Shown: positions 1-64,000 of the stretch, piece by piece | Position numbering within the stretch: the first letter of the stretch is position 1 | Layout of the letters: every line of letters begins with the position of its first letter | Made by a program: the position numbers and the translations under genes | The notes under the pieces: model-generated | Databases searched by the model: none | The model's input: only the letters and a program-made list of their open reading frames with translations | Told to the model about the DNA's origin: nothing | Origin: Candidatus Binatia bacterium | GTDB lineage: Bacteria; Verrucomicrobiota; Verrucomicrobiia; Limisphaerales; UBA8199 | Length of the DNA stretch: 64,000 nt | NCBI GenBank assembly: GCA_035566895.1 | Contig: DATMQA010000088.1 | Location: 1 to 64,000 of the forward strand | Direction: 5' to 3'

Positions 1-561
1 ATGGACCTATCCAACGCACAAGCCGCCCGTGCGGCCAGCACCGCCACTGGTTCCAATTGGTTTTGGGGAACGACACATTCTCGACAGGTCGCGTTCATGC
101 ACGGATTCTACACCCCCCTGCAAGAAACTGGGTTGCGCCCGAATGATCTTGGACAGCGAGGATTCAATTGTGTCGTTACACTATCTTGCCGCACGGTGGC
201 CGACTGGTGCATAGCCCCGGCGGCCGGCGGGGCGCGATGTTTATAGTAGCGCTCGCTGGAACCACGCACTAAGCCGCAGCGGGGCGTGATGTTCCGAACG
301 ACGGCGTTCCAAGCTCTTTGCGCACCTCCATTTACTCCTTTGGAGGCGGCGGAAACCCCAGCCCATATTTCTTCCCAAGCTCAATCACCCGCGGGATGCC
401 CCAACGGCCGAAGCTCGCTTCTGGCTGGCGGGTAAAACTATAGTTTGATCCGTTCAACGTGTGGGAAAGTTGTCCCAATTGCCTCATTGCTACGAATTGC
501 ATGATCAAGTTTTTGCCGAAACCCTGTAACATTTTTCGGGTTTTGCTTCTGAGGAAGGTGT

Positions 562-3201
562 ATGAATGGACCCGGACCTGATCCCAAAATGGAAAGCAAA
601 TGTCCCCAATGCGGTGCGTCGCTGCCGGCCGGGGCGCTGGAGGGGCTTTGTCCCGCCTGCCTCCTCAAGCAAGGCGCCGCCGCGGAAACGGCCACCCAGC
701 CGGAAGTCGCGCCATTTCAGCCACCCAGCGTCGAGGAAATGGCGCGGATGTTTCCCCAACTCGAAATTCAGGCCTTCATCGGCAAAGGCGGCATGGGGGC
801 CGTTTACAAGGCCAGGCAGCCGGCACTGGATCGCCTGGTGGCGCTAAAAATTCTCCCGCCACAAGTGGCCAGCGGACCCGGCTTTGCCGAACGTTTCAAC
901 CGCGAAGCCCGGGCGCTCGCCAAGCTGAGTCATCCCAACATAGTCGCCGTCCATGAATTCGGCCAGGTAAACGGGCTGCCGTTCTTTATCATGGAATTCG
1001 TCGACGGGCTGAACCTTCGGCAGTTGGAGCGCGCGGGAAAATTGTCACCTCGCGAGGCCTTGCAGATCGTCCCGCAGATTTGCGAGGCGCTGGAATTCGC
1101 CCACGACGAAGGCATCGTGCACCGGGATATCAAGCCGGAGAACATCCTGTTGGACAAAAAGGGCCGGGTAAAGATCGCCGACTTCGGCATCGCAAAGATC
1201 ATGGGTGCCGAACCCGAAATCGGCCTCACCGAAACCCGGGGAGTCATCGGCACCCCGCAATATATGGCGCCCGAGCAAGTCGAGAAGCCGGAGACAGTGG
1301 ACCATCGCGCGGACATTTTTTCTTTGGGGGTGGTTTTTTATGAGATGCTCACCGGTGAACTGCCGCTGGGGAAGTTCGCTCCGCCCTCAAGCAAAGTGAA
1401 CGTGGACGTCCGATTGGATGACGTGGTGCTTCGCGCCCTGGAAAAGGAACCTGAACGCCGCTACCAATACGCGAGCCAGGTGAAGACCGCGGTGGACACC
1501 ATCGCCAGCACCACCCCGCCGCCGCCACCACCGGATGCCCAGGCCCTGGCCCGGGAAATCCTGGCCCGGGATTACGTGTTGGACATCGGGAGTTGCCTGC
1601 GCCGAAGCTGGGCGCTGGTGCGAAGCGAGTTTTGGCCGATAGTCGGCGTCAGTGCGCTCATGTTGCTGCTGGTGCAGGCCGCCAGCTCCACTGCGGTGGG
1701 TATCGTCGCCGTCGGCCCGCTGATGGGTGGTTTGTGGCTTTACCTCGTGAACCGGGCGCGCGGCGAGCCTGCCGGGCTGGACACCGCCTTCTCCGGATTC
1801 CGCATCGCCTTTGTGAACTTATTCCTGGCCGGCTTCGTCAGGTTTGTGCTGACGTTGCTCGGCTTTATCTGCCTGATTTTGCCCGGGCTTTATCTCGCCG
1901 TGGCGTGGATGTTCGCGCTGTTGCTGGTCATCGACCTGCGGCTCGATTTCTGGCCGGCCATGGAGTTAAGCCGCAAGGTCGTGACCCGTCATTGGTGGAA
2001 GCTCTTCGGGTTCTGGCTCGTGCTGTTGGTGATAAACGCCGCCGGAGCCCTCGCTTGCGGAATTGGACTATTCTTTACCGCTCCCATCGCCCTCGCGGCC
2101 ACGGTGTTCGCCTACGAAGACATCTTTGGCTCCGCCCGACGAAAGGCGCCTGAACTTTCTGCTCGCGTGGGTCCGTCCGGCACTGCGGTGCTGGCAACCG
2201 CGCCGGCGAAGGGCTCTTTACCCGGCGGCGTGGCCTGGAAGCCGCTCGTGGCCGGCCTAGCCGCCGTCGTATTCCTTCTTATCTTGGCTGTGGCGTTATT
2301 CGCTCACAGAGCGCAGAGAATTGCCGAGGCTGAGGCATGGAGCGCTCAGCAGGCGGCAGCCTGGGAAGCCGAAGCAAGACCAAACTTTGCCTTCGGCCCG
2401 GTGACCGAGCGCGTATTCGAGTTCAGCGATCCCAATCACCGGGCCTTGAATTTGGCTTCCGGCAACTTCGTGGCCTCGACGCCCGAGCATCCGCTGGATT
2501 TCAGCCTGGGTGGGAGCAACTCTTTGAGGGAAGCCGGCGTGGACCTGTATCTCAGCGACGCGGCGCTGAACGCTTTTGTTAACAAAACGGGACGTGATGA
2601 GACCGAGGTTCCCCGGCTCGACGTGCTGGATCGCCGGGCGTTTAGCCCTGCGCTTTCCGATGACGGCGGTGGACCGATGAACGATATCACCAGCGCCCAG
2701 AATGGCACCCTCGACCGGCTGATAGAACGTCGTGAGATGTTGGAGCAGACCGACGACAGCCTCGCCGGCAGCAACGTGTTCAGGCTGGTTACGCGCGACG
2801 GCACCGAGAGCCTGGTGCAGCTCAGCGGCCTCACCGACGAACCGCGCGGCGTAAGGGTTCGCTACAGACTGCTAAAAGAAACCTCAGCTTCCGGGGAAGG
2901 GCGCAACCTTTCGCTTCAAAGTCTGACCGAGCGGCGGGACGCTGCGGAGAGGATCGGTAATAACGCGGAACGGGACCGGGCGTTTGCCAGACTGGCCGGC
3001 GATTCCGCCCGGGCGGGAAAGGTGGAGCTGGTGCGCAAATCGCTTGAAGGGATCATCGATAATAACATGCGCGACCAGGCGGCGTTGGATGCAGTGCGCC
3101 TGCTGGCGGGGCGCCGGCTCCGGAAGCAGGCCATACCGATCGCCGAAAGCATCATCGGCAGTGAACTCCGCGATCGGGCATTCTCCGAATTGGCTCGGTA
3201 A
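562..3201 (+). CDS. Membrane-anchored Ser/Thr protein kinase with N-terminal zinc-ribbon, multi-TM segment and C-terminal periplasmic/extracytoplasmic domain
   Basis: ATG at 562 preceded by GAGGAAGG RBS. Cys4 ribbon (CPQCGASL...CPACL). Hanks kinase motifs HRDIKPENILLD, DFGIAK, GTPQYMAPE. About four hydrophobic helices at aa 350-520. Strong GC3 bias. Confidence 0.9.
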   Translation: MNGPGPDPKMESKCPQCGASLPAGALEGLCPACLLKQGAAAETATQPEVAPFQPPSVEEMARMFPQLEIQAFIGKGGMGAVYKARQPALDRLVALKILPPQVASGPGFAERFNREARALAKLSHPNIVAVHEFGQVNGLPFFIMEFVDGLNLRQLERAGKLSPREALQIVPQICEALEFAHDEGIVHRDIKPENILLDKKGRVKIADFGIAKIMGAEPEIGLTETRGVIGTPQYMAPEQVEKPETVDHRADIFSLGVVFYEMLTGELPLGKFAPPSSKVNVDVRLDDVVLRALEKEPERRYQYASQVKTAVDTIASTTPPPPPPDAQALAREILARDYVLDIGSCLRRSWALVRSEFWPIVGVSALMLLLVQAASSTAVGIVAVGPLMGGLWLYLVNRARGEPAGLDTAFSGFRIAFVNLFLAGFVRFVLTLLGFICLILPGLYLAVAWMFALLLVIDLRLDFWPAMELSRKVVTRHWWKLFGFWLVLLVINAAGALACGIGLFFTAPIALAATVFAYEDIFGSARRKAPELSARVGPSGTAVLATAPAKGSLPGGVAWKPLVAGLAAVVFLLILAVALFAHRAQRIAEAEAWSAQQAAAWEAEARPNFAFGPVTERVFEFSDPNHRALNLASGNFVASTPEHPLDFSLGGSNSLREAGVDLYLSDAALNAFVNKTGRDETEVPRLDVLDRRAFSPALSDDGGGPMNDITSAQNGTLDRLIERREMLEQTDDSLAGSNVFRLVTRDGTESLVQLSGLTDEPRGVRVRYRLLKETSASGEGRNLSLQSLTERRDAAERIGNNAERDRAFARLAGDSARAGKVELVRKSLEGIIDNNMRDQAALDAVRLLAGRRLRKQAIPIAESIIGSELRDRAFSELAR

Positions 3202-3222
3202 AGAGTTGCAAAACTAAATGAC

Positions 3223-3972
3223 TTGAGCACCGAAAACCCAACTGCAGCCACCGGCGCGCCGCGCGACGTCTTCGCCACCACTCATTGGACGGTGGTGCTG
3301 GCCGCCGGTCGCGGCAGGTCGCCCGAGGCTGAAGTTGCTCTGGAGGAATTGTGCCGGACGTATTGGTTCCCGCTCTACGTTTACGTTCGACGCCAAACGC
3401 CCACGCGCGAAGATGCGGAAGACCTGACCCAGGCGTTCTTTGCCCGCTTCCTGGAAAAGAATTACCTCGAAAAACTCACCAGCCAAAAAGGGAAATTCCG
3501 CGCTTTTCTCCTGGCCGCGCTGAAGCATTTTCTGGCCAATGAGTGGGACCGCGCCAGCAGGCAGAAGCGCGGAGGCGGTGTGGCGCCTCTCTCACTGGAT
3601 TGGCAGGACGCTGACGCGCGCTATCAAATTGAGCCGGCCGATAATCTGAGTCCCGACAAACTCTATGATCGCGCCTGGGCGGTGACCCTGCTGGAAAGGG
3701 TGCTGGCTCGCCTGCGCGATGAGAATGCGGCGGAAGACAAGGCGAGGTGCTTCAAACAATTGAAAGCGTTCCTGATGGTTGGCACGAACGCTATCCCCTA
3801 CGGCGAAGCCGCCGGCAGACTCAACTTAAGCGAAGGCGCGGTGCGGGTCGCCGTTCATCGCCTGCGGCGGCGCTACCGGGAGCTGCTCCGTGAGGAAATC
3901 GGCCAAACCCTCTCCGACGCCGCTGAAATCGCCGAGGAGATGCGGACCCTCTTTAGCGCCTTCGCCAATTGA
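3223..3972 (+). CDS. ECF-type RNA polymerase sigma factor (STK-associated Planctomycetes/Verrucomicrobia type)
   Basis: TTG start 22 nt after the kinase stop. N-terminal 'TTHWTVVLAA' motif. Sigma-70 region 2 (YWFPLYVYVRR) and region 4 (LNLSEGAVRVAVHRLRRRYRELL). Confidence 0.85.
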   Translation: MSTENPTAATGAPRDVFATTHWTVVLAAGRGRSPEAEVALEELCRTYWFPLYVYVRRQTPTREDAEDLTQAFFARFLEKNYLEKLTSQKGKFRAFLLAALKHFLANEWDRASRQKRGGGVAPLSLDWQDADARYQIEPADNLSPDKLYDRAWAVTLLERVLARLRDENAAEDKARCFKQLKAFLMVGTNAIPYGEAAGRLNLSEGAVRVAVHRLRRRYRELLREEIGQTLSDAAEIAEEMRTLFSAFAN

Positions 3973-4159
3973 GAAACCGCCGGCGGTCTCCTTCCACGCC
4001 TGGGGAATGGCGACCCTGCAGAAGTGTGCAGCAAACGCGCAGTTCATATCTGCTTCGAAATGAGCTATTAACCCCGGCAGACAATCCTTGGCTAATTCAT
4101 CTGCGTGAGCCTTTATGAGCGCAGATTAGCTCTGTAGCCGTTATTAGCGCTTCAACTGT

Positions 4160-4678
4160 TCAACAGAAACCTTGAAATCCGAGCAAAGCAGGAGCGGGGT
4201 GGGTCAGCCAATCGCCGGTTGGCCGGTAATCAAGCGCGGCAAGGTCATTCTCATCCTGCAGGCGATGGATGTGGTCCAGTTGCTCGTGAGTCAATCCCTG
4301 GCGGTAATCGGACCACCAGTTAAACCAACGCCAGAAAAATCGTGAGAACCCGGATTCGGGGGTAAAGGGAAGGACAATGTCGAAGCGTTCGGTCGCTTGG
4401 GCCAGGGCCGAGAGTTGCGCGAAGAGGCGGTTGCGCCTCTCCCCATGCAGTGATGCGTTTTTTCCGCTGGATGCGCCCGCCCATTCCGCGTCTTTGACAA
4501 GCGCAACCACATGTCGGCAGGCTGAAAAAATGTATATTTCCGGGGCATGAACCAGGAATTCTGTGTCGAATTCCTGCATCACGTTCAGCTCGAGTTTAGC
4601 TTCGGACATAAACAAGCCTTGCCTCAAAAAAAGGCAGTTCTTGGTGGCCGCATAGTCCGTGCCATACTGAGGTACCAA
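4160..4678 (-). CDS. Hypothetical protein (start uncertain; internal M at 4609 possible)
   Basis: 172-aa ORF in an otherwise gene-free gap. No recognisable motif. Moderate GC3. Confidence 0.4.
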   Translation of the reverse strand: MVPQYGTDYAATKNCLFLRQGLFMSEAKLELNVMQEFDTEFLVHAPEIYIFSACRHVVALVKDAEWAGASSGKNASLHGERRNRLFAQLSALAQATERFDIVLPFTPESGFSRFFWRWFNWWSDYRQGLTHEQLDHIHRLQDENDLAALDYRPTGDWLTHPAPALLGFQGFC

Positions 4679-4787
4679 GTGCCGGTGACGCCGGCTAACG
4701 GCCAGGCATTCTACCGCCTGTCCGTTCGCTAACTAGCCGTATGCGAACCGCAGCGCAAATGCTATCTTCCGTCACGAAAAAACGCTG

Positions 4788-6788
4788 ATGAAGAACAGGT
4801 CGTTTCTTGGCCCAGCTCTGGCGGTGCTGTGCCTCCTCGCCGGTCCAGGACGGGAGGTTCAAGCCGCGCCGGCTCCCAGCGACCAGGCGGCGCAACCCGG
4901 GACCTTCTTCAAAAGCTCCAAGCCATACACGCGCTGGTGGTGGTTCGCCTCCGAGATCAGGAAAGAAGACCTCGACGCGCAGTTGGAATGGCTAAAGGAT
5001 AACAATTTCGGCGGCGTCGAGATTGCCTGGCTCTACCCGCCTCGGCCCAAGGTCTGGGCCAAGCTGTTCAGCCAGTTGAGTCCCGAGGAAAAGCAGCGCC
5101 GGACCCAGGCCGCCAAGTGGCTCAGCCCCGAGTGGTCGGCGCTCGTCGCCTACGCCAAACAGAAGGCCGACAGCCTGGGACTCGGCTGCGACTTCACCTT
5201 CGGCAGCGGGTGGCCATTTGGCGATACCGGCGTCACGAAAGACGAATCGGTGCAAATATACGGCAAGCCGGACTTTGAACAACGCATCGAAAGGATCTCC
5301 TGGGAGCTGCCCGCCAAACCGCTCGTCTTGAACCATCTCGACCATCGGGCCTTCGCGCACTATGCCCAGCGGATTGGCCAAGCGCTGGCCCCTGCCCTGG
5401 CGGGCTCGCGCAGCGGCCTGTTCTGCGACTCGTGGGAGGTCGAGACGCACGGCTTGTGGACGCGCGGCTTCGGCGAGGCGTTCAAAAAGAAATTCGGCTA
5501 CCATGTGGAGCCCTTCATGAGCCGCCTCTACGACCGCGATAGCGGCGACGTCCGCTACGACTACATGAAGCTGCTGTCGGATTACGTCATCGAGGAGTTC
5601 TACCAGCCCTTCGCGCGGACCAGCCACGAGCTAGGGGCGTTCTCTCGCGTGCAAGCCCACGGTTCGCCGACCGACCTCATCAGGGCCTATGCCTTGTTTG
5701 ACGTGCCGGAAACCGAGGCGATGCTTTTCGAGCCGCCGTTCGGCAGGATCGCGGCCTCGGCCGCCGCCCTGGCCTCGCGCAGGGAAGTCAGCGCGGAGAC
5801 GTTTACCTGCTTGTACGGATACGCCCGCGAGCACCACGAGGAAGAACAGACGGCCGACCTCAAGCTCGTCGCCGACGCCATGTTCGCCAACGGGGTGAAT
5901 CAAATCGTCTGGCATGGCACGCCGCTTAGCTACAAGGACGCCGGGCACGACAGCGAATTCTACGCCACCGTGCATGTCGGGCGCGAAGGCGCGCTGGCCA
6001 AGGACCTGGCGGCCTTCAACGCCTACATGGAAAAGGTCTCCGAGTTCATGAAGCGGGGCAGGACCTTCTCGGATATCGCGGTGTACCTGCCGTTGGAGGA
6101 TTCCTGGGTGACGGGGGAATATCCGAAAGGACTGCAAATACCCTGGGGCGCATCGGATGCCTTCGAACTGCGCGACGCCCGCTTTCCGGACGAGTTGAGG
6201 GGGTATCATCCGTTGTGGATCAACCATGAGTTTTTGAAACGCGGGGCGATGGAGGGCCGCCGCCTGCGCGTCGCAGACCTGACTTTTTCGATGCTCTATG
6301 TGGATGCTTCCTATCTGGACCTGGAAACGCTCGGCACCATCTTGCAGGTTGCCAAGGCGGGACTGCCGCTCTGTCTGAAGTGCGCACCGAAACAGGCCGG
6401 CCGCATCAAGTCAAATGCGTTCGCTGCACAGCTCAAGAAGCTTCGCTCACTTGCGAACGTCTCTTCCGACCTCGGAACGGTCGTCGCCAGCAAGCCGCTG
6501 GTTGCCGGCGAGGATCTCCCGGATTACTGGGCCCGGGTGGATAAGGGCGAGGTTATCATCTTTTTTGCCCACCCGATGACGCGAGACCTCCGGCTGCCCC
6601 TGCGCTTCGGACAGTCGTTCACAGACCAGGAGCTGACGCGCGATGTGACCCTGGCGGCCGCCGGACGCTCGCTGCCGCTCAAGCTGGTATTCAAGCCGTA
6701 CCAATCGCTCTTACTTAAGCTGGATAAAGGGGGGCGTGCCGAGTTCCAGGACATCCCGTACCAACCTCCACCGGCAGTGCCTTATTGA
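4788..6788 (+). CDS. Secreted putative glycoside hydrolase (signal peptide; GH106/alpha-L-rhamnosidase-like N-terminal 'YTRWWW...GGVEI' signature)
   Basis: Signal peptide MKNRSFLGPALAVLCLLAGPGREVQA. 666-aa ORF with strong GC3 bias. Family assignment is by memory of the RWWW motif only. Confidence 0.6.
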   Translation: MKNRSFLGPALAVLCLLAGPGREVQAAPAPSDQAAQPGTFFKSSKPYTRWWWFASEIRKEDLDAQLEWLKDNNFGGVEIAWLYPPRPKVWAKLFSQLSPEEKQRRTQAAKWLSPEWSALVAYAKQKADSLGLGCDFTFGSGWPFGDTGVTKDESVQIYGKPDFEQRIERISWELPAKPLVLNHLDHRAFAHYAQRIGQALAPALAGSRSGLFCDSWEVETHGLWTRGFGEAFKKKFGYHVEPFMSRLYDRDSGDVRYDYMKLLSDYVIEEFYQPFARTSHELGAFSRVQAHGSPTDLIRAYALFDVPETEAMLFEPPFGRIAASAAALASRREVSAETFTCLYGYAREHHEEEQTADLKLVADAMFANGVNQIVWHGTPLSYKDAGHDSEFYATVHVGREGALAKDLAAFNAYMEKVSEFMKRGRTFSDIAVYLPLEDSWVTGEYPKGLQIPWGASDAFELRDARFPDELRGYHPLWINHEFLKRGAMEGRRLRVADLTFSMLYVDASYLDLETLGTILQVAKAGLPLCLKCAPKQAGRIKSNAFAAQLKKLRSLANVSSDLGTVVASKPLVAGEDLPDYWARVDKGEVIIFFAHPMTRDLRLPLRFGQSFTDQELTRDVTLAAAGRSLPLKLVFKPYQSLLLKLDKGGRAEFQDIPYQPPPAVPY

Positions 6789-7130
6789 GCCTGCCTTTCC
6801 TAAGCTGACATTAGCCGGGGAGCCGGGTGGGGTAAGGGTGCCTTGGCAAAGCCGGTAAGCCAAGCAGTGAGAGTTGACAAAGCTACCGCTGCCAGACGAG
6901 CGCCGACACGGCGGGGGACCTGAAAGAGAATTGGGTGGATGAGATCACAGATAGTCGAGGTGTTTATGCCGATCCGTTTGGCCAAGGCGGTGTGCTGCTA
7001 GGTTACTGGGTCGGCGTTCCGCCATTTCGCCATTATGGGAACAAATGCAGATTAGCAGATCCCCTTGTATTTTCAACTCCGATGCTGCCTGCCCCCCGAT
7101 GGTGGCGACTTTACGTCCGGTGCTTTTCGC

Positions 7131-8753
7131 TTAGGGCACTCGCAGCGTATAAAACTGCCGCAGGCTCGTTCCGATGGCGTTCGTGAAGGAGAATTTGCCG
7201 TTGGTGTCAAAACTCCCGTTCGTCAACACCACCCAGTTGGTGCGCGGCAATAGCAGGTTCGTCGAGATCAACACGCGATACGTGCCGCCCGGACCGCTGT
7301 TGTTCGTCCCGCTCAAGATAAAAGTTCCGCCGCTCACCGCAACGCGCTGGATCGTCGGCGCCGACAAAATGGAGGTGAAGGTAAACCTGTCCGCCGCTGT
7401 CAGGGCCGAGGTTCCATAACCAAAAATGGGCGCGTTGACATTGGCGTTGGGATTGCTGCTGATGTTGTCCACTTCGTTAGTGCCCGATTGAACCTTCACA
7501 TCCACCGTCCCGGAACCGCTGGGAATTGTCACCGAGATCTGGGTGTCGCCGAGCACGTTGACCGAGCCGGCGGCCGTGCTGCCAAAGAGCACCGACAGGC
7601 GCCCCGCCGCGCCCGAGAAGTTCTGGCCCTGAACGGTGAGAGCGCTGCCGAGCGGACCGTTGGCTGCGCTCAAGCCGGTCACGATGGGCATGAGGTTGAC
7701 AACGTCGAAATTGGTGGCCTGCAACTGCCTGATACCATTGAGGACATCGGTCATGTCCCAGGTGAGGCTGATGCCGTTGGTGGCGTTCACCGAGGCGGAC
7801 GCGCCCGTGACATACATGGCACTGCCGACATCCGCGAGGATGAGGCCGTATTGCTGCATGGCCCGGGCAAGGCTCTGAGACTGAGGACCCATCGTGCTGA
7901 TCAAAGCGTTGACGGCCGGCGTGTTCTTCAGGCGCAATCGGCCGCCAAAAGGCAAATTGGTGGCGCCCTGCGAAGTCGAAACTATGTGCGAGCCGGGAAA
8001 AACGTATTGTGGGTTAATATCGCCGGCCGGCAAGGTCATGCGCAGGGCGTGGTTGATGGCGCCCTGGCCTCCCTGCGCCACAGTCAACCCCTCATCGGGC
8101 CGGGCCAGTCCGGCCAGGATCGACAGTCCCGCGGCGTCCGCGGACGTCTCGCCGAGAGTGCGGAAGCTGTTCGCGTTAAAGTTCCAGACGGTTTCCTGGG
8201 CTGCGTGCCACTTGCCGTCCGTATGAGGAAGTTCAACGCCGCTCGTATTGGGAAACAAGGTCGTGTCGGATGGACGGGTCACCCCATACAGCTCAAAGCC
8301 GATGTTGTTGTCCTCGTCCCAAACGATCAGATGCGAGTCGCCGCGTTGACCCGTGTTGTAACCGCCCCCGTTGGGATTTGGTCCGTTTTGGTAATCGCCT
8401 TCAATTACGGCATTCGCCGGAATCGGCACCCCGACGATGTCACTTTCACCGGGATAATTGTCGATGATGACATTGATCTTCGTAGTGCTGTTGCCGTGGA
8501 CCACGTTGAAGGGAATCCCGTACAAGGGGCTGGCCCCATTGGAAGCACTATCCGCGCCCCAATCGGGGTGGATATGGATCGAGGAGCCGATGTGGGCGAT
8601 GATAGCTGCCGAATTCGTCGCCACTGGCGCGTTGCTGATGTCCTGGTTCCAGGGATAGTTCGTTGGATAGAGCTGGTTCCCAAGCAACGAAGCCAGTCCC
8701 GAGTGGACGGGCGTCAGCGCTGCACCTGTCGCCAAGGCCATCAGGCGCTTCAT
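7131..8753 (-). CDS. Secreted protein with IPT/TIG-like Ig domains and C-terminal '...FYTLRVP' sorting-like domain
   Basis: Start chosen at the internal ATG giving signal peptide MKRLMALATGAALTPVHSGLAS. 'LTVQGQNFSGAAGRLSVLFGSTAAGSVNVLGDTQISVTIPSGSG' IPT-like segment. C-terminal domain shared with two other proteins in the window. Confidence 0.75.
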   Translation of the reverse strand: MKRLMALATGAALTPVHSGLASLLGNQLYPTNYPWNQDISNAPVATNSAAIIAHIGSSIHIHPDWGADSASNGASPLYGIPFNVVHGNSTTKINVIIDNYPGESDIVGVPIPANAVIEGDYQNGPNPNGGGYNTGQRGDSHLIVWDEDNNIGFELYGVTRPSDTTLFPNTSGVELPHTDGKWHAAQETVWNFNANSFRTLGETSADAAGLSILAGLARPDEGLTVAQGGQGAINHALRMTLPAGDINPQYVFPGSHIVSTSQGATNLPFGGRLRLKNTPAVNALISTMGPQSQSLARAMQQYGLILADVGSAMYVTGASASVNATNGISLTWDMTDVLNGIRQLQATNFDVVNLMPIVTGLSAANGPLGSALTVQGQNFSGAAGRLSVLFGSTAAGSVNVLGDTQISVTIPSGSGTVDVKVQSGTNEVDNISSNPNANVNAPIFGYGTSALTAADRFTFTSILSAPTIQRVAVSGGTFILSGTNNSGPGGTYRVLISTNLLLPRTNWVVLTNGSFDTNGKFSFTNAIGTSLRQFYTLRVP

Positions 8754-8933
8754 ACGGCGTCTTTCTCGTCGCATTTTTCTCGAAACGTTGTGCCGGCATT
8801 GAAGCCCCCCAAGCACACGAAAGGGGACCGGCGCTCACACTCCGGGGCCGGCAGACGATTTCCCAAATGATACTCCCAAGGTGCAGGCTCATCCAATGAA
8901 ATTCTACGCAATACTGACTTCAGGGCGGTCAGG

Positions 8934-10373
8934 TCAATGGTCCAGGTTCCGTTGCCCCGCGGTTCTTTCCAATTTCTCAAGCCTTAACCTCAAGGCTTCA
9001 ATCTCGGCGTCCTTGGTTTTCACTTGCGCTTCGAGTTTTTGATTCAGTCCCTGAATGGCGGTCAGAGCGACGCCGCCTTCATCGACAATGCCGATGGTCG
9101 TGTCGCTGGCACCGAGACCAAAGGTTGCTTTGAAATCCTGCGCGGTCGGGCCGAGATGGCGGATATTTGGGACCTCGTTGGTGAAACGCCAGCTTTGGAT
9201 CGGCAACGCGACCAGCCTCGCCAGAATATCCTCCGGATTGACCCCGAGGAATCCGGTCTTGATGTTGCGGTCCGAACCGAGGGACGAGGAAATTATTAAA
9301 GTGTTGCCGTTGGTGCCGATGGTGACGCCGGTGCCGGCTGCTAGAATGACTCGGTCGCTTAATCCGTTGAGACTGGTCACAGCCTGGCCCGGTGAAAGGT
9401 CGGCCACGACACCGGCCGAGTAGGCGTAAAGCGCCTGGGGCGTCGGCGTGATGGGCAACGGCGGGGTGAGCGGAGTGAAACTGTTACCGTTGGGTGGCAT
9501 GACCGACATACTCAGCCAAAGCGGGTTGCCCATAAAAATGGTGGGGTTGAACGGCAACGGTGTGGTGAAAAGACCATTGACCACTTTCACCGCCTGGGTG
9601 ACCAACAAGCTTACGGGCAGGCCGTTGCTCCCGTCCAGCAGTTGGAAGGTAAAGTTGTACAGGCCGTTGCTCGGCGGCAACATGGGAATCGAATTGCAAG
9701 AGATGTTGCCCTGGAAACTCGGAAACGGCACTGGGACCGAATACGGAAGCTGGACGGGGTAGGCCCAATCCGGCGGCATGTCCGGCACGATGGCGGGAAC
9801 ATTGACGAGGGTCTCGTGGGCCTGGTTATTGCCATCCGTCCAGTCGTCGATGATGGTCAAGGTACCATTTTTTGGCTGTGTGTCCGAAAGCATTCCAAAG
9901 GTCGTGGCCGTCTTTCCGGGGGAAAGACAACCGGCACCAAACAGAAAAGTGACATCGCCCAGCGGCGTCAGTGTGCCCGAAGACACGTTGACAGTGCCGG
10001 TTCCATTGGTGAGCACGAGCACATCGTAGGTGCAGCTCAGCGGCCGGCTGAAATGGATCAAGAGTTTGACACAATGATTGGCCGCCACGGACATGCCGCT
10101 CAAGTCCAGGGAATAAACGTAAAAGACGTGGTCTTCCAAACGGACATTGTCAGCCTTATAGGACGCGACGCTGGTGACGACGCCGATTCCGGAAACCCCA
10201 GTCAACGTAAAGCTGTTGCTGGTGGTTAGGGGAGCTGGAACCAGCAGTGAATCGTCCCAGCATGGGCCGCCGGGAATGATGAGGGTCACATCGCCGACGG
10301 TCAACGAGCTGTTGGCACGCGTGGACGCAGCCACGCACGCGACGAGAAGAATTTGAACCAGGTATTTATTCAT
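8934..10373 (-). CDS. Secreted fibre-like protein with C-terminal intramolecular chaperone (peptidase S74 / tail-fibre chaperone-like) domain
   Basis: Start at internal ATG (10373) giving signal peptide MNKYLVQILLVACVAASTRA. C-terminus 'SDRNIKTGF...IRHLGPTAQDFKATFGLGASDTTIGIVDEGGVALTAIQGLNQKLEAQ...' followed by a coiled coil. Confidence 0.8.
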   Translation of the reverse strand: MNKYLVQILLVACVAASTRANSSLTVGDVTLIIPGGPCWDDSLLVPAPLTTSNSFTLTGVSGIGVVTSVASYKADNVRLEDHVFYVYSLDLSGMSVAANHCVKLLIHFSRPLSCTYDVLVLTNGTGTVNVSSGTLTPLGDVTFLFGAGCLSPGKTATTFGMLSDTQPKNGTLTIIDDWTDGNNQAHETLVNVPAIVPDMPPDWAYPVQLPYSVPVPFPSFQGNISCNSIPMLPPSNGLYNFTFQLLDGSNGLPVSLLVTQAVKVVNGLFTTPLPFNPTIFMGNPLWLSMSVMPPNGNSFTPLTPPLPITPTPQALYAYSAGVVADLSPGQAVTSLNGLSDRVILAAGTGVTIGTNGNTLIISSSLGSDRNIKTGFLGVNPEDILARLVALPIQSWRFTNEVPNIRHLGPTAQDFKATFGLGASDTTIGIVDEGGVALTAIQGLNQKLEAQVKTKDAEIEALRLRLEKLERTAGQRNLDH

Positions 10374-10411
10374 TGCTAAGTCCTTTCTCCAGGGAAGTTG
10401 TTCGTCACCGG

Positions 10412-10936
10412 CTAATGCCCGATGGTGGACGGGCCAAAAACCGATGTGATGGTCATCGGCTTTAAAATCGTCATGGTTTCGGTCGAATCGCTGGGTTGCA
10501 CACTGGCATTGAGGGCGATGGTGCCGCCGCTGGCCACGGCGCTCACGCCATTGGCCAGGGTGTTGTAGGGCTGGGAGTAGGTGCCAAAATAGAAGCCGAA
10601 GGGGCTGGAGTAATTGAAATCTACCCACACGGGGCCATAGAAGGTAACCGGGTCCGAAGAGATGCCATTGGCGATAACCCGCAGCGCGAACGTGCCCGGT
10701 GCATTGAAGACATTTGAGGGGATGGTCACCTCAGTGGTGACCATCCGCCCGCCGGTTTGCACGCTGGTAATGCTCCAATTGTAGGTGGTCCCGCAGGAAA
10801 CATTCCCCCCGCCGTCGGTGAAGGTGACAATGGGAAAGTTGCTGTCCATCTGAGCGTCGTCGCGGTAAGCGGCGCCAGAGCTGCAACCTTGTGCACAACT
10901 GCCGATTTTACCGGAGTTTTGCATGGGAGGTTTCAT
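10412..10936 (-). CDS. Hypothetical protein carrying conserved N-terminal 'MKPPMQNSGKIGSCAQGCSSG' leader (no classical signal peptide)
   Basis: ATG start. The first ~60 nt are ~85% identical to the start of the 11439..13811 gene, and the differences are synonymous. Confidence 0.7.
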   Translation of the reverse strand: MKPPMQNSGKIGSCAQGCSSGAAYRDDAQMDSNFPIVTFTDGGGNVSCGTTYNWSITSVQTGGRMVTTEVTIPSNVFNAPGTFALRVIANGISSDPVTFYGPVWVDFNYSSPFGFYFGTYSQPYNTLANGVSAVASGGTIALNASVQPSDSTETMTILKPMTITSVFGPSTIGH

Positions 10937-10976
10937 TGTTTGTTTGCCTTTCTCTTGGACGGTGCTCCGCTATTCC

Positions 10977-11426
10977 TCACGGGTTCATCAGCCGGAAAAA
11001 CCATTTGCCCGCTGGTTGAGTGAGGGTCAGATAATTCGTTCCGTTGCTGTTGGTGACGCCGCTGCTGGCCGACCAGCCGGCGGCTGCGGTAACGCTGCTG
11101 TTCTGCTGCAAGCTCCAGCTCGCAACGGCTTGCCAGTAGACCGTCACCGAATTGGTGCCTCGGCTGATGTAAAGGAGCGGCGCGCCCGGCGTTTGCACCG
11201 GCGCAATCAACGCCCAAAATCCGCCCGTGACTGAATAAGAGCCACCGGTCATCGGCCCGCCGGCATCGTGTTGGCCGATGGTGCCGCTGACCGCGTACGT
11301 TCCGCCGGTGCTGTTCATGCCACCGCCACCGGAGACTTTGTACCAGTCAATGCTGTAGCTTTGGGCGGTCGCGCGAAGGCACAGGGTAAAAGGCAAAAGG
11401 CACAAAAGAATGAGTTTGTATTTCAT
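10977..11426 (-). CDS. Small secreted protein ('SIDWYKVSGGGG...' N-domain plus shared C-terminal '...WFFRLMNP' domain)
   Basis: Signal peptide MKYKLILLCLLPFTLCLRATAQS. 12-bp gap to the upstream gene. Confidence 0.75.
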   Translation of the reverse strand: MKYKLILLCLLPFTLCLRATAQSYSIDWYKVSGGGGMNSTGGTYAVSGTIGQHDAGGPMTGGSYSVTGGFWALIAPVQTPGAPLLYISRGTNSVTVYWQAVASWSLQQNSSVTAAAGWSASSGVTNSNGTNYLTLTQPAGKWFFRLMNP

Positions 11427-11438
11427 GGTTATGCTCCT

Positions 11439-13811
11439 TCAATTTGACTTTTGGTTGCGAATGATGTTTTCCAGTGATACGAGTCGTTGTTGCAACGCCG
11501 CGTTTTCCGCGTCGCGGCGTTTCAATTCCTCCCTGAGCCTGGTGTTTTCGGAATCCACTTTCTGGTTCAACCCCTGAATCGCCGCCAGCGCTACACCTTC
11601 CTCGTCCACCGTGGCAATATGTTTATCGTCCAGGCCGACATTGAACGCCGCATAAAAGTCCTGCGCCATCGGGCCGAGATGGGGTGTGGCCAAATCGTTG
11701 GTATAATGCCAGCGCGTGATGGGCATCGCGGCCACCCGCTCCAAAACGGTCTTCGTATCCACCGGCTCGAACCCCGCCTTGACGTTCCGATCGCTGCTGC
11801 TGACAAAGGTGCCGCGCACCGTCAGGCCGGCACTGTCCAATAACAGCATGGTTGCGCCGATGGACCCGCTGTAGATGACAAAATTCGTCGTGGTCGCCCC
11901 CACATCCCATCGTTTGTTTGCATTCCCTCCAACCGTAAAGCGCAGTCGCGAAAAATCCGACGCGGTTTGCTGATCCAATTGCGCCTGTGGGAAGGAGTTG
12001 CCGCCGCTGCTGGTGACGTGCAGTTGCGCCTGCGGGTGATTCGTACCAATGCCGACACCGCCGCCGGCGTAAACCAGGAACTGGTTGGGTGCGCTCGAAC
12101 TGAAAGGGTACACTTCGCCATCCGACCAGATAAAGCAATCGTCATTCAGAGCCTGAGCGCCATTACCTGCCGCAAAGGAAGCAGCACCTTTGGCAACATT
12201 ACCCGCGCCGCCTGGCACCACCGCAGAAGCGCCGCTGGCAGTGTTGCCGTAGCCGCCGCCCACGGTCCCCTGTTGGCTGCTGGCGGTATTGTTATAGCCG
12301 CCGCTGACTGTCGAGTAATCCCCGCTGGCGGTGTTTTGGGTGCCCCCTCCCACCGTCGAGTAGCCGTAGCCCGTTCCGCTGGCCGTGTTGTAACTCCCCC
12401 CGCCCACGGTCGAGAAGCCAGAGGTTGGGATGCTGGAAGTGTTGTAGTAGCCTCCGGCCACGGTAGAGGCTTGGCCAATGGCGGCGTTGTGGTATCCACC
12501 GGCGACAGTTGCCATCACACCACTAGCGGTATTTTGAGCGCCACCGCCCACCGTGGTGTCATTGAGCGAGGCGGTGTTGCCAAACCCGCCCGCTACCGTC
12601 GCGTAGCTGAAACTGGCGGTGTTGCCGTAGCCTCCTCCCACCGTGGTGAAGCCGTAATGCCCCCCGCTGGCGGTGTTGCCAAGGCCGCCGCTAACCACAG
12701 ATGCATCGCCGCTGGCTACGTTCCCGGCGAAAATCCCGGCGCCATAACCGCCACCCCCGACGAACGAGCCGGAGCCGGTCGCAGAGTTCGAAACCCCGCC
12801 GCCCACCGTCGAATAACCGAGCAATGGCGTCGTGTAATAGTTATCCGAGCCGCTGGCAAGGTTGCCGGAGCCGCCGCCCACCGTCCCAAAGTCCGCGACT
12901 ACACTGTTGGTGCCGGGGCTGCCGAAATAATTGTTGGCACCGCCGCCGGCAATAGTCGCGCCATACACGCCCGCACCTACGGAATTGACCGCGGCACCAC
13001 CCGCCACGTTGACGATGCCTGAGTGGTTTGCATCATTGGCCGTCGGCTCCAGCCGCAAGGCACGGGTGCCGTTGATGTGCAATTCCAACGGTTGATAGTC
13101 CGTCGTGCCGACAAAGTTGCCATTGGTTGCGCTGGTGCCGGCGTTGCCGGCAATTTGCCAGGCGTTGCCCAACGCCGCCGCCGGCACGGTTCCGGTCGTC
13201 AATTGCGACGCGTTCAAGCCGGTCAACCCGCCGCCGTTGCCATTGAAACTGTCGCCTGGATTGGTCAGGTTGACCGCGCCGCCGTAGGTGCCACTGAGGC
13301 TCGCCGCCGGAATGGTCCCGCTTAGTCCCGCCGCGCTGGCGCCTTCGGCGAAAATGGCATAAGGCGTCGGCGTCAACTGCTGGCGCGGACTCAAGACCTT
13401 GAACGCTCCGACGTTGTTGGTCCGGACGGCGATTTGCAGCCAATAGGTGGTGCCGTCAAACACGCCGCCATAATCCAGCGTGATGGTAAACAGGCCGTTG
13501 CTCACCGCCACGGCCGCATTGGTAATCGGCCCGGCAAAAACAGTGCTGCCGGTACTAGTGAGATAAAGGCCAACGCGAATGTCGTAAAGGCCGTTGGCGG
13601 GATTGCCGCCGTCGTTTAGCTCGCCTTGATAGGTGAACGCAGTGCCCTGGGCTCGGACGGTTGAGGGTTGGCCAAAGAGCGTTGAGATTAACGCCACCGC
13701 CAGGACCGCACAGCGGGGAACGCCGCCGAACCGCCCGCCAGAGCTGCAACATTGCGCACCACCGCCGATTTTACCTGAATTTTGCATGGGAGTAACAACC
13801 ATGGGTTTCAT
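11439..13811 (-). CDS. Large secreted fibre/adhesin-like protein: conserved 'MKPMVVTPMQNSGKIGGGAQCCSSG' leader plus signal-like h-region, ~20 YadA-head-like Gly-rich repeats, C-terminal intramolecular chaperone (S74-like) domain
   Basis: Start placed at the internal ATG 13811. Repeats 'STVGGGxxNTASG'. C-terminus 'SDRNVKAGFEPVD...HLGPMAQDFYAAFNVGLDDKHIATVDEEGVALAAIQGLNQKV' followed by a coiled coil. Confidence 0.8.
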   Translation of the reverse strand: MKPMVVTPMQNSGKIGGGAQCCSSGGRFGGVPRCAVLAVALISTLFGQPSTVRAQGTAFTYQGELNDGGNPANGLYDIRVGLYLTSTGSTVFAGPITNAAVAVSNGLFTITLDYGGVFDGTTYWLQIAVRTNNVGAFKVLSPRQQLTPTPYAIFAEGASAAGLSGTIPAASLSGTYGGAVNLTNPGDSFNGNGGGLTGLNASQLTTGTVPAAALGNAWQIAGNAGTSATNGNFVGTTDYQPLELHINGTRALRLEPTANDANHSGIVNVAGGAAVNSVGAGVYGATIAGGGANNYFGSPGTNSVVADFGTVGGGSGNLASGSDNYYTTPLLGYSTVGGGVSNSATGSGSFVGGGGYGAGIFAGNVASGDASVVSGGLGNTASGGHYGFTTVGGGYGNTASFSYATVAGGFGNTASLNDTTVGGGAQNTASGVMATVAGGYHNAAIGQASTVAGGYYNTSSIPTSGFSTVGGGSYNTASGTGYGYSTVGGGTQNTASGDYSTVSGGYNNTASSQQGTVGGGYGNTASGASAVVPGGAGNVAKGAASFAAGNGAQALNDDCFIWSDGEVYPFSSSAPNQFLVYAGGGVGIGTNHPQAQLHVTSSGGNSFPQAQLDQQTASDFSRLRFTVGGNANKRWDVGATTTNFVIYSGSIGATMLLLDSAGLTVRGTFVSSSDRNVKAGFEPVDTKTVLERVAAMPITRWHYTNDLATPHLGPMAQDFYAAFNVGLDDKHIATVDEEGVALAAIQGLNQKVDSENTRLREELKRRDAENAALQQRLVSLENIIRNQKSN

Positions 13812-13964
13812 AGCGTTCACTCTGTCCTCAGTGCGTTGTTTCGCGGGAAAAAATATCAGCCCTCGGAAGTATTTTTGGAGGTTGAAACCAGGCCCCCTGG
13901 TATTGCCGCCCCGAAGGCGAACTCTCATCAACACCGTGGCTTCTCCGCGCTGCGGAATTCCGTG

Positions 13965-16900
13965 CTACGGCTCTGCGGTGATGGCCACGAGGAAGGGCTG
14001 GCCTCGAGTCGGTTTGTCCGACACAAAGTCGAACTGGCGTATGGGCACGTTTGGGAAGGGGTTTTCCCAGATAGTTTTGAACAGGCGGATGGCGTGGCCA
14101 CCGCGCCGGGCTGCTGGATTACTGCCGGCCCAGGCCAGGACGAAGCTCATGGGTTGCTCGTTGGGTTGAGTCCACCAATCGGCCATGTCTTTGCCGGTGA
14201 CGATCGGCAGTTCGACCTGGCGGCCATCGGCATAATGGAAGATGTAACTGCCAAGTTCGTCACCCGGACGGGCGCCGGCAGCGAGGATAGCGGCGTGCAG
14301 GAAATGCAGGTGCCGGCACTGCCGGCGGATCGGAATGTCCAGCACGTGGCTGGGATATGCCAGGCCGTTGGGGGCGCTCACCCCGATCTGGATCAGGCCG
14401 CGAACATCAAACTCAACCCCGCCGAATTTCTGCACGCCTCGCCGTAGTTCAGACAAGTTATTTTCCGCCGCTTTTGCGCTATGCCAGCTCTCGGTCAGCG
14501 GCGCGTTGTAATAGTCGGTCAGGTCGATCAAATTTGCGGCGGTGTCTGGGTCGCGGGGCGGAATGGTTTGTGCCAGTTCTTCCTTGCTGAAGGGACCTGC
14601 ATCCAGTTGCAGTACTGCCGGCCCGGTGGGCGGAGCATCGTCGGCGGCAGGAAACGGCGGGAGGCCCCAGTCCAGGTTCAACTTCATGAGTTCTTCCCCA
14701 ATGAAGCGCAAATCCCAAACATCGACCTGGCCGCTCCACTCGAAGGCGGCGAGCTTGGCGCCATCGGGACTGAAGCTGAGGCAACCGACGTGCGCGACCG
14801 TGGGCACTCGCAAAGTGGCCACCGGCTCACAGGTTGGGACCTTGAGAAGTTGAATCTCATAGGTCGCATGAACTGCCGCGAGCAGGCGGCCATCGGGGCT
14901 GAACGCCAGCGGATTGATTTCGGAGACCCGGTCGCCAGCCACGGATTGCGGCGAGGCTTCCCACGAGCCGGTTCTCCAAAGCTTCAACACAGTCATGTCG
15001 GCGGCGGCCAGCCAATGGCCATCAGGACTGAAGGCAACAAAAGCTGTGCCCCTGGCGGGCAGGCTGCGGATGAGTTGGCCGGTCGATACGTCGTACACCT
15101 TGACGCCTGTGCCCTTCCAGGTGCCGGTGGCAGCCCAGCGGCCGCCGGGATCAAAGGCGACGAATTGAGCGCCCGGATGGCCGCGCAGCTTGAGTATATT
15201 GGTCGGATTGTCCAAGTCCAACAGCAGTGGCTCATCCGTAACTTCCCTCGAAGCGAGGATCTTTTTGCCGTCGCGATCCAGCGCTGAGTAGCGAAACAGT
15301 TGATGGGCCATCAGGATTTGCGGGGCTCCGACGCGGAGGAACGAGCCGCGGGCCGTGGACTGGACCTCAAGGGGCCACCGGTAAAGGCCATCCGAAGTGC
15401 TCCCCAGAATGCCCAGCCCGCCATAGGTTTGAAAATGCGCCGAGCGGCAGGTGGCGGTGGGGATCAGACCGATTTGCTTGCCGGCGATCAGATCCCAGAA
15501 CCCTATCCCGCTGACCGTGCTGACGGCCACGAGGCGCCCATCTGGAGAGAAGTCCGCGCTCCACGGCCTGGGAGTTTCCGCAGGGCCAACGAGCCGCCGA
15601 TAACCGGTGCTATGAGCCACTTCGAGCAGCTTCGTGGTTTCACCTTCAACTGCGCACGCCAGTGTCCGGTCATCCGGACTGAAATGGAGTTCCGCGTCTT
15701 GGCTCTCGTACTCCACCAATTGCCGGCCCCTCGCGACATCCCACAGGCGCAGCGTATTGTCCCAACTCCCGCTGGCCAGCAAGTCGCCCTGCTGCGAAAA
15801 GGCTAGGGCCGTCAACCGCGCCTCATGGCCTGCCAGGCGAGCCTGCAGGCGCCCGGTCTGCGCCTCCCAAACCTCAATCTGGCCATCGAGTCGGCCGGTT
15901 GCCAGCAGAGCCCCATCGTGGCTCCAGGCCAGGAAACTCAGCTTGCCTGGCGATAGCAGGCTGGTGATGAGCTGGCCAGAGGCCAACTCCCAGATCCGCA
16001 CCGTCGAGCCGCCAAACTCCAGACCCGCCAGCCGCGTGCCGTCGGGGCTGACCCGCAGCAGACCGAGCTTGCCCTCGACGCGTAACCGCTTCAGGTCTTT
16101 CCCCGACTCAATCTCCTTAACCGAGACAGTGTCATCCGGATTGATGACCAATATCTCCTGGCCGTCGGGACTGAAATCCGGGTAGGCGCTACTGGCGAGG
16201 TCGAGCGCCAAGGCACCGCGACGGGTGAGGTCCCAAACCCGGCAACGCCACCCTCCGTTGGTGGTCAGGCAGGAAGCGGCCAGATAGCGACTGCGGGGGT
16301 CAAACCGGCGGACGATGAGCCCATTGGCAATATCACTGACGTCTTTCACGGGCAGGAAGTTTACCTCCTGGTCGTCCGCGACGCGCCGCACACTGAAGCC
16401 GGAGAGAGTTCGGTAAGCGTACAATTCGAAGGCGGTATCGAAGCACACGTTTTGAGCAGCCCAATGCGAAGGAAACCGCCAGCGCTTTTCTTCGCGCAAA
16501 TCCGGCAAGCCGAAGGCCGCGACGGCCGCCTCACTCAGGTCGGTCGAACGGTGAATCACTGCTGCCTTGCTGAGCGCTTCGAGACTTTCGAAACGTTGGC
16601 CGGCACGGCCGCTGAACTGCTTGGCGCGCGCTTCGCCCAGCAGAGCGTTGTAAAGGTGCTCTTCGGCTGCCGCCCGCTGTTTGGCTTCGCCGGTTCGAGC
16701 TCGCTCGGCCTCCTCACGCAGGCGGCCTTGTGCTCGCTCGGCCCGCCGCGCCCGGATCGCCTCCCAAGTACTCCCCGTCGTTCCCAGGACCAGCGCCAGG
16801 ACCACGGCGCCGGCGGCCGCAAAAGCAAGTTTGTTCCGGCGAACAAGTTTCTGGAATCGATACAGGTTGCTTGGGGGGCGGGCCACCACGGGTTCACTCT

Positions 16901-18188
16901 TCAAATGCCGCTGCAGGTCCATGGCCAGACCATTGGCGGTTTCATAACGCCGCGTCCGGTCCTTTTCCAGGCACTTCATCACGATCCAGTCCAGGTCCCC
17001 GCGGAGAACATTGATCAGCTCCTTCTTCTCGAGCAGCCGACGCGAGGACGCTCCACTCACCTCGGCTGTTTGGTTTTCGTTCTGTGGCCAGCCCCTCCCT
17101 AATCGGGCGGGCGTCTCGCCCGCGGAGGACTGCAGGCCAGAGGCCGGCGCCACTGATGCAGCGCTTAAGCCATTGGGCTCCGGCTTTGGACCGCGCTTTT
17201 CCCGCTTCGCGGGTTCCGCCCGTGCAAGTTCCAGGGTAAGCCGGGTGGAAGGGCGGAGCGGTTCTTTCTCTCGTATCGTTCGTCGCATCTCATCCAGCCC
17301 GGCCGACAAGAGTTCTTTCGCGTCAAACGGGGTCGTGCCGGTGAGTAATTCGTAGAGCAACACTCCGAGCGAGTAGATATCGGTACGGGTATCCACGTCC
17401 AGTCCCCTCAGTTCGGCCTGTTCCGGGCTCATATAGGCCGGAGTCCCGACGAACTGCTCGAACGACGTGAAGAGTGTTTGATCCGTCAATCGCCCCTCCG
17501 TGGCCTTGGCAATCCCAAAATCGATCACCTTGGGCATGGGCAGGCCGTCGTGAGCGGTCACCAGGACATTCGAGGGCTTGATATCGCGATGAATGATGCC
17601 TTTTTGGTGGGCATGCTGAATCGCCCGGCAGGCCTGCATGAACAGGTGAATCCGTTCCGCGGTCGAAAGATCATTCTCCTCGCAATAGTCGGTTATCTTG
17701 ACCCCCCGCACCAGTTCCATGACAAAGTAAGGCCGTCCGGTGTGGGTCGTGCCGGCGTCGAGAACCTTGGCGATGTTCGGATGGTCCATCAGGGCCAGCG
17801 CTTGGCGTTCCGCTTCGAACCTGGCTACCACCTTCTTGGTGTCCATGCCCAGCTTGATGACCTTGAGCGCCACCCGGCGACGCACAGGCTGCTCCTGTTC
17901 GGCCATATAAACCACACCACAGCCGCCTTCGCCAATTTGCTGGAGCAGTTTGTAATGGCCGATGCGGTCACCTGGCTTTTCTGCAATCAGGCCCCCGACC
18001 GCTTCCTGGCGAGGTTGTTCGGGCAGAATACCTTCACCTGTCTCATGGGCCTGGAGCAAGGCGCGCACGCGCGCCAGCAGGGCGGAGTCCTGGCCGCAAG
18101 CTCCCACCAGAAAGGCCGCGCGTTCATCGGGGCGAAACTCGATGGCCCGACTGAACAGGGCTTCCAGCCGCTCGATATTCGTACTCAT
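13965..18188 (-). CDS. Ser/Thr protein kinase with transmembrane segment and C-terminal WD40 beta-propeller repeats
   Basis: Start at ATG 18188 (MSTNIERLEALF). Kinase motifs HRDIKPSNVLV, DFGIAK, GTPAYMSPE. TM helix LAFAAAGAVVLALVLG. More than 10 WD40-like repeats (LASGSWDNTLRLWD, ...). Lies immediately downstream of an ECF sigma gene. Confidence 0.9.
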   Translation of the reverse strand: MSTNIERLEALFSRAIEFRPDERAAFLVGACGQDSALLARVRALLQAHETGEGILPEQPRQEAVGGLIAEKPGDRIGHYKLLQQIGEGGCGVVYMAEQEQPVRRRVALKVIKLGMDTKKVVARFEAERQALALMDHPNIAKVLDAGTTHTGRPYFVMELVRGVKITDYCEENDLSTAERIHLFMQACRAIQHAHQKGIIHRDIKPSNVLVTAHDGLPMPKVIDFGIAKATEGRLTDQTLFTSFEQFVGTPAYMSPEQAELRGLDVDTRTDIYSLGVLLYELLTGTTPFDAKELLSAGLDEMRRTIREKEPLRPSTRLTLELARAEPAKREKRGPKPEPNGLSAASVAPASGLQSSAGETPARLGRGWPQNENQTAEVSGASSRRLLEKKELINVLRGDLDWIVMKCLEKDRTRRYETANGLAMDLQRHLKSEPVVARPPSNLYRFQKLVRRNKLAFAAAGAVVLALVLGTTGSTWEAIRARRAERAQGRLREEAERARTGEAKQRAAAEEHLYNALLGEARAKQFSGRAGQRFESLEALSKAAVIHRSTDLSEAAVAAFGLPDLREEKRWRFPSHWAAQNVCFDTAFELYAYRTLSGFSVRRVADDQEVNFLPVKDVSDIANGLIVRRFDPRSRYLAASCLTTNGGWRCRVWDLTRRGALALDLASSAYPDFSPDGQEILVINPDDTVSVKEIESGKDLKRLRVEGKLGLLRVSPDGTRLAGLEFGGSTVRIWELASGQLITSLLSPGKLSFLAWSHDGALLATGRLDGQIEVWEAQTGRLQARLAGHEARLTALAFSQQGDLLASGSWDNTLRLWDVARGRQLVEYESQDAELHFSPDDRTLACAVEGETTKLLEVAHSTGYRRLVGPAETPRPWSADFSPDGRLVAVSTVSGIGFWDLIAGKQIGLIPTATCRSAHFQTYGGLGILGSTSDGLYRWPLEVQSTARGSFLRVGAPQILMAHQLFRYSALDRDGKKILASREVTDEPLLLDLDNPTNILKLRGHPGAQFVAFDPGGRWAATGTWKGTGVKVYDVSTGQLIRSLPARGTAFVAFSPDGHWLAAADMTVLKLWRTGSWEASPQSVAGDRVSEINPLAFSPDGRLLAAVHATYEIQLLKVPTCEPVATLRVPTVAHVGCLSFSPDGAKLAAFEWSGQVDVWDLRFIGEELMKLNLDWGLPPFPAADDAPPTGPAVLQLDAGPFSKEELAQTIPPRDPDTAANLIDLTDYYNAPLTESWHSAKAAENNLSELRRGVQKFGGVEFDVRGLIQIGVSAPNGLAYPSHVLDIPIRRQCRHLHFLHAAILAAGARPGDELGSYIFHYADGRQVELPIVTGKDMADWWTQPNEQPMSFVLAWAGSNPAARRGGHAIRLFKTIWENPFPNVPIRQFDFVSDKPTRGQPFLVAITAEP

Positions 18189-18278
18189 TGCTCGCTCGCC
18201 GCTCTCGTGGAGTAGTGCGCTTTTGAGAAGCAAAACGTCTCAGCCGAACCGCAAAAAACCTGTCCGCCCGCGAGAAAT

Positions 18279-18848
18279 TCAGCCACCGGTCTGCAATTCT
18301 GCCATCAGCCAGGCCCGGGCGAAGGCCCAATGCCGATTTGCCGTCGCCGGGGCAATCCCCAGAGCCTCAGCGGCTTCGGCAATGCTCAGGCCGGTGAAAA
18401 AGCGCAGCTTGACCAGTTGGGCCCGCTGCGGAGCTTCGGCCTCCAGCTTCTCCAACGCCTCGTTGACCCGCAGCAGCAGGTCGTCATCGGTGGTGATGGC
18501 GACGTCTAACTGGCTTAGATCAATCCGGACCAGGCCATGGCCGTGGCGCTCCCGGTGGCGCTTGCGAGCGCGGTCGATGAGGATGCGTCGCATGGCCTCG
18601 GCGGCGGCGCCAAAGAAATGGCCTCGGCCATTCCAATGTTCGTTGCCCGAGCCAACCAGCCGGAGCCACGCCTCGTGGACCAATGCTGTCGGCTGCAGGG
18701 TCTGGCCGGGAGCCTCCTGGGCCAGCTTCGCCGCCGCCAAGTGGCGGAGCTCCTTGTAAACCAACGGCAGCAACCTCTCCGCCGCCCGCTCATCGCCGGC
18801 GCCGGCAGCCTCAAGGACTTGTGTAACTTTTTCCGGAGCGGAGTCCAT
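18279..18848 (-). CDS. ECF-type RNA polymerase sigma factor (STK-associated)
   Basis: 189 aa. Region 2 'LLPLVYKELRHLAAAKL', region 4 'LVKLRFFTGLSIAEAAEALGIAPATANRHWAFARAWL'. 90 bp upstream of the kinase gene on the same strand. Confidence 0.9.
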   Translation of the reverse strand: MDSAPEKVTQVLEAAGAGDERAAERLLPLVYKELRHLAAAKLAQEAPGQTLQPTALVHEAWLRLVGSGNEHWNGRGHFFGAAAEAMRRILIDRARKRHRERHGHGLVRIDLSQLDVAITTDDDLLLRVNEALEKLEAEAPQRAQLVKLRFFTGLSIAEAAEALGIAPATANRHWAFARAWLMAELQTGG

Positions 18849-19057
18849 GCATAGTTCACCAACGGTTGACGGCTACTCAACGCCAGGGAACACTAATACA
18901 AATATTAGGACACAACCCGTTAGAACACAACCCTTTCGGCGGCAGAAACCTCGGCGCGCATGTCTGATTTTTGAGCTTGCCGACGGCGTAACGCGGATTT
19001 GCATTGGCGTGCTCTGGAGGCTGCGCGAGTGAAGCGCCGGAGGTCAACGCGGTTAAG

Positions 19058-20227
19058 TCAAGCGGCGGTGGGCGGGACGGTCCAGAGGGGCGCGCCGACG
19101 TCCTTTTCGGCTGCGGGGCCGGAGATATAAGGGGACACAAGTCCCGGCAACACTTGAACGTCGAAGATTTCCTCGACCCCTGCGCGGAACTCCAGATGGG
19201 CGGCGATAGCTCCGGTCCGCAAATCGACCACCCAAAGCCCGCAGCGCAGCTTGTCGCGCTCGGCCACGATGGGGACTCCGTCGAGCGTCGGCCGGGCCTT
19301 TGAGAGACCGACAAAGGCATACCCGCCATGAAGGGCCAGGCCGCGTGCAACGCCCGGCACGGCGACCACAGTGGTGACCTGGCCGGTCCGGGGGTCGGCC
19401 ACGGCCAAGTGACCCTGGCCGGTGTGGAGAAAAAAGATTTGGTTGCCTTCCACCCGTGGGGAGTGAGGGAGGGACAGCCCGCGGGCCACCACGCGGCCGC
19501 TGGGGACCTCGATGAGACAGCCGCCGTTGCCCTTGACAGCGCGCCAGCCGGAGGGCGCGTCGGTTTCCGCCAGGGCGGTGACGTAGCGGGGTTGCCCGTT
19601 GATCACGGCTAGACCGTTCAGATGGCAGCGGTCTTCGGGCCGCAGGGCGGATATGAACGGCGGCCGCCAGCGCGGCGCGAAACTGTAATGTGGATGCAGC
19701 GCGGACAGGCAGGAGAAGAGCGTATTGACGAGCCAGAACTCGCTGCTCCCGGCGCGCGCCCCGCCCCCAGCCCCCTCGACCCAGGCTGCTTCGTGCGCCT
19801 GGATGTCATCGGTGAAGTGGGAGGTGCGCGCCAGAAAACAGGCGTCGTGTTGTCCCGGGTGCTGCAACTTGGCGGCGACATCCGGCACGTTCCGCAGGAA
19901 CCACACTTCCTTGCGCGTGCAGACGGCGATGGTTCCGTGCCTGACGGCGATGCCCATGGCGCGCTCGAATTGGTTAAACGTCAGCGTGAGCCGGCCTTTC
20001 CGGGCCGACACAACCACCAGGTGGCCGGTCTGGTAGGTGGAGATCAGGACCGACAGACGCCGTTGCGTGAGGAGCGCGGGGAGACTGTCCGAGTGGGAAC
20101 AGCGGATGTCGCGATATTCCTGGACCGGTTCAGAAGCTTGAGCGGTCACGGGCGCTCCTGGTTGAATCGGCCAACTCGTTCCGGTGCTGAATTGAACTAA
20201 ACACTCCCCGGGGTCGGGTGTTTCCAT
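19058..20227 (-). CDS. Conserved hypothetical protein (TIGR03032-like, predicted beta-propeller fold)
   Basis: 389-aa ORF with strong GC3 bias. Family assignment is by recollection only. Confidence 0.55.
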   Translation of the reverse strand: METPDPGECLVQFSTGTSWPIQPGAPVTAQASEPVQEYRDIRCSHSDSLPALLTQRRLSVLISTYQTGHLVVVSARKGRLTLTFNQFERAMGIAVRHGTIAVCTRKEVWFLRNVPDVAAKLQHPGQHDACFLARTSHFTDDIQAHEAAWVEGAGGGARAGSSEFWLVNTLFSCLSALHPHYSFAPRWRPPFISALRPEDRCHLNGLAVINGQPRYVTALAETDAPSGWRAVKGNGGCLIEVPSGRVVARGLSLPHSPRVEGNQIFFLHTGQGHLAVADPRTGQVTTVVAVPGVARGLALHGGYAFVGLSKARPTLDGVPIVAERDKLRCGLWVVDLRTGAIAAHLEFRAGVEEIFDVQVLPGLVSPYISGPAAEKDVGAPLWTVPPTAA

Positions 20228-21549
20228 GGCGTGCGATACGTGCGTGCCAGCCGGCCATTGGCTTCGTCGTCGCCCGCAATTTTTCCCGCCTCAGCGTCCC
20301 AGCGCAAACTGCGGCCTAACTCCATGGAAACGTTGGCGAGGATGCAGCAAGCGGTTGAGATATAGCCTTCTTCAATATCCGCAACCGGGCGTTGGCCGGA
20401 TTTGCGGGCCTGGACAAAGTTCAAGAGGTTCCGCCGGTTTGCCGGCGCGGCAAACAACTCGGTTTCTTTGTGCTCGACGTCTTCCGGATATTTCTCGCGT
20501 TCCTCCACCGCTTTGACCCTCTCGGGCGAGCCGCCATCGTTTGGAATGTAGTCGTACGACCAGACACTGAGCTTCAAAGTGCCTTTCTCCCCGTAGTAGG
20601 TCACCCCCCAGGGGTAGTCCGGTTCCGGGTTCCGGCCCCAATTGCGCTGGTTCCAAACGACCTGGACATCGCCATAATCGAAAAGCGCCGTCTGCGTGTC
20701 GTGCACGTTCAGGCTCGAGTGGCGGTCCCGCATCAAAATGCCGCCGGTCGAAGAAATGCTCCTGGGCCAGCGGAGCTCGAGGAACATTCGCGTCACATCG
20801 AACAGGTGAACGCCCAGGTCACCGGTTTGGCCGTTGCTGAATTCGCGCGCATCACGCCAACTGCGTGGATGGATGCCCGGGTTGTAATCACGCCACGTCG
20901 CCGGCCCGACATACATCTCCCAATCCAGCGTGGAGGGAGGCGCGGTCGGCGCGGGGAAACTTTTTCTGCCGCCGTAATAGCTGTGGATATCCACATAGGC
21001 GATCTTTCCGAGTTTGCCGCTCTTGATGTAGCGATCTCGCGCTTCAAGAATATGGGGAGTGCTGCGCCGTTCCAATCCCACCTGGACTGTGCGGTTATAT
21101 TTTCGCGCCGCGGCAACCATCGCCTGGCCTTCGACGACGTCATAGCTGATCGGCTTTTGGACATAGACATCCGCTCCCGCCTTGACGGCATCGATCATCG
21201 GCAGGCAATGCCAGTGGTCGGGCGTGCCGATCAGCACGATTTCCGGCCGCTGGTCCGCCAGCAATTTGCGGTAGTCGCCAAACACCGGTGGCTTCTTTTT
21301 GGATGGTTGGCGCCTGGCGACCAACTCCGCCGCGGCTTCCACCATTTTACGGTCCACATCGCACAGGCCGACGACTTCGATTGGCGCAACCTGGATTAGA
21401 TGAAACAGATCGGTCTTTCCATACCACCCACAGCCGATCAGTGCGACGCGCAAAGGCTTTTCCTCCTCGGCGGCGAAGAGGCTTGTTTTCGCCGCCGCCA
21501 AAGCCAGCGCCCCGGCTCCGCTTGTTTTCAAGAAACTCCGTCTGGTCAT
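20197..21549 (-). CDS. Gfo/Idh/MocA family oxidoreductase with TAT signal
   Basis: MTRRSFLKTSGAGALALAAA twin-arginine signal. Rossmann motif 'LRVALIGCGWYG'. Confidence 0.9.
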   Translation of the reverse strand: MTRRSFLKTSGAGALALAAAKTSLFAAEEEKPLRVALIGCGWYGKTDLFHLIQVAPIEVVGLCDVDRKMVEAAAELVARRQPSKKKPPVFGDYRKLLADQRPEIVLIGTPDHWHCLPMIDAVKAGADVYVQKPISYDVVEGQAMVAAARKYNRTVQVGLERRSTPHILEARDRYIKSGKLGKIAYVDIHSYYGGRKSFPAPTAPPSTLDWEMYVGPATWRDYNPGIHPRSWRDAREFSNGQTGDLGVHLFDVTRMFLELRWPRSISSTGGILMRDRHSSLNVHDTQTALFDYGDVQVVWNQRNWGRNPEPDYPWGVTYYGEKGTLKLSVWSYDYIPNDGGSPERVKAVEEREKYPEDVEHKETELFAAPANRRNLLNFVQARKSGQRPVADIEEGYISTACCILANVSMELGRSLRWDAEAGKIAGDDEANGRLARTYRTPWKHPTPGSV

Positions 21550-21699
21550 GTGTCAGCTCTTTCGTTTTGTTTTCGCAATGTTCGCTCCGAGACGGTCTCC
21601 CGGCAACGCCAAATGCGCATCGGGCGAGAAGGGATTCGGGTGTCACGTGGTCAGAGTGAAATGGCATGGAAACATCTCCCGAAAAAAAATTTAGTGTTA

Positions 21700-22215
21700 A
21701 GAAATGTTAAGGAGTGTTAAGAAGTGCTAAGGCCGCGATAGCGGGATGGGGTGGACGGGGCGGCGGCGAGGAGCGGGAAGGTGGCACGGGGAGCTGGGCT
21801 TCATGTTTGCTTGTACGGTTTTCTGTTTTCCGGGCCGCTCGCTGTTGGCGACAGTGGCCTCTACTATGTATTGTGCGACAAAGGTTGTCTGACGGCGGAC
21901 ATGTTTGCTGGTACGAATTTCTGTTTTCGGGGCCGGCCGCAGTTGGCGACACTGCCCTCTACTATATATGGCGCGACGAAAGTAGTCTGACGGCGGACAT
22001 CGGAGCGCCAAGATTGTAGCAGCCGACGCCAGGAGGCTTTGATCTCTCGGCCAATGGACAAAGGATCAGAGCCTCCTGGCGTCTGGCTGCTACGGCAGGG
22101 GGTTAGTTGGCTTTTCCTTCCGGCAGGCGGAGCAGCGGACGAGTGGACTTGGTGAACGCGGAACCGCACCGGACCGAGGCGCGGCAAGGAGATGTGGGGC
22201 CGGTGTGGCGCAGGA
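21700..22215. repeat. Copy A of a ~0.5 kb segmental direct repeat (contains two ~100-bp tandem units at about 21795-22003 and an 80-nt hairpin at 22010-22095)
   Basis: Long blocks are near-identical to 23025-23693 (read by eye). Contains an internal tandem duplication of a ~100-bp unit. Confidence 0.8.
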
Positions 22216-22413
22216 GATCGAGGATCCGGAAGTGAAGATGAGTGTGTGGCGGCGCCGCCGAGCCTCCAAAATTGCCGGGGCCAGCAATGCGGCGGATCGA
22301 CGCGAGCTGCGGGAACACACCGATCTTCCCTTAACTGCGTTGGGCTCCGGCAGCGATTACGCGAGTTTTTTGGATTTCCTGGGCATCCCCTGCGTGAGCC
22401 TCGATTTCGCTGA

Positions 22414-23007
22414 CGAGAGCAACGATGCGGCAGCTCGTGGGCCACAGGTGATGAGTATGTCGGTGCCCTAGGCGACGGGAAGACCAACGGCTATACGAAC
22501 GCCTGGGAGATGGTCGTAGCCAGCGGTGTCACGGCGGTTGCGGCCGGGAGCCGCCATAGTCTGTTCCTCGAATCCGACGGCAGCCTCTGGGGCATGGGCG
22601 ACGGTACCACCACGGACCGGCTCACTCCGGAGCAGATTCTGTCGAGCGGCGTGGTCGCGGTCGCGGCCGGGCATGGGCACAGTCTTTTCCTCAAGTCTGA
22701 CGGCAGCCTTTGGGGGATGGGCGAAAACGGGTTCGGTCAGTTGGGCGACGGCACGTACACGAGCCGTCCGACACCGGTAACGATTGTCCCGCCGCCGCCG
22801 CCCACGATCACTAGCATTAGCCTGGCGGGGACGAATATGGTCATCGTGTGGCCGGCGAACCAGTGCGGTTTCACGTTGCAATGCGCCTCGAATCTGGAGC
22901 CGCAGGTAACTTGGAGCAACGTTTCCGCTGGAGTGGTCGTCAGCAACCAATACGTAGTGACCAATTCCATCTCCGTCCCGCGGATGTTCTATCGGCTGGC
23001 CGAATAG
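22414..23007 (+). pseudogene. RCC1-repeat (regulator of chromosome condensation-like) gene fragment with shared C-terminal '...RMFYRLAE' domain; no in-frame ATG before 22510
   Basis: Frame opens after the TGA at 22411. RCC1 blades 'YVGALGDG...SRHSLFLESDGSLWGMGDG...GHGHSLFLKSDGSLWGMGENGFGQLGDG'. The first ATG (22510) lies inside a repeat blade. Confidence 0.55.
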
Positions 23008-23024
23008 CTGGGAAAAAATTAGTG

Positions 23025-23693
23025 TCAAAAAAGCTTAGAAACCGCTAAAAAGGTTAAAGCTGATGGCGGCTTAATGGATGGGGGCGGCGGCGGGCAGAGC
23101 GGCGAGGCTGCGGCGAGGGAGTGTGGGTGCCCGGGGTGGTATGGAGGGTTGGGCTTTCATCTTTGCTGATACGAATTTCTATCTTCGGGGCTGGCCGCGG
23201 TTGGCGACACTGCCCTCTACTTTATATGGCGCGACGATAGTAGTCTGACGGCGGACAGGGCCGCCGGGATGATATTATCTGCCCAGACTGGAGCACGTTT
23301 TTTATCAGGCCGACGCGGTGGTGCATTGGGAGATGAGCGTTGCTCACCGCGATACCGGCTGGCTCACGCGGACGTTTCATTGCCCTTTTCGTGAGATATG
23401 GTGCACACGGGCGCGCGCTGCACGAAGAGCAAGGACCCGGCCGCATCAATGGTGCGGCGTCCGATCAAAAGGACCATCGAAGCGCCAAGATCGTAGCAGC
23501 CGACGCCAGGAGGCTCTGATCATTTGTTCGATTGACCGAGAGATCAGAGCCTCCTGGCGTCGGCTGCGACGGGAGGGGGGTGGTTGGCTTTTCCTTCCGG
23601 CAGACGGAGCAGGAGGCGAGTGGACCTGGTGAACGCGGAACCGGACCGGGCCGAGGTGCGGCAAGGAGATGTGGGGCCGGGGTGGTTACCGGA
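23025..23693. repeat. Copy B of the segmental direct repeat (one ~100-bp unit, a ~210-bp unique insert, and a perfect-stem hairpin at 23493-23570); it ends exactly at the ggt stop codon
   Basis: Matches 21700-22215. The hairpin GTAGCAGCCGACGCCAGGAGGCTCTGATC-N20-GATCAGAGCCTCCTGGCGTCGGCTGCGAC has a 23-bp perfect core. Confidence 0.8.
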
Positions 23694-25418
23694 TTACCAG
23701 GCGAGCGCAGCACCGTTCGCGCGCGGATCGGCTGCGCTGAGAAAGCCGTGGCCGTCGGGCGCGAGGCCGACTGCTTGCGTCGCCCCAAACCATTTGATCG
23801 GGCGCACGATGTGACCGCGTGTCGCGAGGTCGAACTGGACCGCGGGATTCAGTGCCTCCTCGACCTTCAGTTCGTCCGGCCTCCATTGGTGATGAAATTT
23901 CGGCTGGTTGATCGCGGTCTGAGCATCCATACCCAAATCCAAAACATTGACGATGCTCAACAGCGTTTGACTGATGATGGTAGGGCCGCCCGCCGCACCG
24001 AGCGCCAGGATGGGTTGCCGACCCTTCAGGACGATGGTCGGACTCATGCTGGAGAGCGGACGTTTCCCAGGCGCGATCGCGTTAGCTTCACCGCCAACCA
24101 GGCCAAAGTAATTGGGGACCCCCGGTTGAGCGGAGAAGTCATCCATCTGGTTGTTCATGACGACGCCCGTGCCGGGAATGACGACCTTGGACCCAAAATG
24201 AGTGTTGATGGTGGTGGTCAGCGCTACCCAAGTTCCTCCCGCATCCACGGTTGACAGATGTGTAGTGTGTTTTGAAAACAGGTCGATTTCGGAATCGGAG
24301 GGTGTGCCGTGGCCGTGCACCGGCGTCGCGTGCTTCAAATCGATTCTCGCGGCGCGAGCGCGGGCGTAATCCTTGCTCATGAGACCACGCGGCACTTTGA
24401 CAAAATCCGGATCGCCCAGCCAAAAGGCGCGGTCGGCAAACACCAGCTTCATCGATTCGGCGATGAAGTGGTCTCGGTCGGCCTCCGTGAAGTTCGAAAT
24501 ATTGTGACTTTCCAGCATGTTCAGCGCTTCAAGGATATGGACCCCGCCGGAACTGGGCGGCGGAAACGAAATCACCGTGTAGCCACGATACACGGTGGAG
24601 ACCGGCGCACGCAGCACCGGACGATAACCCTTGAGGTCCGCAGTGGTAACCAGGCCATGATTCTCCTTCATCCACTTTTCCACCGCTTGAGCAAACGGCC
24701 CATCGTAAAACCATTCCAGGCCGTGTTCCGCGATAGCGCGATAGGTTCGCGCGAGGTCGGTTTGCCGCAGGATTTCGCCTTCTCCCCATGGAGTGCCATC
24801 GGGCTTGACAAAAACGGCTCGGGCAGCGGGATACTTCGCCAGGTCGGCGGCGTTTTCTCGAAGGTGCGTGGCGTATTGCTTGTCGATCCGAAAACCCGTC
24901 TCGGCCATTTCAGCGGCAGCCAGAAGATGTTCCTTGAGCGGGATTTTGCCCCAGGATTTCACGGCCAGAGCATACGCGGCCAAGGCGCCAGGCGTAGCGA
25001 TGGCCAACGCACCAGTTTCGCTAAGGCCCGGAATAACTTTGCGTTTGTGCAGCAGGCTTCGTTTGCTCAGATACATGTCGTGCGTGGCGGCAGCGGGGGA
25101 GGTCTCGCGACCATCAACGCAGACGATCTCGCCGCTGGCAAGGCGGACGAGAATGAAACAGCCGCCGCCGATACCTGAATTGTATCCGTTAACGACACCG
25201 AGCGTCAGGGCGGCGGCAATTGCGGCATCGACCGCGTTGCCCCCCTTCTTCATGGCGTCAATGCCGGCCTGGCTGGCAATGCCGTCCACCGTAGCCACCG
25301 CGCCGTGAGGACCTACGGCTGGTTGAGCAGGGGCGCAGAAGGAAAACAAGACTACCAGGACCGCGAGCTCGCGCAGATGTCTGACCGTGCGGGTCATATG
25401 GATTCCATTTGTTTTCAT
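23694..25418 (-). CDS. ggt: Gamma-glutamyltranspeptidase (secreted)
   Basis: The GGT family is conserved throughout (GGGCFILVRL, ...TTHLSTVDAGGTWVALTTTINTHFGS autocatalytic Thr region). Signal peptide present. Alternative start at 25397. Confidence 0.9.
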   Translation of the reverse strand: MKTNGIHMTRTVRHLRELAVLVVLFSFCAPAQPAVGPHGAVATVDGIASQAGIDAMKKGGNAVDAAIAAALTLGVVNGYNSGIGGGCFILVRLASGEIVCVDGRETSPAAATHDMYLSKRSLLHKRKVIPGLSETGALAIATPGALAAYALAVKSWGKIPLKEHLLAAAEMAETGFRIDKQYATHLRENAADLAKYPAARAVFVKPDGTPWGEGEILRQTDLARTYRAIAEHGLEWFYDGPFAQAVEKWMKENHGLVTTADLKGYRPVLRAPVSTVYRGYTVISFPPPSSGGVHILEALNMLESHNISNFTEADRDHFIAESMKLVFADRAFWLGDPDFVKVPRGLMSKDYARARAARIDLKHATPVHGHGTPSDSEIDLFSKHTTHLSTVDAGGTWVALTTTINTHFGSKVVIPGTGVVMNNQMDDFSAQPGVPNYFGLVGGEANAIAPGKRPLSSMSPTIVLKGRQPILALGAAGGPTIISQTLLSIVNVLDLGMDAQTAINQPKFHHQWRPDELKVEEALNPAVQFDLATRGHIVRPIKWFGATQAVGLAPDGHGFLSAADPRANGAALAW

Positions 25419-25620
25419 TCCGGTCCTCTCATTCGAGGAGTTGGGTCTCCTAATCGCAGGCGAGATAAAGCGTTGCGGTTCTCGGACATCAACGACTCCT
25501 ATCAGTTCAGCCGGCCCCAGAAAAGGAATTTACCGGTGTGCCGGTTTCGTAGGTATGGGAGTTCTTCCCGCCCGCGATTCTCCATCCCGTGAGCTCGTTT
25601 CATCGTGGCTTCAGTTCACC

Positions 25621-25697
25621 TTGGTCCCAATGGCGCGTCCGGCAGGACTTGAACCTGCAACCTTCTGATCCGAAGTCAGAAGCTCTATCCAATTGAG
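25621..25697 (-). tRNA. tRNA-Arg (anticodon TCG)
   Basis: Reverse complement GCGTCCGTAGCTCAATTGGATAGAGCTTCTGACTTCGGATCAGAAGGTTGCAGGTTCAAGTCCTGCCGGACGCGCCA folds as a cloverleaf with anticodon loop CTTCGGA. CCA is encoded. Confidence 0.9.
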
Positions 25698-26178
25698 CTA
25701 CGGACGCACGATTGTCGTTGAATGCTACGCTATCCTGACCAAGCACGAAGTCAACGCTGCATCGTTTCGGAGGCGTGACCAGTGACAAGTGGCGAGTGAG
25801 AGGCTTCTCGCTCGCGCGGTGCTTCTCCCTAAGTGCCTCGCGCCGGGAAGGTTGTACCTGGCTTTCTTGACAACCCGGCGAGTTATGGGATTGGTGGTAC
25901 AGCAGTTGAAGCAGCCTAAGTTGGCTTTCCTTCCTGAAGGCCAATGCGGGGGACCCAAAGTCCTCGAACAGGTGTTTGGGGAAGGGGCGAAAGGCCGCGG
26001 GTAACCGCGGTTAAGGTCACTTCCTGGACCGAGCCCGTCAGCTAACCTCGCCGGCAATGGGAAGGGCGATCCTCTAGGGTCCCGCTCGGGCGGGTTCCCA
26101 CGTTCACCCAGTCAAGAAAGCGCGCTGCGCCTTGCGCGGCGATACCGCAGCGGTGTGCAGCCACATCGGAGAATCGGT

Positions 26179-28026
26179 ATGAATACAATGATTCTATTTG
26201 GAACACTCGGGCCCGTGGAACTCGGGCTGGCGGTAATCGTGATGCTGGGTTTGCTATCGATCGGACCGCTGGTGCTCGGCGCGGTATTAATCCGCGAGCG
26301 CCAGGTCGGGATCGTGGTGAAGAAGTTTGGCGGCCGGGGGTTACCGCCGGGGCGATTGGTTGCCCTGGCCGGCGAATCCGGCTACCAGGCCGACACCCTC
26401 GCGCCGGGCCTGCACTTCGGATATTTCCGGTGGCAATACCGGATTCTGAAGATGCCGGTGACGGTCGTGTCGCAAGGCGAGATCGCGCTGGTGGTGGCCG
26501 CTGATGGGGCTTCGATTCCATCGGAACGCATCCTGGGCAAAGTGGTCGATTGCGACAACTTCCAGGACGCGCGGAAGTTCCTGGTCAACGGCGGCGAGAA
26601 AGGGCGCCAATTGGGCGTCCTCACCGCGGGCACGTACCGGATCAACCGGGCGTTGTTCACGGTGATCACCTCGGACACGGCGCAGGACCACGGCATGCTG
26701 GGCTCGCAACTGCGGTTGCACCAGATCGAGCCGGACATGGTGGGGATTGTGACCGCCATGGACGGCCAGCCGATTGAGGCCGGCGAAATCGCAGGGCCGG
26801 TGATTGCCGGCCACCAAAACTTCCAGAACACGCAAGCGTTTCTGGACGGCGGCGGCCGGCGCGGATTGCAGGACCAAATCCTGTTGTCCGGCACCTGGAA
26901 CCTCAATCCGTGGTTCGTGCAGGTCGAGCAGGTGCCGATGGTGCAGATCCCGATCGGCTACGTCGGCGTCGTCATCTCGTATGTGGGCAAAGCCCACGTC
27001 GATGTGAGCGGCATCGAGTTCAAGCACGGCGACCTGGTCGAGACCGGCCACAAAGGTGTGTGGGTGACCCCGCTTTACCCGGGGAAGCATCCGATCAACA
27101 CCCGCGTGATGAAAGTCGAGCTGGTACCGACGACCAACATCGTGCTCAACTGGGCGGCCCGCACCGAGACGCATAAGTACGACGAGAAACTCTCGTCCAT
27201 CACGGTGCGGTCGAAGGACGGGTTCGCCTTCAGCCTGGACGTGTCGCAGATCATCCACGTCGGCGCGTTGGACGCGCCGAAGGTGATCTCGCGCGTCGGC
27301 TCGATGCAAAACCTGGTCGATCACGTCTTGCAGCCGATTGTGGGAAATTACTTCCGCAATTCGGCGCAGGACTACACGGTGCTCGACTTCCTCGGGGCGC
27401 GCAGCCAGCGCCAGGTGGAAGCGGCCGAGCACATCCGGGCGGCGTTGTCCGCCTATGATGTGCAGGCCATCGACACGCTGATCGGCGACATCAATCCGCC
27501 GGCGCAACTGATGCAAACGCAGACGGACCGGAAAATCGCCGAAGAACAGCGCAAAACCTACGAGGTACAGGAAGCGGCGCAGGTGCAGCGCCAGCAACTC
27601 GTGCGACAGACCTCGCTGGCGGATATCCAGCATGAGGTGGTCGGCGCCGAGCAAGGCGTGAGCATCGCCGAACTGCACGCGAACGCGCAGGTGAAACAGG
27701 CGACCGGTGAAGCCGAGTCAGTGCGCTTACGGGCGCACGGCGAGGCGGAGGCCATTCGGGCCACCGGCCAGGCCAAGGCCGAGGCCTACCGGGCCGGCGT
27801 TGAAGCGCTGGGCCCGCAGGCCTACACGACGATGCAGCTCATGCAAATCGTCGGCGACCGACAGGTACGGATCGTGCCGGACGTTGCCGTCAACGGCGCC
27901 AACGCGAGTCCTGGTCTCGTGGACGGGCTGCTCGGACTGATGGTCCGCAGCCAGGCCAACGGGGAAGGGCGCAGCGCGAAGGCCGAAGTGCCAGGCGCCG
28001 AAGCGGTGCTGCCGCGCGCGAACTAA
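26179..28026 (+). CDS. Flotillin / SPFH (band-7) domain membrane protein (YqiK-like)
   Basis: N-terminal TM helix, SPFH core, and a long Ala/Glu/Gln-rich coiled coil (EAEAIRATGQAKAEAYRAGVEALG). Confidence 0.85.
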   Translation: MNTMILFGTLGPVELGLAVIVMLGLLSIGPLVLGAVLIRERQVGIVVKKFGGRGLPPGRLVALAGESGYQADTLAPGLHFGYFRWQYRILKMPVTVVSQGEIALVVAADGASIPSERILGKVVDCDNFQDARKFLVNGGEKGRQLGVLTAGTYRINRALFTVITSDTAQDHGMLGSQLRLHQIEPDMVGIVTAMDGQPIEAGEIAGPVIAGHQNFQNTQAFLDGGGRRGLQDQILLSGTWNLNPWFVQVEQVPMVQIPIGYVGVVISYVGKAHVDVSGIEFKHGDLVETGHKGVWVTPLYPGKHPINTRVMKVELVPTTNIVLNWAARTETHKYDEKLSSITVRSKDGFAFSLDVSQIIHVGALDAPKVISRVGSMQNLVDHVLQPIVGNYFRNSAQDYTVLDFLGARSQRQVEAAEHIRAALSAYDVQAIDTLIGDINPPAQLMQTQTDRKIAEEQRKTYEVQEAAQVQRQQLVRQTSLADIQHEVVGAEQGVSIAELHANAQVKQATGEAESVRLRAHGEAEAIRATGQAKAEAYRAGVEALGPQAYTTMQLMQIVGDRQVRIVPDVAVNGANASPGLVDGLLGLMVRSQANGEGRSAKAEVPGAEAVLPRAN

Positions 28027-28091
28027 GCCAGGAGCCGGGGACATTGGGGAAGAACAAGTGGAGTGCGTCCGAAAGGGCGCACTCCATCGTT

Positions 28092-29225
28092 TTATTTCGA
28101 CTGCTTCAACAGCTTCGCCAGATGCTTCTTCCAGACGGCGGCGAGCGTGTGGGTTCCGTGGCCGCGGGTTCGGTCGCTCATCGGCATGACGAGCGCCTGC
28201 CCCTTGGGCACGCGTTTGATCTCGCGTTGGAGGATGCCCAGCTCAGGCGGATTGATGAGGTCGTCCGCAAAATTGATCGCGAGCAATGGAGCTTTGATTT
28301 GTTGGAGGCCGGGGCCGGGATCATAATCGTGTGAAGCTTCAAGCGCGTAGAGCACGTCATTGGCATCGTGGGTTTTCAGTGTGCTGGCGACGCTGGCATC
28401 CAACAGCTTATCAGCCTGTTCCAGTGTCGGGGCCTCCTTCTGCCGCTGGACCGGGTTGTTTCCCATGAAATAGAGGACCTCCGCTGCAACGCCCAGGCCA
28501 TGAGGCTGGGTTTGGTATTCGCCGTTCTGCCAACCGGGATCGGTGCGGATGGCATCGATGATCATGCGGCGCCAGACGCGGTTGCGGCCAGAGATCTGGG
28601 TCGGGAAGCTGGCCAGAGGCAGCAGAGCGTCCATGAAGTCCGGGTGCGTTTCGCCCCAAAGCCAGGTGTGCATGCCGCCCATCGAGGTGCCCATCACGAG
28701 CCGCAAGTGATTTACTTTCAACCCTTCGGTAACCAGCCGGTACTGCGCCTCGATCATATCGCGGTAACCGTAATGTGGAAACCGCGCGTGTAGTCCGTCG
28801 CTGGGTTTGGTGGATTGCCCGTGGCCGATGCCGTCCGGGAGAATGATGTAGTAACGGGTCGCGTCCAGGATTTGGCCTGGGCTGAAAAGTTCGCCGGCGA
28901 ACTCGCGCCGGATGAAGTTGCCGCCGTTGCCGGTGGTGCCGTGCAGGACGAGGATCGCGTTCCGGACGAGACCCTGCGCGTCGCGCTGCGGCGTTCCCAC
29001 CGTGCGATAGTGGATGCGCAGTTCGGGCAAATTTTCACCGGAACGAAAATGGAAATCGCGGATGAGATAATCGCCGGCCTGCGGCGCCGGATAATCGGCG
29101 GCGGAAAGGAGGCTGATTGGGGAAAGGAGCAGGAGGAGAAAGGAGCCAGCGAGCCGAGCTGTTATGCGGCACGAATTGTTCGGGTGCATGGGGGAAACCA
29201 TAGATTGGCGCTTGTAGCTTGCCAA
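28092..29225 (-). CDS. Secreted alpha/beta-hydrolase (homoserine O-acetyltransferase-like fold)
   Basis: Signal peptide. Nucleophile elbow 'GTSMGGM'. MetX-like overall pattern. Start codon is uncertain. Confidence 0.75.
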   Translation of the reverse strand: MASYKRQSMVSPMHPNNSCRITARLAGSFLLLLLSPISLLSAADYPAPQAGDYLIRDFHFRSGENLPELRIHYRTVGTPQRDAQGLVRNAILVLHGTTGNGGNFIRREFAGELFSPGQILDATRYYIILPDGIGHGQSTKPSDGLHARFPHYGYRDMIEAQYRLVTEGLKVNHLRLVMGTSMGGMHTWLWGETHPDFMDALLPLASFPTQISGRNRVWRRMIIDAIRTDPGWQNGEYQTQPHGLGVAAEVLYFMGNNPVQRQKEAPTLEQADKLLDASVASTLKTHDANDVLYALEASHDYDPGPGLQQIKAPLLAINFADDLINPPELGILQREIKRVPKGQALVMPMSDRTRGHGTHTLAAVWKKHLAKLLKQSK

Positions 29226-29236
29226 TGCGGATCGGA

Positions 29237-29294
29237 GTAGTAATCAGTAATCAGTAATCAGCAATCAGTAGTCACTAATCAGTAGTCAGTAATG
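29237..29294. repeat. Heptanucleotide tandem repeat (GTAATCA)x8 with point variants
   Basis: gtagtaatcagtaatcagtaatcagcaatcagtagtcactaatcagtagtcagtaatga; lies immediately upstream (promoter side) of the 28092..29225 gene. Confidence 0.85.
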
Positions 29295-29331
29295 ATTGAC
29301 CAGTGCTCGCGGGTGAGCGGGGAGGCTTAAC

Positions 29332-30015
29332 CTATTTAATGCTTCCGACGAGCGCGGCGCGGTCGCGCAACTCGGCCAACCCCGCTTCGAGTTCGGCGCG
29401 CGGCAAGTTGCCGGCCGCAAGGCTCGAGTCACTTTGCCCCTGAAGCCGCCGATAGAACGAGAGGCCGAAATCCACCAGGCCCGGATGCCCAGGCTCGGCT
29501 TCCAGCATCCCAAAGAGCGCGTCCTCCGCTTTGGCGAATTGCCCGGTGCGCTCATAATGCTGCATCAGCAGTCCATGTGTCGGGAGCGGTAGCGGCGCCT
29601 CGCCCAAAGACGCTACGAAGCTTTCGACTTTGGGGACGAAATCCGGAAAATCGGAAACCTCGCCCTGGGCAAGGATATTGAGCAAGAGATTCAGCCCTTT
29701 CAAGTAGCAAGCGCGGCTTTCGTGCTCTCGGTTTTGTGCGGCGGCGATATCGCCGGCCTCTTTGAGCAAGGTGGTGAGCAGGAGCGTTTTTTGCCGTACC
29801 GCCTGTGTGGGTTCGCCCTGGATAAGCCTGGCCAGAAGTTCCGTCTCGCTGAGTTGGACCACTGCCTTGGCTCCCTGGCCCATCAGCCGCTGAAATTCCT
29901 CATCCACCGTCCCGGCCGCCTCTTGCCAGTGCTGGCCTTGCTTGAGCGATTTGATGCGGGATAGCGCCTGGAAAAACTCTTCGATCATCCGCAGGATGTA
30001 ATCGCGCCGAATCAT
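29332..30015 (-). CDS. Hypothetical helical protein
   Basis: 227-aa ORF with ATG start and good GC3 bias. No recognised motif. Confidence 0.6.
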   Translation of the reverse strand: MIRRDYILRMIEEFFQALSRIKSLKQGQHWQEAAGTVDEEFQRLMGQGAKAVVQLSETELLARLIQGEPTQAVRQKTLLLTTLLKEAGDIAAAQNREHESRACYLKGLNLLLNILAQGEVSDFPDFVPKVESFVASLGEAPLPLPTHGLLMQHYERTGQFAKAEDALFGMLEAEPGHPGLVDFGLSFYRRLQGQSDSSLAAGNLPRAELEAGLAELRDRAALVGSIK

Positions 30016-30037
30016 GGTAAATCCACCGCTCCAGCCA

Positions 30038-30135
30038 AAGAGTTAAATGGGTCAAAAGAGTTAACTGAGTTAAATGAGGGACACGGCTTTTGAGAACCCA
30101 CAAGAAATTTGCGCATGCTGCGCAAACTTTGAAGG
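30038..30135. repeat. Intergenic element, copy A: 9-10-bp GAGTTAAAT/GTTAAAAGG-type tandem units plus conserved tail containing palindrome TTTGCGCA-TGC-TGCGCAAA
   Basis: Shares unit and tail with 31166-31250 and 31993-32105. Confidence 0.75.
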
Positions 30136-30175
30136 AAGCAGTACGAAGAACGGCTGACGAGAAAGCGAAATTCCT

Positions 30176-31075
30176 TCATCGGTGCCCGCCGCCGTGTCCA
30201 CCACCGAATCCGCCGCCCCTGGCACCACCGCTGAATCCGCCTCTGAATCCGCCACCGAAACTCCGAGTGCCGCCGAAGGCGCTGCTGCGGGTGGCCATCA
30301 TGCCTGGGCGGCTGCCGAAACTGCGGGCCGGAGCGAACGGGGCGGAAGACCTGGCGGCGAAGGAGGTTCGAGGAAACCCTCCGAAAGGACGCGAGGCGAA
30401 CCGCTGGTTTGGACCACCAAAGCGGTGGTGGAAATCAAAATCGCGATCAAAACGGCGGCGGCCGAAATCGAAATCACGGAAATGCCGATGTCCGAAGAAG
30501 TCGAAGCTGGCAAAGAAAGGCGAGTAGAATCCCCACGGGTAGCCGTAATTGTACCACCAGTAGCTGGAGTAGTAAGGATAAGCGTATGGATAGGCCGGGT
30601 ATCCGTAATCTACATACCCAGGCTCGATGCCATAATCATAGGGGTAAGCGGGGGCTTGAGGGTAAGCGTAATTGGGAGTTTGGGGATAAGGATAAACCGG
30701 GGCGGTCGGAACGCCGTTACCCTGACCGGCTCGCACCTCACCGCCGCGCTGCAACATGGCGGCCAGGACATCATCAGGAACACCCCGCTCTTTCAGCGCG
30801 ATAATTTCCGAGGCGGTCGGATTATAGGCGACGGTCGAGTTTTTGATGTAGGCCTTGATGACGTCGGTGCCTACCCTGGCGTCCACCATCTTCAGAATCT
30901 CGGCGGCTCCTGGGGAATACCTGACCGTAGAGACAGTTGGTGTGGTGGTTTGGGCGGCCGGCGCGTCTACCGTTGTCAATGCGCCAGCCGGCAGCACGAA
31001 CGTCGCGCCTGTAAACACCCCAAAGGTCATCAACCCTCCGGCCAAGCGCCCCTTCATTCGCTTCAAGATTCTCAT
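30176..31075 (-). CDS. Secreted low-complexity protein (two ~30-aa 'EIIALKERGVPDDVLAAMLQ'-like modules, then Tyr/Pro-rich and Gly/Arg/Phe-rich tail)
   Basis: Signal peptide. Strong GC3 bias despite low complexity. Confidence 0.7.
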   Translation of the reverse strand: MRILKRMKGRLAGGLMTFGVFTGATFVLPAGALTTVDAPAAQTTTPTVSTVRYSPGAAEILKMVDARVGTDVIKAYIKNSTVAYNPTASEIIALKERGVPDDVLAAMLQRGGEVRAGQGNGVPTAPVYPYPQTPNYAYPQAPAYPYDYGIEPGYVDYGYPAYPYAYPYYSSYWWYNYGYPWGFYSPFFASFDFFGHRHFRDFDFGRRRFDRDFDFHHRFGGPNQRFASRPFGGFPRTSFAARSSAPFAPARSFGSRPGMMATRSSAFGGTRSFGGGFRGGFSGGARGGGFGGGHGGGHR

Positions 31076-31165
31076 AGCGGCTCCTGGTTAAACTGTACGG
31101 AGTACCATTGTCCTTTTGCGCCAGTTGTCAAGTGCTGGGTGGCTCCGGAGCTGACGCTGCAACCA

Positions 31166-31250
31166 ATGAGTTAAATGGGCTAACTGAGTTAAATGAGGAA
31201 CACGGCACCGGCCCGTTTGCGGATGTTGCTGCGCCCGCAGGGCGCTCTTC
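31166..31250. repeat. Intergenic element, copy B (GAGTTAAATGGGCTAACTGAGTTAAATGAGGAACACGGC...)
   Basis: About 90% identical to copy A over the array. Overlaps the annotated 5' end of ORF 31193..31957, so the true start is probably downstream. Confidence 0.7.
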
Positions 31251-31957
31251 GGCGTTGCGCGAGGGGTGAAAACCGGATTATTAGGGCACGAGTGAATTAC
31301 ACGATACGCGGCGCTGACGGGACCCCGAAGCTCGAGACCGACTGGCACGACCCATTCTGGAGCCAGGCCGAAACCCTGGAGATAAGCCACTTTCTCCCCG
31401 AAAGCAGCTCGCATCATCCGCGGACTCAGGTGCGCCTGCTGTATGACGAACGCGGCATACGCGGCATTTTCCAGGTTCACGATCAGTATGTGCGGTGCGT
31501 GCGAACCAATTACTTCGACGAAGTGTGGAAGGACAGTTGCGTGGAGTTTTTTGCCGAGCCGCAGCCTGACCGCGGCTATTTCAATTTCGAGTTCAACTGC
31601 GGCGGGGCGTTTCTCTGCTGTCACATCCTCGACCCGGAGCGGGTGCCCGGCGGATTCAGAGAATTCACCAAAGTGCCGGCCAGCCTTGGCGGACAGATCA
31701 AGGTCTGCTCCTCACTTCCCAGCCGCATCGAGGCGGAAATCGCAGATCCCGTGGTGTGGACGCTGCGTTTTTCCATACCTTTCGCGTTCTTCGAACACTA
31801 CCTCGGTCCACTGGGGGACACAAAGGGTCAGGTCTGGCGCGGGAATTTCTTCAAATGTGCCGAGGAGATTTCACATCCTCATTGGGCGGCCTGGGCGCCA
31901 GTGGACAAATTCGATTTCCATCGGCCCGAGTGCTTCGGGACGCTGCGGTTTGTTTAA
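31193..31957 (+). CDS. Hypothetical protein (possibly carbohydrate-binding/DOMON-like; true start likely near 31290, GTG)
   Basis: Good coding signal from about 31290 onward (WHDPFWSQAETLEISHF...). The upstream 30 codons overlap a repeat element. Confidence 0.55.
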   Translation: MRNTAPARLRMLLRPQGALRRCARGENRIIRARVNYTIRGADGTPKLETDWHDPFWSQAETLEISHFLPESSSHHPRTQVRLLYDERGIRGIFQVHDQYVRCVRTNYFDEVWKDSCVEFFAEPQPDRGYFNFEFNCGGAFLCCHILDPERVPGGFREFTKVPASLGGQIKVCSSLPSRIEAEIADPVVWTLRFSIPFAFFEHYLGPLGDTKGQVWRGNFFKCAEEISHPHWAAWAPVDKFDFHRPECFGTLRFV

Positions 31958-31992
31958 CCACGGATGAACACAGCGCGGCAAAGCCGCAACCA

Positions 31993-32105
31993 AAGAGTTA
32001 AAAAGGTTAAAAAGGTTAGAAAAGTTAAATGGGTTAAAAGAGTTAGATCCGGGACGCACGTTTGCGCACGCACAAGAAGTTTGATAAAGCTGCGCAAACT
32101 AAAAG
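31993..32105. repeat. Intergenic element, copy C (AGTTAAAAAGGTTAAAAAGGTTAGAAAAGTTAAATGGGTTAAAAGAGTTAGATCC plus tail with TTTGCGCA...TGCGCAAACT)
   Basis: Same unit and tail as copies A and B. Confidence 0.75.
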
Positions 32106-32169
32106 TGACGCAGAAGCGCTTTTCTGCCTTTTTGATTCTCCTATCTCCCGTCTCTCGAGATTCGGCCTG

Positions 32170-32913
32170 CTACTTGCTCGCATCCGGGGCGGGCGCCTGC
32201 TTTTGCTGGACCGGCCACTCGAAGCTGAGTTTGACCGGGTCGCCGGTACTGAGTAAACCGATTAACACTGGCGCTTCCACTTTGAAGTCGCTCATCTTGA
32301 GAGTAATGGAACCCGAAATCTTGAGCTTTTTATCCCCCAGGGGCAATACGTTGACCGGCATGGAAATGGAATTGGTGACGCCAGCGACGGCCAATTCGCC
32401 TTTGGAATCGAACACATAAGGCAGGTCTTTGCTCCGGGGCGACTCTTTGAGCACGAGCTCGATTGAGTGATAGGTGATGCGCGGGTTGGCAGCGCTTTTC
32501 ATCTTGTCATACATCACCTCGTCCATCTTGTCGCTGTAATGGGAGCCGTCTTTTTCAACGCTCTTGAGCCCCCGCACGGGAATGTAAGCTTTCACTTCGG
32601 CCTGGACTTTGCCGGGCGTGGCTGCCTGGCCGGGTTCGGTGGGAAAACCGGGCCCGACTTCGATGGACCCGCCGATGATATGGCCCTCGACCTGCCAATC
32701 GTGAATGGTAGAAGTGCCTTCGATGCGCACCTTCATGTCCGGACCCGACTTTGCATCGAAACGCGTTAAGCCAGCCGCGACGACGGGTGGAGGATTGGTT
32801 TTTTCAAGGTCGGCCAGCGAAGGCTCCTCGTGCTTCGGAGGTTTCGCGCAACCCGCCGCAAGTGCCAGTACGAAGATGGCCATGGCTGCCCTGCCGACCC
32901 TCTGAAATTCCAT
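32170..32913 (-). CDS. YceI-like family lipoprotein (paralog 1)
   Basis: Start at ATG 32913 (MEFQRVGRAAMAIFVLALAAGC lipobox). YceI-like beta-barrel pattern. About 85% identical to the adjacent paralog. Confidence 0.8.
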   Translation of the reverse strand: MEFQRVGRAAMAIFVLALAAGCAKPPKHEEPSLADLEKTNPPPVVAAGLTRFDAKSGPDMKVRIEGTSTIHDWQVEGHIIGGSIEVGPGFPTEPGQAATPGKVQAEVKAYIPVRGLKSVEKDGSHYSDKMDEVMYDKMKSAANPRITYHSIELVLKESPRSKDLPYVFDSKGELAVAGVTNSISMPVNVLPLGDKKLKISGSITLKMSDFKVEAPVLIGLLSTGDPVKLSFEWPVQQKQAPAPDASK

Positions 32914-32990
32914 AGTCACAATCTGGATTTGCGCGAAGCGGGGAGGGCATCTCGGTCCGCGGCCCGCCGTGAGAGGTCTGACCTCGGGCT

Positions 32991-33668
32991 TTATTTGCTG
33001 GCGTCCGCGGCAGGCGCCTGCTTCTGCTGGACCGGCCACTCGAAGCTGAGTTTGACGGGGTCGCCGGTGCTCAAAATTCCGATCAGCACGGGCGCTTCCA
33101 CCTTGAAATCGCTCATCTTGAGAGTAGTGGAACCGGAAATCTTCAGCTTTTTATCCCCCAGGGGCAATACGTTGACCGGCATGGAAATGGTATTGGTGAC
33201 TCCGGCTACGGCCAGTTCGCCCTTGGAATCAAACACGTAAGGCAGATCCTTGCTCTTCGGCGCCTCTTTAAGCACAAGTTCGGTCGAATGATAAGTGATG
33301 CGCGGGTTGGCAGCGCTTTTCATCTTGTCGTACATCACCTCGTCCATCTTGTCGCTGTAATGGGAGCCGTCTTTTTCGACGCTCTTGAGCACCCGCACCG
33401 GAATGTAGGCCTTTACTTCGGCCTGGACCTTGCCGGGCGTGACGGTCTGGCCCGGCTCCGTGGGAAAACCCGGCCCCACTTCGATGGACCCGCCGATGAT
33501 GTGGCCCTCGACCTGCCAATCGTGAATGGTAGAAGTGCCTTCGATGCGCACCTTCATGTCCGGACCCGACTTCGCGTCGAAACGTGTCGTCGGCTCGGCG
33601 GCCCGCGACAGAGAGGCCAGGGCAAGACCCAGGACGATTTGGCCAGCGAGTAAATTTCGTGTTTTCAT
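32991..33668 (-). CDS. YceI-like family protein (paralog 2, signal peptide)
   Basis: MKTRNLLAGQIVLGLALASLSRA signal peptide. Tandem duplicate of 32170..32913. Confidence 0.8.
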   Translation of the reverse strand: MKTRNLLAGQIVLGLALASLSRAAEPTTRFDAKSGPDMKVRIEGTSTIHDWQVEGHIIGGSIEVGPGFPTEPGQTVTPGKVQAEVKAYIPVRVLKSVEKDGSHYSDKMDEVMYDKMKSAANPRITYHSTELVLKEAPKSKDLPYVFDSKGELAVAGVTNTISMPVNVLPLGDKKLKISGSTTLKMSDFKVEAPVLIGILSTGDPVKLSFEWPVQQKQAPAADASK

Positions 33669-33755
33669 ATTCCTAATTTTCGAGTTGCGCAGCCGCTTGA
33701 GCTGCAATTTTGATTTTTAGACCCAACCGCCAGAAAGATGCGATCCGAATTTCGC

Positions 33756-35126
33756 TTACGAATTCAAGGCAAACAGCTCTGGCTGGATGAGCACCCGTTG
33801 ATGACTCATCACCGCTTCGTTGGCTTTGATGGCAACCACTGTGGCCCGATAGGCATCCAGGTAGCTGCACATGTGCCGTTTCGGCACGTTCTTGCTGAGA
33901 TATTCGAGCAAACCCTTGACGTCATCAGCGCCGTTCAAATCGACATAATCCTGTGTGTTGCCGGCGATGTCTGCGGCGGTGAGAACGAAGTTTTCCAAGG
34001 CATGGTCCAGAGGAGTCCTTTCCAGCGCTTTTTTGGCCTCAGGGCTGTCGTTCACCACGGCTTTGCTGGCGTCGGCGAGCAGCGCAATGCCCGTATCTTT
34101 GTAGAAGGTCTCTTTGCGAGCATAGACTTCCCAGCCCAGCAGCGGCGAATTGACTTCTTTGAACATCCAGGCCTTGCTGTCGCGGAGCATCACCGCCGCG
34201 TTGTTGCCGTAAAACATCTCGTACTCGCTATCGAAGGAATTGGCCAGCGTCGCGTCGTAGATCATATTGACGCCGCCGGGGAACTCCAGCACCACCTGGA
34301 TCGTATCGGGCACTTCCCGCCCATCGTCTCGGTGGACAAGGAGCGACCCAAACCCAGTGACCGCCACCGGCTGCCCATTCAAAAACCAACAGGCCTGGTC
34401 CAGCGGATGGCACCCAATCTCGCCGACCAGTCCGAGCGAAATTGACTTATCCAGCCGCCAGTTGAGCTCTTTCTCGCGTTCGGGGTTCGGGGACTGCGAG
34501 CGCCAGGTCTGGAACTTGTGCCACTGCGCGCGCGCCATGACGGTGGTTCCCAGGCAGCCCGAGCGGATGAACGGCAGCAGGAAAGGCCGCTCCGGGTCCG
34601 AGCGCGTCTGGAGTCCCGCTTGAAACAACTGGGTTTTGGGCGCGGCGTGCGCTGCCGAGGCAATCGCTTTCGCATCTTCGATGGTGTTGGCCAGCGGCGC
34701 TTCGCAATAGACATGTTTGCCCGCCTTGAGCGCCTCGATAACAATATCCTTGTGCTTATGTGTCGGAGTGGCGATGACCACGGCCTTGATATCCTTGTTC
34801 TCCAGTATCGTCTTGTAATCAGGAGTCTGGGCTGCCCCGGGCGCCGTCGAGGCGCAACGGCGGAGCGAGGCTGGGTAGGTGTCGCAAATGGCGGCGATGT
34901 CCGCCTGCGGTATCTTGGTCAAACTGGTGAGCAGTTCCCGGCCCCAGGCGCCGAGGCCAATGACGGCGACTTTGGTTTTCGCCCCGGAGTAGGCCGTTTT
35001 CACCGGCTCGGTGGTCTGGGCCAGGAGTTCGACGCCGCCGAGCATCGTCATGATGGTGGCCACTGAACCGCCCTTGAGAAAGTCCCGCCGGTTAAAATCC
35101 TGAGAAATAATTTCGCTGTCTTTCAT
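33756..35126 (-). CDS. Gfo/Idh/MocA family oxidoreductase with TAT signal
   Basis: RRDFLKGGSVATIMTMLGG TAT motif. 'KVAVIGLGAWGRE' Rossmann motif. Confidence 0.9.
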   Translation of the reverse strand: MKDSEIISQDFNRRDFLKGGSVATIMTMLGGVELLAQTTEPVKTAYSGAKTKVAVIGLGAWGRELLTSLTKIPQADIAAICDTYPASLRRCASTAPGAAQTPDYKTILENKDIKAVVIATPTHKHKDIVIEALKAGKHVYCEAPLANTIEDAKAIASAAHAAPKTQLFQAGLQTRSDPERPFLLPFIRSGCLGTTVMARAQWHKFQTWRSQSPNPEREKELNWRLDKSISLGLVGEIGCHPLDQACWFLNGQPVAVTGFGSLLVHRDDGREVPDTIQVVLEFPGGVNMIYDATLANSFDSEYEMFYGNNAAVMLRDSKAWMFKEVNSPLLGWEVYARKETFYKDTGIALLADASKAVVNDSPEAKKALERTPLDHALENFVLTAADIAGNTQDYVDLNGADDVKGLLEYLSKNVPKRHMCSYLDAYRATVVAIKANEAVMSHQRVLIQPELFALNS

Positions 35127-35220
35127 GTCGGTCTCTAAAAGTCGGAAGCATACGGCATCGGTTACGTGTTAGACGAATAAAATCATCCCAGCCATGTCGT
35201 CTAAATTACCGACAGGCGGA

Positions 35221-36120
35221 CTACTCGACCTTTTGCGGCTTGGCATTCCACGATTCCAGGCCCACGGCCCATTTAATGCCATTTAAGATGAGCTGTTGGT
35301 AGGCCTCGGCAACCTCTTTGGAGTTCTTCCGGTCGGTCCAGTTGGGGTCCCACACATCTTCACGATGGCCGAGTGAAGTATAGAACACGCGCCCCTTGCC
35401 GTATTCCTTGCACCAGGAAATCGGGTAGTCACCGGGAGTCTTTTCGTTGGGATGCTTGTCGAGGGTCAGCAGGCCGTGGACTTTGGAGCGGTCGAAGCCA
35501 TTGAAAATGTAAATTTCATCGAAGACCTTCCAGTCTGCGGGCAGCTGCTTGCAAGCGGGGCATCCCTGGTCCTGGTTGAGCACGTCCACCTCTACTTGCG
35601 CATGATGTTCTTTGAATTCAGCGCCGAGCATTTCCACGTAGGAGTCCAGCGGTTTGTGGCCTCGGAAGGTGTCGGTGGCGGAGTGCATGCCAACGAAACC
35701 CTTGCCCGATTTGATCCAGTCCAGGAAAGCCTGTTTGTCCGGCAACGGCAGGTCACCCGTGGTATTCGCAAAAATCACGGCATCGTAGTTTTTGAGCGCC
35801 TCGGGGCTCATCTTTTCGGCGAGGACCTGTTTGATGGCCGCATCCACTTTCGCCGTGTCCGGTTTGCCGTCGTCACCTTTGTATTCAGCGTCCTTGGGCT
35901 CGACCCGGGCGTACTCGACAGTGAAGGCGCCGCTCTTCTCGCCTAACTCAGCGATGATTTTCTCGGCGGTGGGAATCGAGCTGTGGCGGAAACCTTTGGT
36001 AACGGTCACCACCAACACCTTTTTGGGCGCAGCCTGGGCCGAGGGCACGGCACTTAACGCGCAGACAAACAAACCTGTGCAGAGCAGGCTTGCTGATAGG
36101 GAGAGACTCATATTTTTCAT
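35221..36120 (-). CDS. ThuA-like (type-1 glutamine amidotransferase-like) secreted protein
   Basis: Signal peptide. 'VLVVTVTKGFRHSSIP', 'GFVGMHSATDTF', 'VFYTSLGHRED' ThuA signature. Confidence 0.8.
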   Translation of the reverse strand: MKNMSLSLSASLLCTGLFVCALSAVPSAQAAPKKVLVVTVTKGFRHSSIPTAEKIIAELGEKSGAFTVEYARVEPKDAEYKGDDGKPDTAKVDAAIKQVLAEKMSPEALKNYDAVIFANTTGDLPLPDKQAFLDWIKSGKGFVGMHSATDTFRGHKPLDSYVEMLGAEFKEHHAQVEVDVLNQDQGCPACKQLPADWKVFDEIYIFNGFDRSKVHGLLTLDKHPNEKTPGDYPISWCKEYGKGRVFYTSLGHREDVWDPNWTDRKNSKEVAEAYQQLILNGIKWAVGLESWNAKPQKVE

Positions 36121-36365
36121 AAGCTTAATTGGCCAATCAAGGGGCGGTTTCGCAAATCATCAGACTTGCGCACCCGCGATAAAATTCATTTTTGGCCCGC
36201 AGGTCAATCTTAAATAGACCACAGAAAGGCCGTAGAAGTCACAAAACAACCAAGTTTCCCTTTTTTGTGTCCCTTTTTTGTTGCTCTTTGCGCCTCTTTG
36301 TGGCCAATTCAACCCGGCCTCGTTTTATATTGCCACTTTGCCGCGTCCGGCTATTAATAACTCCC

Positions 36366-37088
36366 ATGCAAATCCGCTGCCCAATCAGATTATTCGGACC
36401 TTTTACCGCAATCCTGCTCGCGGCCTCCGCGGCTCCAGCCGCTGCCCCCAATCAACTCACCGACCAGGAGCAAGCCGCCGGATGGAAGCTGCTTTTCGAC
36501 GGCAAAGACACCGCGGGCTGGCGCACCTTCAAGAAGGAAACCTTCCCGAAGAAGGGTTGGGTGGTCGAGGATGGCTGGCTGCATTGCCTGGGCAGCGGCG
36601 GCGGCGACATCATTACCGACGTCGAATTCGACGACTTCGAATTACAATGGGAATGGAAGCAGGCACCTGCCGGCAACAGCGGTGTGAAATATTTCATCAC
36701 CGAGACGCGCAACTCCGCCATCGGTCACGAGTACCAGATGATCGACGAAGCCCTCGAGCCGGACGCCAAATTGGCGGATGGCAAACGCGTCAGCGCCTCG
36801 TTTTATGACGTGCTCAAGCCGACGAAGGTGGCGACGAAGCCGCCGGGGGAGCTTAATCAGTCACGCATCGTGGTGAAAGGCAATCTCGTCGAGCACTGGC
36901 TTAATGGCGAGAAGGTGCTCGAGTACGAATGCGGCAGCGAGGCGCTCAAGGCGGCCGTCGCCGAGAGCAAATTCAAAACCACGGCCGGCTTTGGCGATAA
37001 AATCAAAGGCCACATCCTGCTTCAAGATCATCACAGCGAGGTTTGGTTCCGCAACGTGAAGCTTCGCCCGCTCAACCTCCATTCTTAA
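36366..37088 (+). CDS. DUF1080 (3-keto-disaccharide hydrolase-like) domain secreted protein
   Basis: Signal peptide. 'GWKLLFDGKDTAGWR...GWVVEDGWLH...EFQWEWK...HILLQDHHSEVWFRNVKLRPL'. Confidence 0.8.
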   Translation: MQIRCPIRLFGPFTAILLAASAAPAAAPNQLTDQEQAAGWKLLFDGKDTAGWRTFKKETFPKKGWVVEDGWLHCLGSGGGDIITDVEFDDFELQWEWKQAPAGNSGVKYFITETRNSAIGHEYQMIDEALEPDAKLADGKRVSASFYDVLKPTKVATKPPGELNQSRIVVKGNLVEHWLNGEKVLEYECGSEALKAAVAESKFKTTAGFGDKIKGHILLQDHHSEVWFRNVKLRPLNLHS

Positions 37089-37198
37089 AACGTCCGGGCT
37101 CTTTGAGTTCCCTTGTGGGTGCTTTTGTGGCGAATCGAATCCGCGCAAAACCAAGCCATCCAATTCCGCTCTAAGTTCCGCCACGGAAAGAACCGAAC

Positions 37199-38191
37199 AT
37201 GAAAGCCGCATTCATCAACCAAACCGGGACTCCCGAAGTGATCACCTATGGCGAGCTGCCCACCCCCAAACCATCCCGCAGGCAATGCCTGATCAAAGTC
37301 GGCGCCGTCGATGTGAACCCCATCGATACCTATATTCGCAGCGGAGCCATTCCGGCTAAATTGTCGTTCCCCTTTATCCTCGGGCGCGACCTGGCGGGAA
37401 CCGTGGTCGAGGTGGGCGCCAGCGTGAAGAGCTTCAAACCGGGCGACCGCGTTTGGGCCACCAGCCAGGGCGCCGATGGGCGCCCGGGCACCTTCGCCGA
37501 ATTCGCCGCCGTGGACCAGCGCTGGCTCCATCTCACGCCCGCCGGGGTGAGCGACGAAGACATCGTGGCCCTCTCCCTGGTCGGGATTACCGCCCAGCTT
37601 GGCCTGGTGCGCAGCGCCAACTTGAAAACAGGCGAGGTCCTGTTCGTTAACGGCGGCTCCGGCGGTGTCGGCTCCAGCGTAGTCCAAATGGCGAAAATCC
37701 TCGGCGCGCGCGTTATCACCACTGCCGGCACCGATGAAAAGGTCAAAATCTGCCGCGACCTGGGCGCCGACCTCGCCCTTAACTATAAAACTCAGGATGT
37801 GGACGCTGCCGTCAAGCAGTTCGCCCCTGAAGGCGTAAACGTCTGGTGGGAGACCCTGCGCGAGCCCAACTTCGAACGCACGCTCCCCCTGCTGGCATTG
37901 CGCGGCCGGATGATCGTTATGGCTGGGCGCGACGCCCGGCCGGTGTTCCCGGTCGGCCCGTTCTATGTGAAGGACTGCTCGCTTCATGGTTTCGCCATGT
38001 TTAACGCGACCGCTCGCGAGCAGCGCTCCGCAGCCAACTCGATCAATCGCTGGCTCGCCGAAGGCAAACTCAAGCCGCGCATCGATCGCGTCCTGCCGCT
38101 CTCGCAGGCTGCCGAAGCCCACCGCCTCCAGGAGCAGAGCACGGTTCACGGCTCCAGCGCCCTGGCGGGCAAGCTTGTCTTGAAACCGTGA
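37199..38191 (+). CDS. Zinc-type/quinone oxidoreductase (MDR superfamily NADPH:quinone reductase)
   Basis: 'GAVDVNPIDT', 'VNGGSGGVGSSVVQMAK' NAD(P)-binding motif. Confidence 0.85.
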   Translation: MKAAFINQTGTPEVITYGELPTPKPSRRQCLIKVGAVDVNPIDTYIRSGAIPAKLSFPFILGRDLAGTVVEVGASVKSFKPGDRVWATSQGADGRPGTFAEFAAVDQRWLHLTPAGVSDEDIVALSLVGITAQLGLVRSANLKTGEVLFVNGGSGGVGSSVVQMAKILGARVITTAGTDEKVKICRDLGADLALNYKTQDVDAAVKQFAPEGVNVWWETLREPNFERTLPLLALRGRMIVMAGRDARPVFPVGPFYVKDCSLHGFAMFNATAREQRSAANSINRWLAEGKLKPRIDRVLPLSQAAEAHRLQEQSTVHGSSALAGKLVLKP

Positions 38192-38224
38192 AGCATACAT
38201 CGATACGCCGGCCTGCGGACTGAC

Positions 38225-38347
38225 GCGCGAAGCGTTTGGAGTGCGTGCGCTCTGCGCCGCTTTGTTATGTTCGAGCTGAGTGGTTACATTTAGCTGCTCG
38301 AGAGTCCGAGAACGGCGCAGAGCGCACGCACTCCAAACGCTTCGCGC
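38225..38347. repeat. Perfect 35-bp inverted repeat (stem) with 53-nt loop, followed by T-rich tract
   Basis: Left arm GCGCGAAGCGTTTGGAGTGCGTGCGCTCTGCGCCG (38225-38259). Exact reverse complement at 38313-38347. Confidence 0.9.
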
Positions 38348-38425
38348 CTCTCGTTCAATGATTTTGCGCTTTTTTCTGTAACAATTGCCCCCTCTCCTGC
38401 GTATTACCTGCAGGGTCATCGTGTT

Positions 38426-39652
38426 ATGCTGAATGTTAATCAACCTTTGCCCGGCCTGCCACGCCGTACCTTCCTCAAAGGCGTGGCGGCCAGTGCCGGC
38501 GCTCTCGCGCTCGGCGGCCCAAGCTTGCTGGCCCAGCCCTTGCCCGGCAAGACCCTTCCGGCGAAACCCCCGTATCGCGGCCCAAAGGTCATTATCGTCC
38601 GCTTCGGTGGCGGAGCGCGCCGGCGGGAAACAATTGACCCGCAGACTACCTGCGCGCCGTTTCTCTGCCGCGATTTTGCCAAACGCGGCACGCTGTTTAC
38701 GAAAATGGAGATCGACTCCTTCACGCCCACCGTCGGCGTCGATACCAGTCATGGCCAAGGCACGCTCTACATCATCACTGGCAAATACGAAAAGTATAAG
38801 GACATCACCGAAAAATTCCTCTCGGAACGATTCGCGTCGAAAGCGCCGACCATTTTCGAGTATCTCCGCAAGTCCTATAACGTGCCAGAGAGCCAGACCC
38901 TCATCATCAACAGCGAAGACCGCACCAACGAGGAGTTTTACACCTTCAGCAACCATCATCTCTACGGCATCAATTACCGCTCGAACACGTTGAGCCTTTA
39001 CCGCTACAAAACCTACCTGCTGCGCCGCGCCATCCAGGCCGGCAAATGGAGCGGTAAAGAACTCGAAAAGCAGCAAAAGCAATTGGCCAAACTCGAAGCG
39101 GTCGATTACCGCAACGCCGAACCCAACGGCCAGGGACCCGAGTTAGTGCGCTTCTGGGACCGGTGGCGCGAGTATTACGGCGAAACCGGCCTCGTCAACC
39201 CGCGCGGCGACCGATTGCTCACCGAGCTTGCTATCCGGTCGCTCAAGGACTTGCGGCCCCAATTGCTCATGGTCAATTACCAGGACTGCGACTACGTCCA
39301 CTGGGGCAACCTCACGCATTACACCCGTGCCCTTACGATCATCGATGACGGTTTGAAGCAGCTCGTCGCTGCCGTCGAAGCCGATCCCGAATATCGCGAC
39401 AACACCGTCTTTGTCGTCGTGCCCGATTGTGGACGTGACAACAATCCGCTGGCCGATGTGCCCTGCCAGCACCATTTCGGCTCGCGCTCGTCGCATGAGA
39501 TTTTCGCGCTGCTGGTCGGCGCAGGCGTGCGGCGCGGGCTGGTGGTCGATAACGCCACCGACCAAATCAGCATCGCCGGCACCATCGGCCACCTGATGGG
39601 CTTCAAAGCCGAGCACGCCGAAACCCGCGTCCTGGAAGAGGCGATCGCTTAG
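38426..39652 (+). CDS. TAT-secreted hypothetical protein (possibly sulfatase/phosphatase-like or DUF1501-like)
   Basis: RRTFLKGVAASAGALALG twin-arginine signal. 408 aa with good coding bias. Function not assignable. Confidence 0.65.
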   Translation: MLNVNQPLPGLPRRTFLKGVAASAGALALGGPSLLAQPLPGKTLPAKPPYRGPKVIIVRFGGGARRRETIDPQTTCAPFLCRDFAKRGTLFTKMEIDSFTPTVGVDTSHGQGTLYIITGKYEKYKDITEKFLSERFASKAPTIFEYLRKSYNVPESQTLIINSEDRTNEEFYTFSNHHLYGINYRSNTLSLYRYKTYLLRRAIQAGKWSGKELEKQQKQLAKLEAVDYRNAEPNGQGPELVRFWDRWREYYGETGLVNPRGDRLLTELAIRSLKDLRPQLLMVNYQDCDYVHWGNLTHYTRALTIIDDGLKQLVAAVEADPEYRDNTVFVVVPDCGRDNNPLADVPCQHHFGSRSSHEIFALLVGAGVRRGLVVDNATDQISIAGTIGHLMGFKAEHAETRVLEEAIA

Positions 39653-39678
39653 GGCGGATGATGGATGGTGGATGATGG

Positions 39679-41112
39679 ATGATGAACACGGGCAATAACA
39701 TTGATTCCTCTGCACTCCCTCTCGATGCCGCGGCTGCACCTATCGACTCCTTGTCGCCCGCCATCGAGCCTCCATCATCCATCATCTACCATCCACCATC
39801 CTCCGCCGCTCTGCGGCGGCTCCGTCGCGCGTTGCTCTTCCCGGTAAAACTCTTTTGGGGAATGATCTTCTGCCAGGGATTGCTCGGAAGCATTTTCGTG
39901 GTCGGCTGGAGCTACCGCCTGGCGCAACGATTCGCCCTGAAATACTGGTGGTCGCACAGTTCACGCGCGCAGCCGAACACCACGTTCGCCGATTTTCTGG
40001 CCGGCAGCGAGCGGACCAGAGACCACCGCCACTGGCCTAATTGGTTCCTCCAGCAGGATTTCGCCGAGGCGCTCCGCCGGCAGCCTGGCGTGAGCGCGGG
40101 AAGGTATGTTTTTTCAGTGGTACGGGCGTTTACCCACGGCCTGTGGTTGAATTTCTGGATGGGGTTGCGCGCCATCGCCAATACCTGGGCGCTGACGCTA
40201 CCTGCCTGTATTTTCTGGTGGTTCGGCTGGTATGACGGCTGGAACAATTCGTTTAACAAAGGCTACGAGCAGGCCGCAGTGGGCCCGCTGGTTTCTTTGC
40301 TGGGCATCCTGTTGTTCATCGCGGCTATGTTTTATGTCCCGCTCGCCCAAGCCCGCCAGGCCGTCACCGGCGATTGGCGCGCGTTCTTTGAGTTCCGGCT
40401 GGTCTGGAATTTAGCGCGCTTGCGCTGGGTCTCGTGCGTGGGCTTGGCGCTGCTTTATTCTCTGCTGGCGCTTCCGCTCAATATCCTGAAAACCTCGCCC
40501 ATGTTCTGGATGCAAAAACATCCGGAGCTGGTTTATGTTTCCGACGCGCTGCTTCTCAAGATGCTCAACGACTATTTCTTTTGGTGCGCCCTGCTGATGT
40601 TGCCGGCCTATGTGCTGCTGCGTGTGCTCGCGGCCCGGGTTTATGCCTCAGCCATAATGGCCTCGGTCCAATCCGGCAATATTCAGCCCGCCGCGCTCGC
40701 CGTTTATGAACGCGAAACCCTCGACCGTCTGGGACTCCTGGAGACCCGCCCGTCTCGCGAACGCCACGTCTTCGTCCGCTTTCTGGCCTGGACCGGCACG
40801 CGGGTGGGACGCGTGCTCGGCGGCGCGGCGCTGTTCTTTACCTGGTTCGGCTTTGTTGCCCAGATTTACATCGCCGAGTTCTTCAATTACCACGGCGGCC
40901 TAGGCTGGCTGAACCAGCCGCTCGTCCAGCTCCCCTGGTTCCATTACTTGCCGTCGCGGTTGAAAACCCCGCTGGGAGAGGTTTTCTTCGTGCTCCTGGC
41001 CTGGTTCGTTGCCTTGCTGATCTGGTCGGTTTTAAGCACGATTGCCAGAAGCACGAGCAGGCAGGCCAGCACACCGCCGCCAACGAACAGCTTGAACCAG
41101 AGGTCGGTCTGA
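39679..41112 (+). CDS. Polytopic membrane protein of unknown function (low-complexity N-terminus; start uncertain)
   Basis: About 10 hydrophobic helices. The N-terminal 40 codons overlap an imperfect inverted repeat of GATGATGG motifs. Confidence 0.65.
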   Translation: MMNTGNNIDSSALPLDAAAAPIDSLSPAIEPPSSIIYHPPSSAALRRLRRALLFPVKLFWGMIFCQGLLGSIFVVGWSYRLAQRFALKYWWSHSSRAQPNTTFADFLAGSERTRDHRHWPNWFLQQDFAEALRRQPGVSAGRYVFSVVRAFTHGLWLNFWMGLRAIANTWALTLPACIFWWFGWYDGWNNSFNKGYEQAAVGPLVSLLGILLFIAAMFYVPLAQARQAVTGDWRAFFEFRLVWNLARLRWVSCVGLALLYSLLALPLNILKTSPMFWMQKHPELVYVSDALLLKMLNDYFFWCALLMLPAYVLLRVLAARVYASAIMASVQSGNIQPAALAVYERETLDRLGLLETRPSRERHVFVRFLAWTGTRVGRVLGGAALFFTWFGFVAQIYIAEFFNYHGGLGWLNQPLVQLPWFHYLPSRLKTPLGEVFFVLLAWFVALLIWSVLSTIARSTSRQASTPPPTNSLNQRSV

Positions 41113-41197
41113 CGCTGAATGCGCCGGACCTCGGTCGCAGACGTGCGCGCCTCGGGGTCTTCCGCAAACTCCGCGCTCCCATCGGTGAACATCATGC

Positions 41198-42820
41198 TTA
41201 GAAGCCCGTTGCGATGCCGGCTGGACCGGAGTTTCCGCCGCGGTTATTACCCGTCGTCGGGTTTCCACTGGTGCTGTTCTGCTGCTGAGTTTGGCGCACA
41301 GTCAGCGGGTTGTTGTCCCCCAGCAATGAGTTTCGGCTGCTCGTGCTGGAGCTGGCGGCGGTGTTACGATGGAATAGGTCCTGCAGCATCTGGTTAATAT
41401 CCTGCGGCTCGGCATTCCGCAGCTCATACACCTGTACCAATTCCTTGCGGGCCGCGCTGGCATCGAGTTGCTCGATGAGCTGCGCGATTTGCGGCATCCA
41501 CGTCGTCGCTGCGCTGACCAATAGCGACGAGGTGCGCGCATCTGCCACCGCCAGCACCCGGCCCTTCTTCTTCGCCCGCTCGCTGCTGCCAGTTTGGTTG
41601 CCGGTGTTGTTCCCTCCATCAAAAACCGGTGGCGGAGGGAAACCACCAACCCGGAACTCCGCCTGGTTCTGTTCCGACCCGCTCTTGGAATCGTCGGGGA
41701 AGAGCTGGGCGAGTTGGCCGGCCAATTCCCTCGGGTCGGCATTGAGCAGGTGGAAGACGCGCAGTTCGGTGATGTCGGTGACCGGCTGATCGATTTGTTG
41801 GACAATGTTGGCGGTCGTGTCCATCAGGGCGGCCGGCGAACTGACGATCAGGGAGTTGGAGGTCTCATCCGCCACAGCGACCACTTTGGCCGCGGCGGCG
41901 TTGCCGCCAGTGCCCGAACTCGAACTCCCCTGCGGCTCCACAAATCCCGGCGGACCGAAACCGCCCGGACCCGGTCCGGGCCCATTGAAGAGTTGGGCAC
42001 GCTGGTTCGCGTTCTGGCTGGAGCCCTGCGACGAAAAGAGCTGCTGGAGCACCGTGGCCAACTGTTTGGCATCCGCATAATGCAGCGGGAAAACCTTGAG
42101 CGTGGACACCTTCGCGATGGAAGTATCCAGCGCGCTGACGATCTTAAGGACCCGCCGGATATCCCGCTTGGTGGCCACCAGCAGCAGGGTATTGGCGCTT
42201 TCGTTGACTGAGAGCGTGGCGGTCGCCGGCAGCAACGGTTGCAGATTATTGACTAACTGGCCGGCATTGGCATAGCGCACCGGAATGAGTTGAGTGACGG
42301 TTTCATCCGACTTGGCCACGGTCTCCGGGTCGTTGCCGGTAACTATCTCCAGGTCCGAGGTCCTGGCATTTTCCTGTCGCACGATGCTCAGAATCCGCCC
42401 GTCTCGAATCACCGCATACCCGTTTTTTTTGAGCGCCGAGTTGAGTAAGTCCACGGCCTCGTCCTTGCTCACGGGCGTTGTGCTCCAGACATCGAGCGTA
42501 CCGCGCACCTCGGTCTCCTGGTTGATGACGAACCCAGCCGCATCGCTCAGATAGTCCAGGACCAGGCTTAATGGTGCCCCACGGAAGCTCAGGCGCAGGC
42601 TGTTGGTGGCGCCGGCGCCCTTCGTGGGAACTGCCAACGGATGCGTGTCGGCCGGTAGTAGGGGCTCACCTGACGCAGGCAGACGAGTCGCTCGCGTGAC
42701 GCTCGCAACTTCGGCTGCAGCCGCCGCCGCTCGTTCCAATTGTGGTGCCGGCTCGGCTCCCAATGCCAGGCCCGTTCCCGTGAAAATTGCCAGTATACTC
42801 ACTCCCCAATTTGTTTTCAT
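41198..42820 (-). CDS. Secreted protein with five tandem secretin-N (NolW/GspD N-domain-like) modules, a Gly/Pro-rich linker and no secretin beta-barrel
   Basis: Start at ATG 42820 (signal MKTNWGVSILAIFTGTGLALG). Repeated 'xxLxVxxLxxAxAxxLxxxLxxLF' modules (e.g. STLKVFPLHYADAKQLATVLQQLF). Confidence 0.75.
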   Translation of the reverse strand: MKTNWGVSILAIFTGTGLALGAEPAPQLERAAAAAAEVASVTRATRLPASGEPLLPADTHPLAVPTKGAGATNSLRLSFRGAPLSLVLDYLSDAAGFVINQETEVRGTLDVWSTTPVSKDEAVDLLNSALKKNGYAVIRDGRILSIVRQENARTSDLEIVTGNDPETVAKSDETVTQLIPVRYANAGQLVNNLQPLLPATATLSVNESANTLLLVATKRDIRRVLKIVSALDTSIAKVSTLKVFPLHYADAKQLATVLQQLFSSQGSSQNANQRAQLFNGPGPGPGGFGPPGFVEPQGSSSSGTGGNAAAAKVVAVADETSNSLIVSSPAALMDTTANIVQQIDQPVTDITELRVFHLLNADPRELAGQLAQLFPDDSKSGSEQNQAEFRVGGFPPPPVFDGGNNTGNQTGSSERAKKKGRVLAVADARTSSLLVSAATTWMPQIAQLIEQLDASAARKELVQVYELRNAEPQDINQMLQDLFHRNTAASSSTSSRNSLLGDNNPLTVRQTQQQNSTSGNPTTGNNRGGNSGPAGIATGF

Positions 42821-42982
42821 GGGCTCAACCTGGCCCAACTCACCTTAAAACAACGTGAAGGGAAGCCGGTTTGCGAAGCTCATTCTTCATCGCCTCTTAA
42901 GGTCCCTCCTGCCACGATAGTACATGGCGAATTGCATTGATTACTGTGCGATTTACCGCCATCTAGAATTGAGGCAAGACCG

Positions 42983-43642
42983 ATGCGCGTGCTTGTGGTT
43001 GAAGACGAACCGGACCTGCTAGCCAGCCTATTGCGGGCCGTGCGCGAGGATGGTTATGCCGCCGATGGCGCGGCCGACGGCGAGGAGGGCCTGTACAAAG
43101 CCGAGAACTACGATTACGACGCCATCGTTCTGGACATCATGCTGCCGGGGCTCGATGGCTGGGAAGTCTTGCGCCGCTTGCGCAAAACCAAGAAAACCGC
43201 GGTGCTGATGCTGACCGCCCGCGATGCCGTGCGTGACCGGGTCCGGGGACTGGACACCGGTGCTGATGATTACGTGCTCAAGCCTTTCGACCTCGACGAG
43301 CTTCTGGCGCGGCTGCGCGCGCTCATCCGCCGCTCGGCCAACCAGCCTCAAGCCCGCCTGGAGATTGGCGATATCCTCATTGATACAGCCGGAAGGACGG
43401 TTTGCCGTCAGGGCGAGCCGGTTTCCCTGACCGCGCGAGAATACGCCCTGGTGGAATTCCTCGCCCTGCACCGTGGCAAAGTGGTCACCCGCACGACGCT
43501 CTACGAACACCTCTTCGATGAAAATGACTCGACGCTCTCCAACCTCCTCGACGTGCATGTCTCCAATATCCGCAAGAAACTCGGCCACGACTTTATCACC
43601 ACGCGGCGGGGACATGGCTACAGCATCGAGAAAACGCAATGA
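42983..43642 (+). CDS. OmpR-family two-component response regulator
   Basis: Receiver domain (VLVVEDEPDL...DAIVLDIMLPGLDGWEV...LMLTARD) plus winged-helix C-terminus (GHGYSIEK). Confidence 0.9.
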   Translation: MRVLVVEDEPDLLASLLRAVREDGYAADGAADGEEGLYKAENYDYDAIVLDIMLPGLDGWEVLRRLRKTKKTAVLMLTARDAVRDRVRGLDTGADDYVLKPFDLDELLARLRALIRRSANQPQARLEIGDILIDTAGRTVCRQGEPVSLTAREYALVEFLALHRGKVVTRTTLYEHLFDENDSTLSNLLDVHVSNIRKKLGHDFITTRRGHGYSIEKTQ

Positions 43643-45138
43643 TCTTTAACTCTATCCGCTGGCGCCTGCAGGCCTGGCACGGCCTGATTCTGGTCCTGGT
43701 GCTCGCCGGCTTCGGCCTCAGCGCCTATCATGTCACTCGTGACAACCAGTTGCGCCGTGTAGATCAGGAACTGGACCAGCGGCTGGGAGCCCTGTTTCGG
43801 CCGCCTCCCCCACAGGACCCGGGCTCGTCTCCGGAGCATCATCATCGAGAGGCGCGCTTCGACCCCTCGGAGTTCACGGTCAGAATTCGTGAAGCTATCC
43901 AGCGCGCCGTTCAGCAAGCTGGCGCGGCGGATGCCAGTCAAACCAACGCTTGCTATTACGTCTTATGGCAGGCGGACGGCTCGGTCCTGGCCAACTCTAC
44001 TGCGAACCCCCAAGCCATCCCGTTGCCCGAACGCATCGAACCCGCTGCTCCGCCGGAAAGTCAGGGCCGGGAACCGTCGGGCCGCCCGTCCGCCGAACCC
44101 CGCCCCGGACCGCGAATGTTTCAAGGAGCCGCCCGCACTCGCGAGGAGCAGCGTGAGCTCTTCCGTTTCCTGCCGCATGGCGAGTGCATCCTTGTCGGAC
44201 GCTCCCTGGCGCCGGAGTTGGCGGCGATGCACCGCCTGGGCTTTTGGCTGGTCGTCGCCGGCACGGCCGTGCTGCTGTTGGGCCTGGCGGGCGGATGGTG
44301 GCTGGCCTCGCGTGCGATCCGCCCGATTGAGGACATCAGCGCTACGGCCATGAAGATCGCCGCCGGCGACCTCTCCCAACGCATTAACGCGGCCGATACC
44401 GACAGTGAGTTCGGCCGGCTGACCGCGGTGCTCAACTCCACCTTCGCCCGGCTCGAGGCGGCCTTCGCGCATCAGTCCCGGTTTACCTCTGATGCCTCCC
44501 ACGAGCTGCGCACTCCCCTCTCAGTTATTCTTTCTGAAACCCAAAGCTCCCTCTCCCGCGAGCGCAGCGCCCCGGAATATCGCCAGGCCCTCGAAGCCTG
44601 CCGCCGCGCCGCTCAGCGCATGCGCACGCTGGCCGAATCCCTCCTTGAATTGGCCCGGTTGGATGCAGGACAGGAGCCGATGAAACGCGAACCGTTCGAC
44701 CTGGCCCGGGTCGCGCGTGAAGCCGTTGAACTGCTGCGGCCGCTCGCAACGGAACGCAGCGTCGAGGTTCGTTGCGAACTCAGTCCCTTGGAATGCCTCG
44801 GCGATGCGGAACGCATCAGCCAGGTCGCCACCAACCTCCTCACCAACGCCATTCATTTCAATCGTACCCAGGGGGAAGTCCGAATTGCCACCCTCGCTGA
44901 GAATGGCACAGCAGTTCTCACCGTGACCGATACCGGCGAGGGCATTTCCACCGAGGATCTGCCGCACATCTTCGAGCGTTTTTATCGCGCCGATAAATCC
45001 CGCTCCCGCGCCCAGGGCCGGGCTGGTCTGGGGCTGGCCATCTCCAAAGCTATTGTTGATGCCCACGGCGGGGCCCTCGAAGTCTCCAGTCAACCCGGCG
45101 CCGGCAGTACCTTCCGCCTCACCCTGCCGCTCAAGTAA
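43639..45138 (+). CDS. Sensor histidine kinase (TM, HAMP, HisKA H-box 'SHELRTPL', HATPase 'DTGEGIS...GLGLAI')
   Basis: Overlaps the response-regulator stop by 4 nt; classical operon arrangement. Confidence 0.9.
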   Translation: MIFNSIRWRLQAWHGLILVLVLAGFGLSAYHVTRDNQLRRVDQELDQRLGALFRPPPPQDPGSSPEHHHREARFDPSEFTVRIREAIQRAVQQAGAADASQTNACYYVLWQADGSVLANSTANPQAIPLPERIEPAAPPESQGREPSGRPSAEPRPGPRMFQGAARTREEQRELFRFLPHGECILVGRSLAPELAAMHRLGFWLVVAGTAVLLLGLAGGWWLASRAIRPIEDISATAMKIAAGDLSQRINAADTDSEFGRLTAVLNSTFARLEAAFAHQSRFTSDASHELRTPLSVILSETQSSLSRERSAPEYRQALEACRRAAQRMRTLAESLLELARLDAGQEPMKREPFDLARVAREAVELLRPLATERSVEVRCELSPLECLGDAERISQVATNLLTNAIHFNRTQGEVRIATLAENGTAVLTVTDTGEGISTEDLPHIFERFYRADKSRSRAQGRAGLGLAISKAIVDAHGGALEVSSQPGAGSTFRLTLPLK

Positions 45139-45174
45139 AGTTGTCGTTTGTTGCACCACTCACGAAGGCGTTCT

Positions 45175-45201
45175 CCCTCTCCCCTTCATAAGGGGAGAGG
45201 G
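45175..45201 (+). terminator. REP-like perfect hairpin CCCTCTCCCCTT-CAT-AAGGGGAGAGGG downstream of the histidine kinase
   Basis: 12-bp perfect stem with 3-nt loop, 37 nt after the stop codon. A widely dispersed motif type that, translated, gives the well-known spurious '...LSPYEGERE' peptide. Confidence 0.45.
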
Positions 45202-45302
45202 TTGGGGTGAGGGGTAGCTTGCTTTTCTCTCGCCGCGGAGAAAATGATGCGTCTTGAATCACCCGGCCGGATTCCCCACACTCATCCGAGCCTGCACCGC
45301 CG

Positions 45303-45653
45303 ATGCCACGCCCGAACGACAGTCCGAACGAGCTTCCCGACTTCCGAGTAGTCCTCCGTAATGCCCAAGGGAAGTATGTGGCGAGCGACGCCCACGGAGT
45401 GTTTTTTACCGAAGATCGCCACGCCGCCATCGTGCTCAGTTACCGCGCGGAACGTGTCCCGGAACAAATCGAGGCGATTCGGAACAACCACGGCTTCACC
45501 CTGACAGCGGACCCGGTGCCCCTCGAGGAAATCTATGAAACCTGCGATCGGTGCAAGGACTTCTTCATGCCCTTCATGACGTTTTTTGACGGCAAGCGCT
45601 TCCTTTGTGCCGATTGCCGCAAGCCCGACCCCACCCGCTCTGCCCGCGCCTGA
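45303..45653 (+). CDS. Small hypothetical protein with C-terminal CxxC...CxxC zinc-ribbon
   Basis: 116 aa with good GC3 bias. 'CDRCKDFFMPFMTFFDGKRFLCADC'. Confidence 0.5.
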   Translation: MPRPNDSPNELPDFRVVLRNAQGKYVASDAHGVFFTEDRHAAIVLSYRAERVPEQIEAIRNNHGFTLTADPVPLEEIYETCDRCKDFFMPFMTFFDGKRFLCADCRKPDPTRSARA

Positions 45654-45661
45654 ACCGCAAA

Positions 45662-46471
45662 TCAAAAATTCCTCGCCGCGAGCACTTCTCTAGCCGGCTT
45701 CCGGTCCCCCGTGCAACTAATCCGCCTCGGTCCGTCCAAAAAACGCAGTTTGAAGCCGAGCTTCTCGTAAAGCGTCAGAATCCGCTCCGTGGCCTGGTTG
45801 GACAAGATCACCGGCCCTTTATGTCGCGCCAGCCATTCCGCCGCCCGCACCTGGTCCTCCCAACCGAATGGTTCCTTCGCGTACCGAGTGAATTCCACGT
45901 CGAACGGCGGGTCGGCATAAATAAAATCGTCCGCTTCCAACCGCGTGTTCTCAAAATCGACACTCGTGAACTCCCAATTCGAAAATACCTGTTGGTAAGC
46001 GCTGAAATCCCGAATGTAGTTGATGCTCTTGTAACGCCCAAAAGGCACATTGAATTCGCCGCTGGCGTTGAACCGGCACAGACCGTTGAAACAGGTCCGA
46101 TTCAGGTAATAAAACAGCGCTGCCGCCTCCGCGCAATCAGCCTTGCCTTCGCGCAGCAGTTCATTGAACCGCTTTCGATGCGCATAATAGAGCTCCCGAT
46201 CATTCTCCATCCAGAGCGTGATCTGCATTCCTCGCTTCAGCCACCCGTAGAAGTGCATAACGTGCGGATTAGCATCATTGAGCAAGGCGCGTTCGGGGAC
46301 CAGGCCGAGCGTGATCGCCAATGCGCCGCAAAACGGCTCAACTAGGCGGCGCTCCGAGAATGGCTGCCAGAGCGGTATAAGCTGTGGCACCAGCCAGCGC
46401 TTTCCGCCCGCCCATTTCAGAGGCGGCGAAAGCGGGACGGCCAACGGCAATGGGGTTTCGGTTTCGGACAC
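45662..46471 (-). CDS. DNA N6-adenine methyltransferase, D12 class (Dam-like), apparently stand-alone
   Basis: 'LKWAGGKRWL' motif, 'EPFCGALAI' (FxGxG-like motif I), 'YADPPFDVEF' (DPPF catalytic motif IV). Confidence 0.85.
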   Translation of the reverse strand: MSETETPLPLAVPLSPPLKWAGGKRWLVPQLIPLWQPFSERRLVEPFCGALAITLGLVPERALLNDANPHVMHFYGWLKRGMQITLWMENDRELYYAHRKRFNELLREGKADCAEAAALFYYLNRTCFNGLCRFNASGEFNVPFGRYKSINYIRDFSAYQQVFSNWEFTSVDFENTRLEADDFIYADPPFDVEFTRYAKEPFGWEDQVRAAEWLARHKGPVILSNQATERILTLYEKLGFKLRFLDGPRRISCTGDRKPAREVLAARNF

Positions 46472-46595
46472 ACCGGGATCATTCTCGGCCTCAATCGCGA
46501 ACGCAACGCTGAAATAGTGGAACGCTGCTTCACGTCACTCGCGCACTCCATAGACGGACTTTCCCCAATTTAATTTGGGCGCGATTTCGATACGA

Positions 46596-47015
46596 TCAGA
46601 TGTAATACATCTTTTCCTTGGCCGAGCTTTCGTCCAACAGCTTCTGAAAGGTGATCTCGTCCGCGGCGGCTTCGACTGCTTGTTGCAAACGTTTCCAAGC
46701 CCGGTGCAATTCGGGTGGGCAATCCGAATCGCTAAGCGCCGGGGTGTCGAACACCGTTCCATCCACCGCGCGGAGTACGTCACCCAGCGAGATTTCTGCC
46801 GGCGGCCGGGCCAGGAGATAGCCTCCCTCCTTCCCGCGCACGCTGCGAGCGATACCTTGCGACTTCAATTCGATGAGAATCTGCACCAGATAATTGGCCG
46901 GCACCCCTTGCTCCTCGGCCAGGTCCTCGACCCGAAGGGCGACACCGTTTGGATGATGCCGCGCCAGGCCAAGCACCGCGCGCGCGGCATAATCGCTTTT
47001 AACGGAAAGCTTCAC
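46596..47015 (-). CDS. Rrf2 family transcriptional regulator
   Basis: 'MKLSVKSDYAARAVLGLARH...', wHTH, and a C-terminal Cys (possible Fe-S ligand region). Confidence 0.85.
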   Translation of the reverse strand: MKLSVKSDYAARAVLGLARHHPNGVALRVEDLAEEQGVPANYLVQILIELKSQGIARSVRGKEGGYLLARPPAEISLGDVLRAVDGTVFDTPALSDSDCPPELHRAWKRLQQAVEAAADEITFQKLLDESSAKEKMYYI

Positions 47016-47278
47016 TTTCTCAAACTAGCGGAAACGACAAGGCGGTGCAATGACCAGAATCGACACGATGGAATACCGTGTTAAAATTGCTCTAATCAAT
47101 ACTTAAAGATGCCAGAAAATTTGAGCCTCCTTGCGTCGGCTGCTACGATGGGAATGATTCCTTGCGCGCTCTTAGACCTGGGGCGTGCATGAGAACCGCG
47201 TGGATGATGCGTGAAACCACTCGAATAATTTCACGCATCACGCATCACTCATCACCACCCCATCACGCATCAGTACCG

Positions 47279-48430
47279 TCACTTGAGCCGCTCTTCCATC
47301 CACGCCAGCGTCTTGGCCCACATCTCGGGCGTATAAACGTGACCCAAACCAGGGTAAATGATGCTCTGAAAATCACTCTCCTTCCCATAGATCCCATAGA
47401 CCGGGCGCACTGCTGTTTCAATCGCGTGAATCCCATCCTCCGGCGAACCGTTGTCCTGGTCGCCAGTTTGGAACAACACCGGGCGGGGTGCCGCCAAGGC
47501 GACGACGGCTTCGGTATCGAAATGATTCAACAGGCCCGGTACGAAATAGTAGATGCCATGCGCCTTGAGCTCCTCGTGCTGAATCAGGTTCTGGTAGCGT
47601 GTCACGCAGGCAATAGCGACACCGGTCTTGAGCCGGTCGTCCAGCGCCATCAGCCACCAGGTGCGCGTCGCCCCCATGCTGATGCCGGTAACCCCGAGAC
47701 GGGTTGCATCCACTTCCGGGCGGGATGCCAGGTAATCCAGCCCCATCAAATCATCCCGCAAAATCATCCCCCACAGCGTGCGGCCGACCCACAAGTTAAA
47801 CTTGCTGGCGGTCAGCTCGCCGTTGCTCCCTTTCTCTTCCGGACCGCCGGGGCCTCGACCATTGCGCTCGCCGAAGCAATAGGCATCAATCCCCAACACC
47901 ACAAATCCGCGTTTGGCTAATGCGGGCCCGGGAGGTTCTGGCGTATGCCGTGCCTGGAACAATTCCTCTTTGCCAATCTCATACTCGCCGCCATGCCAGT
48001 GGCAATACAGGATCGCCGGCGCTTTTCCGGAAAGGTTTTCGGGCAACAGGAGATAGCCCGCCACCGTCGCACCCGCGCCGTTATCGAATTGGAATTTCTC
48101 GACCTTGCAGCCGTCCCGAGTTTCCCGGGAAAGGATCGCGATCTCAGGTAATTTGGGTCGCGGTGGAAGTTTGCCGAGCAACTGCCAAAGCTGCGCCCGC
48201 ACTTCTTTTCGCTGGCGTTCCCAGGCGCTTTTGGAACCGGGCGCCTTAAAATCTGGCGCCAGCGCGGAACTTGCGAGCCACCGGGCGGCGTCGCTTTGAT
48301 TGGTCTGAGCCATCGCGGCACTCAAAGTCAGGTTAACTGCCGCCCAGAGGGCTGCGAGGCTAAAGCGGAAGGTGCAAGGTCGAAGATGCAAGATGGTCCG
48401 AACGGATGTGTTCCATCTCCCATCTTCCAT
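47279..48430 (-). CDS. Secreted alpha/beta-hydrolase (acetyl-xylan-esterase / dienelactone-hydrolase-like)
   Basis: Start at ATG 48430 with signal-like segment. 'GISMGA' nucleophile elbow. 'LYCHWHGG' motif. Confidence 0.8.
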   Translation of the reverse strand: MEDGRWNTSVRTILHLRPCTFRFSLAALWAAVNLTLSAAMAQTNQSDAARWLASSALAPDFKAPGSKSAWERQRKEVRAQLWQLLGKLPPRPKLPEIAILSRETRDGCKVEKFQFDNGAGATVAGYLLLPENLSGKAPAILYCHWHGGEYEIGKEELFQARHTPEPPGPALAKRGFVVLGIDAYCFGERNGRGPGGPEEKGSNGELTASKFNLWVGRTLWGMILRDDLMGLDYLASRPEVDATRLGVTGISMGATRTWWLMALDDRLKTGVAIACVTRYQNLIQHEELKAHGIYYFVPGLLNHFDTEAVVALAAPRPVLFQTGDQDNGSPEDGIHAIETAVRPVYGIYGKESDFQSIIYPGLGHVYTPEMWAKTLAWMEERLK

Positions 48431-48440
48431 CTTCTTTCTC

Positions 48441-49022
48441 CTACTTGACGCCGCCTTTCTGGATTTCAGCAGAGATGGCCTTGACATCGTCCGCAATGGC
48501 GACTGCCTTAAGGCGGTTCAATCCGTTCTCCTGAAAGATCGCCTGCACATCCGCAAAGATGCCATCGAGTTTCGCCTGCGGATACTTGCCCGGATTAAGC
48601 ACCGCATCGAGTTCCTGCACCAAACGCGCGCGGCTTGTCGCCGGCAACGGCTTTTCAGCGAATGCAGCGCTGAGGTCGTCGGCCAGCTTGGCGGCGGCAG
48701 CCGGGGAAGGCTTCGCCCCCTGCGCGGCGGCGAGCAATTCATTCGCAAGCTGCTGCTTCTGCGCTTCGGTTGCCGGCGAACCAGTTCCAATAACGGCCAG
48801 GTCGGTCTGGAATTTCGTAAGCGCGGGCGAGAGCCTTGGCGGTGGTGGAGTCGTGGCTCCCGGAGTGGGAGTGCCGGGTTGCGTCGGCGGAGCCACACCC
48901 TGCCGCACGTTGTTTTGGTTGCTCAATTCCTTGGCCCGCTGCTTGATGATGGCGTCCTGGCCGGCAACCGGGCCGGCCGCCACCAGTACGACGGCGCCGA
49001 TGAATCCAAACGTTGCGTTCAT
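48441..49022 (-). CDS. Secreted hypothetical protein (Pro/Ala-rich linker; helical)
   Basis: Start at ATG 49022 (MNATFGFIGAVVLVAAGPVAG). Lies downstream of the Mla-like operon on the same strand. Confidence 0.6.
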   Translation of the reverse strand: MNATFGFIGAVVLVAAGPVAGQDAIIKQRAKELSNQNNVRQGVAPPTQPGTPTPGATTPPPPRLSPALTKFQTDLAVIGTGSPATEAQKQQLANELLAAAQGAKPSPAAAAKLADDLSAAFAEKPLPATSRARLVQELDAVLNPGKYPQAKLDGIFADVQAIFQENGLNRLKAVAIADDVKAISAEIQKGGVK

Positions 49023-49097
49023 AGGAGGGTGAATATTGTAGATTTGCTCTAAAAACAGACTGCACCGCGCGGTTTGCAATGTCAATGGCGCGCCTTG

Positions 49098-50375
49098 TTA
49101 CTCGCGCTTCTCCTTCGGCGAACGGAGCCGCTCCGATGGGGCCGCCGGCGGCGCGTTGGTTTTTTTGGTTTTAAACGCGGAGCGAAGCAGCCAGTGGTGT
49201 TTGAGCCCCTGCACGAATGTGTCGGCGTCAATGATAGTTTTGGAAATAGCGCTCAGGAGATTGGTGTTGGTTTCGACCTGTTGGTTCAGATTGCTGGTGA
49301 TGCCGGCTAGATTGTCGAGCGACCGGCTCAGATTCTCGACCAGCGCCGTGAGGTTGGTATTCGCATTTGTCAAAGTGATGCTGGCGTTGCCGAGGGTGGT
49401 CTCGAGTTGGCGGTTGAGGTTGGTGGGCAGCAGCCATTCGCCCAACGCGCCAGGATGGTCCAATTGGGCGGTAGCGGCCGCAAGGTTACTGACCGCGGGT
49501 CGAGCGTTGACCGCGACCACGTTGAGATTTGAGGTCAGCATGGTGCTGTTGGAAAGCAGGGTGGTCAATTGGTTGGTCAGATTGAGAATATTGGGCAGCG
49601 CGGCTTCCACCTGTCCGACTACCTTTTCCAGGCGTTCGGTCACCGCAGCGGATTCCTCGACCGGCAGCCAATAGGGTTTGGTGCTCTTTGTGTAGGGGTC
49701 GTAACGGGCTCGCTTCCGATGCCAAATGCCGGTGATTGAACTTCCGGTGACCCGGCTATCCAGGACGGAGATGTTGGAATAACCGGCAGCGGCGATCACG
49801 TCGAGATTTGTCAGGGGCGTCAGCGCTTTGACTACCAGGTTGGTTCGTGTCCGATCAAAAACATCCTGCGCGAGTTCCCATTTGGGCAGGTCGGCCAACA
49901 GCTTCGCCTCAGCGAGCGGGACGTTCGTCCGCAAGGGAAAAAAGACGTAGGCCGGGTAGCCGCCGGTGCCCTTCGTTACCTCCACGACCCGTTTGCCGAG
50001 GAAGTCCGCCGTTGCGACTTTCGCATGCGAGCCGTCGGTCCACATGTACTCGTAATTGGGCCATTTCAGTTCGAACTGGACGTAAACATTGTAGATGAAT
50101 TGTTCGGCCGGCATCGGTTTAATGTCCGTAATTCGGCCCGCTTCAAAACCCATCAGCATGACCGGATCGCCTACTTTGAGGCCAGTTGCCCGGTCGGTAA
50201 AAGTGAAATACGGGGCCTTGGTCAGGAACCATCCCTTGCGCTCTGCGGTGGTATAGACGTAGTAAAAAAAGCCGAACCCCAGCAGCCCCATGGCGACAAT
50301 AACGAACCAGCCGACGGCTCGTTCCATCCGGCTGAGGCGGGTGCGCAATTGCGGAGTTAAATCTTGCAGTGCCAT
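49098..50375 (-). CDS. MCE/MlaD-family substrate-binding protein with long C-terminal Asn/Leu-rich helical extension
   Basis: N-terminal TM helix. MCE domain (KGWFLTKAPYFTFTDRATGLKVGDPVMLMGFEAGRITDI). Confidence 0.8.
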   Translation of the reverse strand: MALQDLTPQLRTRLSRMERAVGWFVIVAMGLLGFGFFYYVYTTAERKGWFLTKAPYFTFTDRATGLKVGDPVMLMGFEAGRITDIKPMPAEQFIYNVYVQFELKWPNYEYMWTDGSHAKVATADFLGKRVVEVTKGTGGYPAYVFFPLRTNVPLAEAKLLADLPKWELAQDVFDRTRTNLVVKALTPLTNLDVIAAAGYSNISVLDSRVTGSSITGIWHRKRARYDPYTKSTKPYWLPVEESAAVTERLEKVVGQVEAALPNILNLTNQLTTLLSNSTMLTSNLNVVAVNARPAVSNLAAATAQLDHPGALGEWLLPTNLNRQLETTLGNASITLTNANTNLTALVENLSRSLDNLAGITSNLNQQVETNTNLLSAISKTIIDADTFVQGLKHHWLLRSAFKTKKTNAPPAAPSERLRSPKEKRE

Positions 50376-51169
50376 TATTCCATTTTTGTTTGCTCGACGG
50401 TCAACAACTCCTGGACCAATTCACCGCTGGCCGCCTCGAGTTGTTCCCAGTTGCCCAGCAGCGTCCAACGACGATCTTTTAACACCGCGAATTGATGCGC
50501 GCGGCCTTTCCAGGGCCGCAAATCGGCTGTCGTCAGCACCAGCGTGACCGGCCGCCCGCCCATCAAGCCGTGCCCCTTGGACAATTGTCCCAGGAACCCC
50601 AGCCACCATTGCATGTGCCGCAGGTCCAGCCCGCCTAGCGGATTATCCACCAGCAGCACCTCCGGCTTGAGCATCAGCGCGCGAGCCATGCCTACCCGCT
50701 TTTGCCAGTTTCGCCCCAGAGCGCCCGGGGTGCTGTCGGCCCAGGGCATCAGGTCCATCGCCTCGAGGACGGCCCGCACCTCAGGCTCAGCTTGGGCTTG
50801 CGTCAGGTTCCGGTGATAGCGCAACGGCAACGCAACATTCTCGCGAACCGTCAAATGATTAAACAACTGGCCTCCGTCGAATACCAGTCCCAACCGCAAG
50901 CGCACTTGCAGGCGCGCATCATCGAAAATCGGCATCTCCTCGCCAAAAAGCCGGTAGCGTCCACGCAGCGGCGGAATGACCCCGCCGGTCATCATCAGGA
51001 AGTCGCTCTTACCCGAGCCTTGCAATCCTCCGATCACCCAATAGGCCCCGGCCTGGACGGTCCAGTTGATGTCCTCCGCTACCACTGTCTCAGGATCCTG
51101 CATCGAGCTGACCGCCACCCGTTCCATTCTGATGACCGTGACCTCCGGTTTGGCGGCGGGCTGTTCCAT
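50375..51169 (-). CDS. ABC transporter ATP-binding protein (MlaF-like)
   Basis: Walker A 'GGLQGSGKS'. Signature/Walker B region (LLVDNPLGGLD). Confidence 0.85.
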   Translation of the reverse strand: MEQPAAKPEVTVIRMERVAVSSMQDPETVVAEDINWTVQAGAYWVIGGLQGSGKSDFLMMTGGVIPPLRGRYRLFGEEMPIFDDARLQVRLRLGLVFDGGQLFNHLTVRENVALPLRYHRNLTQAQAEPEVRAVLEAMDLMPWADSTPGALGRNWQKRVGMARALMLKPEVLLVDNPLGGLDLRHMQWWLGFLGQLSKGHGLMGGRPVTLVLTTADLRPWKGRAHQFAVLKDRRWTLLGNWEQLEAASGELVQELLTVEQTKME

Positions 51170-51172
51170 TCC

Positions 51173-52030
51173 CTAGGCCAGGTAGAGGATAATGAAGATC
51201 GCGTCGATCAAAACGCAAACGATGATGCTTTGTGCCACCGCGCGCACCGTCGCATAGGACACCTCCTCCAGGCGCAAGGGCTGTGCCAGCCCGTGATAGC
51301 ACGTCACAATGGCGACGATGAACCCGAACAAAAGGGTCTTGAGCGCCAGCAACGCAAAATCCAACCCGCTCAATGCCCCGGTGAGCTGATGGAAATAATC
51401 GGATGGCCGGAGCGGTACATCCTGCAGAAAGGCCCATAAGTAACCGCTAAAAACCGCTCCGAGGACCAAATACACCGTCAACGAGAAAACCCCGAGCGTC
51501 AGGCCCAGCACCCGTGGCATCACCATGTAATGAACCGGGTCGATGCCCAGCGCTTCCAGCGCCTCGACTTCCCCCATCGCCCGGGCTGTGCCTAATTCGA
51601 TCACGTTGGCGGTGCCGATGCGGGCCAGCACGAGCAACACCGCTAGCAGCGGACCTAGCTCGCGCACCACCACAATCACCATGATCGTCCCAAGATAATT
51701 AATCGCTCCTACGCGCGTCAGCCAGGAGACCGTCTGCCCGATGACCAGCAGGCCCAGCGCGGCCGCAATGAACAAAAACATCGGCAGCAACCGCAGCCCG
51801 GCGCGAGCAATCTCGTGATAAATCAACGGCCACACGACGTGCCGGGCCTCGCGAAATTTTCTCAGTATGACTCCCAGCGTAATCAGGGCAAACGCTCCCA
51901 ACCCGTGCAGCGTCAGCAGGAATCGAAAAAACTTCCGCGCCAGGTAATGCGCCAGAGATTGGGGCAGAGGCATGCGCAACAGCAAGCGAACTCGAGGTGA
52001 ATCCAAAGTGCTCGCATGGCCTTTTTGCAC
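51173..52030 (-). CDS. ABC transporter permease (MlaE-like)
   Basis: MlaE family pattern with five TM helices. Immediately upstream of the ATPase gene. Confidence 0.85.
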   Translation of the reverse strand: MQKGHASTLDSPRVRLLLRMPLPQSLAHYLARKFFRFLLTLHGLGAFALITLGVILRKFREARHVVWPLIYHEIARAGLRLLPMFLFIAAALGLLVIGQTVSWLTRVGAINYLGTIMVIVVVRELGPLLAVLLVLARIGTANVIELGTARAMGEVEALEALGIDPVHYMVMPRVLGLTLGVFSLTVYLVLGAVFSGYLWAFLQDVPLRPSDYFHQLTGALSGLDFALLALKTLLFGFIVAIVTCYHGLAQPLRLEEVSYATVRAVAQSIIVCVLIDAIFIILYLA

Positions 52031-52160
52031 TCGGGCAACATAATTTCCCTGGCATCACGGGTCAAGCTCACTGAGGCCCCATATCGGTTGCTGAAGTTAT
52101 GTCAATTTGCTTTTCCCGGTGCCAGGGCTCGCTGTAAAGTGGGCGTGCACGGAATTTGTG

Positions 52161-52694
52161 ATGAACAACGTTGTCTATTTCGACTTGGAAACCAAGAAGT
52201 CCGCCAAGGAAGTCGGCGGTTGGGACAAGATTAGTCGGATGGGCATGAGCGTAGGAGTCACCTACAGCACCGCCCGGGCCGGGTACCGAATTTACGGCGA
52301 GCCGGACGTGAATGAATTGCTCACGGAATTGCAGCGGGCGGATTTGGTCGTGGGCTTCAACAATCTGCGGTTCGATTATGAGGTGCTACACGGCTACACC
52401 GCTTATGACCTGCGCCAGTTGCCCACCCTGGACATGCTGATTGAGTTGCAAAACAAACTGCAACACCGGCTTTCACTTGATTCGATTGCCACCGCAACTT
52501 TCGGTGTCGAAAAGACCGCCGAGGGGATGCAGGCCATCCAGTGGTTCAAGGAAGGCCGCTTGCTCGAGATTGCCGAATACTGCTGCTACGATGTAAAAAT
52601 CACCCGCCTGGTTCACGAATACGGCGCACAGAACCGCCAACTGCATTACCACAATCGGTTCGGGAAAAAACTTAGCGTGCCCGTGAGCTGGTAA
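52161..52694 (+). CDS. RNase H-like fold 3'-5' exonuclease domain protein (YprB-like)
   Basis: Start at ATG 52161. 'VVYFDLETKK' (Exo I), 'VVGFNNLRFDYEVL' (Exo II), 'YCCYDVKITRLV' (Exo III). Confidence 0.75.
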   Translation: MNNVVYFDLETKKSAKEVGGWDKISRMGMSVGVTYSTARAGYRIYGEPDVNELLTELQRADLVVGFNNLRFDYEVLHGYTAYDLRQLPTLDMLIELQNKLQHRLSLDSIATATFGVEKTAEGMQAIQWFKEGRLLEIAEYCCYDVKITRLVHEYGAQNRQLHYHNRFGKKLSVPVSW

Positions 52695-52711
52695 GTTCAG
52701 GGAGGGCTTCG

Positions 52712-54184
52712 CTAGGAACCTCGTTTCGCGCCGGGGTCCATTTTCACGGCCTCCGGAGACGCGCCTCCTTTGAACGACAAGGCCACGGCGGCTTTGGTTA
52801 GATCCCCGCCGTCAATTTTGATGCCCCCGCTGCCGGCTCCTTCCACTTGCAGGAAGACCGCCGCCCCCGCAAGCACTCGCGCGCCGGTCAACAGCACGTC
52901 GCGCGCGTCGATGAAACGCAGCAGCGACTCGGCCTCCGGATGTCCTTGCGCGCTCAACCCGTTGATGGCGGCATCACTGACGTGGTCCAACACTACCGCG
53001 GGCCGCAAATCCGGATTGGCCATCTCGAAGCGCACGTTCTGCAGCGTTAGGCCGTGCACGTTGCGCGCGAACAGGGCGTAAGCGGGCGGCACGCCGATGG
53101 CGTAATACTCCCCGGCAATTTTCGGCACGTCCCTCACGGCGCCCTGCTCGGTTGTGCCGCCGCCGGGGAAGGTGACATGTGACATTGTTCATCACCAGAT
53201 CCGAGAAGGAAATGTTCTCGAACCGTGAGCGGGACCGCACCGCATTTTGATCGGGCAACCATAGGTTCCATAGATGAGGCAATTCGAGACGGTAATGTTC
53301 TCGGCCTCGCCCCCGCCGAAACGGAAGACCGACCAGCGCGTCGTGAACGAGCAATTGGTTACCGTGACAAACTTGCAACTGCCGAACAGCGCGCACGCGT
53401 CGTCCTGGCACTCCACATCGCAATTGCTGACATGGACGTATTGGCTGCTGATGAAATGAAACCCGTCGTTGTTGTGGTTGACCCGGTTGTGAATGTGGAT
53501 GCCTTCCAGCTTCACATATTTGCTTTGGATAATCCGGACCGAGTGAAACGCGCTCTCCGTCAGAAAAATGTCACGCACGGTGAGGTTCTGGCATTGATGG
53601 AACAGCAGGTGATACGGACGGTGGCTGCCCCCGATGCCGGCGGGAGGTGGCGCACCGCGGGCAGGGCTGCGAAATTGCGCGCCCTGGCCGTCAATTGTTC
53701 CAGGCCCCTCGATGACGACATTCTGGAGGCCGACACCGAAGATCAAACCGACGTTCAAACCGACGTTCCCGTCCTCCAGCGTCGAGTCTCCGTGAAGCGG
53801 GATGGCCTCGGCCGCATGGTACTGGTTCCCATCAGCGCTGCCCAACAGCTTGCCCTGCGCCGCAAGGTGCAGTTTGATATTGCTCTTCATCTCGATCGTG
53901 CCGATGACAAACACGCCGGCGGGCACAAGAACCGTCCCGCCCTGGTCCTGGTGGCAGGCATCAATCGCGGCCTGAACGGCGGCTGTGTCCAGCGAGCAAA
54001 TCTGGAACAGGACGTGCGAGAGGCTTATCGTCTGGGGGCCAATTCCTACTTCACCAAGCCCAGTGCCTTGAACGACCTGATGGACATGCTCCGCGTTACG
54101 TATGAATACTGGTCGCGGTGCGAGTGTCCTCCCGTGCCATGCTGTTGAGCTGCCGAAAAAACCTTCGGCGTCGTCCGGGATCAC
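52712..54184 (-). pseudogene. Glycoside hydrolase family 28 (polygalacturonase-like), frameshifted near 53186-53192 and lacking a signal peptide
   Basis: N-part ORF 53192..54184 has GH28 motifs 'QDQGGTVLVPAGVF', 'NNDGFHFISS', 'CQDDACALFGS'. The C-terminal continuation is in another frame (52712..53185). The first ~65 codons are antisense to a receiver-gene fragment. Confidence 0.65.
53990..54148 (+). pseudogene. C-terminal fragment of a response-regulator receiver gene ('...EQDVREAYRLGANSYFTKPSALNDLMDMLRVTYEYWSRCECPPVPCC*')
   Basis: Matches the C-terminus of the intact receiver at 60483..61022 (ISRAYKLGANSYVTKPSSF...FW). No receiver N-terminus upstream. Confidence 0.5.
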
Positions 54185-54486
54185 TTTTCATTCGCCGATA
54201 GGATCAACACGATATATGCCGTGCGTGTCAGCATTTATCCTGCGGCGGTTGCTCCTTGGCGACAAGACAAATCCTTTTCAACCCTCGCCTCGCCCTCGCA
54301 TAACACAGACCCAGCGCATGATCTAGGTGGAAAAACTCACCGGCAAGCTTTCGGCTGCGGAAATGGCACGCAATGACTCCCAAGGCCGGGAGCAGCGGGC
54401 GGAGTTAACAGTGCAATAGTGAAAAAAGAAGCCATAGGCAGCACCGTTGCCTACGGCCTGGGGTTGTGCGTTCCAGCCGGTTGATA

Positions 54487-55032
54487 CTACTTGCCGCAGC
54501 CGGTGGGGTGGATTTGGAGATTGCCACTGCTGATGGCCACCGGGTCAATATCGCTCGGATTGGCCGGGTCGGTGCTGATGAGCTGCAGCGTTGCGCCGGT
54601 GGTGCAGTCAACGACATTGAGGTAAAGGCGATCTTTGCCAGCACCGGGCTCGCCGTGGTCCTCCGCATGGCCGATAAAGCAGACGGGCCGGGGGGCCGAG
54701 GGGTTGCCGTCGCTGCCGGAGAGTGTTCCGGTGCCGTCGAAATCGATGGTATTAACCTTGACCCTGGGGGCTTTGTCGGGCGAGCCGCTGCACCCGATGA
54801 CAGTGATCTGCTGGCCTTTGAAATGCAGGTGATGCACGTGGTCAACCGCGTGCCAGTTACCACCCCCTGCGGCGGTGGGACTGCAGCCCGGATTGACCAC
54901 GCCCCCGAAGCTGAAGTCTGGCATGCCTTTGGTCTTGCCAATGGTTCCGCCCCCTGTGAGCCAGCACCCCCCTTGAGCGGGAGGCGATGTGCAGAAGGCA
55001 CCACTCAGGGTGAATGCGCCGAAAACGGGCAT
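54487..55032 (-). CDS. Secreted hypothetical protein (Cys/His-containing; signal peptide MPVFGAFTLSGAFCTSPPAQG)
   Basis: Very strong C-ending GC3 bias; preferred over the overlapping + strand ORF 54466..55095. Confidence 0.7.
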   Translation of the reverse strand: MPVFGAFTLSGAFCTSPPAQGGCWLTGGGTIGKTKGMPDFSFGGVVNPGCSPTAAGGGNWHAVDHVHHLHFKGQQITVIGCSGSPDKAPRVKVNTIDFDGTGTLSGSDGNPSAPRPVCFIGHAEDHGEPGAGKDRLYLNVVDCTTGATLQLISTDPANPSDIDPVAISSGNLQIHPTGCGK

Positions 55033-55102
55033 TCTCCTTGGCAGGGGGGTTTACCCCATACCGAAAATCCGCTCTCTGCCCCATGGTTAAGATAGTCGCC
55101 GT

Positions 55103-55175
55103 ATGCCCGATCAGGCACTGTTACTGGTCGTCGAGGACTCTGAGAACGATGCGCTTTTGCTTCGCCGCGCCTGCC
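55103..55175 (+). pseudogene. N-terminal fragment of a response-regulator receiver gene ('MPDQALLLVVEDSENDALLLRRA', then no receiver homology)
   Basis: Matches beta1-alpha1 of the receiver 60483..61022 (QALLLLVEDSEDDVALLRCA). The ORF continues as low-complexity sequence. Confidence 0.45.
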
Positions 55176-55554
55176 TCAGGGCCAGAGCCGCTGGTCGATT
55201 CGATGCCCGGTTCGCTCGATTCTGCGTCGAAAAGTCGCTTAGAGCGTGTCTTAAAATTGGGGCCGCGTTGTTCTGCCCGGAAAACCGCTCAACTTTCCGC
55301 CTCCTCACGTCGGCGGCTACAATTTCCAAACACGCTCTTAAACACGCTTTGCGCTTCAAAAAACACGCTCTCTCGCTCTCGTGACGTTCGTGCGCGTGAG
55401 ACTTGATAGCTTTATGATAGACTTTCGCGCATCTTTTCAGAACAGAACAAGAGCGACTAACAGAGCATAACGGCGCACTACGCAAAAAGATCGCAATGCG
55501 AGCATAGCTCAGTAAATACGAGTGAAAAACGCTCTTCTCTCAGCAGTTTTGGAG

Positions 55555-55640
55555 TGGTGGTAGGTGATGGATTCGAACCATCGAAGGCGTGAGCCAGCAG
55601 ATTTACAGTCTGCCCCCGTTGGCCACTTGGGTAACCTACC
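55555..55640 (-). tRNA. tRNA-Tyr (anticodon GTA), type II long variable arm
   Basis: Reverse complement GGTAGGTTACCCAAGTGGCCAACGGGGGCAGACTGTAAATCTGCTGGCTCACGCCTTCGATGGTTCGAATCCATCACCTACCACCA. Anticodon loop CTGTAAA. T-loop TTCGAAT. Confidence 0.9.
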
Positions 55641-55995
55641 GCCGGGTAGTGGATAGTTGCCAGTGGATAGTGAGCAGCCGGAGTTCTCCAGCCTGACGCG
55701 ACCATCAAAGACAACCAGCGCGAGCGGTGAATTTAGCCGAAGCGGTGGGCTTGTCAATGCGGGGGTATCACACTAAACTAGCGGTCAGTCGTGGACGAGG
55801 CGCATGGCGGCTCTCATTGGCACCCCACTTTAGTGGGGTGTCAGAGCCGGGCTGGCCAAGGGAACCGTTTCAACGGTTTCTCGCGGCGCCGCTAAACCGT
55901 TGAAACGGTTTCGCTGACCTCCGCCGATGCGATACACCCCGCTGAAGCGGGGTGTTAATGAGAGTGGGACGGTGAGTCCAGGCCAGGTCTTTTTT

Positions 55996-57336
55996 ATGTT
56001 CGATTCGTTAAGCGGCAAGCTGCAGAACGCCTTTCGCAACCTGCGGGGGCTGGGGAAGATCTCCGAGGGCAACGTCGGGGAGGCGTTGCGCGAAGTGCGC
56101 CTGGCGTTGCTGGAGGCGGACGTCAATTTCAAGGTGGCGCGGGATTTCATCGAACGGGTCAAAAGCAAGTCGCTCGGGCAGGAGGTCGTCCAGAGCATTC
56201 AACCGGGGCAACAGATCGTCAAAATCATCCATGATGAGCTGGTGGATTTGCTGGGGTCGGCCAACGCCGGCTTGCAGTTGAGCGGCAACCCGAGCTGCGT
56301 GCTGATGGTGGGGCTGCATGGGTCGGGCAAGACGACGTCGAGCGGCAAGCTGGGGCGGTTGCTGTTGAAGCAGGGGCGCACGCCGCTGCTGGTGGCGGCG
56401 GACGTGTATCGGCCGGCGGCCATGGACCAGCTCGAAACTCTCGGCAAGCAGGTTGATTTGCCGGTATATGTCCATCGCGGCGCAACCGACGTGCTCAAGA
56501 TTGCGCGCGAGGCGCTTGAGTTTGCGCGGGCGAACAATCGCAACACGCTGATTTTCGACACGGCGGGCCGGCTGCAGATCGATGAACCGCTGGTGCAGGA
56601 GCTGGTGCGCCTGCGCGACCTGATCAAACCGCAGGAAACGCTGCTGGTGCTGGACGCGGCGACGGGCCAGGAAGCGGTGAATGTGGCGACGCATTTTGAC
56701 CAGGCGCTAAACATCACGGGCTCGATTTTGACCAGGCTCGATGGCGACGCGCGCGGCGGGGCGGCGCTGAGCATGAAGGCGGTGACGGGCAAGCCGATCA
56801 AGTTTGCCGGCATCGGCGAAAAGCTGGAGGATTTCGAGCCGTTTCATCCGGAGCGGATGGCGTCGCGCATTCTGGGGATGGGCGACGTGGTGAGCCTGGT
56901 GGAGAAGGCGGCCGAGGCGGTGGACCTGGACGAGGCGAAGCGGCTGGAAGAGAAGATGCGCAAGGGGCAGTTTTCGCTGGAGGATTTCCTGGACCAATTG
57001 CGCCAGATGAAAAAGCTGGGGTCGTTGGAATCAATTGTGGGGATGCTGCCAGGCGGGGCCGAGGTGATCAAAAACAACGACTTGAACAAGCAGGAGAAGG
57101 AATTCCGCCACATGGAGGCGATGATTTGCGGGATGACGTTTCAGGAGCGAAAGAATCCGCACATGCTGAACGCAAAGCGGCGCCAGCGGATTGCCAAGGG
57201 CAGCGGGGTGACGGTGACGGAGCTGAACACGATGCTCAACAAATTTGCCCAGATGCAGCAGATGATGAAGAAGATGGGCAAGTTCCAGAAGATGATGGCC
57301 AAGATGGGGGGCGGGGCGGCGGGGCTGCTGAGGTAA
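55996..57336 (+). CDS. ffh: Signal recognition particle protein Ffh
   Basis: N-domain and G-domain ('GLHGSGKTTSSGKLG', 'DTAGRLQIDE') plus Met-rich M-domain ('MLNKFAQMQQMMKKMGKFQKMMAKMGG'). Confidence 0.95.
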   Translation: MFDSLSGKLQNAFRNLRGLGKISEGNVGEALREVRLALLEADVNFKVARDFIERVKSKSLGQEVVQSIQPGQQIVKIIHDELVDLLGSANAGLQLSGNPSCVLMVGLHGSGKTTSSGKLGRLLLKQGRTPLLVAADVYRPAAMDQLETLGKQVDLPVYVHRGATDVLKIAREALEFARANNRNTLIFDTAGRLQIDEPLVQELVRLRDLIKPQETLLVLDAATGQEAVNVATHFDQALNITGSILTRLDGDARGGAALSMKAVTGKPIKFAGIGEKLEDFEPFHPERMASRILGMGDVVSLVEKAAEAVDLDEAKRLEEKMRKGQFSLEDFLDQLRQMKKLGSLESIVGMLPGGAEVIKNNDLNKQEKEFRHMEAMICGMTFQERKNPHMLNAKRRQRIAKGSGVTVTELNTMLNKFAQMQQMMKKMGKFQKMMAKMGGGAAGLLR

Positions 57337-57348
57337 GAAGAGTTCTGA

Positions 57349-58224
57349 CTACACCTTTCGCTCGGCAAGGACAGCGACGCCGAGCGGAGCCAACGCGACC
57401 TCCGTTACTCGTTCTTGCCCGGTAACCAGCTCGTTCATGGGATGGGGGAGCGGAACATCGTGCTGGGTCTCAGTCAGATTCAGGAGGAAGTAATAAATCG
57501 CGTCGGCCGTTTCGCGGGTAGTGACTTCGACGCCCCTCGGTGCATCGAGGAGCGGAACCAGCCGGCCGGCCGCAGCAGCCTCGCGCGCCAGGGTTTCGTA
57601 AAATCCAACGTCAGCCGAATCCGTTCCCGCATAAAAGACGAAGCCGCGTTCGTGCCGATGGCGAGTCACGGCAGGGTTTCCGGCCATGCTGCCGCCGCGA
57701 AAGGTCGCGATGGGTTCTGCGCCGTCGAGGCGGAGGCCCTCCAACATGGTTCGCGGCGCGAAAACAGTCTCGCTGCCGGAGAAGACGATGCCTAAAGCGG
57801 CATTGAGTTTGGGATCGAGCATCCCCGCGGCCAGGTTTTCCTCCTTGGAAAGCTCGGAGACCGCGGTTACGCCGGCCATGGCAGCGAAAGGACCCGGTGG
57901 AAGCACCCGGCGCATGCTGTTGTCCGGGTTTTGCGTGCCGGCGTGGAAATTCAGGACCAGGATGCCGCCAGCGGCCACATAGGCCCGCAGCCGGGACACA
58001 GTCGCATCATCGACGAGGCGCAAATTGGGCGCAAAGATCAGTTTGTAAGCGGAGAGCGGGGCGGTGGGGGGCACTACATCGACGTTGCGCTGCAGGACTC
58101 TGATCCCGCGATAATTGCGCTCTCCGTCGGCATCGTAATTTCGGCCGCTGCCCCAAAAGCCTTGCGACCATTCATTGGCATAATCATCTGGCGGAAATCG
58201 CTCTCCCATTGCGCTTCGTCCCAC
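57349..58224 (-). CDS. Beta-galactosidase (GH42-type) trimerisation-like domain protein; probably a remnant. The TAT-signal/'YYPE' N-terminal piece is in a different frame at 58224..58436
   Basis: 'AGGILVLNFHAGTQ' GATase1-like trimerisation-domain pattern. The upstream ORF 58224..58436 'MEITRRDFLKLSSLASVGLSLPLVA...WDHYFLGSSYYPE' ends in a stop overlapping this start. No TIM-barrel catalytic domain between them. Confidence 0.55.
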   Translation of the reverse strand: MGRSAMGERFPPDDYANEWSQGFWGSGRNYDADGERNYRGIRVLQRNVDVVPPTAPLSAYKLIFAPNLRLVDDATVSRLRAYVAAGGILVLNFHAGTQNPDNSMRRVLPPGPFAAMAGVTAVSELSKEENLAAGMLDPKLNAALGIVFSGSETVFAPRTMLEGLRLDGAEPIATFRGGSMAGNPAVTRHRHERGFVFYAGTDSADVGFYETLAREAAAAGRLVPLLDAPRGVEVTTRETADAIYYFLLNLTETQHDVPLPHPMNELVTGQERVTEVALAPLGVAVLAERKV

Positions 58225-58471
58225 TATTCGGGGTAATAGGAGGAGCCAAGAAAATAATGGTCCCAGGCGCGGGTGGGGTGATTGGTGCCAGGGGCAGCCG
58301 GCACGGTCCGGCAGGCGACCAGCGGGAGAGAGAGACCGACGGAGGCCAGGCTGCTCAGTTTAAGAAAATCACGGCGGGTAATTTCCATAGGTGGACTCAC
58401 TCGCAAGGCATAAACGAAACCGAACGGATGGCGCAAGCCGTTATCCGATTAATCATTCAGCAACGCTCGCC

Positions 58472-60274
58472 CTACCGACCGGGTTCGGCGAGAGGAACAC
58501 CGCCGGCGCTGCACTCGCCCGGGCCGCGGCCTTCGAGCGAGAAGGGCACTTGGGCGTCCCAATCGAAGTAAAAGCTTTGGTCCGCGGTGAGCGCCGGGAC
58601 AGGACGATAGCGGACCGCGAGTTCTTCAGCCGTTTTGCGCCCGCCGTTGTCGATGAAGCGGTGGAAATCGGGCGCTTCGGCCGACTGCAGAAAAGCGGCG
58701 AGAAAATCCTGAAGGAACGCCGGAACATTTTTCGCCGGGAGGGTGTCTGCGCCGGCGCCAAATCGAGTTAGGCCTTCGGCTACTCGCCCACCCAGCAGGA
58801 CGGAGTAATGGGGAACCAGGCGGCCCTCGACGCGCCGTGCCGCGCCGTGCAAGCCGATGTCCGCCACCGGGTGGCGCCCGCAGGAATTGGGACAGCCGCT
58901 GATCTGGATTTTGAGGTCACCGAGCTTTTTCAAGTCCAGGTTGCTGGCCTCCAGACTGGCGGTTATCGCTTTGGCCAGACCGCGTGACAGGCAGATACCC
59001 AAACGGCAGGTGGATGCGCCGGCGCAAGCGACCAGGTTGCGCAGAACGGATGGGCGCGGCTCCGCTAACTCAAGGGGTTTGAGTTTTTGATGAAGCGCGG
59101 CCAATTCCGACTCCGCGATCCATCGCAGCGCGAGATTCTGAGATTGAGTGGCGCACAACAGCCGGTCTCCATGCGCGGCGACGACGTCCGCCAAGGCCGC
59201 CATTTTGCCGGCCTCGATATCGCCCAGCGGCAGTGGCAGCTCCACGATAAAGAATCCCGGATGCTTTTGCGGTCGGACATGGCATTGCCGCCAGATTGAG
59301 AACTCAGGGAGCACCGGAGCCTGGAGCGTGCCGGCCTGGCCCGCTGCCTTTAGGTTCCGCGGCCCTGAGGCGCCGGCGCTTTGACTATTGCCAGGATATG
59401 CCCGGGTCTGGAGCGGCGCAAGGTTCATGGCGCGCAGCCCGGCCAGTTGATTCTGGTAAAGTTCGACAAAGGTGATGAAGCCGATGCGTTCGACGAGGAA
59501 TCGGAGCCGGGCGAGGTGCTTGTTTTTGCGCTCCCCGTGTTGGTTGAAAACGCGTTTGACCGCCTCGGCGACGAGAAAGGCCTCCGCCGCCGGCACGAAA
59601 TCGTGGAGCAAAACGGCCACGCGGCTTTTCGCGCCCATGCCGCCGGCGACATATACCGCGAAGCCATCACCGCCGTCTTTGCGGCGCGTGATGAAGCCCA
59701 GGTCCTGCACCGTCACGCCGGCGCAATCGGAAGCGCAACCGGAGAAGGCGATTTTATATTTGCGCGGAAGCTGGAACGAAACCGGGTCGGCGATGAGGCG
59801 TTCGGTCAAAGCAACTGCGAAGGGGGCGACGTCGAACAGTTCTCGCGGGCACACGCCGCAATCGGGGCAGGCGGTAATGTTCCGCACGGTGTTGCCGCCG
59901 CCGCCTTTGGTGGCGAGGCCCGCCCCACGCAGCGACTCGAGGGCCGGATGAATGGCGTCGAGGGGAACGCGATGCACCTGGAGTTCCTGGCGCGTCGTCA
60001 CGTGGAGAATGCCGTTGCCAAACGATTTTGAAACGTGGGCCAGGCGCCGCAATTGAGCGGGCAGCACTCCGCCCGCGGGACAGCGCACTCGCAACATGTA
60101 AGTGCCCGACTCCCGCTGCTCATAAACGCCCATGGGCACACGGAAGGCGCGGAATTCTTCCACGGACATGGTCCCGGCCTTAAACCGCTCGACGTTAGCC
60201 TTGAACTCAGCCAGGTCGTTGGCCAGGCAGGAGGGAATTTGGAAGGCCCAACGGGGCATCGCGGAAATTCGCAT
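58472..60274 (-). CDS. Ferredoxin-dependent sulfite/nitrite reductase (siroheme + 4Fe-4S)
   Basis: Two NIR_SIR ferredoxin-like halves. 'CPNSCGRHPVADIGL' and 'ACPDCGVCP' Cys clusters. Confidence 0.9.
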   Translation of the reverse strand: MRISAMPRWAFQIPSCLANDLAEFKANVERFKAGTMSVEEFRAFRVPMGVYEQRESGTYMLRVRCPAGGVLPAQLRRLAHVSKSFGNGILHVTTRQELQVHRVPLDAIHPALESLRGAGLATKGGGGNTVRNITACPDCGVCPRELFDVAPFAVALTERLIADPVSFQLPRKYKIAFSGCASDCAGVTVQDLGFITRRKDGGDGFAVYVAGGMGAKSRVAVLLHDFVPAAEAFLVAEAVKRVFNQHGERKNKHLARLRFLVERIGFITFVELYQNQLAGLRAMNLAPLQTRAYPGNSQSAGASGPRNLKAAGQAGTLQAPVLPEFSIWRQCHVRPQKHPGFFIVELPLPLGDIEAGKMAALADVVAAHGDRLLCATQSQNLALRWIAESELAALHQKLKPLELAEPRPSVLRNLVACAGASTCRLGICLSRGLAKAITASLEASNLDLKKLGDLKIQISGCPNSCGRHPVADIGLHGAARRVEGRLVPHYSVLLGGRVAEGLTRFGAGADTLPAKNVPAFLQDFLAAFLQSAEAPDFHRFIDNGGRKTAEELAVRYRPVPALTADQSFYFDWDAQVPFSLEGRGPGECSAGGVPLAEPGR

Positions 60275-60482
60275 ACCTTAATACCGCCTTGCGCGCCGCT
60301 TTTGTAAAGGGAATCCGCGCGTCCTGCCAATTTATAAGCGGCTTTTGCCAAAATTGGTAAACCCGCCTGCGCTTGCGGTGACTACTGGTGGCGACGGAGC
60401 CAGACGGACGCGGTAACAAGCGGGCCAGTTGGCGGCGGGGTTTTGGCGAGCGGAATCAGTTACCTGAGGTGACCGCTGCCGG

Positions 60483-61022
60483 CTAACTCTCGGGGTGCGC
60501 TTTGGCGAGCGCATCCTCTGCCTGGCGGGGAGCCGGCGCGGGGCGGGATGCCTCGGGAGCCTGGCTCAACCGCAACCAAAAGTCGCTGATGGCCTGGCTG
60601 ACTTCGGCTAACCGAGCGAAGGAGCTGGGTTTGGTGACGTAGGAATTGGCCCCGAGTTTATAGGCACGGCTAATGTCCTCGGCCGCGCCCGAAGCGGTGA
60701 GCACGACGACGCGCAAGCTCTTAAAGGTGGGCTGGGAGCGAATCCATTGGAGCACCTCGAACCCATCCATCATCCCAGGCATTCTGAGGTCGAGGAGCAC
60801 CAGGGCGGGGAGGGGAAACTCGGCGCGGTTGGCGTAGGGGCCGAACCCACTAAGGTAGGCGACGGCTTCTCCGCCGCTTCTGACCACCTGAAGAGGGTTG
60901 GTGATATTAGCCTGGTCGAAGGCACAGCGAAGCAGGGCCACGTCATCCTCGGAGTCCTCGACAAGGAGAAGGAGAGCTTGAGCGCGCATATCGGCGTGAA
61001 ATGATTCGGCAAGATGCGTCAC
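60483..61022 (-). CDS. Single-domain response regulator (receiver only)
   Basis: 'LLLVEDSEDD', 'LVLLDLRMPGMMDGFEVL', 'VVVLTAS', 'KLGANSYVTKP'. Confidence 0.85.
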   Translation of the reverse strand: MTHLAESFHADMRAQALLLLVEDSEDDVALLRCAFDQANITNPLQVVRSGGEAVAYLSGFGPYANRAEFPLPALVLLDLRMPGMMDGFEVLQWIRSQPTFKSLRVVVLTASGAAEDISRAYKLGANSYVTKPSSFARLAEVSQAISDFWLRLSQAPEASRPAPAPRQAEDALAKAHPES

Positions 61023-61082
61023 GCAGGAGGTTGGGGCTATGGGGTGTCCGCCCCAGCGCCGCGCGCTTGGGGGCGGCGGAAG

Positions 61083-61232
61083 GCTTAAAAAGGTTAAAAG
61101 GGTTAAAAAGGTTACAAGGTTACAAGAGTTAAAAGAGTTAGAAGGGTTAAACGGGTTAAGAAGGTCAAAGAGGTTACGAGGGTTACAAAGTTACAAGGTT
61201 ACGAGGGTTACAAAGTTACAAGGTTACAAGGG
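61083..61232. repeat. Long tandem array (about 17 units) of 9-bp GGTTA(A/C)AAG-type repeats (same unit family as the 30038/31166/31993 elements)
   Basis: aggcttaaaaaggttaaaagggttaaaaaggttacaaggttacaagagttaaaagagttagaagggttaaacgggttaagaaggtcaaagaggttacgagggttacaaagttacaaggttacgagggttacaaagttacaaggttacaagggtt. Confidence 0.85.
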
Positions 61233-61376
61233 TTCCCTTGGGAAGGGGGAGTCACCAATCGGTCCTTCACCCCATTGAGCAAACCACCCCAAGCGCTCCA
61301 TGTTAGGTTCGGGGGGGCGAGCCTCTGGTTCGTCCCGGCGCGCCAAAAGCCGGAATTAATTACAGTGGACTGGAGG

Positions 61377-61679
61377 TCAGGCCGCTTCGCGGACCATGTC
61401 CATGCTGCCGAATGGATTGGGGACGCGCACGGTGCATTCAGGGTCGTCGAACCATTCACCATCCACGATGAAGCGGTAGGTGTGTTTGCCTGGGCGCAGT
61501 TGGATCGAGGTTGTCCAAATGCCGTCCTTGTCCTTGCGCATCAGGATGCTGTGCTTGCGCCATTCGGTAAAGTCGCCAGCCAGGAGAACGCTGATGGCGT
61601 TGGGAGCAAAAAAGCGAAAAGTTTGGTTCCGGGAAGTTGAGGTTGGTTTGGTCATAAGCATGAAATTTTTCTCGAACAT
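61377..61679 (-). CDS. Glycogen-binding (CBM48 / AMPK-beta GBD-like) domain protein
   Basis: 'FRFFAPNAISVLLAGDFTEW...GIWTTSIQLRPGKHTYRFIVDGEWFDDP'. Confidence 0.7.
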   Translation of the reverse strand: MFEKNFMLMTKPTSTSRNQTFRFFAPNAISVLLAGDFTEWRKHSILMRKDKDGIWTTSIQLRPGKHTYRFIVDGEWFDDPECTVRVPNPFGSMDMVREAA

Positions 61680-61751
61680 CGCCTAGGGCATTTTTGGAGT
61701 CAACGGTAGGCATATACCCCAGGACAATTCCTCGGGAGTTTTGGCTATTTC

Positions 61752-61950
61752 AAGCAGCCCGGCATGGGCGGACACGCGCACCGCGACCAGTATTCATAAG
61801 TGCCGCGCAGGATCTCCATCAGGTCGTTCAACGCAGTGGGCTTGGTGAAGTAGGAATTGGCGCCCAGGCGATAAGCCTCGCACACATCTCTTTCCAGGTT
61901 TAGGATCGTCCTCAATCAGGAGCATGCTCAACCGTCCCAACTTCATCACC
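61752..61950 (-). pseudogene. Internally deleted response-regulator receiver remnant (beta1 'MLLIEDDPKPGKR' joined by a frameshift to alpha5 '...EAYRLGANSYFTKPTALNDLMEILRGTYEYWSRCACPPMPGCLK*')
   Basis: Both ends match the receiver family at 60483..61022 and the fragment at 53990..54148. The middle ~90 residues are absent. Confidence 0.5.
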
Positions 61951-62145
61951 CAATATACCACCAATTTCTGACGGGGCACGCTGGTGCTTGTTCTCCCGAC
62001 GGCTGCACTACAAGGCGGGCGGATGTCGGCACGGTCCTGGTGCCATTGCCCCGGCTCGTGGGTGGCTAGTGGCGCAATCGCATCCGAACGTCCTGTTCGG
62101 GATCGTATGAATTGACCTGACGGGGAGGGGGGGCATAATGGTTCC

Positions 62146-63990
62146 ATGTCCCTGCTAAGAAGCGCCGAGGCATGGCTGCCGCGCCTGCGGCGATTGATTT
62201 GTGCGTTTGCGGTTGCGGGCGCCGCGGTGTTTGGCGGGGGTTTTCCGTTTCGAGCAGAGGGGGTGGAGTATCTCATTGATGTTTGGGACACGGAGAAAGG
62301 TTTGCCCAACAGCTCGGTAACGGCGATCGCCCAAACGCCCGATGGTTATCTATGGGTGGGAACGTATAACGGGCTGGCGCGATTCGACGGGGTGCGATTT
62401 ACCACTTTCAACGCGCCCGAGTTAGGGCACGCGCGGACGCAGGACCTTTTCGTCGACAACAATGGGACGCTATGGATCAACACCTACCGCGGCGGGCTGA
62501 CGTCGTATCGCAACGGGGTGTTTCGGCGCGAATGGCCTGAACGGGGCGAGTTCGACAGCCACACGATATTGGCGGCCTCGTCCTCAAACGAGGTGGTGTT
62601 TGTTACGCAGGCGGGCGAGGTGCTGCGCCGGCAGGGCGCGGCGGCGGACAGGAACGCGGCCTGGAGCAGGGTGACGCCGCCGGGGGGAGCGCGCCTGCTT
62701 TACGGTTGCGCGGATGGCCAGGGGACGCTGTGGTTCATGACGCGCGAGGGCCGGCTGATGAAAGAGACCGGCGGGGAGTTCAAGGAAGTGGCGGAGTCGT
62801 GCGGCCTGGCGGGAAGGGTGCTGGCACTGGCGGCCGATGCGAAGGGAAAAGTCTGGACGGGCACCGACCGCGAGGTGGCGGTGTGGGAAGGCGGTGAGTT
62901 CCGGCCTTTGAACGACACGAACAGCGAGCCGGCCCTGGATGCACAATTTGTATTGCCGACTCGCGACGGGGGTTTGTGGGTGCTGGCGGACGGGCGCTTG
63001 CGCAAACGGATGGGCCGGCAATGGGCCGGGGAAGCAAAGGAGTGGCGGGGGTTGCTGGGGCGAGCTTCGGGCCGGGCGATGGGGATGCACGAGGATCGGG
63101 AAGGCGGGGTTTGGTTCAACCATTACGGCAACGGCCTGTTCCATGTGACCCCCGACGGGCAGTTTCAGCGGTTCACGACCGATGAAGGATTGCCGGGGGA
63201 CCGGGTGTGGGCGTGGTTCGAGGATGCCGAAGGGAACCTGTGGGTAGGGGTCGAGCGAGGCGGGTTGGTGCGGCTGCGCGAGAAGCGGTTTCAGGTGATC
63301 GGGCCGGGGGAGGGACTGCCGGCGCGAGCGGCGCAATCGGTTTGCGAGGATGAAAGCGGAGCGATGTGGTTCGGGACGGCAGGAGGGGGTTTGTGCCGCT
63401 GGAAAAGCGGGGGCCTGGAGAGCTTTCCCGTCGGCACGGATGCTTCGGGCAATTTTGTGTTCTCAGTTTTTCCGTCGCGAGCCCAGGGGTTGTGGTTGAG
63501 CGCAGCGGCGGGTGAGGACCTGTTCATTTTCAAGGGGGGACAAGTTCGGCGAGCGCCCTGGCAGGTTCATGGCATCAAAGCCATCCTGGAAGATCGAGGC
63601 GGGCGCGTGTGGATGGGAACCAAAAGCGGCCTGAGCTGGTACACGCCGGAGCGGCGGGGGAGCTTCGGCGCGCGGGACGGCCTGACGGTCTCGGCGGTGC
63701 GCGCGCTGGCCGAGGGCGCGAACGGCAGCATTTGGTGCGGCAATGATGAGGGCAGTTTGTATCGATGCCAGGCGGAGCGGTTGACGGCGTTTCGTCCGGC
63801 AGATGCGCTGGCGGACCAGCCGATTTGGTCGTTGCTGGCGGATGCCGAGGGGACGGTCTGGGCGGGAACCTTCCAGGGAGGATTGCTGCGGTTCAAAGAG
63901 GGGAGCTTCAAGCGGGTGACGACGGAGCAAGGACTGCCCAGCGATGTTATCTGCGAGATCCTGGAGGACGGGAAGGGCCAGCTCTGGCTC
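62146..63990 (+). CDS. Two-component-regulator propeller (Y_Y_Y-type ligand-binding sensor) domain protein, probably a hybrid sensor kinase; 3' end runs off the window
   Basis: ATG 62146. Signal/TM 'LICAFAVAGAAVFGG'. Repeated 'GLPxxxVxxIxQDxxGxLWIGTxxGL' blades to the end of the window. The frame is open through 63990. Not in the ORF track because it has no stop. Confidence 0.8.
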
Positions 63991-64000
63991 GGGACTTATC

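Follow-up and report, generated by a model that had tools for sequence, protein, structure and literature searches.

Hairpins in a Verrucomicrobiota contig are probably REP doublets of a RAYT-associated repeat family

Introduction

A long intergenic hairpin that lies behind a gamma-glutamyltransferase (GGT) gene and recurs in the same contig raises the question of whether it belongs to that gene or to a family of dispersed elements, and if the latter, of what kind. In the window, that is, the whole 64-kb stretch of DNA that was analyzed, a sequence-only reading had described two such hairpins and a half-copy, and had interpreted them as a REP/MITE-like mobile element. To our knowledge, REP/RAYT systems have been studied almost exclusively in Proteobacteria; the studies of GTAG-tagged REPs and REPINs with RAYT are said to include that of Bertels and Rainey in 2011. 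The REP sequences of Proteobacteria differ between species or genera. The analysis reported here makes it very likely that the window hairpins are REP doublets (REPINs) of a RAYT-associated family, and the best explanation of the evidence is that this REP family is common to orders of Verrucomicrobiota. The two halves of a hairpin are referred to below as arms or REPs.

Results

Geometry and folding of the window hairpins

The two hairpins, designated A and B, are listed with the other features of the window in Table 1. The long stem and 20-nt loop ascribed to hairpin B were confirmed. Its arms (23492-23521 and 23542-23571) are 30 nt each, 97% complementary and 20 nt apart. The 24-nt REP cores are separated by 30 nt, within which TGATC (23517-23521) pairs with GATCA (23542-23546), leaving the 20-nt unpaired loop. 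The foot of the right REP of B is GTCG, not GTAG. Hairpin B is located 123 nt beyond the stop codon of the GGT gene (23694-25418, minus strand). Hairpin A was also present with the 19-nt loop described, although the coordinates first assigned to it, 22022-22087, clip the structure, which extends from 22016 to 22093. Its arms (22016-22044 and 22064-22093) have a single T.G mismatch (22039/22069) and a 1-nt bulge, T22084, in the right REP, and the TGATC/GATCA pairing is found on the loop-proximal side here as well.

RNA folding of the window hairpins gave energies of -64 to -75 kcal/mol on either strand, with z scores of -8.5 to -11.3. For hairpin B the values were -75.2 kcal/mol on the plus strand (z -10.2) and -64.9 kcal/mol on the minus strand (z -11.3), and for hairpin A the z scores of the two strands were -8.5 and -8.7; none of 200 shuffles folded as well as either hairpin. 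No T-run follows the hairpins on either strand, the sequence downstream of B being GGGAGGGGGG on the plus strand and GATCTTGGCG on the minus strand. A terminator scan called no intrinsic (Rho-independent) terminator at hairpin A or B. When the window hairpins were compared with Rfam 15, only sub-threshold microRNA-precursor models were returned, far under the gathering score. The passing Rfam matches over the whole window were two tRNAs and one c-di-AMP riboswitch. The view that the hairpin is a dispersed palindromic element and not a gene-specific terminator was borne out.

Table 1. Repeat features of the 64-kb window
Feature	Coordinates	Strand	Details
REP-derived coding remnant	17030..17053	+	diverged arm in a 1422-aa Ser/Thr kinase gene (13965-18233, -)
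Duplicated segment, copy 1	21685..22208	+	9-nt tandem array, two 100-nt units (21802-21901, 21900-21999), REPIN A, 124-nt tail (22085-22208)
REPIN A (REP doublet)	22016..22093	.	left REP 22016-22039 (+) = GTAGCAGCCGACGCCAGGAGGCTT; right REP 22069-22093 (-)
Duplicated segment, copy 2	23013..23685	+	9-nt tandem array, one 100-nt unit (23158-23257), ~217 nt extra, REPIN B, 124-nt tail (23562-23685)
REPIN B (REP doublet)	23493..23570	.	left REP 23493-23516 (+) = GTAGCAGCCGACGCCAGGAGGCTC; right REP 23547-23570 (-)
Solo REP	47123..47146	-	reads GTAGCAGCCGACGCAAGGAGGCTC on - strand; no partner arm
Solo REP, variant subfamily	55297..55320	-	GTAGCCGCCGACGTGAGGAGGCGG on - strand; also given as CCGCCTCCTCACGTCGGCGGCTAC

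A local duplication contains both hairpins

Hairpins A and B were found to lie within a direct repeat of about 0.5-0.7 kb, the copies of which are 84-92% identical. Copy 2 takes up nearly all of the gap between the stop codon of an RCC1-repeat gene fragment (23007) and that of the GGT gene (23694), and the region between A and B contains gene fragments. Since both hairpins are embedded in one direct repeat, they are not independent occurrences, and their present number is the outcome of a local segmental duplication, not of two transpositions. Occurrence at three loci had been the original argument for a mobile element. Further copies do exist, but with A and B reduced to one segmental duplication the argument is weaker than claimed, and because the second copy is local in origin, evidence for a dispersed element must come from other loci.

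The hairpin portion was the sole part of the duplicated segment that matched other genomes; the flanking 100-nt unit and the 124-nt tail had no match in 1.6 Mb of related DNA. The possibility was considered that the 100-nt units are template and variable repeats of a DGR, and this was ruled out because the differences between the copies are not adenine-specific. Integron attC sites were also rejected, as no RYYYAAC/GTTRRRY core sites were seen in the sequence around the hairpins.

Other arms in the window

The 21-mer core of the arm had five matches in the window at up to 3 mismatches, compared with 0.00 expected from 100 shuffles. Five REP sites are recognized in the window (A, B, 47123, 55297 and 17030). 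The copy near 47123, described earlier as a right arm only, was located at 47123-47146 (extended by GAT), and the left arm is indeed absent. It is flanked by the 3' end of an esterase-like ORF (47279-48496, minus strand) and the start of an Rrf2-like ORF (46596-47015, minus strand), and RNA folding of this solo REP gave no fold (z about 0).

Two of the sites were missed by the sequence-only reading. The solo REP at 55297-55320 has the stem CGCC/GGCG in place of AGCC/GGCT, a change that is compensated inside the arm, and obtained a structural score of 16/16. The other, at 17030-17053, is the remnant in the kinase gene, where it encodes ...GASSRRLLE.... The kinases of two related loci (L022 and L047) have a full REP doublet at the alignment position of this remnant (VAADVRRL...ASSRRLL), and in a third related kinase (L055) the insert is absent at that loop. 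A left-arm remnant was sought in the window kinase gene, and none could be shown convincingly. The GTAG foot was present on four of the five window arms that passed a structural scan, the fifth being the right arm of B with its GTCG; the scan leaves out the bulged right arm of A and the kinase remnant, which are too altered to pass. The JAJYHY MAG (isolate DBS2-1.bin101; loci L037, L038 and L052) carries a GACGCCAGG variant in common with the window.

Distribution in genomes and metagenomes

A search for further copies of the arm, the check proposed along with the first description, found many of them. An exact 20-mer of the arm occurred at at least 108 loci in GTDB contigs (one genome per species), nearly all of them from Verrucomicrobiota. 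A metagenome scan, whose pattern was specified at no more than the outer 11 nt of each arm, gave at least 120 loci, with 117 unique hairpins among the matches listed. The genome and metagenome collections together thus hold at least 228 loci. Among the matches listed for the 20-mer, the Verrucomicrobiota labels were Opitutae/Opitutales, Verrucomicrobiales, Limisphaerales and Chthoniobacterales (MAGs), and a few hairpin-bearing contigs were labelled Acidobacteriota, Binatia or Bifidobacterium. A few matches from other phyla are without a GTAG foot or partner arm and look like chance. The arm was also present on ten viral contigs in IMG/VR. The samples were seeded by sequence patterns, and their composition is therefore biased.

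At most of the genome loci, the match lay in one half of a hairpin that had the same arms, the loop being variable in both length and sequence and often containing tandem repeats of 6-8 nt. Inverted doublets that form a hairpin are consequently represented by A and B in the window, by 77 hairpins at the genome loci and by the 117 unique hairpins from metagenomes, the latter two counts being of the matches listed. About 12 extra hairpins were found in approximately 750 kb around the seeds. In two relatives whose GGT is about 72% identical, no arms were present in 43 kb.

A literature search with the arm sequence retrieved no relevant paper, and the literature on RAYT and Verrucomicrobia yielded only Di Nocera 2013 (PMC3733652) as relevant. 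The REP family appears to be undescribed so far, the kind of element being already known.

Anatomy and covariation of the arm

It is the 24-nt arm, rather than the 29-bp stem, that forms the functional unit. The REP consensus is 5'-GTAG-C-AGCC-GA-C-GTRA-G-GA-GGCT-C, which comprises the GTAG foot, a stem of 4-5 bp (AGCC/GGCT), tandem G.A/A.G, and a C-G or G-C pair that closes a GNRA-like tetraloop. Two types of arm were distinguished in the metagenome sample, type 1 with GTAGCAGCCGA-C-GT[R]A-G-GAGGCTC and type 2 with GTAGCAGCCGA-G-GT[N]A-C-GAGGCTC. In the 234 arms among the matches listed, positions 12/17 are C-G in 161, G-C in 63 and some other combination in 10. Of these arms, 200 have a GTAA or GTGA loop, and 216 have GA/GA on the two sides of the loop. 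Type 1 is combined with type 2 in 46 of the 117 doublets among the matches listed, which places G.G and C.C mismatches across the arms at positions 12 and 17. Mismatch between the arms is tolerated and the pairs within the arm are kept, indicating that pairing is conserved within each arm.

Covariation was evaluated on 77 distinct arm sequences collected with a pattern that left all stem positions free. Pairing within the arm was found in 79.9% of cells versus 65.1 +/- 1.4 in shuffles, and the covariation score was 0.336 versus 0.122 for shuffled arms; neither value was reached in 500 shuffles, and slid controls did not exceed 0.063. The compensated stem variants include AGCC/GGCT, AGAC/GTCT, AGTC/GACT, CGCC/GGCG and TGCC/GGCA. 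The same change in both arms of a doublet would preserve the long hairpin unaided, so the compensating second change points to a small hairpin within the arm. The nearest-neighbour energy of a single arm as DNA was -2.1 to -5.4 kcal/mol, no better than shuffles. Because the energies predict only weak folding of a single arm, the case for the intra-arm hairpin rests on the covariation, part of which may reflect few evolutionary events. An apparent strand asymmetry (GACGC versus GACGT arms, with apparent C.A and G.U pairs) was considered as a sign of RNA and rejected as an artefact of a search pattern that forced C; in the unbiased metagenome sample, 113 of the 117 hairpins among the matches listed have T-A at that position.

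A putative RayT-type gene is bracketed by the arms in related loci

One of the related contigs (L203), which came from the metagenome sample, encodes, at 5139-5702 on the minus strand, a 187-aa ORF with HLH and YIAENP motifs. The protein matched the NCBIfam model NF047646, REP_Tyr_transpos (REP-associated tyrosine transposase), with an E value of 1.6e-12 over profile positions 9-145 of 146 and a score of 47.5 bits, which is under the curated cut-off of 80. There was no match to Pfam at E 0.01. The best match in the PDB was 4ER8, E. coli TnpA-REP (E 0.0044), and the alignment included both the HUH and the Y motif. A type-2/type-2 doublet is situated 10 nt past the stop codon of this gene, and two head-to-head arms begin 14 nt before its start. 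Homologs of the protein numbered 1355 at E <= 1e-10, most of them 185-205 aa in length. Many carry the JGI name 'REP element-mobilizing transposase RayT', and the ones with NCBI names are listed as hypothetical proteins from Opitutae, Opitutaceae and Limisphaerales. Many homologs are found on short contigs (about 1-2 kb), a length that would be expected were assemblies to break at the repeats on either side.

Four homologs were taken from long contigs and analyzed with the first. At all five loci examined (L203, L244, L245, L246 and L247), arms occur within 6-90 nt on both sides of the putative transposase gene. The last of these has 11 tandem doublets upstream, in which type 1 alternates with type 2 in a BIME-like manner. 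Moreover, the arm variant changes with the RAYT locus, the stems being AGCC, AGAC/AGTC or TGCC/CGAC.

The search for an associated RAYT or IS200-like transposase that had been suggested at the outset therefore led to an arm-flanked gene in relatives and to none in the window. Neither tblastn with E. coli RayT nor a motif regex found a RAYT gene in the 64-kb window or in the first 108 genome loci, and all-against-all clustering of the neighbouring ORFs gave no recurrent partner gene. The transposase link is thus indirect for the window genome, which may still carry a RAYT. Judging from sequence similarity, the best explanation is that the cognate enzyme belongs to a clade of putative transposases, HUH/Y1 proteins of the RayT / TnpA-REP type that are about 190 aa in length and have REPs on both sides of their genes (REPtrons). 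As the repeat directly flanks a putative RayT-type gene in related genomes, it would represent a new family of a known kind of repeat, one that is either selfish or domesticated, and not a terminator specific to one gene.

Insertion sites and in-frame copies

Target-site duplications, the other check that had been proposed, were sought in 115 hairpins and none was found; direct repeats of 4-8 nt in the flanks were at chance level. A relative whose GGT gene is about 94-95% identical at the DNA level has no hairpin 3' of GGT, and an SDR gene converges on it 12 nt past the stop codon. In the same relative, a variant hairpin with a GAGAC stem is present 5' of GGT and ends 1 nt short of the point where the sequence starts to resemble the window. 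That hairpins are placed differently around near-identical GGT genes fits turnover. Since both flanks of GGT differ in this relative, no clean empty site could be defined.

A considerable part of the copies is located within genes. Among the 91 hairpins flanked on each side by 1 kb or more of sequence, 28 (approximately 31%) lay inside an ORF of 300 aa or more that runs through the hairpin without interruption, and the longest such ORF was 2148 aa. The in-frame hairpins encode, for example, RSSRRKEA...QSLLTSAAT or VAADVRRL...ASSRRLL. The uvrA gene of L080 contains two doublets, both of which are in-frame insertions when compared with E. coli UvrA.

Discussion

The possibility was considered that the doublet is an RNA element selected by the host, which would act in 3' untranslated regions or operon spacers as a stabilizer, a terminator or a processing site for a phylum-wide RNA-binding factor, the link to the transposase being secondary. 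The hairpin RNAs are extremely stable (-64 to -75 kcal/mol, z to -11), B follows the GGT stop codon by 123 nt, and the conservation of the 24-mer across orders suggests constraint. A crude count of contexts in the genome matches listed also placed 30 of the 77 copies between tandem or convergent genes and 4 between divergent genes. However, the hairpins lack a T-run on either strand and any terminator-like site, and they resemble no Rfam family beyond the sub-threshold microRNA-hairpin noise. Among the hairpins in the matches listed, 41% of the doublets mismatch between the arms and keep the pairing within the arm; solo arms are common, and 31% of the copies are in frame within ORFs. Furthermore, the direction of the wobble-compatible strand relative to that of the gene shows no clear bias (12 vs. 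5 in tandem contexts, 13 vs. 12 within genes), and the asymmetry itself is a pattern artefact. A host-selected RNA element is therefore improbable as the primary explanation.

The long, well-conserved inverted termini, the short variable interior and the dispersal over many genomes would also be features of a MITE, a deletion derivative of a DDE-transposase IS with terminal inverted repeats of 24-30 bp that is mobilized in trans. This explanation is very hard to reconcile with the absence of target-site duplications in the 115 hairpins, and the 108 genome loci listed include neither a full-length element with such ends nor a recurrent transposase neighbour. Pairs of arms separated by longer distances enclose no transposase (ffh in L083 and an ordinary gene in L078; in L080 the arms are in and around uvrA). 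The arms flank a putative Y1/HUH gene instead, each with a GTAG foot and its own covarying stem-loop, and the doublets mix two types of arm. Hence the MITE half of the original proposal is abandoned, and the REP half is retained in the form of a REP/REPIN-like element. The hairpins might, on the other hand, be a purely local feature, part of a duplicated intergenic segment such as a promoter or UTR with no wider meaning. The direct repeat that holds A and B (0.5-0.7 kb, 84-92% identity) and the failure of the 100-nt unit and the 124-nt tail to match anything in 1.6 Mb of related DNA agree with this, but the hairpin portion alone matches at least 228 loci elsewhere, and independent arms are found at 47123, 55297 and 17030 in the same window. 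As a full explanation the local reading, which retains hardly any probability, is refuted, and it holds only for the origin of copy A or B. Given that there is no T-run or RNA family, that arms are mismatched, that neither a target-site duplication nor a parent IS was found and that the loci are many, all three alternatives fit less well than REP doublets.

GTAG-tagged REPs and REPINs with a RAYT (TnpA-REP) are known as the Y and Z REPs and BIMEs of E. coli and the REPINs of Pseudomonas (Nunvar 2010, PMC2817692; Messing 2012, PMC3479197; Quentin 2018, PMC6006769), and a GTAG foot on an imperfect palindrome, arranged in inverted doublets of two subtypes, is the anatomy of REPs, REPINs and BIMEs (PMC2817692, PMC3733652, PMC6006769). 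Like the REPs of E. coli and Pseudomonas, the window family consists of imperfect palindromes with GTAG at the 5' foot, which form inverted doublets and, in arrays, alternate between two subtypes (the array of L247 resembling a BIME). It shares with them a putative tyrosine-transposase gene that has its own REPs on both sides (REPtron), the lack of target-site duplication, and the occurrence of solo REPs in addition to doublets. Unlike those REPs, it has a short and interrupted stem (4-5 bp, tandem G.A, one pair and a GNRA-like loop), so that a doublet forms a much more stable hairpin than a single REP does; for most GTAG families the stems are 6-9 bp (PMC3733652). The window family also differs in the near-identity of the 24-mer across orders of the phylum, in the loops that often hold tandem repeats of 6-8 nt, and in the Verrucomicrobiota RAYT clade, which falls under the NCBIfam cut-off and has no Pfam match.

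The closest counterparts by taxon are the GTAG-17 to GTAG-20 repeats of Opitutus terrae (Di Nocera et al. 2013, PMC3733652), which belong to the same phylum, are GTAG-tagged and abundant, and have many in-frame gene copies, both uvrA genes carrying double insertions. The peptides encoded by the O. terrae elements are VGPALAAG, GTGVPPV or HGRHARAT (PMC3733652). Identity of the window family with GTAG-17 to GTAG-20 was rejected because the sequences differ, and both 'RRLL' and GTAGCAGC are absent from the supplementary tables of PMC3733652. The 'double-foot' REPs of TnpA-Y1 subclass 2.4 (Quentin et al. 2018, PMC6006769) likewise have 5' GT[AG]G and 3' C[TC]AC on one long hairpin, and in-frame gene insertion has been reported for them too (PMC6006769). 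In the window family, by contrast, each half keeps a complete REP with its own loop, and the spacer between the halves is variable. Verrucomicrobia are not mentioned in Quentin et al. 2018 (PMC6006769). Rickettsia palindromic elements (RPEs), in the brief account of them in PMC3733652, are similar in that the palindromes are often in frame in coding genes and add short peptides, and are unlike the window family in carrying a CGTC tag and no dedicated transposase. Their sequence is unrelated and they come from a different phylum.

A REPIN consists of two 24-nt REPs that are inverted tail-to-tail, with the GTAG feet outermost. In the mechanism proposed by analogy with E. coli TnpA-REP (PMC3479197, PMC8266576, PMC6006769), the enzyme may recognize the folded REP and the GTAG foot on single-stranded DNA. 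It would then cleave and rejoin the DNA, such that REPs and doublets could be excised, copied and inserted without target duplication. The solo arms at 47123 and 55297 are perhaps decayed or half-deleted doublets. Once inserted, the doublets would be mostly neutral passengers. In 3' untranslated regions, as with B behind GGT, they can fold into highly stable RNA hairpins, which may protect transcripts or terminate them, and a putative secondary effect of this type on neighbouring genes, for instance the stabilization at B of the GGT transcript's 3' end, is possible. Doublets inserted in frame add loops of 20-30 residues, and the kinase remnant at 17030 is one such case.

The 24-nt REP is almost unchanged across orders, and the RAYT has diverged to approximately 55-70% identity. 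Furthermore, doublets have repeatedly been kept in frame in UvrA and in ECF-linked Ser/Thr kinases. The near-identity of the 24-mer throughout the phylum exceeds the norm for REP families and could reflect a host-level constraint beyond the selfish-element model. That the REP/RAYT pair is an ancient, mainly vertical Verrucomicrobiota system under host-level selection, that is, a domesticated single-stranded DNA editing system with a conserved cellular role, is conceivable, and is considered rather unlikely.

The REP-doublet interpretation defines a repeat sequence family, and the matching transposase clade, for a whole and mostly uncultured phylum, and provides GTAGCAGCCGA[C/G]GTNA[G/C]GAGGCTC as a signature for annotation. 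The repeats may account for a class of contig breaks and short contigs in Verrucomicrobiota MAGs, and the peptides that they encode flag protein inserts of 20-30 residues (SSRR.EA...SLLTSAAT or VAADVRRL...ASSRRLL) as repeat-derived. Because the REP is so unusually well conserved, the family lends itself well to testing whether RAYT/REPIN systems are selfish or domesticated. Two points of the family are unusual: the 24-mer is nearly identical from order to order, and a high proportion of the copies are in frame.

REP arrays and exact REP arms in other loci

An array of REP doublets was found in L247, a locus retrieved from public sequence data for comparison. Eleven doublets lie head-to-tail at positions 1761-2677 with a period of 80-90 nt, and the type-1 arms (+) and type-2 arms (-), the two REP subtypes, are in strict alternation. 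The array, which resembles the BIMEs of E. coli, is located directly upstream of a RayT-like gene.

An exact REP arm was also present in ten contigs classed as viral in IMG/VR (L234-L243). They may represent prophage regions or host fragments, or their viral classification may be wrong. In another comparison locus, L080, which belongs to a MAG, the uvrA gene has an in-frame stop at about position 3995, at the site of a zinc-finger cysteine in E. coli UvrA; the stop could reflect a sequencing error or a pseudogene.

Surroundings of the REP elements in the window

The interval between the two REP doublets (22192-23007) was found to contain two gene fragments, a C-terminal RCC1-repeat fragment and a short ORF that, judged by its sequence, encodes an M28/PSMA-like peptide (LGSGSDYASFLDFLGIP). 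Taken together with the local duplication, the gene fragments suggest that this is a spot prone to rearrangement. A search of the other loci for the 100-nt unit gave no match, and a promoter scan of the window made no call for it. Near the solo REP at 47123, the translated ORF at 45662-46471 (-) has a DPPF motif and resembles N6-adenine DNA methyltransferases of the Dam type.

Structured elements and repeats in the window
Feature	Position	Strand	Description
100-nt unit	21802-21901; 21900-21999; 23158-23257		three copies, 85-92% identity
RCC1-repeat fragment	22510-23007		C-terminal
tRNA genes (two)	25634-25707; 55558-55640	-	
c-di-AMP riboswitch	25903-26071	+	57.2 bits
Long hairpin	38222-38350		55-nt arms, 84% complementarity, 19-nt loop
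Inverted repeat	39653-39804		GGATGAT-type heptamer runs; 32-nt arms, 91%
Paired palindrome	55835-55938		AAACCGTTGAAACGGTTT motif; 45-nt arms, 71%
9-nt tandem arrays	21690-21735; 23020-23058; 30028-30092		
9-nt tandem arrays, further sites	31165-31206; 31983-32065; 61070-61234		

Other palindromes, structured RNAs and tandem arrays

The long hairpin has no sequence kinship with the REP family and gave a single 29-nt match, in L072. The paired palindrome, which overlaps the start of ffh/SRP54 (55927-57336, +), has an 80% match at the start of L103, and a heptamer array resembling that of the inverted repeat occurs in L049. The c-di-AMP riboswitch is located upstream of a 623-aa ORF (26155-28026).

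A 9-nt unit, GTTAAAnnG-like, is tandemly arrayed at several intergenic sites of the window. Similar tandem repeats of 6-8 nt fill many of the REP-doublet loops of other genomes.

What the first reader, a model, noticed from the sequence alone, without database searches (positions are those of the whole stretch)
30038..32105. Family of intergenic elements: variable-length arrays of 9-10-bp GAGTTAAAT / GGTTAAAAG units plus a conserved ~45-bp tail with palindrome TTTGCGCA...TGCGCAAACT
Three copies within 2 kb (30038-30135, 31166-31250, 31993-32105), all in the same orientation and all in intergenic positions. The unit number varies (4, 3 and 6). The tails of copies A and C are about 80% identical (…CACAAGAA-TTTG…GCTGCGCAAACT). 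The palindrome TTTGCGCA-N3-TGCGCAAA in copy A is an ideal dimeric-regulator operator or hairpin. On the minus-strand transcripts of the flanking genes it would form a GC-core hairpin followed by UUUCUUG, i.e. a weak intrinsic terminator. Candidate functions are a MITE-like element, an iteron-type protein-binding array, or a terminator/attenuator cassette.
Basis: seen in the sequence. Interest (0 to 1): 0.55.

Follow-up and report, generated by a model that had tools for sequence, protein, structure and literature searches.

The report
Modular intergenic repeat with 9-bp arrays
The three elements are real copies of an apparently undescribed, non-coding, insertion-type intergenic repeat: two short hairpin modules bracketing a short-unit array that varies in length, also found in many copies in unrelated soil bacteria, with its function and means of spread still unknown.

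Summary
Window A (30040-30155), B (31156-31250) and C (31957-32105) are related, all on the + strand and all intergenic. They carry 4, 3 and 6 units of 9 bp. A has a perfect TTTGCGCA-TGC-TGCGCAAA palindrome.

The family is not local. The palindrome is the core of an "R module", and C also carries an "L module" (hairpin GCGGC-NNN-GCCGC plus AACCAAAG). In MAGs labelled Binatia, Deltaproteobacteria and Planctomycetota, L lies 95-370 nt 5' of R on the same strand, around a lineage-specific middle. One MAG gave at least 14 exact R hits.

Relatives of the window organism (a Limisphaerales-like verrucomicrobium) at 70-75% protein identity lack A and C at the orthologous sites, so both are lineage-specific insertions. 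The L hairpin sits 16-75 nt behind the stop codon of a co-directional gene in 22 of 30 cases.

No Rfam family, ORF or printed sequence matches. Best reading: a BOX/BIME/MITE-like modular repeat whose array changes by slippage. Terminator, promoter or operator roles are possible side effects but unproven. The mobilising enzyme is unknown.

The parts
30040..30075 (+). Copy A array: GAGTTAAAT GGGTCAAAA GAGTTAACT GAGTTAAAT (4 units of 9 bp). It lies 25-60 nt upstream of the ATG (30015) of the minus-strand DUF6483 gene.
30076..30104 (+). Copy A junction GAGGGACACGGCTTTTGAGAACCCACAAG. It is shared with B (first 12 nt), C and metagenome locus L006.
30105..30127 (+). Copy A R-module core AAATTTGCGCATGCTGCGCAAAC. 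The perfect 8-3-8 palindrome occupies 30108-30126.
30128..30155 (+). Copy A R-module extension TTTGAAGGAAGCAGTACGAAGAACGGCT, carrying the family's GTAC-GAAG end motif. The nhmmer R hit spans 30100-30155 (E=9e-14).
31156..31167 (+). Copy B remnant of the L-module end. The 13-nt match GCTGCAACCAATG (consensus GCCGCAACCAAAG, 2 mismatches) spans 31156-31168 and shares base 31168 with the first array unit.
31168..31194 (+). Copy B array: GAGTTAAAT GGGCTAACT GAGTTAAAT (3 units). The middle unit looks like a fusion of A's units 2 and 3.
31195..31250 (+). Copy B junction GAGGAACACGGC, then a decayed tail (GTTTGCGGATGTTGCTGCGC) and a GC hairpin GCGCCC-GCA-GGGCGC (31231-31245). The R model does not detect it.
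31957..31997 (+). Copy C L module ACCACGGATGAACACAGCGCGGCAAAGCCGCAACCAAAGAG, with hairpin GCGGC(31975-79)-AAA-GCCGC(31983-87). It starts on the last base of the CBM9 stop codon (31955-31957). Its last 3 nt (31995-31997) are also the first 3 nt of the array.
   Evidence: nhmmer L hit 31952-31997, E=1e-9
31995..32048 (+). Copy C array, 6 units of 9 bp (GAGTTAAAA GGTTAAAAA GGTTAGAAA AGTTAAATG GGTTAAAAG AGTTAGATC). There is no C at all on this strand.
32049..32105 (+). Copy C junction and decayed R module. The R-like core is at 32077-32099 (4 mismatches). Alternative hairpin arms are GTTTGCGCA 32060-32068 and TGCGCAAAC 32091-32099.
32110..32127 (.). Terminator-like hairpin GCAGAAGCGCTTTTCTGC with T runs on both strands, just outside C. 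It is probably the native bidirectional terminator of the convergent CBM9 and YceI genes.
61079..61234 (+). Solo array D: about 17 units of 8-9 bp (GGTTAAAAA / GGTTACAAG types), with no L or R module. It lies upstream of the minus-strand response-regulator gene (60483-61022).
21693..21732 (+). Solo array E: AGTGTTAAGA x4 (10-bp units), about 145 nt upstream of the minus-strand oxidoreductase gene (20197-21549).

Best explanation
A, B and C are copies, in different states of decay, of a modular, non-coding, insertion-type intergenic repeat.

**Architecture of a full copy (C)**
1. An L module: ACCACG..AGCGCGGC-NNN-GCCGCAACCAAAG, a 5-bp GC hairpin with a free loop.
2. A purine-rich, C-free array of 8-10-bp units.
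3. An R module: A-tract, TTTGCGCA-NNN-TGCGCAAAC, about 17 nt, then GTAC-GAAG.

A has lost the L module. B keeps only the array, the junction and scraps of both modules.

**Shown**
- L and R bracket a lineage-specific middle in many genomes.
- Copies are intergenic.
- A and C are missing from orthologous sites in relatives, so they arrived by insertion.

**Inferred**
- The array changes length by slipped-strand mispairing or unequal recombination. B's middle unit looks like a fusion of two A units.
- The element is spread in trans by an unidentified enzyme that reads the nearly invariant module sequences.
- It lands, or is only tolerated, directly behind stop codons in the sense orientation. 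There its hairpins become part of the 3' UTR. They may secondarily act as a 3'-end barrier, weak terminator or outward promoter, as happens with REP/BIME, BOX and SPRITE elements.
For: **The copies are related**
- Family D5 gives 86% over 42 nt (A and B). Family D20 gives 74% over 53 nt (A and C).

**The family is dispersed**
- The tail pattern found related copies in other gene contexts in metagenomes. L006 has a GTTACAT-type array, GGACACGGC and the tail. The L004 group has L, an A-rich middle and R. L008 has R only.
- The R core found 41 genome loci. At least 14 come from one MAG, 5, 2, 3 and 2 from four others, and about a dozen are chance or unrelated single hits.

**L and R belong together**
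- L lies 95-370 nt 5' of R on the same strand in almost every multi-copy locus.
- Fourteen copies from one MAG align over about 220 nt with sharp borders.
- The L module keeps its stem while the loop varies (ATA, AAA, GTA, ACA, TAC and others).

**Insertion**
- The convergent CBM9/YceI spacer is 42-46 nt in relatives at about 70% identity, against 212 nt here.
- The spacer before DUF6483 has no array or palindrome in relatives at 75% identity. The closest relative (81%) keeps only the GTAC and AAAGCCGTGCCCC flanks, around a different hairpin and with no array.

**Position bias**
- The gene on the L side is co-directional in 22 of 30 cases (binomial p=0.016). Its stop lies 16-75 nt before the hairpin.

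**Not coding, not a known RNA**
- The frame through the palindrome is closed 0-11 codons upstream in most copies.
- Rfam gives nothing, at gathering thresholds or at E-values up to 10.

**Array composition**
- Arrays are 66-75% purine, 0-8% C and 25-37% GC, in a genome of about 60% GC.
Against: - No terminal inverted repeats were seen between the L and R ends, and no clear target-site duplication.
- No transposase recurs next to the copies. The recurrent neighbours are ordinary NMT1 and solute-binding proteins and amidohydrolases.
- Within this 64-kb window the L and R modules occur only inside the 2-kb cluster. For this genome, local duplication cannot be separated from transposition.
- Four other metagenome contigs carry A or part of B, all with arrays 100% identical to the window's. 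L001 differs at a few flank bases, including one in the R core. No array-length polymorphism was observed.
- The near-identity of the module cores across phyla would also fit a conserved host function.
- The gene calls behind the position bias come from my own crude codon-usage caller.
Confidence: 0.6

Rival explanations
1. Terminator or 3'-end cassette as the primary function. The R hairpin (and the L hairpin) would end or stabilise transcripts, and the elements would be kept for that reason.
For: - The R hairpin folds at -11.6 to -15.8 kcal/mol with a z-score down to -3.2. On the minus strand it is followed by UUUCUUG (A) or UUUUUCU (MAG copies).
- A lies 49 nt, and C's R-like core about 70 nt, after the stops of minus-strand genes.
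- The L hairpin sits 16-75 nt after co-directional stop codons in 22 of 30 cases.
Against: - Genes on the R side point toward it in only 13 of 30 cases, or 14 of 33 when counted from R.
- The U tract on the + strand is poor (CUUUGA, CGUUCAAC).
- The L hairpin is followed by AACCAAAGGAG, not by U.
- Relatives manage with 42-46-nt spacers lacking the element.
- C already has a separate terminator-like hairpin at 32110-32127.
- Ordinary terminators are not conserved in sequence across phyla.
Confidence: 0.15
2. The R module is an outward-facing sigma-70-type promoter carried by the element. It would comprise an A-tract, -35 TTGCGC, a 17-nt spacer, -10 AAnnAT and a start near AGTAGTAC. This would make the family a 'mobile promoter'.
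For: - In 45 distinct R copies, the hexamer 17 nt after TTGCGC has A at position 2 and T at position 6 in 24. Spacers of 14-16, 18 and 19 nt give 0.
- The left arm (A-tract plus TTGCGC) is almost invariant, while the right arm, which would be the spacer, drifts.
- In L004 the module lies 75 nt upstream of gcvP in the right orientation.
Against: - The same test also peaks at a 20-nt spacer (26 of 45). The signal is therefore partly just the conserved ATAGT.
- The -35 matches TTGACA at only 3 of 6 positions.
- Window A reads AAGGAA at the -10 place.
- The downstream gene is co-directional in only 17 of 30 to 19 of 33 cases.
- In A and C a transcript would run antisense into the 3' end of a convergent gene.
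- The copies share descent, so the counts are not independent.
Confidence: 0.1
3. Operator plus binding array. A dimeric regulator would bind TTTGCGCA-N3-TGCGCAAA, and a second protein would bind the 9-bp units cooperatively (iteron or ribbon-helix-helix style).
For: - The stem sequence is conserved while the central 3 nt vary (AGC, TGC, ACC, GGC, GCG). This is the pattern expected for a sequence-specific dimer site.
- Four of the five arrays lie 5' of minus-strand genes.
Against: - The elements are absent from orthologous promoters in relatives.
- They are found between convergent genes (C, L006, L008 and 5 MAG copies).
- Neighbouring genes have no common function.
- Unit sequences differ between lineages (GTTAAAW, GTTACAT, CACGAAGG, CGCAAAGG).
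- Of the 12 R copies not selected by my search pattern, 11 have an imperfect palindrome (5-7 of 8 pairs in 10, and one truncated). There is a single compensating change.
Confidence: 0.07
4. The element is a small RNA gene or a 3'-UTR-derived regulatory RNA. The L hairpin would be its 5' end and the R hairpin its 3' end, with the purine-rich array as the working part.
For: - It sits in the sense orientation directly behind ORFs.
- Two stable hairpins bracket an unstructured purine-rich tract containing SD-like AAAGGAG.
Against: - No Rfam match.
- Whole-element folds are not better than shuffles (z from -0.7 to -2.1, and positive for B).
- The middle is not conserved between lineages, so no common target-pairing region exists.
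- There is essentially no covariation.
Confidence: 0.06
5. Purely local duplication or chance similarity, with no family.
For: In the window, the L and R modules occur only between 30040 and 32105.
Against: Related copies occur in other gene contexts in metagenomes and in several MAGs, many per genome.
Confidence: 0.02

Closest known systems
BOX elements of Streptococcus pneumoniae (boxA-(boxB)n-boxC; PMC3049150)
   Same: - Composite architecture: two conserved end modules around a tandem array whose unit number varies between copies.
- Under 200-640 bp, non-coding and intergenic.
- Enriched downstream of coding sequences, with orientation following the coding strand.
- Often clustered with other repeats.
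- Other streptococci carry variants with different end modules around the same array.
   Different: - boxB is about 45 nt, against 8-10 nt here.
- BOX has terminal inverted repeats and target-site duplications. Neither was found here.
- BOX is confined to streptococci. The L and R cores here are shared by MAGs labelled as three phyla.
- The middle here can be replaced wholesale by REP-like hairpins or A-rich DNA.
REP / BIME / REPIN elements mobilised by RAYT (IS200/IS605-type Y1 transposases). Basis: established knowledge.
   Same: - Extragenic, high-copy, hairpin-based and mosaic with other motifs (BIME).
- Found at gene 3' ends and between convergent genes.
- Stems conserved in sequence, with variable loops.
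- The L hairpin is preceded by a YAG tetranucleotide (CTAG, GTAG, ATAG, CAG), reminiscent of the GTAG head.
- The MAG copies contain bona fide GTAG-plus-palindrome units.
   Different: - The L stem is only 5 bp.
- L and R are unlike each other and are not arranged as inverted doublets.
- The head tetranucleotide is not fixed.
- No RAYT gene could be looked for.
- The window has a separate, more typical REPIN-like family (22016-22083, 23492-23571).
MITEs, including Correia/NEMIS elements. Basis: established knowledge.
   Same: Small, non-autonomous, AT-rich relative to the genome, with insertion polymorphism between relatives. They may carry promoters or terminators that affect neighbouring genes.
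   Different: No terminal inverted repeats, no demonstrable target-site duplication, and no matching autonomous IS.
SPRITE (pneumococcal Rho-independent-terminator-like element; PMC3049150)
   Same: A repeat whose hairpin resembles a terminator and which accumulates close to the 3' ends of coding sequences.
   Different: SPRITE is a single 18-bp duplex with a long U tract. Here there are two short hairpins, a poor U tract and an internal array.
STRR, the short tandemly repeated heptamer arrays of heterocystous cyanobacteria. Basis: established knowledge.
   Same: Short-unit (7-10 bp) tandem arrays confined to intergenic DNA, with several unit sequences per genome and function unknown. The window and the MAG loci also hold many heptamer arrays.
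   Different: A different phylum. STRR are not described as bracketed by conserved hairpin modules.
Integron attC sites. Basis: established knowledge.
   Same: Conserved ends around a middle that varies in length and sequence, placed directly after the stop codon of a co-directional ORF.
   Different: The attC ends are inverted repeats of each other (RYYYAAC ... GTTRRRY) and fold together, whereas L and R are not complementary. The neighbours here are ordinary chromosomal genes, not cassette arrays.

Membership tests
BOX-type composite repeat | Two conserved terminal modules flanking a tandem array with a variable unit number | tested here: met
   L and R modules bracket arrays of 3-9 units (window A, B, C and L006).
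BOX-type composite repeat | Terminal inverted repeats and target-site duplication | tested here: not met
   The L end (ACCACGAAGG..) and the R end (..GTACGAAGG) share a direct, not inverted, ACGAAGG. Flanks compared in 8 copies of one MAG agree only partly. The left flank is conserved across phyla, so it belongs to the element.
BOX-type composite repeat | Sequence homology to boxA, boxB or boxC | not tested
The unit length (9 nt against about 45 nt, PMC3049150) already differs.
REP/REPIN-RAYT | GTAG (or GGAG) head followed by an imperfect GC-rich palindrome of 20-40 nt | tested here: inconclusive
   L reads [C/G/A]TAG or CAG, then C, then GCGGC-NNN-GCCGC. The stem is only 5 bp and the head is variable.
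REP/REPIN-RAYT | Inverted doublets of the same REP (REPIN) | tested here: not met
   L and R differ in sequence and lie in direct order.
REP/REPIN-RAYT | A cognate RAYT gene in the genome | not testable with these tools
   Only 64 kb of this genome is available.
MITE | Terminal inverted repeats matching an autonomous IS, plus target-site duplication | tested here: not met
   No inverted repeats. No transposase recurs near the copies.
MITE | Small, non-coding, multi-copy, with presence/absence polymorphism | tested here: met
Intrinsic terminator | GC-rich stem-loop directly followed by a U-rich tract, downstream of a gene on that strand | tested here: inconclusive
   - Met weakly for A on the minus strand (8-10-bp stem, UUUCUUG).
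- The consensus scan did not call it.
- There is no orientation rule across the family.
Iteron array (plasmid or phage origin) | Repeats of about 17-22 bp next to a rep gene or origin features | tested here: not met
   Units are 8-10 bp. The neighbours are DUF6483, CBM9 and YceI genes. No plasmid or phage match was found.
Integron attC | Inverse-core and core sites at the two ends that pair with each other | tested here: not met
   The L and R ends are not complementary.
Any Rfam RNA family | Covariance-model match | tested here: not met
   There was no hit at gathering thresholds. Only chance-level hits (E>2) appeared at E up to 10 in the window region, and none in a MAG copy.

The most novel reading that the evidence does not exclude
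The L and R modules could be the recognition ends of a still unrecognised, horizontally spreading mobile system. It would target the first nucleotides after stop codons in the sense orientation, in at least three phyla (Verrucomicrobiota, and MAGs labelled Binatia/Deltaproteobacteria and Planctomycetota). The 8-10-bp arrays, and the solo arrays D and E, would be footprints or slippage products left at its insertion hot spots. Alternatively, the modules could be a cross-phylum 3'-UTR signal read by a conserved host factor.
Probability: 0.15. Interest if true: 0.7.

Novelty: new variant of a known kind. Interest (0 to 1): 0.42.

Why it matters
Small interspersed repeats are well studied in a few cultured pathogens and almost not at all in the uncultured soil phyla that dominate metagenomes. 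This family shows three features together.

- **Modular build:** two hairpin modules bracket a short-unit array that varies in length.
- **Breadth:** the module cores are nearly identical in organisms labelled as different phyla.
- **Placement:** the L module sits tightly, in the sense orientation, just behind stop codons.

If a dedicated enzyme or host factor reads these modules, the family would be a handle on horizontal spread of non-coding DNA, or on 3'-end biology, in Verrucomicrobiota and Binatia. Practically, such repeats may fragment assemblies, and their arrays could serve as strain markers. If the family is just another selfish repeat, the finding is ordinary.

Tried and rejected
1. 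**A small CxxC peptide read through the palindrome (..ICAxCAN..).** Rejected. The frame is closed 0-11 codons upstream in most copies and has no start codon.
2. **A known RNA family.** Rfam gave nothing at gathering thresholds or at E-values up to 10.
3. **Published sequences.** Ten sequence strings from the modules and arrays were searched in full text, with no paper found.
4. **A strict junction pattern** (TAAMWGAGTTARATSMGGRACRCRS) in the genome collection gave 0 hits. It was too narrow.
5. **An autonomous partner.** All-against-all comparison of 266 predicted neighbour proteins found only ordinary paralogue families, with no transposase.
6. **Plasmid or phage origin.**
   - One 33-nt plasmid match fell in the lineage-specific middle.
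   - The R core gave no viral hit.
   - The L core gave one viral contig, which carries a variant copy.
7. **Array-length polymorphism between strains.** Four other metagenome contigs carry arrays identical to the window's.
8. **Target-site duplication.** The ACGAAGG-type flanks on both sides of MAG copies co-vary in only some copies. The left flank is conserved across phyla, so it is part of the element.
9. **Other motif classes.** Sigma-54, MerR-type and ECF-type promoter readings, a dif/Xer site, Hin/hix sites, and mimicry of the sarcin-ricin loop or SRP RNA were considered by eye. All were dropped for wrong spacing or lack of consistent matches.
10. **Fetching more of the source contig.** This failed because the sample file was too large, and an exact-protein look-up of the CBM9 product found nothing.
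Full report
**1. What is in the window**

The window is a soil-metagenome contig with about 60% GC. Its Ffh protein is 90% identical to entries named Limisphaerales and Verrucomicrobiae. The 'Binatia', 'Acidoferrum', 'Bacillota' and 'Paceibacterota' labels that one MAG catalogue gives to near-identical proteins contradict each other. I therefore treat the organism as a Limisphaerales-like verrucomicrobium.

The gene calls of the source contig, reproduced by my own caller, are:
- DUF6483, 29332-30015 (-)
- an unannotated 299-aa protein, 30176-31075 (-)
- CBM9, 31292-31957 (+)
- YceI, 32170-32883 (-)

Copy A lies between two minus-strand genes, B between divergent genes and C between convergent genes.

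**2. The observation**

- The 9-bp arrays are real. Tandem Repeats Finder gives 4.3 copies at 30040-30078 and 6.0 at 31992-32045, and B has three units.
- GAGTTAAAT with at most one mismatch occurs 12 times against 5.5 expected. Eight of these sit in the three arrays.
- A and B share 42 nt at 86%. A and C share a 53-nt tail at 74%.
- The palindrome in A is perfect, at 30108-30126.
- B's tail is not homologous beyond GAGGAACACGGC.
- B's middle unit GGGCTAACT looks like a fusion of A's GGGTCAAAA and GAGTTAACT. This is what unequal pairing between units would leave (inference).
- Two more arrays of GTTA-type units lie on the same strand without tails: 61079-61234 (about 17 units of 8-9 bp) and 21693-21732.
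- All five arrays are 66-75% purine and 0-8% C on the + strand.

**3. The family outside the window**

A metagenome scan with the tail pattern returned seven loci.
- L006 has the full arrangement: a GTTACAT/GTTAAAA array, GCGGACACGGC and ..CACAAGAAATTTGCGCAACCTGCGCAAACTTTGA. It lies between a sulfatase gene and a convergent ThuA gene.
- The L004 group has the same tail. About 95 nt upstream it has GCGGAGCCGCAACCAAAA, which matches the GCGGCAAAGCCGCAACCAAAG just left of window array C.
- L008 has the tail only.

A genome-collection scan with AAATTTGCGC-N4-TGCGCAAAC returned 41 loci. At least 14 come from one MAG (SMAG_U4604), and 5, 2, 3 and 2 from four other MAGs. About a dozen are single hits, either inside coding DNA or unrelated.

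In the multi-copy MAGs the palindrome is the right-hand module (R) of a longer repeat.
- Its left-hand module (L) ends in GCCGCAACCAAAG and lies 95-370 nt upstream on the same strand.
- Fourteen copies from one MAG align over about 220 nt with sharp borders.
- The middle is lineage-specific. It holds 9-bp arrays such as CACGAAGGT or CGCAAAGGC, GTAG-headed REP-like palindromes, or A-rich DNA.
- The neighbouring genes in these MAGs are NMT1-type and other solute-binding proteins and amidohydrolases.
- The L consensus is ACCAC(G/A)AAGG-N-CC-TAG-C-GCGGC-NNN-GCCGC-AACCAAAG(G)AG, with an invariant stem and a free loop.
- Window C's L module is closest to the version in the Planctomycetota-labelled MAG (..GATGAAC.CAG.GCGGC).
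- One viral contig carries a copy with a different R hairpin but the same GGCAGTAGTAC end.

**4. Insertion, not conservation**

In three relatives whose CBM9 protein is about 70% identical, the synteny CBM9, YceI, GFO/IDH/MocA oxidoreductase (ThuA follows in two of the three) is kept. Their convergent spacer is 42-46 nt with no element, against 212 nt here.

In relatives whose DUF6483 is 75% identical, the upstream gene and DUF6483 are separated by 66-121 nt in the gene calls. That spacer has no array or palindrome.

The closest relative (81%) keeps CTTCGTACTG and AAAAGCCGTGCCCC, the two flanks of A's R region, around a different hairpin and with no array.

A and C are therefore recent, labile insertions, and the array is an expansion at a fixed point next to GGGACACGGC. 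Four other metagenome contigs carrying A or part of B have arrays identical to the window's, so no length polymorphism was seen.

**5. Position and orientation**

Using a simple codon-usage gene caller that reproduces the source contig's calls, I scored the genes flanking each module.
- The gene on the L side is co-directional in 22 of 30 cases (p=0.016). Its stop codon then lies 16-75 nt (median 44) before the L hairpin. Because the module starts about 20 nt before the hairpin, it begins 0-50 nt after the stop.
- In window C the module starts on the last base of the TAA.
- The gene on the R side shows no bias (17 against 13).
- Convergent and co-directional spacers are preferred, and divergent ones are rare. 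This is the pattern reported for BOX, RUP and SPRITE (PMC3049150).
- Window A and B are in the minority orientation.

**6. What the modules could do**

*Hairpin stability.* The R hairpin is stable, at -11.6 to -15.8 kcal/mol, and on the minus strand a short U-rich run follows it.

*Arm conservation.* Twelve R copies were found by profile search rather than by my exact pattern.
- The left arm and its A-tract are nearly invariant: TTTGCGCA in 10 of the 12.
- The right arm drifts (CGCGAAAA, TGAGCAAA, TCAGAAAA), with pairing of 5-7 out of 8 and one compensating change.
- This weakens both a strict RNA-hairpin reading and a symmetric-operator reading. The conserved feature is a directional sequence.

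*Promoter reading.* A promoter reading fits that asymmetry: an A-tract, TTGCGC, 17 nt, then AAnnAT. At a 17-nt spacer, 24 of 45 copies have A at position 2 and T at position 6 of the hexamer, while spacers of 14-16, 18 and 19 nt give none. However:
- a second peak appears at a 20-nt spacer;
- the -35 match is weak;
- A itself reads AAGGAA at the -10 place;
- there is no downstream-gene bias.

*Other readings.* Whole-element folds are no better than shuffled sequence. No ORF survives. No Rfam family matches.

**7. Verdict**

It is a modular interspersed repeat of the BOX/BIME/MITE kind, with an 8-10-bp expandable array between two hairpin modules.

What is unusual is that the module cores are shared by MAGs labelled as different phyla, and that the L module sits tightly behind stop codons.

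It fails the strict tests for BOX, MITE, REPIN and attC membership: there are no terminal inverted repeats, no inverted doublets and no complementary ends. How it moves, and whether the host uses it, remain open. I found no description of it in Rfam or in sequence-string searches of the literature, which is weak evidence of novelty.

Noticed in passing
window 22016-22083, 23492-23571, 47123-47149: A separate REPIN-like family with a GTAG head (CGTAGCAGCCGACGCCAGGAGGCTCTGATC). Two copies are inverted doublets (30-nt arms, 97% complementary, 20 nt apart) and one is single. This suggests the genome has a REP/RAYT-type system.
   Followed up: partly
window 29239-29293, 39656-39684 and 39771-39804, 47231-47272, 48411-48434, 55647-55672: Tandem heptamer arrays, each with its own unit: AGTAATC x8, GGATGAT x4 with an inverted partner about 90 nt away, TCACGCA x6, TTCCATC, TAGTGGA. 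Most are intergenic. By my crude gene calls, 39771-39804 and 48411-48434 lie inside coding sequence. Similar unique heptamer arrays occur in the unrelated MAG loci (CGAGGAT x7 in L015, CTCGATC x10.6 in L033), and TCACGCA recurs in L006. They resemble cyanobacterial STRR arrays.
   Followed up: partly
window 21802-22000 and 23158-23257: A 98-bp unit repeated twice in tandem, with a third copy 1.2 kb away (85-92% identity). It lies in the divergent region next to small RCC1-type genes.
   Followed up: no
window 38222-38350: A long intergenic hairpin with 55-nt arms, 84% complementary, and a 19-nt loop.
   Followed up: no
window 25903-26071 (+): A c-di-AMP (ydaO-type) riboswitch, 57 bits, upstream of the Band_7 gene at 26155-28026. 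tRNA genes lie at 25634-25707 (-) and 55558-55640 (-).
   Followed up: no
window 32170-32883 and 32991-33707: Tandem YceI paralogues, 86% identical over 300 nt (family D4). Relatives have one or two YceI genes at this place.
   Followed up: no
proteins P0001, P0035, P0107, P0121, P0126: NCBI organism labels from one soil MAG catalogue (Binatia, Bacillota, Paceibacterota, Acidoferrum) are attached to proteins 68-100% identical to each other. Independent entries say Limisphaerales or Verrucomicrobiae. Those labels look unreliable.
   Followed up: partly
L011 7629-7690 (-), L018 96-151, L031 261-299, L038 4911-4966, L046 2364-2409 (-): A second R-module subfamily, AAATTTGCGCAAGCCGCGAAAAC, whose palindrome is imperfect. 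It is also paired with L modules in the same MAGs.
   Followed up: partly
L059 443-737: In the closest relative (DUF6483 81% identical), CBM9 and DUF6483 are divergent neighbours and the 299-aa gene is missing. The TTGACAA..GGACAAT.GTAC promoter-like stretch stands before the 299-aa gene in the window (about 31100-31140, minus strand). In L059 it stands directly before DUF6483.
   Followed up: no
L007 and L009, about 900-1000: A tail-like motif (ACAAGAAATTTGTGCTTTCTGCGCAAAA) lies upstream of a minus-strand tRNA gene in two digester-metagenome contigs. On that strand TTGTCT-N17-TACGAT fits a tRNA promoter. This is probably a chance match to the search pattern.
   Followed up: no

Follow-up and report, generated by a model that had tools for sequence, protein, structure and literature searches.

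Partial Rcp1-type response-regulator genes flanking tRNA-Tyr and ffh as probable remnants of local gene decay

Three partial copies of Rcp1-type single-domain response-regulator genes, designated fragments A, B, and C, lie close together as pseudogene remnants on either side of tRNA-Tyr and ffh in the window, the whole stretch of 64,000 nucleotides that was analysed. These fragments are attributed to ordinary gene decay, with a probability of about 0.8. In each fragment, homology to the working regulator family is confined to parts of the gene and is accompanied by disabling lesions: residues 1 to ~100 are missing from fragment A, residues 24 to the end from fragment B, and residues ~17–99 from fragment C, which also carries a one-base frame offset. 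The complete (βα)5 receiver fold (~120 residues, with β3 ending in the phospho-acceptor Asp) is found in the intact regulator gene and not in A, B, or C, and no middle segments were detected at A, B, or C by tblastn with six full-length regulators. The damaged genes, which comprise the regulator pieces and several unrelated genes with deletions, cluster in a patch of ~9 kb (Table 1). The remainder of the window is densely coded; of 10 further ORFs compared with Pfam, six could be assigned to a family, and no truncated domain was seen in any. That the three loci are remnants of receiver genes had been claimed from the sequence alone, and nucleotide repeats, tblastn searches, and local alignments all bear this out.

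Table 1. Regulator fragments, damaged genes, and neighbouring features of the window
Feature	Position	Strand	Description
GH28 polygalacturonase-like pseudogene	52712..53995	-	~55–60 N-terminal residues missing at the A junction
Fragment A	53999..54148	+	3' remnant of an Rcp1-type single-domain regulator gene: α4-β5-α5, 49 codons and the stop codon
Secreted-protein gene (~277-aa family), 5'-truncated	54487..55017	-	~95 aa missing at the N-terminus: signal peptide and CarboxypepD_reg-like N-domain
Fragment B	55041..55172	+	5' leader (~60 nt) followed by codons 1–23 (β1, start of α1)
tRNA-Tyr	55555..55640	-	With ffh (55996-57336, +), the only block conserved in the nearest relatives
GH42 β-galactosidase pseudogene	57349..58436	-	TAT signal and first catalytic-domain residues; TAG stop at 58226-58224
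Intact Rcp1/RcpA-type single-domain response regulator	60483..60989	-	Pfam Response_reg 6.8e-18; PDB 5te9 (1.4e-28), 1k68, 1i3c
CBM48 gene, intact	61377..61679	-	Same strand as fragment C and ~65 nt downstream of it
Fragment C tail	61745..61900	-	3' remnant of a paralogous regulator gene: 51 codons and the stop codon
Fragment C head	61901..61946	-	Start codon, β1, and acidic EDD motif (MKLGRLSMLLIEDDPK)

Fragments A and C retain the 3' end of the gene, and their tails are 85% identical in nucleotide sequence and 82% identical in amino acid sequence. A repeat finder returned them as an inverted repeat of 147 nt (53998-54144 and 61755-61901; 85% complementary), and in local alignment their similarity starts at 53998 and 61901 and fades at the stop codons. 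The two are therefore homologous at the nucleotide level rather than unrelated. Both tails were matched at residues ~100–156 with 40–60% amino acid identity when the intact regulator and five full-length relatives were used as tblastn queries, and the same queries gave no other hits of this family in the window. Fragment A also gives a weak match to Pfam Response_reg (profile positions 82–110 of 111). Although the tails had been described as α5 alone, they align to Rcp1 residues 103–141 and include α4-β5-α5; both contain the motifs GANSYFTKP and YEYWSRC, which were aligned to Rcp1 and the 6xvu regulator, and both keep the conserved β5 Lys of the KP motif and the C-terminal aromatic-Trp extension. 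Nearer copies of the tails were sought elsewhere. The best identity was 57% in a scan of genome contigs other than those of the source genome and 66% in a scan of metagenome contigs, a word-indexed protein search returned only fragment C itself, an exhaustive search of representatives led to full-length genes with at most 63% identity, and no record identical in sequence to the 56-aa product encoded at fragment C was retrieved.

Fragment C additionally retains the head of its gene. Its N-terminal β1 and acidic pair (MLLIEDDP) resemble the heads of the full-length relatives (TILIAEDDPND), and the head frame (MKLGRLSMLLIEDDPK, 61946-61901) and the tail frame, which starts at 61900, are out of register by one base, with at least ~83 codons deleted in between. 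The frame-offset join of β1 to the end of the gene stands as originally described, whereas the part beyond the join is α4-β5-α5 and not α5. Microhomology at this junction amounts to 2–4 nt at most, with no conserved box. Judging from the layout, the CBM48 gene probably depends on a promoter kept with the C head.

Fragment B represents the opposite end of the gene. Positions 55103-55171 share 16 of 23 residues with the N-terminus of the intact regulator (69.6% nucleotide identity), including LLLVVEDSEND, which corresponds to β1 and the acidic pair; the similarity extends ~60 nt upstream of the ATG and stops at 55172. The local alignment score was 66, compared with 26.4 ± 4.0 in shuffled sequences, and fragment B is a piece of a paralogue of the intact regulator. 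The intact gene covers positions 2–108 of the 111 in the Pfam receiver profile. Its ORF is open from GTG 61022, and the leader homology with fragment B suggests ATG 60989 as its likely start. The proposal that all remnants match the intact receiver holds for fragment B (~70% protein identity), while A and C share only ~40% with it. No match among the other sequences compared was found for the 230 nt past fragment B (55173-55402) or for the spacer 54149-54486, and Rfam searches of 53900-55700 and 61000-62200 at gathering or E ≤ 1 thresholds found no structured RNA except the tRNA.

Genes unrelated to the regulators are damaged in the same patch. The 5' boundary of fragment A adjoins the truncated GH28 gene, whose homology ends within ~3 nt of the A junction (GH28 residue 66 corresponds to residue 60 of 5olp) and whose reading frame is broken near 53190-53260. 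Because this gene and fragment A are divergent and their truncations abut, a single deletion explains both. The homologues of the 181-aa ORF at the secreted-protein gene are ~277 aa long and possess a signal peptide and an N-domain; the truncated gene keeps its terminator at 54429-54459. In the GH42 gene, the sequence jumps near 58182 to residue ~423 of the homologues, so that residue ~15 of the ORF corresponds to residue ~423 of enzymes of 670–700 aa; ~390 codons are deleted, and by Pfam the trimerisation and C-terminal domains are present and the catalytic domain is absent. The flanks on either side of the tRNA-Tyr/ffh block are variable. The nearest Ffh relatives are 92–93% identical in amino acid sequence and the nearest is 82% identical in nucleotide sequence, and they share only tRNA-Tyr and ffh with the window, their flanks being unrelated. 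A close relative with a syntenic region was not found in the collections searched. Recovery of the ancestral state from synteny was also attempted, but the homologues of the secreted-protein gene (P0006 and P0013) lie in unrelated contexts and the gene order was not recovered.

The substitution pattern of the tails bears on when they were truncated. A and C differ at 21 positions, 14 of which are third codon positions, with a dS of 0.54, a dN of 0.083, and a ratio of 0.15 (Fisher P = 2e-4). Eight amino acid changes were observed, compared with 14.2 ± 1.8 under neutral simulation (P = 0.001), and both tail frames are still open, whereas neutral divergence of this size introduced a stop in 57% of simulations. 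As the differences are mostly synonymous, the two tails may have diverged inside two working paralogues and been truncated later. Either the truncations happened late in comparison with the separation of A and C, or the tails remain under constraint; the purifying-looking divergence may predate inactivation, and no closer relative that would date the events was found in the collections searched.

On the basis of these observations, a probable course of decay is proposed. The stretch would once have held at least four paralogous Rcp1-type regulator genes among GH28, secreted-protein, GH42, and other genes. Following relaxation of selection on this stretch, ordinary spontaneous deletions would have removed parts of genes. 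One deletion would have run from inside the GH28 gene across the divergent promoter region to the β4/α4 boundary of regulator A, and one or more deletions would have taken the 5' third of the secreted-protein gene. All of regulator B past codon 23 would have been deleted, ~390 codons of the GH42 gene would have been removed by one deletion, and regulator C would have lost codons ~17–99 with a frame shift of one base. A and C would represent the tails of different paralogues that diverged under protein-level selection before breakage. The head and tail of C may survive because the downstream CBM48 gene still uses that promoter. The number and order of the deletions are inferred, as is the ancestral gene order of the stretch.

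Several other explanations were weighed against ordinary decay. One oddity under ordinary decay is that the first codon is shared by both tails, which open with AAY CTG GAA (NLE) at points 0–5 nt apart, so that their 5' boundaries agree within a codon. A deletion hotspot or site-directed breakage at the β4/α4 boundary, from which tails starting with NLE arise repeatedly, could account for this; a cryptic recombination site, secondary structure, or a former insertion-element target would be candidates. A tail-only remnant beside metG on an unrelated soil contig (L063) and a TAA stop that interrupts relative L062 at LTS|S point in the same direction. However, the coincidence comprises just two cases, for which the chance that independent random deletions fall so close was estimated at ~3% (an 11-nt window over ~360 nt of breakpoints), and the remnant on the soil contig starts 4–6 codons earlier and was found with the tail as query, which introduces ascertainment bias. 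It is also the sole true remnant among four short database hits checked that resemble tail-only proteins; the other three (L026, L027, and L062) are full-length genes broken by frameshift or nonsense lesions, not deletions. The junctions are without a mobile element, recombinase, or conserved motif, and conservation of the repeat is lowest in the first 25 nt past the boundary. A hotspot is accordingly considered unlikely, and transfer of the deletion between A and C by gene conversion was rejected because of the divergence of these same 25 nt. A function of the tails as micro-proteins of ~43–56 aa, for example as decoys for the Rcp1-type α4-β5-α5 dimer interface, would agree with the dN/dS of 0.15, the open frames, an in-frame GTG at the same position in A and C ("D-V"), and the 56-aa protein annotated by PGAP at fragment C (VN578_10145). 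This is nevertheless very improbable: divergence preceding truncation explains the selection signal equally well, the start codons differ (TTG 61915 in C, only an internal GTG with poor Shine-Dalgarno spacing in A), A lies antisense within the dead GH28 gene with no upstream promoter match and a lone sigma-70-like match inside the tail, and short hits in a library of 1.8 billion proteins are broken full-length genes. If the β4/α4 boundary were a recurrent breakpoint in Rcp1-type genes and the α4-β5-α5 tails were also selected, for example as decoy peptides, the shared start codon, the open frames, and the mostly synonymous differences would be accounted for together; this combination is likewise given very little probability.

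A chimeric contig, produced by a metagenome assembler jumping between paralogous regulator genes, is conceivable for a metagenome-assembled genome with a multi-copy regulator family. It is hardly credible here, since two further assemblies of this strain show the same junctions, which are thus not the artefact of one assembler, although all three assemblies may come from one sample: Logan contigs from a different assembler (SRR7101595) are 100% identical across 53996, ~55020-55041, and 61900, and a JGI contig of 144 kb has the same series of gene calls. Moreover, the junctions lie outside shared k-mers, the GH28 and tail homologies abut within ~3 nt, and the GH28 and GH42 lesions are not at repeats. 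The sequence-only reading had envisaged that one and the same middle segment was lost repeatedly, through recombination between conserved boxes or through cassette shuffling, but only the loss in C is internal, that in A being a 5' loss shared with GH28 and that in B a 3' loss, and the unrelated GH28, GH42, and secreted-protein genes carry the same truncations. For cassettes, neither middle segments nor alternative cassettes were found, and the Pfam-annotated gene tables list no recombinase, integrase, or transposase within 10 kb on each side. Receiver domains use the α4-β5-α5 face as a functional surface, and the two promoterless tail copies, inverted and 7.6 kb apart, could in principle serve as silent C-terminal cassettes that inversion or gene conversion transfers to an expressed regulator, thereby varying this dimer face. 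Besides the missing recombinase, there is no expressed full-length gene with the constant part (in the tail region, identity with the intact regulator is only ~40%), no scan found full-length genes closer than 66% to the tails, of which there are only two, the differences are mainly synonymous and not diversifying, and the longest exact block common to A and C is just 25 nt. An inversion would flip ffh and tRNA-Tyr while merely exchanging the 3' ends of two dead fragments, and contigs of the independent assembly pass both repeats without a branch; such switching is refuted for practical purposes. The integrative element e14 inserts in icd of E. coli and brings its own copy of the 3' end. Displacement of 3' ends by an integrative element of this type, inserted in the 3' part of a regulator gene, would fit the abrupt 5' boundary, the homology ending at the stop codon, the mostly synonymous differences, and a site adjoining tRNA-Tyr, the 3' side of which bears a defence island in relative L021, but the copies are inverted and not direct, neither completes a gene, and the integrase is absent within 10 kb, leaving this origin a negligible probability. 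A diversity-generating retroelement was also rejected, as the A/C mismatches are distributed across all base pairs and not confined to adenines and a reverse transcriptase is absent from the gene tables.

The antisense ORFs 61694..61903(+) and 53192..54184(-) share a peptide, as had been noticed, and the first 60 residues encoded by the GH28 ORF come from the antisense of a regulator tail. The non-synonymous/synonymous ratio in the antisense frame is 1.44, and therefore the antisense peptide shows no sign of being selected and its duplication is a by-product. The receiver family is indeed multi-copy, relatives commonly occurring in arrays of two or three genes. In 53 loci that together hold ~80 family genes, a single gene falls short of full length, and the fragments are therefore a local peculiarity and not a habit of the family.

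The significance of these findings lies mostly in annotation. The 56-aa "hypothetical protein" called at fragment C, the 145/181-aa call at 54487-55032, and the 330-aa GH28 ORF reported by three assemblies are relics that should be labelled as pseudogenes. The shared breakpoint would be of wider interest only if it recurred genome-wide, and the patch is a neat example of decay by local deletions, surrounding a conserved core of tRNA-Tyr and ffh, in the genome of an uncultured verrucomicrobium from soil.

The closest known regulators are Rcp1 of Synechocystis and RcpA/RcpB of Calothrix, whose structures (PDB 1i3c, 1k68, 1k66, and 5te9) the intact gene matches end to end with E values of 1e-21 to 1e-28. 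Tails A and C carry the Rcp1-family β5 motif LGANSY.TKP with its conserved Lys and the C-terminal YW...P extension. Unlike Rcp1 and RcpA, fragments A, B, and C have lost most of the fold together with the phospho-acceptor Asp, and no phytochrome gene was seen near the locus. Shufflons and invertible C-terminal cassettes, such as R64 pilV/Rci and phase-variable hsdS, likewise involve inverted partial 3' gene copies; in contrast to those systems, the present locus has no recombinase, constant expressed gene, crossover repeats, or diversifying pattern. Pseudogenes decaying within intergenic spacers are among the phenomena described in PMC3164680. Compared with typical pseudogene decay, the damage is restricted to one patch of ~9 kb in an apparently free-living soil Verrucomicrobia-like genome and is not genome-wide, and one breakpoint is common to two remnants. 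As in pseudogenes that decay under the deletional bias of bacteria, partial homology goes together with deletions, frameshifts, and nonsense codons, the damage extends to several adjacent genes, and the remnants are embedded in DNA that is now spacer-like.

The receiver-gene remnants that a sequence-only reading had placed at three loci are borne out by nucleotide alignment and protein matching. Tails A and C form an inverted repeat (53998-54144 / 61755-61901; 147 nt, 85%, repeat finder on the window), and local alignment with wide flanks places the onset of similarity at 53998/61901 and its fall to background at the stop codons; the sense-frame translations are NLEQDVREAYRLGANSYFTKPSALNDLMDMLRVTYEYWSRCECPPVPCC for tail A and NLERDVCEAYRLGANSYFTKPTALNDLMEILRGTYEYWSRCACPPMPGCLK for tail C, each closed by a stop. 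When the intact regulator (60483-61022, minus strand) served as tblastn query alongside five full-length relatives, both tails were matched at residues ~100-156; the only other pieces of such a regulator gene in the window were fragment B and, unrelated to these, an OmpR-type regulator (42983-43642). Structure matches (5te9, E 1.4e-28; also RcpA, RcpB and Rcp1) make the intact gene a single-domain response regulator of the phytochrome type. The tails had been described as alpha5 only; alpha5 is present but not alone, tail A aligning with Rcp1 residues 103-141, which span alpha4-beta5-alpha5. Fragment B matches the start of the intact gene over 55103-55171 (16/23 residues identical, DNA 69.6% identical), and its similarity reaches about 60 nt 5' of the ATG (55041-55172 vs 61057-60920; alignment score 66, shuffles 26.4 +/- 4.0), so that B comprises the leader and 23 codons. 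The proposed frameshifted fusion at C was likewise recovered: 5' of the tail, on the same strand, ATG AAG ... ATG CTC CTG ATT GAG GAC GAT CCT AAA (translated MKLGRLSMLLIEDDPK) forms a beta1-like head, akin to the 'TILIAEDDPND' heads of full-length relatives, that joins the tail one base out of frame.

Positions of the regulator fragments, damaged genes and other features
Feature	Position	Strand	Remarks
Tail A	53999-54148	+	3' remnant of regulator gene
Fragment B	55041-55172	+	
Fragment C, head	61901-61946	-	
Fragment C, tail	61745-61900	-	
Intact regulator	60483-60989	-	Likely start ATG at 60989; ORF open from GTG at 61022
GH28 ORF, 330 aa	53192-54184	-	GH28 match in Pfam begins at residue ~64-66
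Secreted-protein ORF, 181 aa, annotated hypothetical	54487-55032	-	Family of ~277-aa secreted proteins
GH42 beta-galactosidase pseudogene	57349-58436	-	TAT signal and 'YYPE*WDEAQWESDFRQM' kept; TAG at 58226-58224
c-di-AMP riboswitch (ydaO/yuaA type)	25903-26071	+	57 bits; upstream of ORF 26155-28026
Arrays of degenerate 9-nt unit (AAAGGTTAA / GGTTACAAG), up to ~17 copies	61079-61234, 31992-32047, 30040-30078, 31165-31206		Intergenic; longest lies between intact regulator and CBM48 gene, one Logan contig stops inside it
Three spaced copies of AAACACGCT	55300-55365	+	In 230-nt stretch between fragment B and conserved 3' flank of tRNA-Tyr
98-100-nt unit, three copies	21802-22000, 23158-23257		85-92% identical
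~200-nt segment duplicated 1477 nt away	21998-22208, 23475-23685		ORFs flanked by the 21802-23685 repeats: no Pfam match
30-43-nt inverted repeats	22016-22058, 23492-23571		
300-nt direct repeat, 86%	32171-32470, 32992-33291		Two tandem YceI-domain paralogues
55-nt inverted repeat, 19-nt spacer, 84% complementary; (GGATGAT)n heptamer arrays	38222-38350, 39653-39804		Arrays opposite their complement, 88 nt off

Over 141 aligned positions tails A and C show 21 differences, and 14 of these fall at the third codon position (dS 0.54, dN 0.083, ratio 0.15; Fisher P = 2e-4). In simulation, 21 random neutral changes produced 14.2 +/- 1.8 amino-acid changes against the 8 observed (P = 0.001), and a stop codon arose in 57% of runs. 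None of the other five reading frames shows a comparable signal, and three hold stop codons. For the frame encoding the shared antisense peptide the ratio is 1.44, and the first ~63 residues of the GH28 ORF are the antisense of tail A and nothing more, in agreement with the earlier view of this peptide as a by-product. The mostly synonymous differences, together with homology that ends at the stop codon, mark A and C as the terminal parts of a pair of paralogues whose divergence took place while each encoded a working protein, and not as a duplicated dead fragment drifting afterwards. With 82% aa identity, each is the nearest known relative of the other; searches of 185,579 species genomes, JGI metagenome contigs and a 1.8-billion-protein library gave nothing closer than 66%.

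The fragments form a cluster of pseudogene relics that is real, if ordinary, and was made by deletions. In the interval 52.7-62.1 kb the only genes still whole are ffh, tRNA-Tyr, one for a sulfite/nitrite reductase, the intact regulator and a CBM48 gene, which by our own count cover about 43% of its DNA; outside this interval long ORFs tile the window, and for ten further ORFs compared with Pfam a family match was obtained in six and a truncated domain in none. Residue 66 of the GH28 ORF aligns with residue 60 of the 5olp structure, and the C-terminal part is carried on by ORFs read in different frames, 52974-53423 and 52712-53185. At the A junction, GH28 homology stops at ~53995 and tail homology starts at 53998-53999; GH28 (-) and regulator A (+) were probably divergent neighbours, and one deletion that took both 5' ends with the shared promoter region accounts for the junction. 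Homology of the secreted-protein ORF to its family sets in near 55014 ('FTLSG'); the ORF is a 5'-truncated member that lacks the signal peptide and a ~95-aa N-domain and keeps its terminator. This widespread family (359 matches; paralogues in unrelated contexts) combines a signal peptide, a CarboxypepD_reg-like domain and a Cys-rich domain. The GH42 gene skips near 58182 to residue ~423 of 670-700-aa enzymes and lacks about 390 codons, the whole catalytic domain. The histidine kinase starting at 62146 (+) is followed by a NarL-type regulator of its own, so C was an additional gene. On the same strand, about 65 nt past the stop of C, the CBM48 gene begins, and the internal deletion in C was probably tolerated because it spared the promoter and this downstream gene.

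Assembler chimerism as the source of the junctions is unlikely because they fall outside shared k-mers. Two Logan contigs from run SRR7101595, 100% identical to 47118-55268 and 61198-64000, span the A junction, the secreted-protein truncation and the C junction, and a 144-kb JGI contig (3300050821) carries the same gene-call series, among them the GH28 pieces of 330+157 aa and the GH42 piece of 286 aa; all three assemblies may stem from one sample. The end of the first Logan contig, 55268, falls in the stretch that separates fragment B from the tRNA-Tyr flank.

The observation of the sequence-only reading was thus right, but its mechanism, repeated loss of one middle segment by cassette shuffling or recombination between short conserved boxes, is unsupported. 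The three fragments have three different anatomies, and the C junction permits only 2-4 nt of microhomology (CCTAA/AAAC) when the sequence is compared with relatives' heads. The gene tables list no recombinase, integrase or transposase within 10 kb of the fragments, the tails have no constant expressed partner gene, the A/C substitutions are not diversifying, and the contigs do not branch at the A/C repeats. Both tails start at the same codon, directly after beta4, for which two random breakpoints within 5 nt of each other have an estimated chance of about 3%; a hotspot might conceivably lie behind this common start. Gene conversion passing the deletion between A and C is unlikely because the 25 nt adjoining the boundary are the most divergent. 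The reading frames of both tails are still open, and some retained function is conceivable.

The source is a soil metagenome-assembled genome (locus tags VN578_). Its NCBI label, 'Candidatus Binatia bacterium', is at odds with its nearest Ffh relatives, whose labels are mixed, the informative ones being Limisphaerales/Verrucomicrobiae, and probably reflects an error of binning or taxonomy. Pedosphaera and Verrucomicrobiia MAGs are among the nearest relatives of the regulator tails. Conservation with the nearest relatives is confined to tRNA-Tyr and ffh (82% nt identity); in one relative an MmeI/defence island lies 3' of tRNA-Tyr, so both flanks are variable ground. Elsewhere the regulator family is full length, often in arrays of two or three genes, and among about 80 genes checked a single tail-only remnant was found, beside metG in another metagenome (locus L063, 3001-3168). 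A further metagenomic family gene (L062, 924-1373) has a TAA nonsense codon at LTS|S, and two on short contigs (L026, 1-242; L027, 1-294) carry frameshift or nonsense changes that could be sequencing errors. Two known systems are ruled out: a retroelement template/variable pair, since the A/C mismatch spectrum is not adenine-specific, and the 3'-duplication pattern of integrative elements, since the copies lie in inverted orientation and neither is joined to a whole gene.
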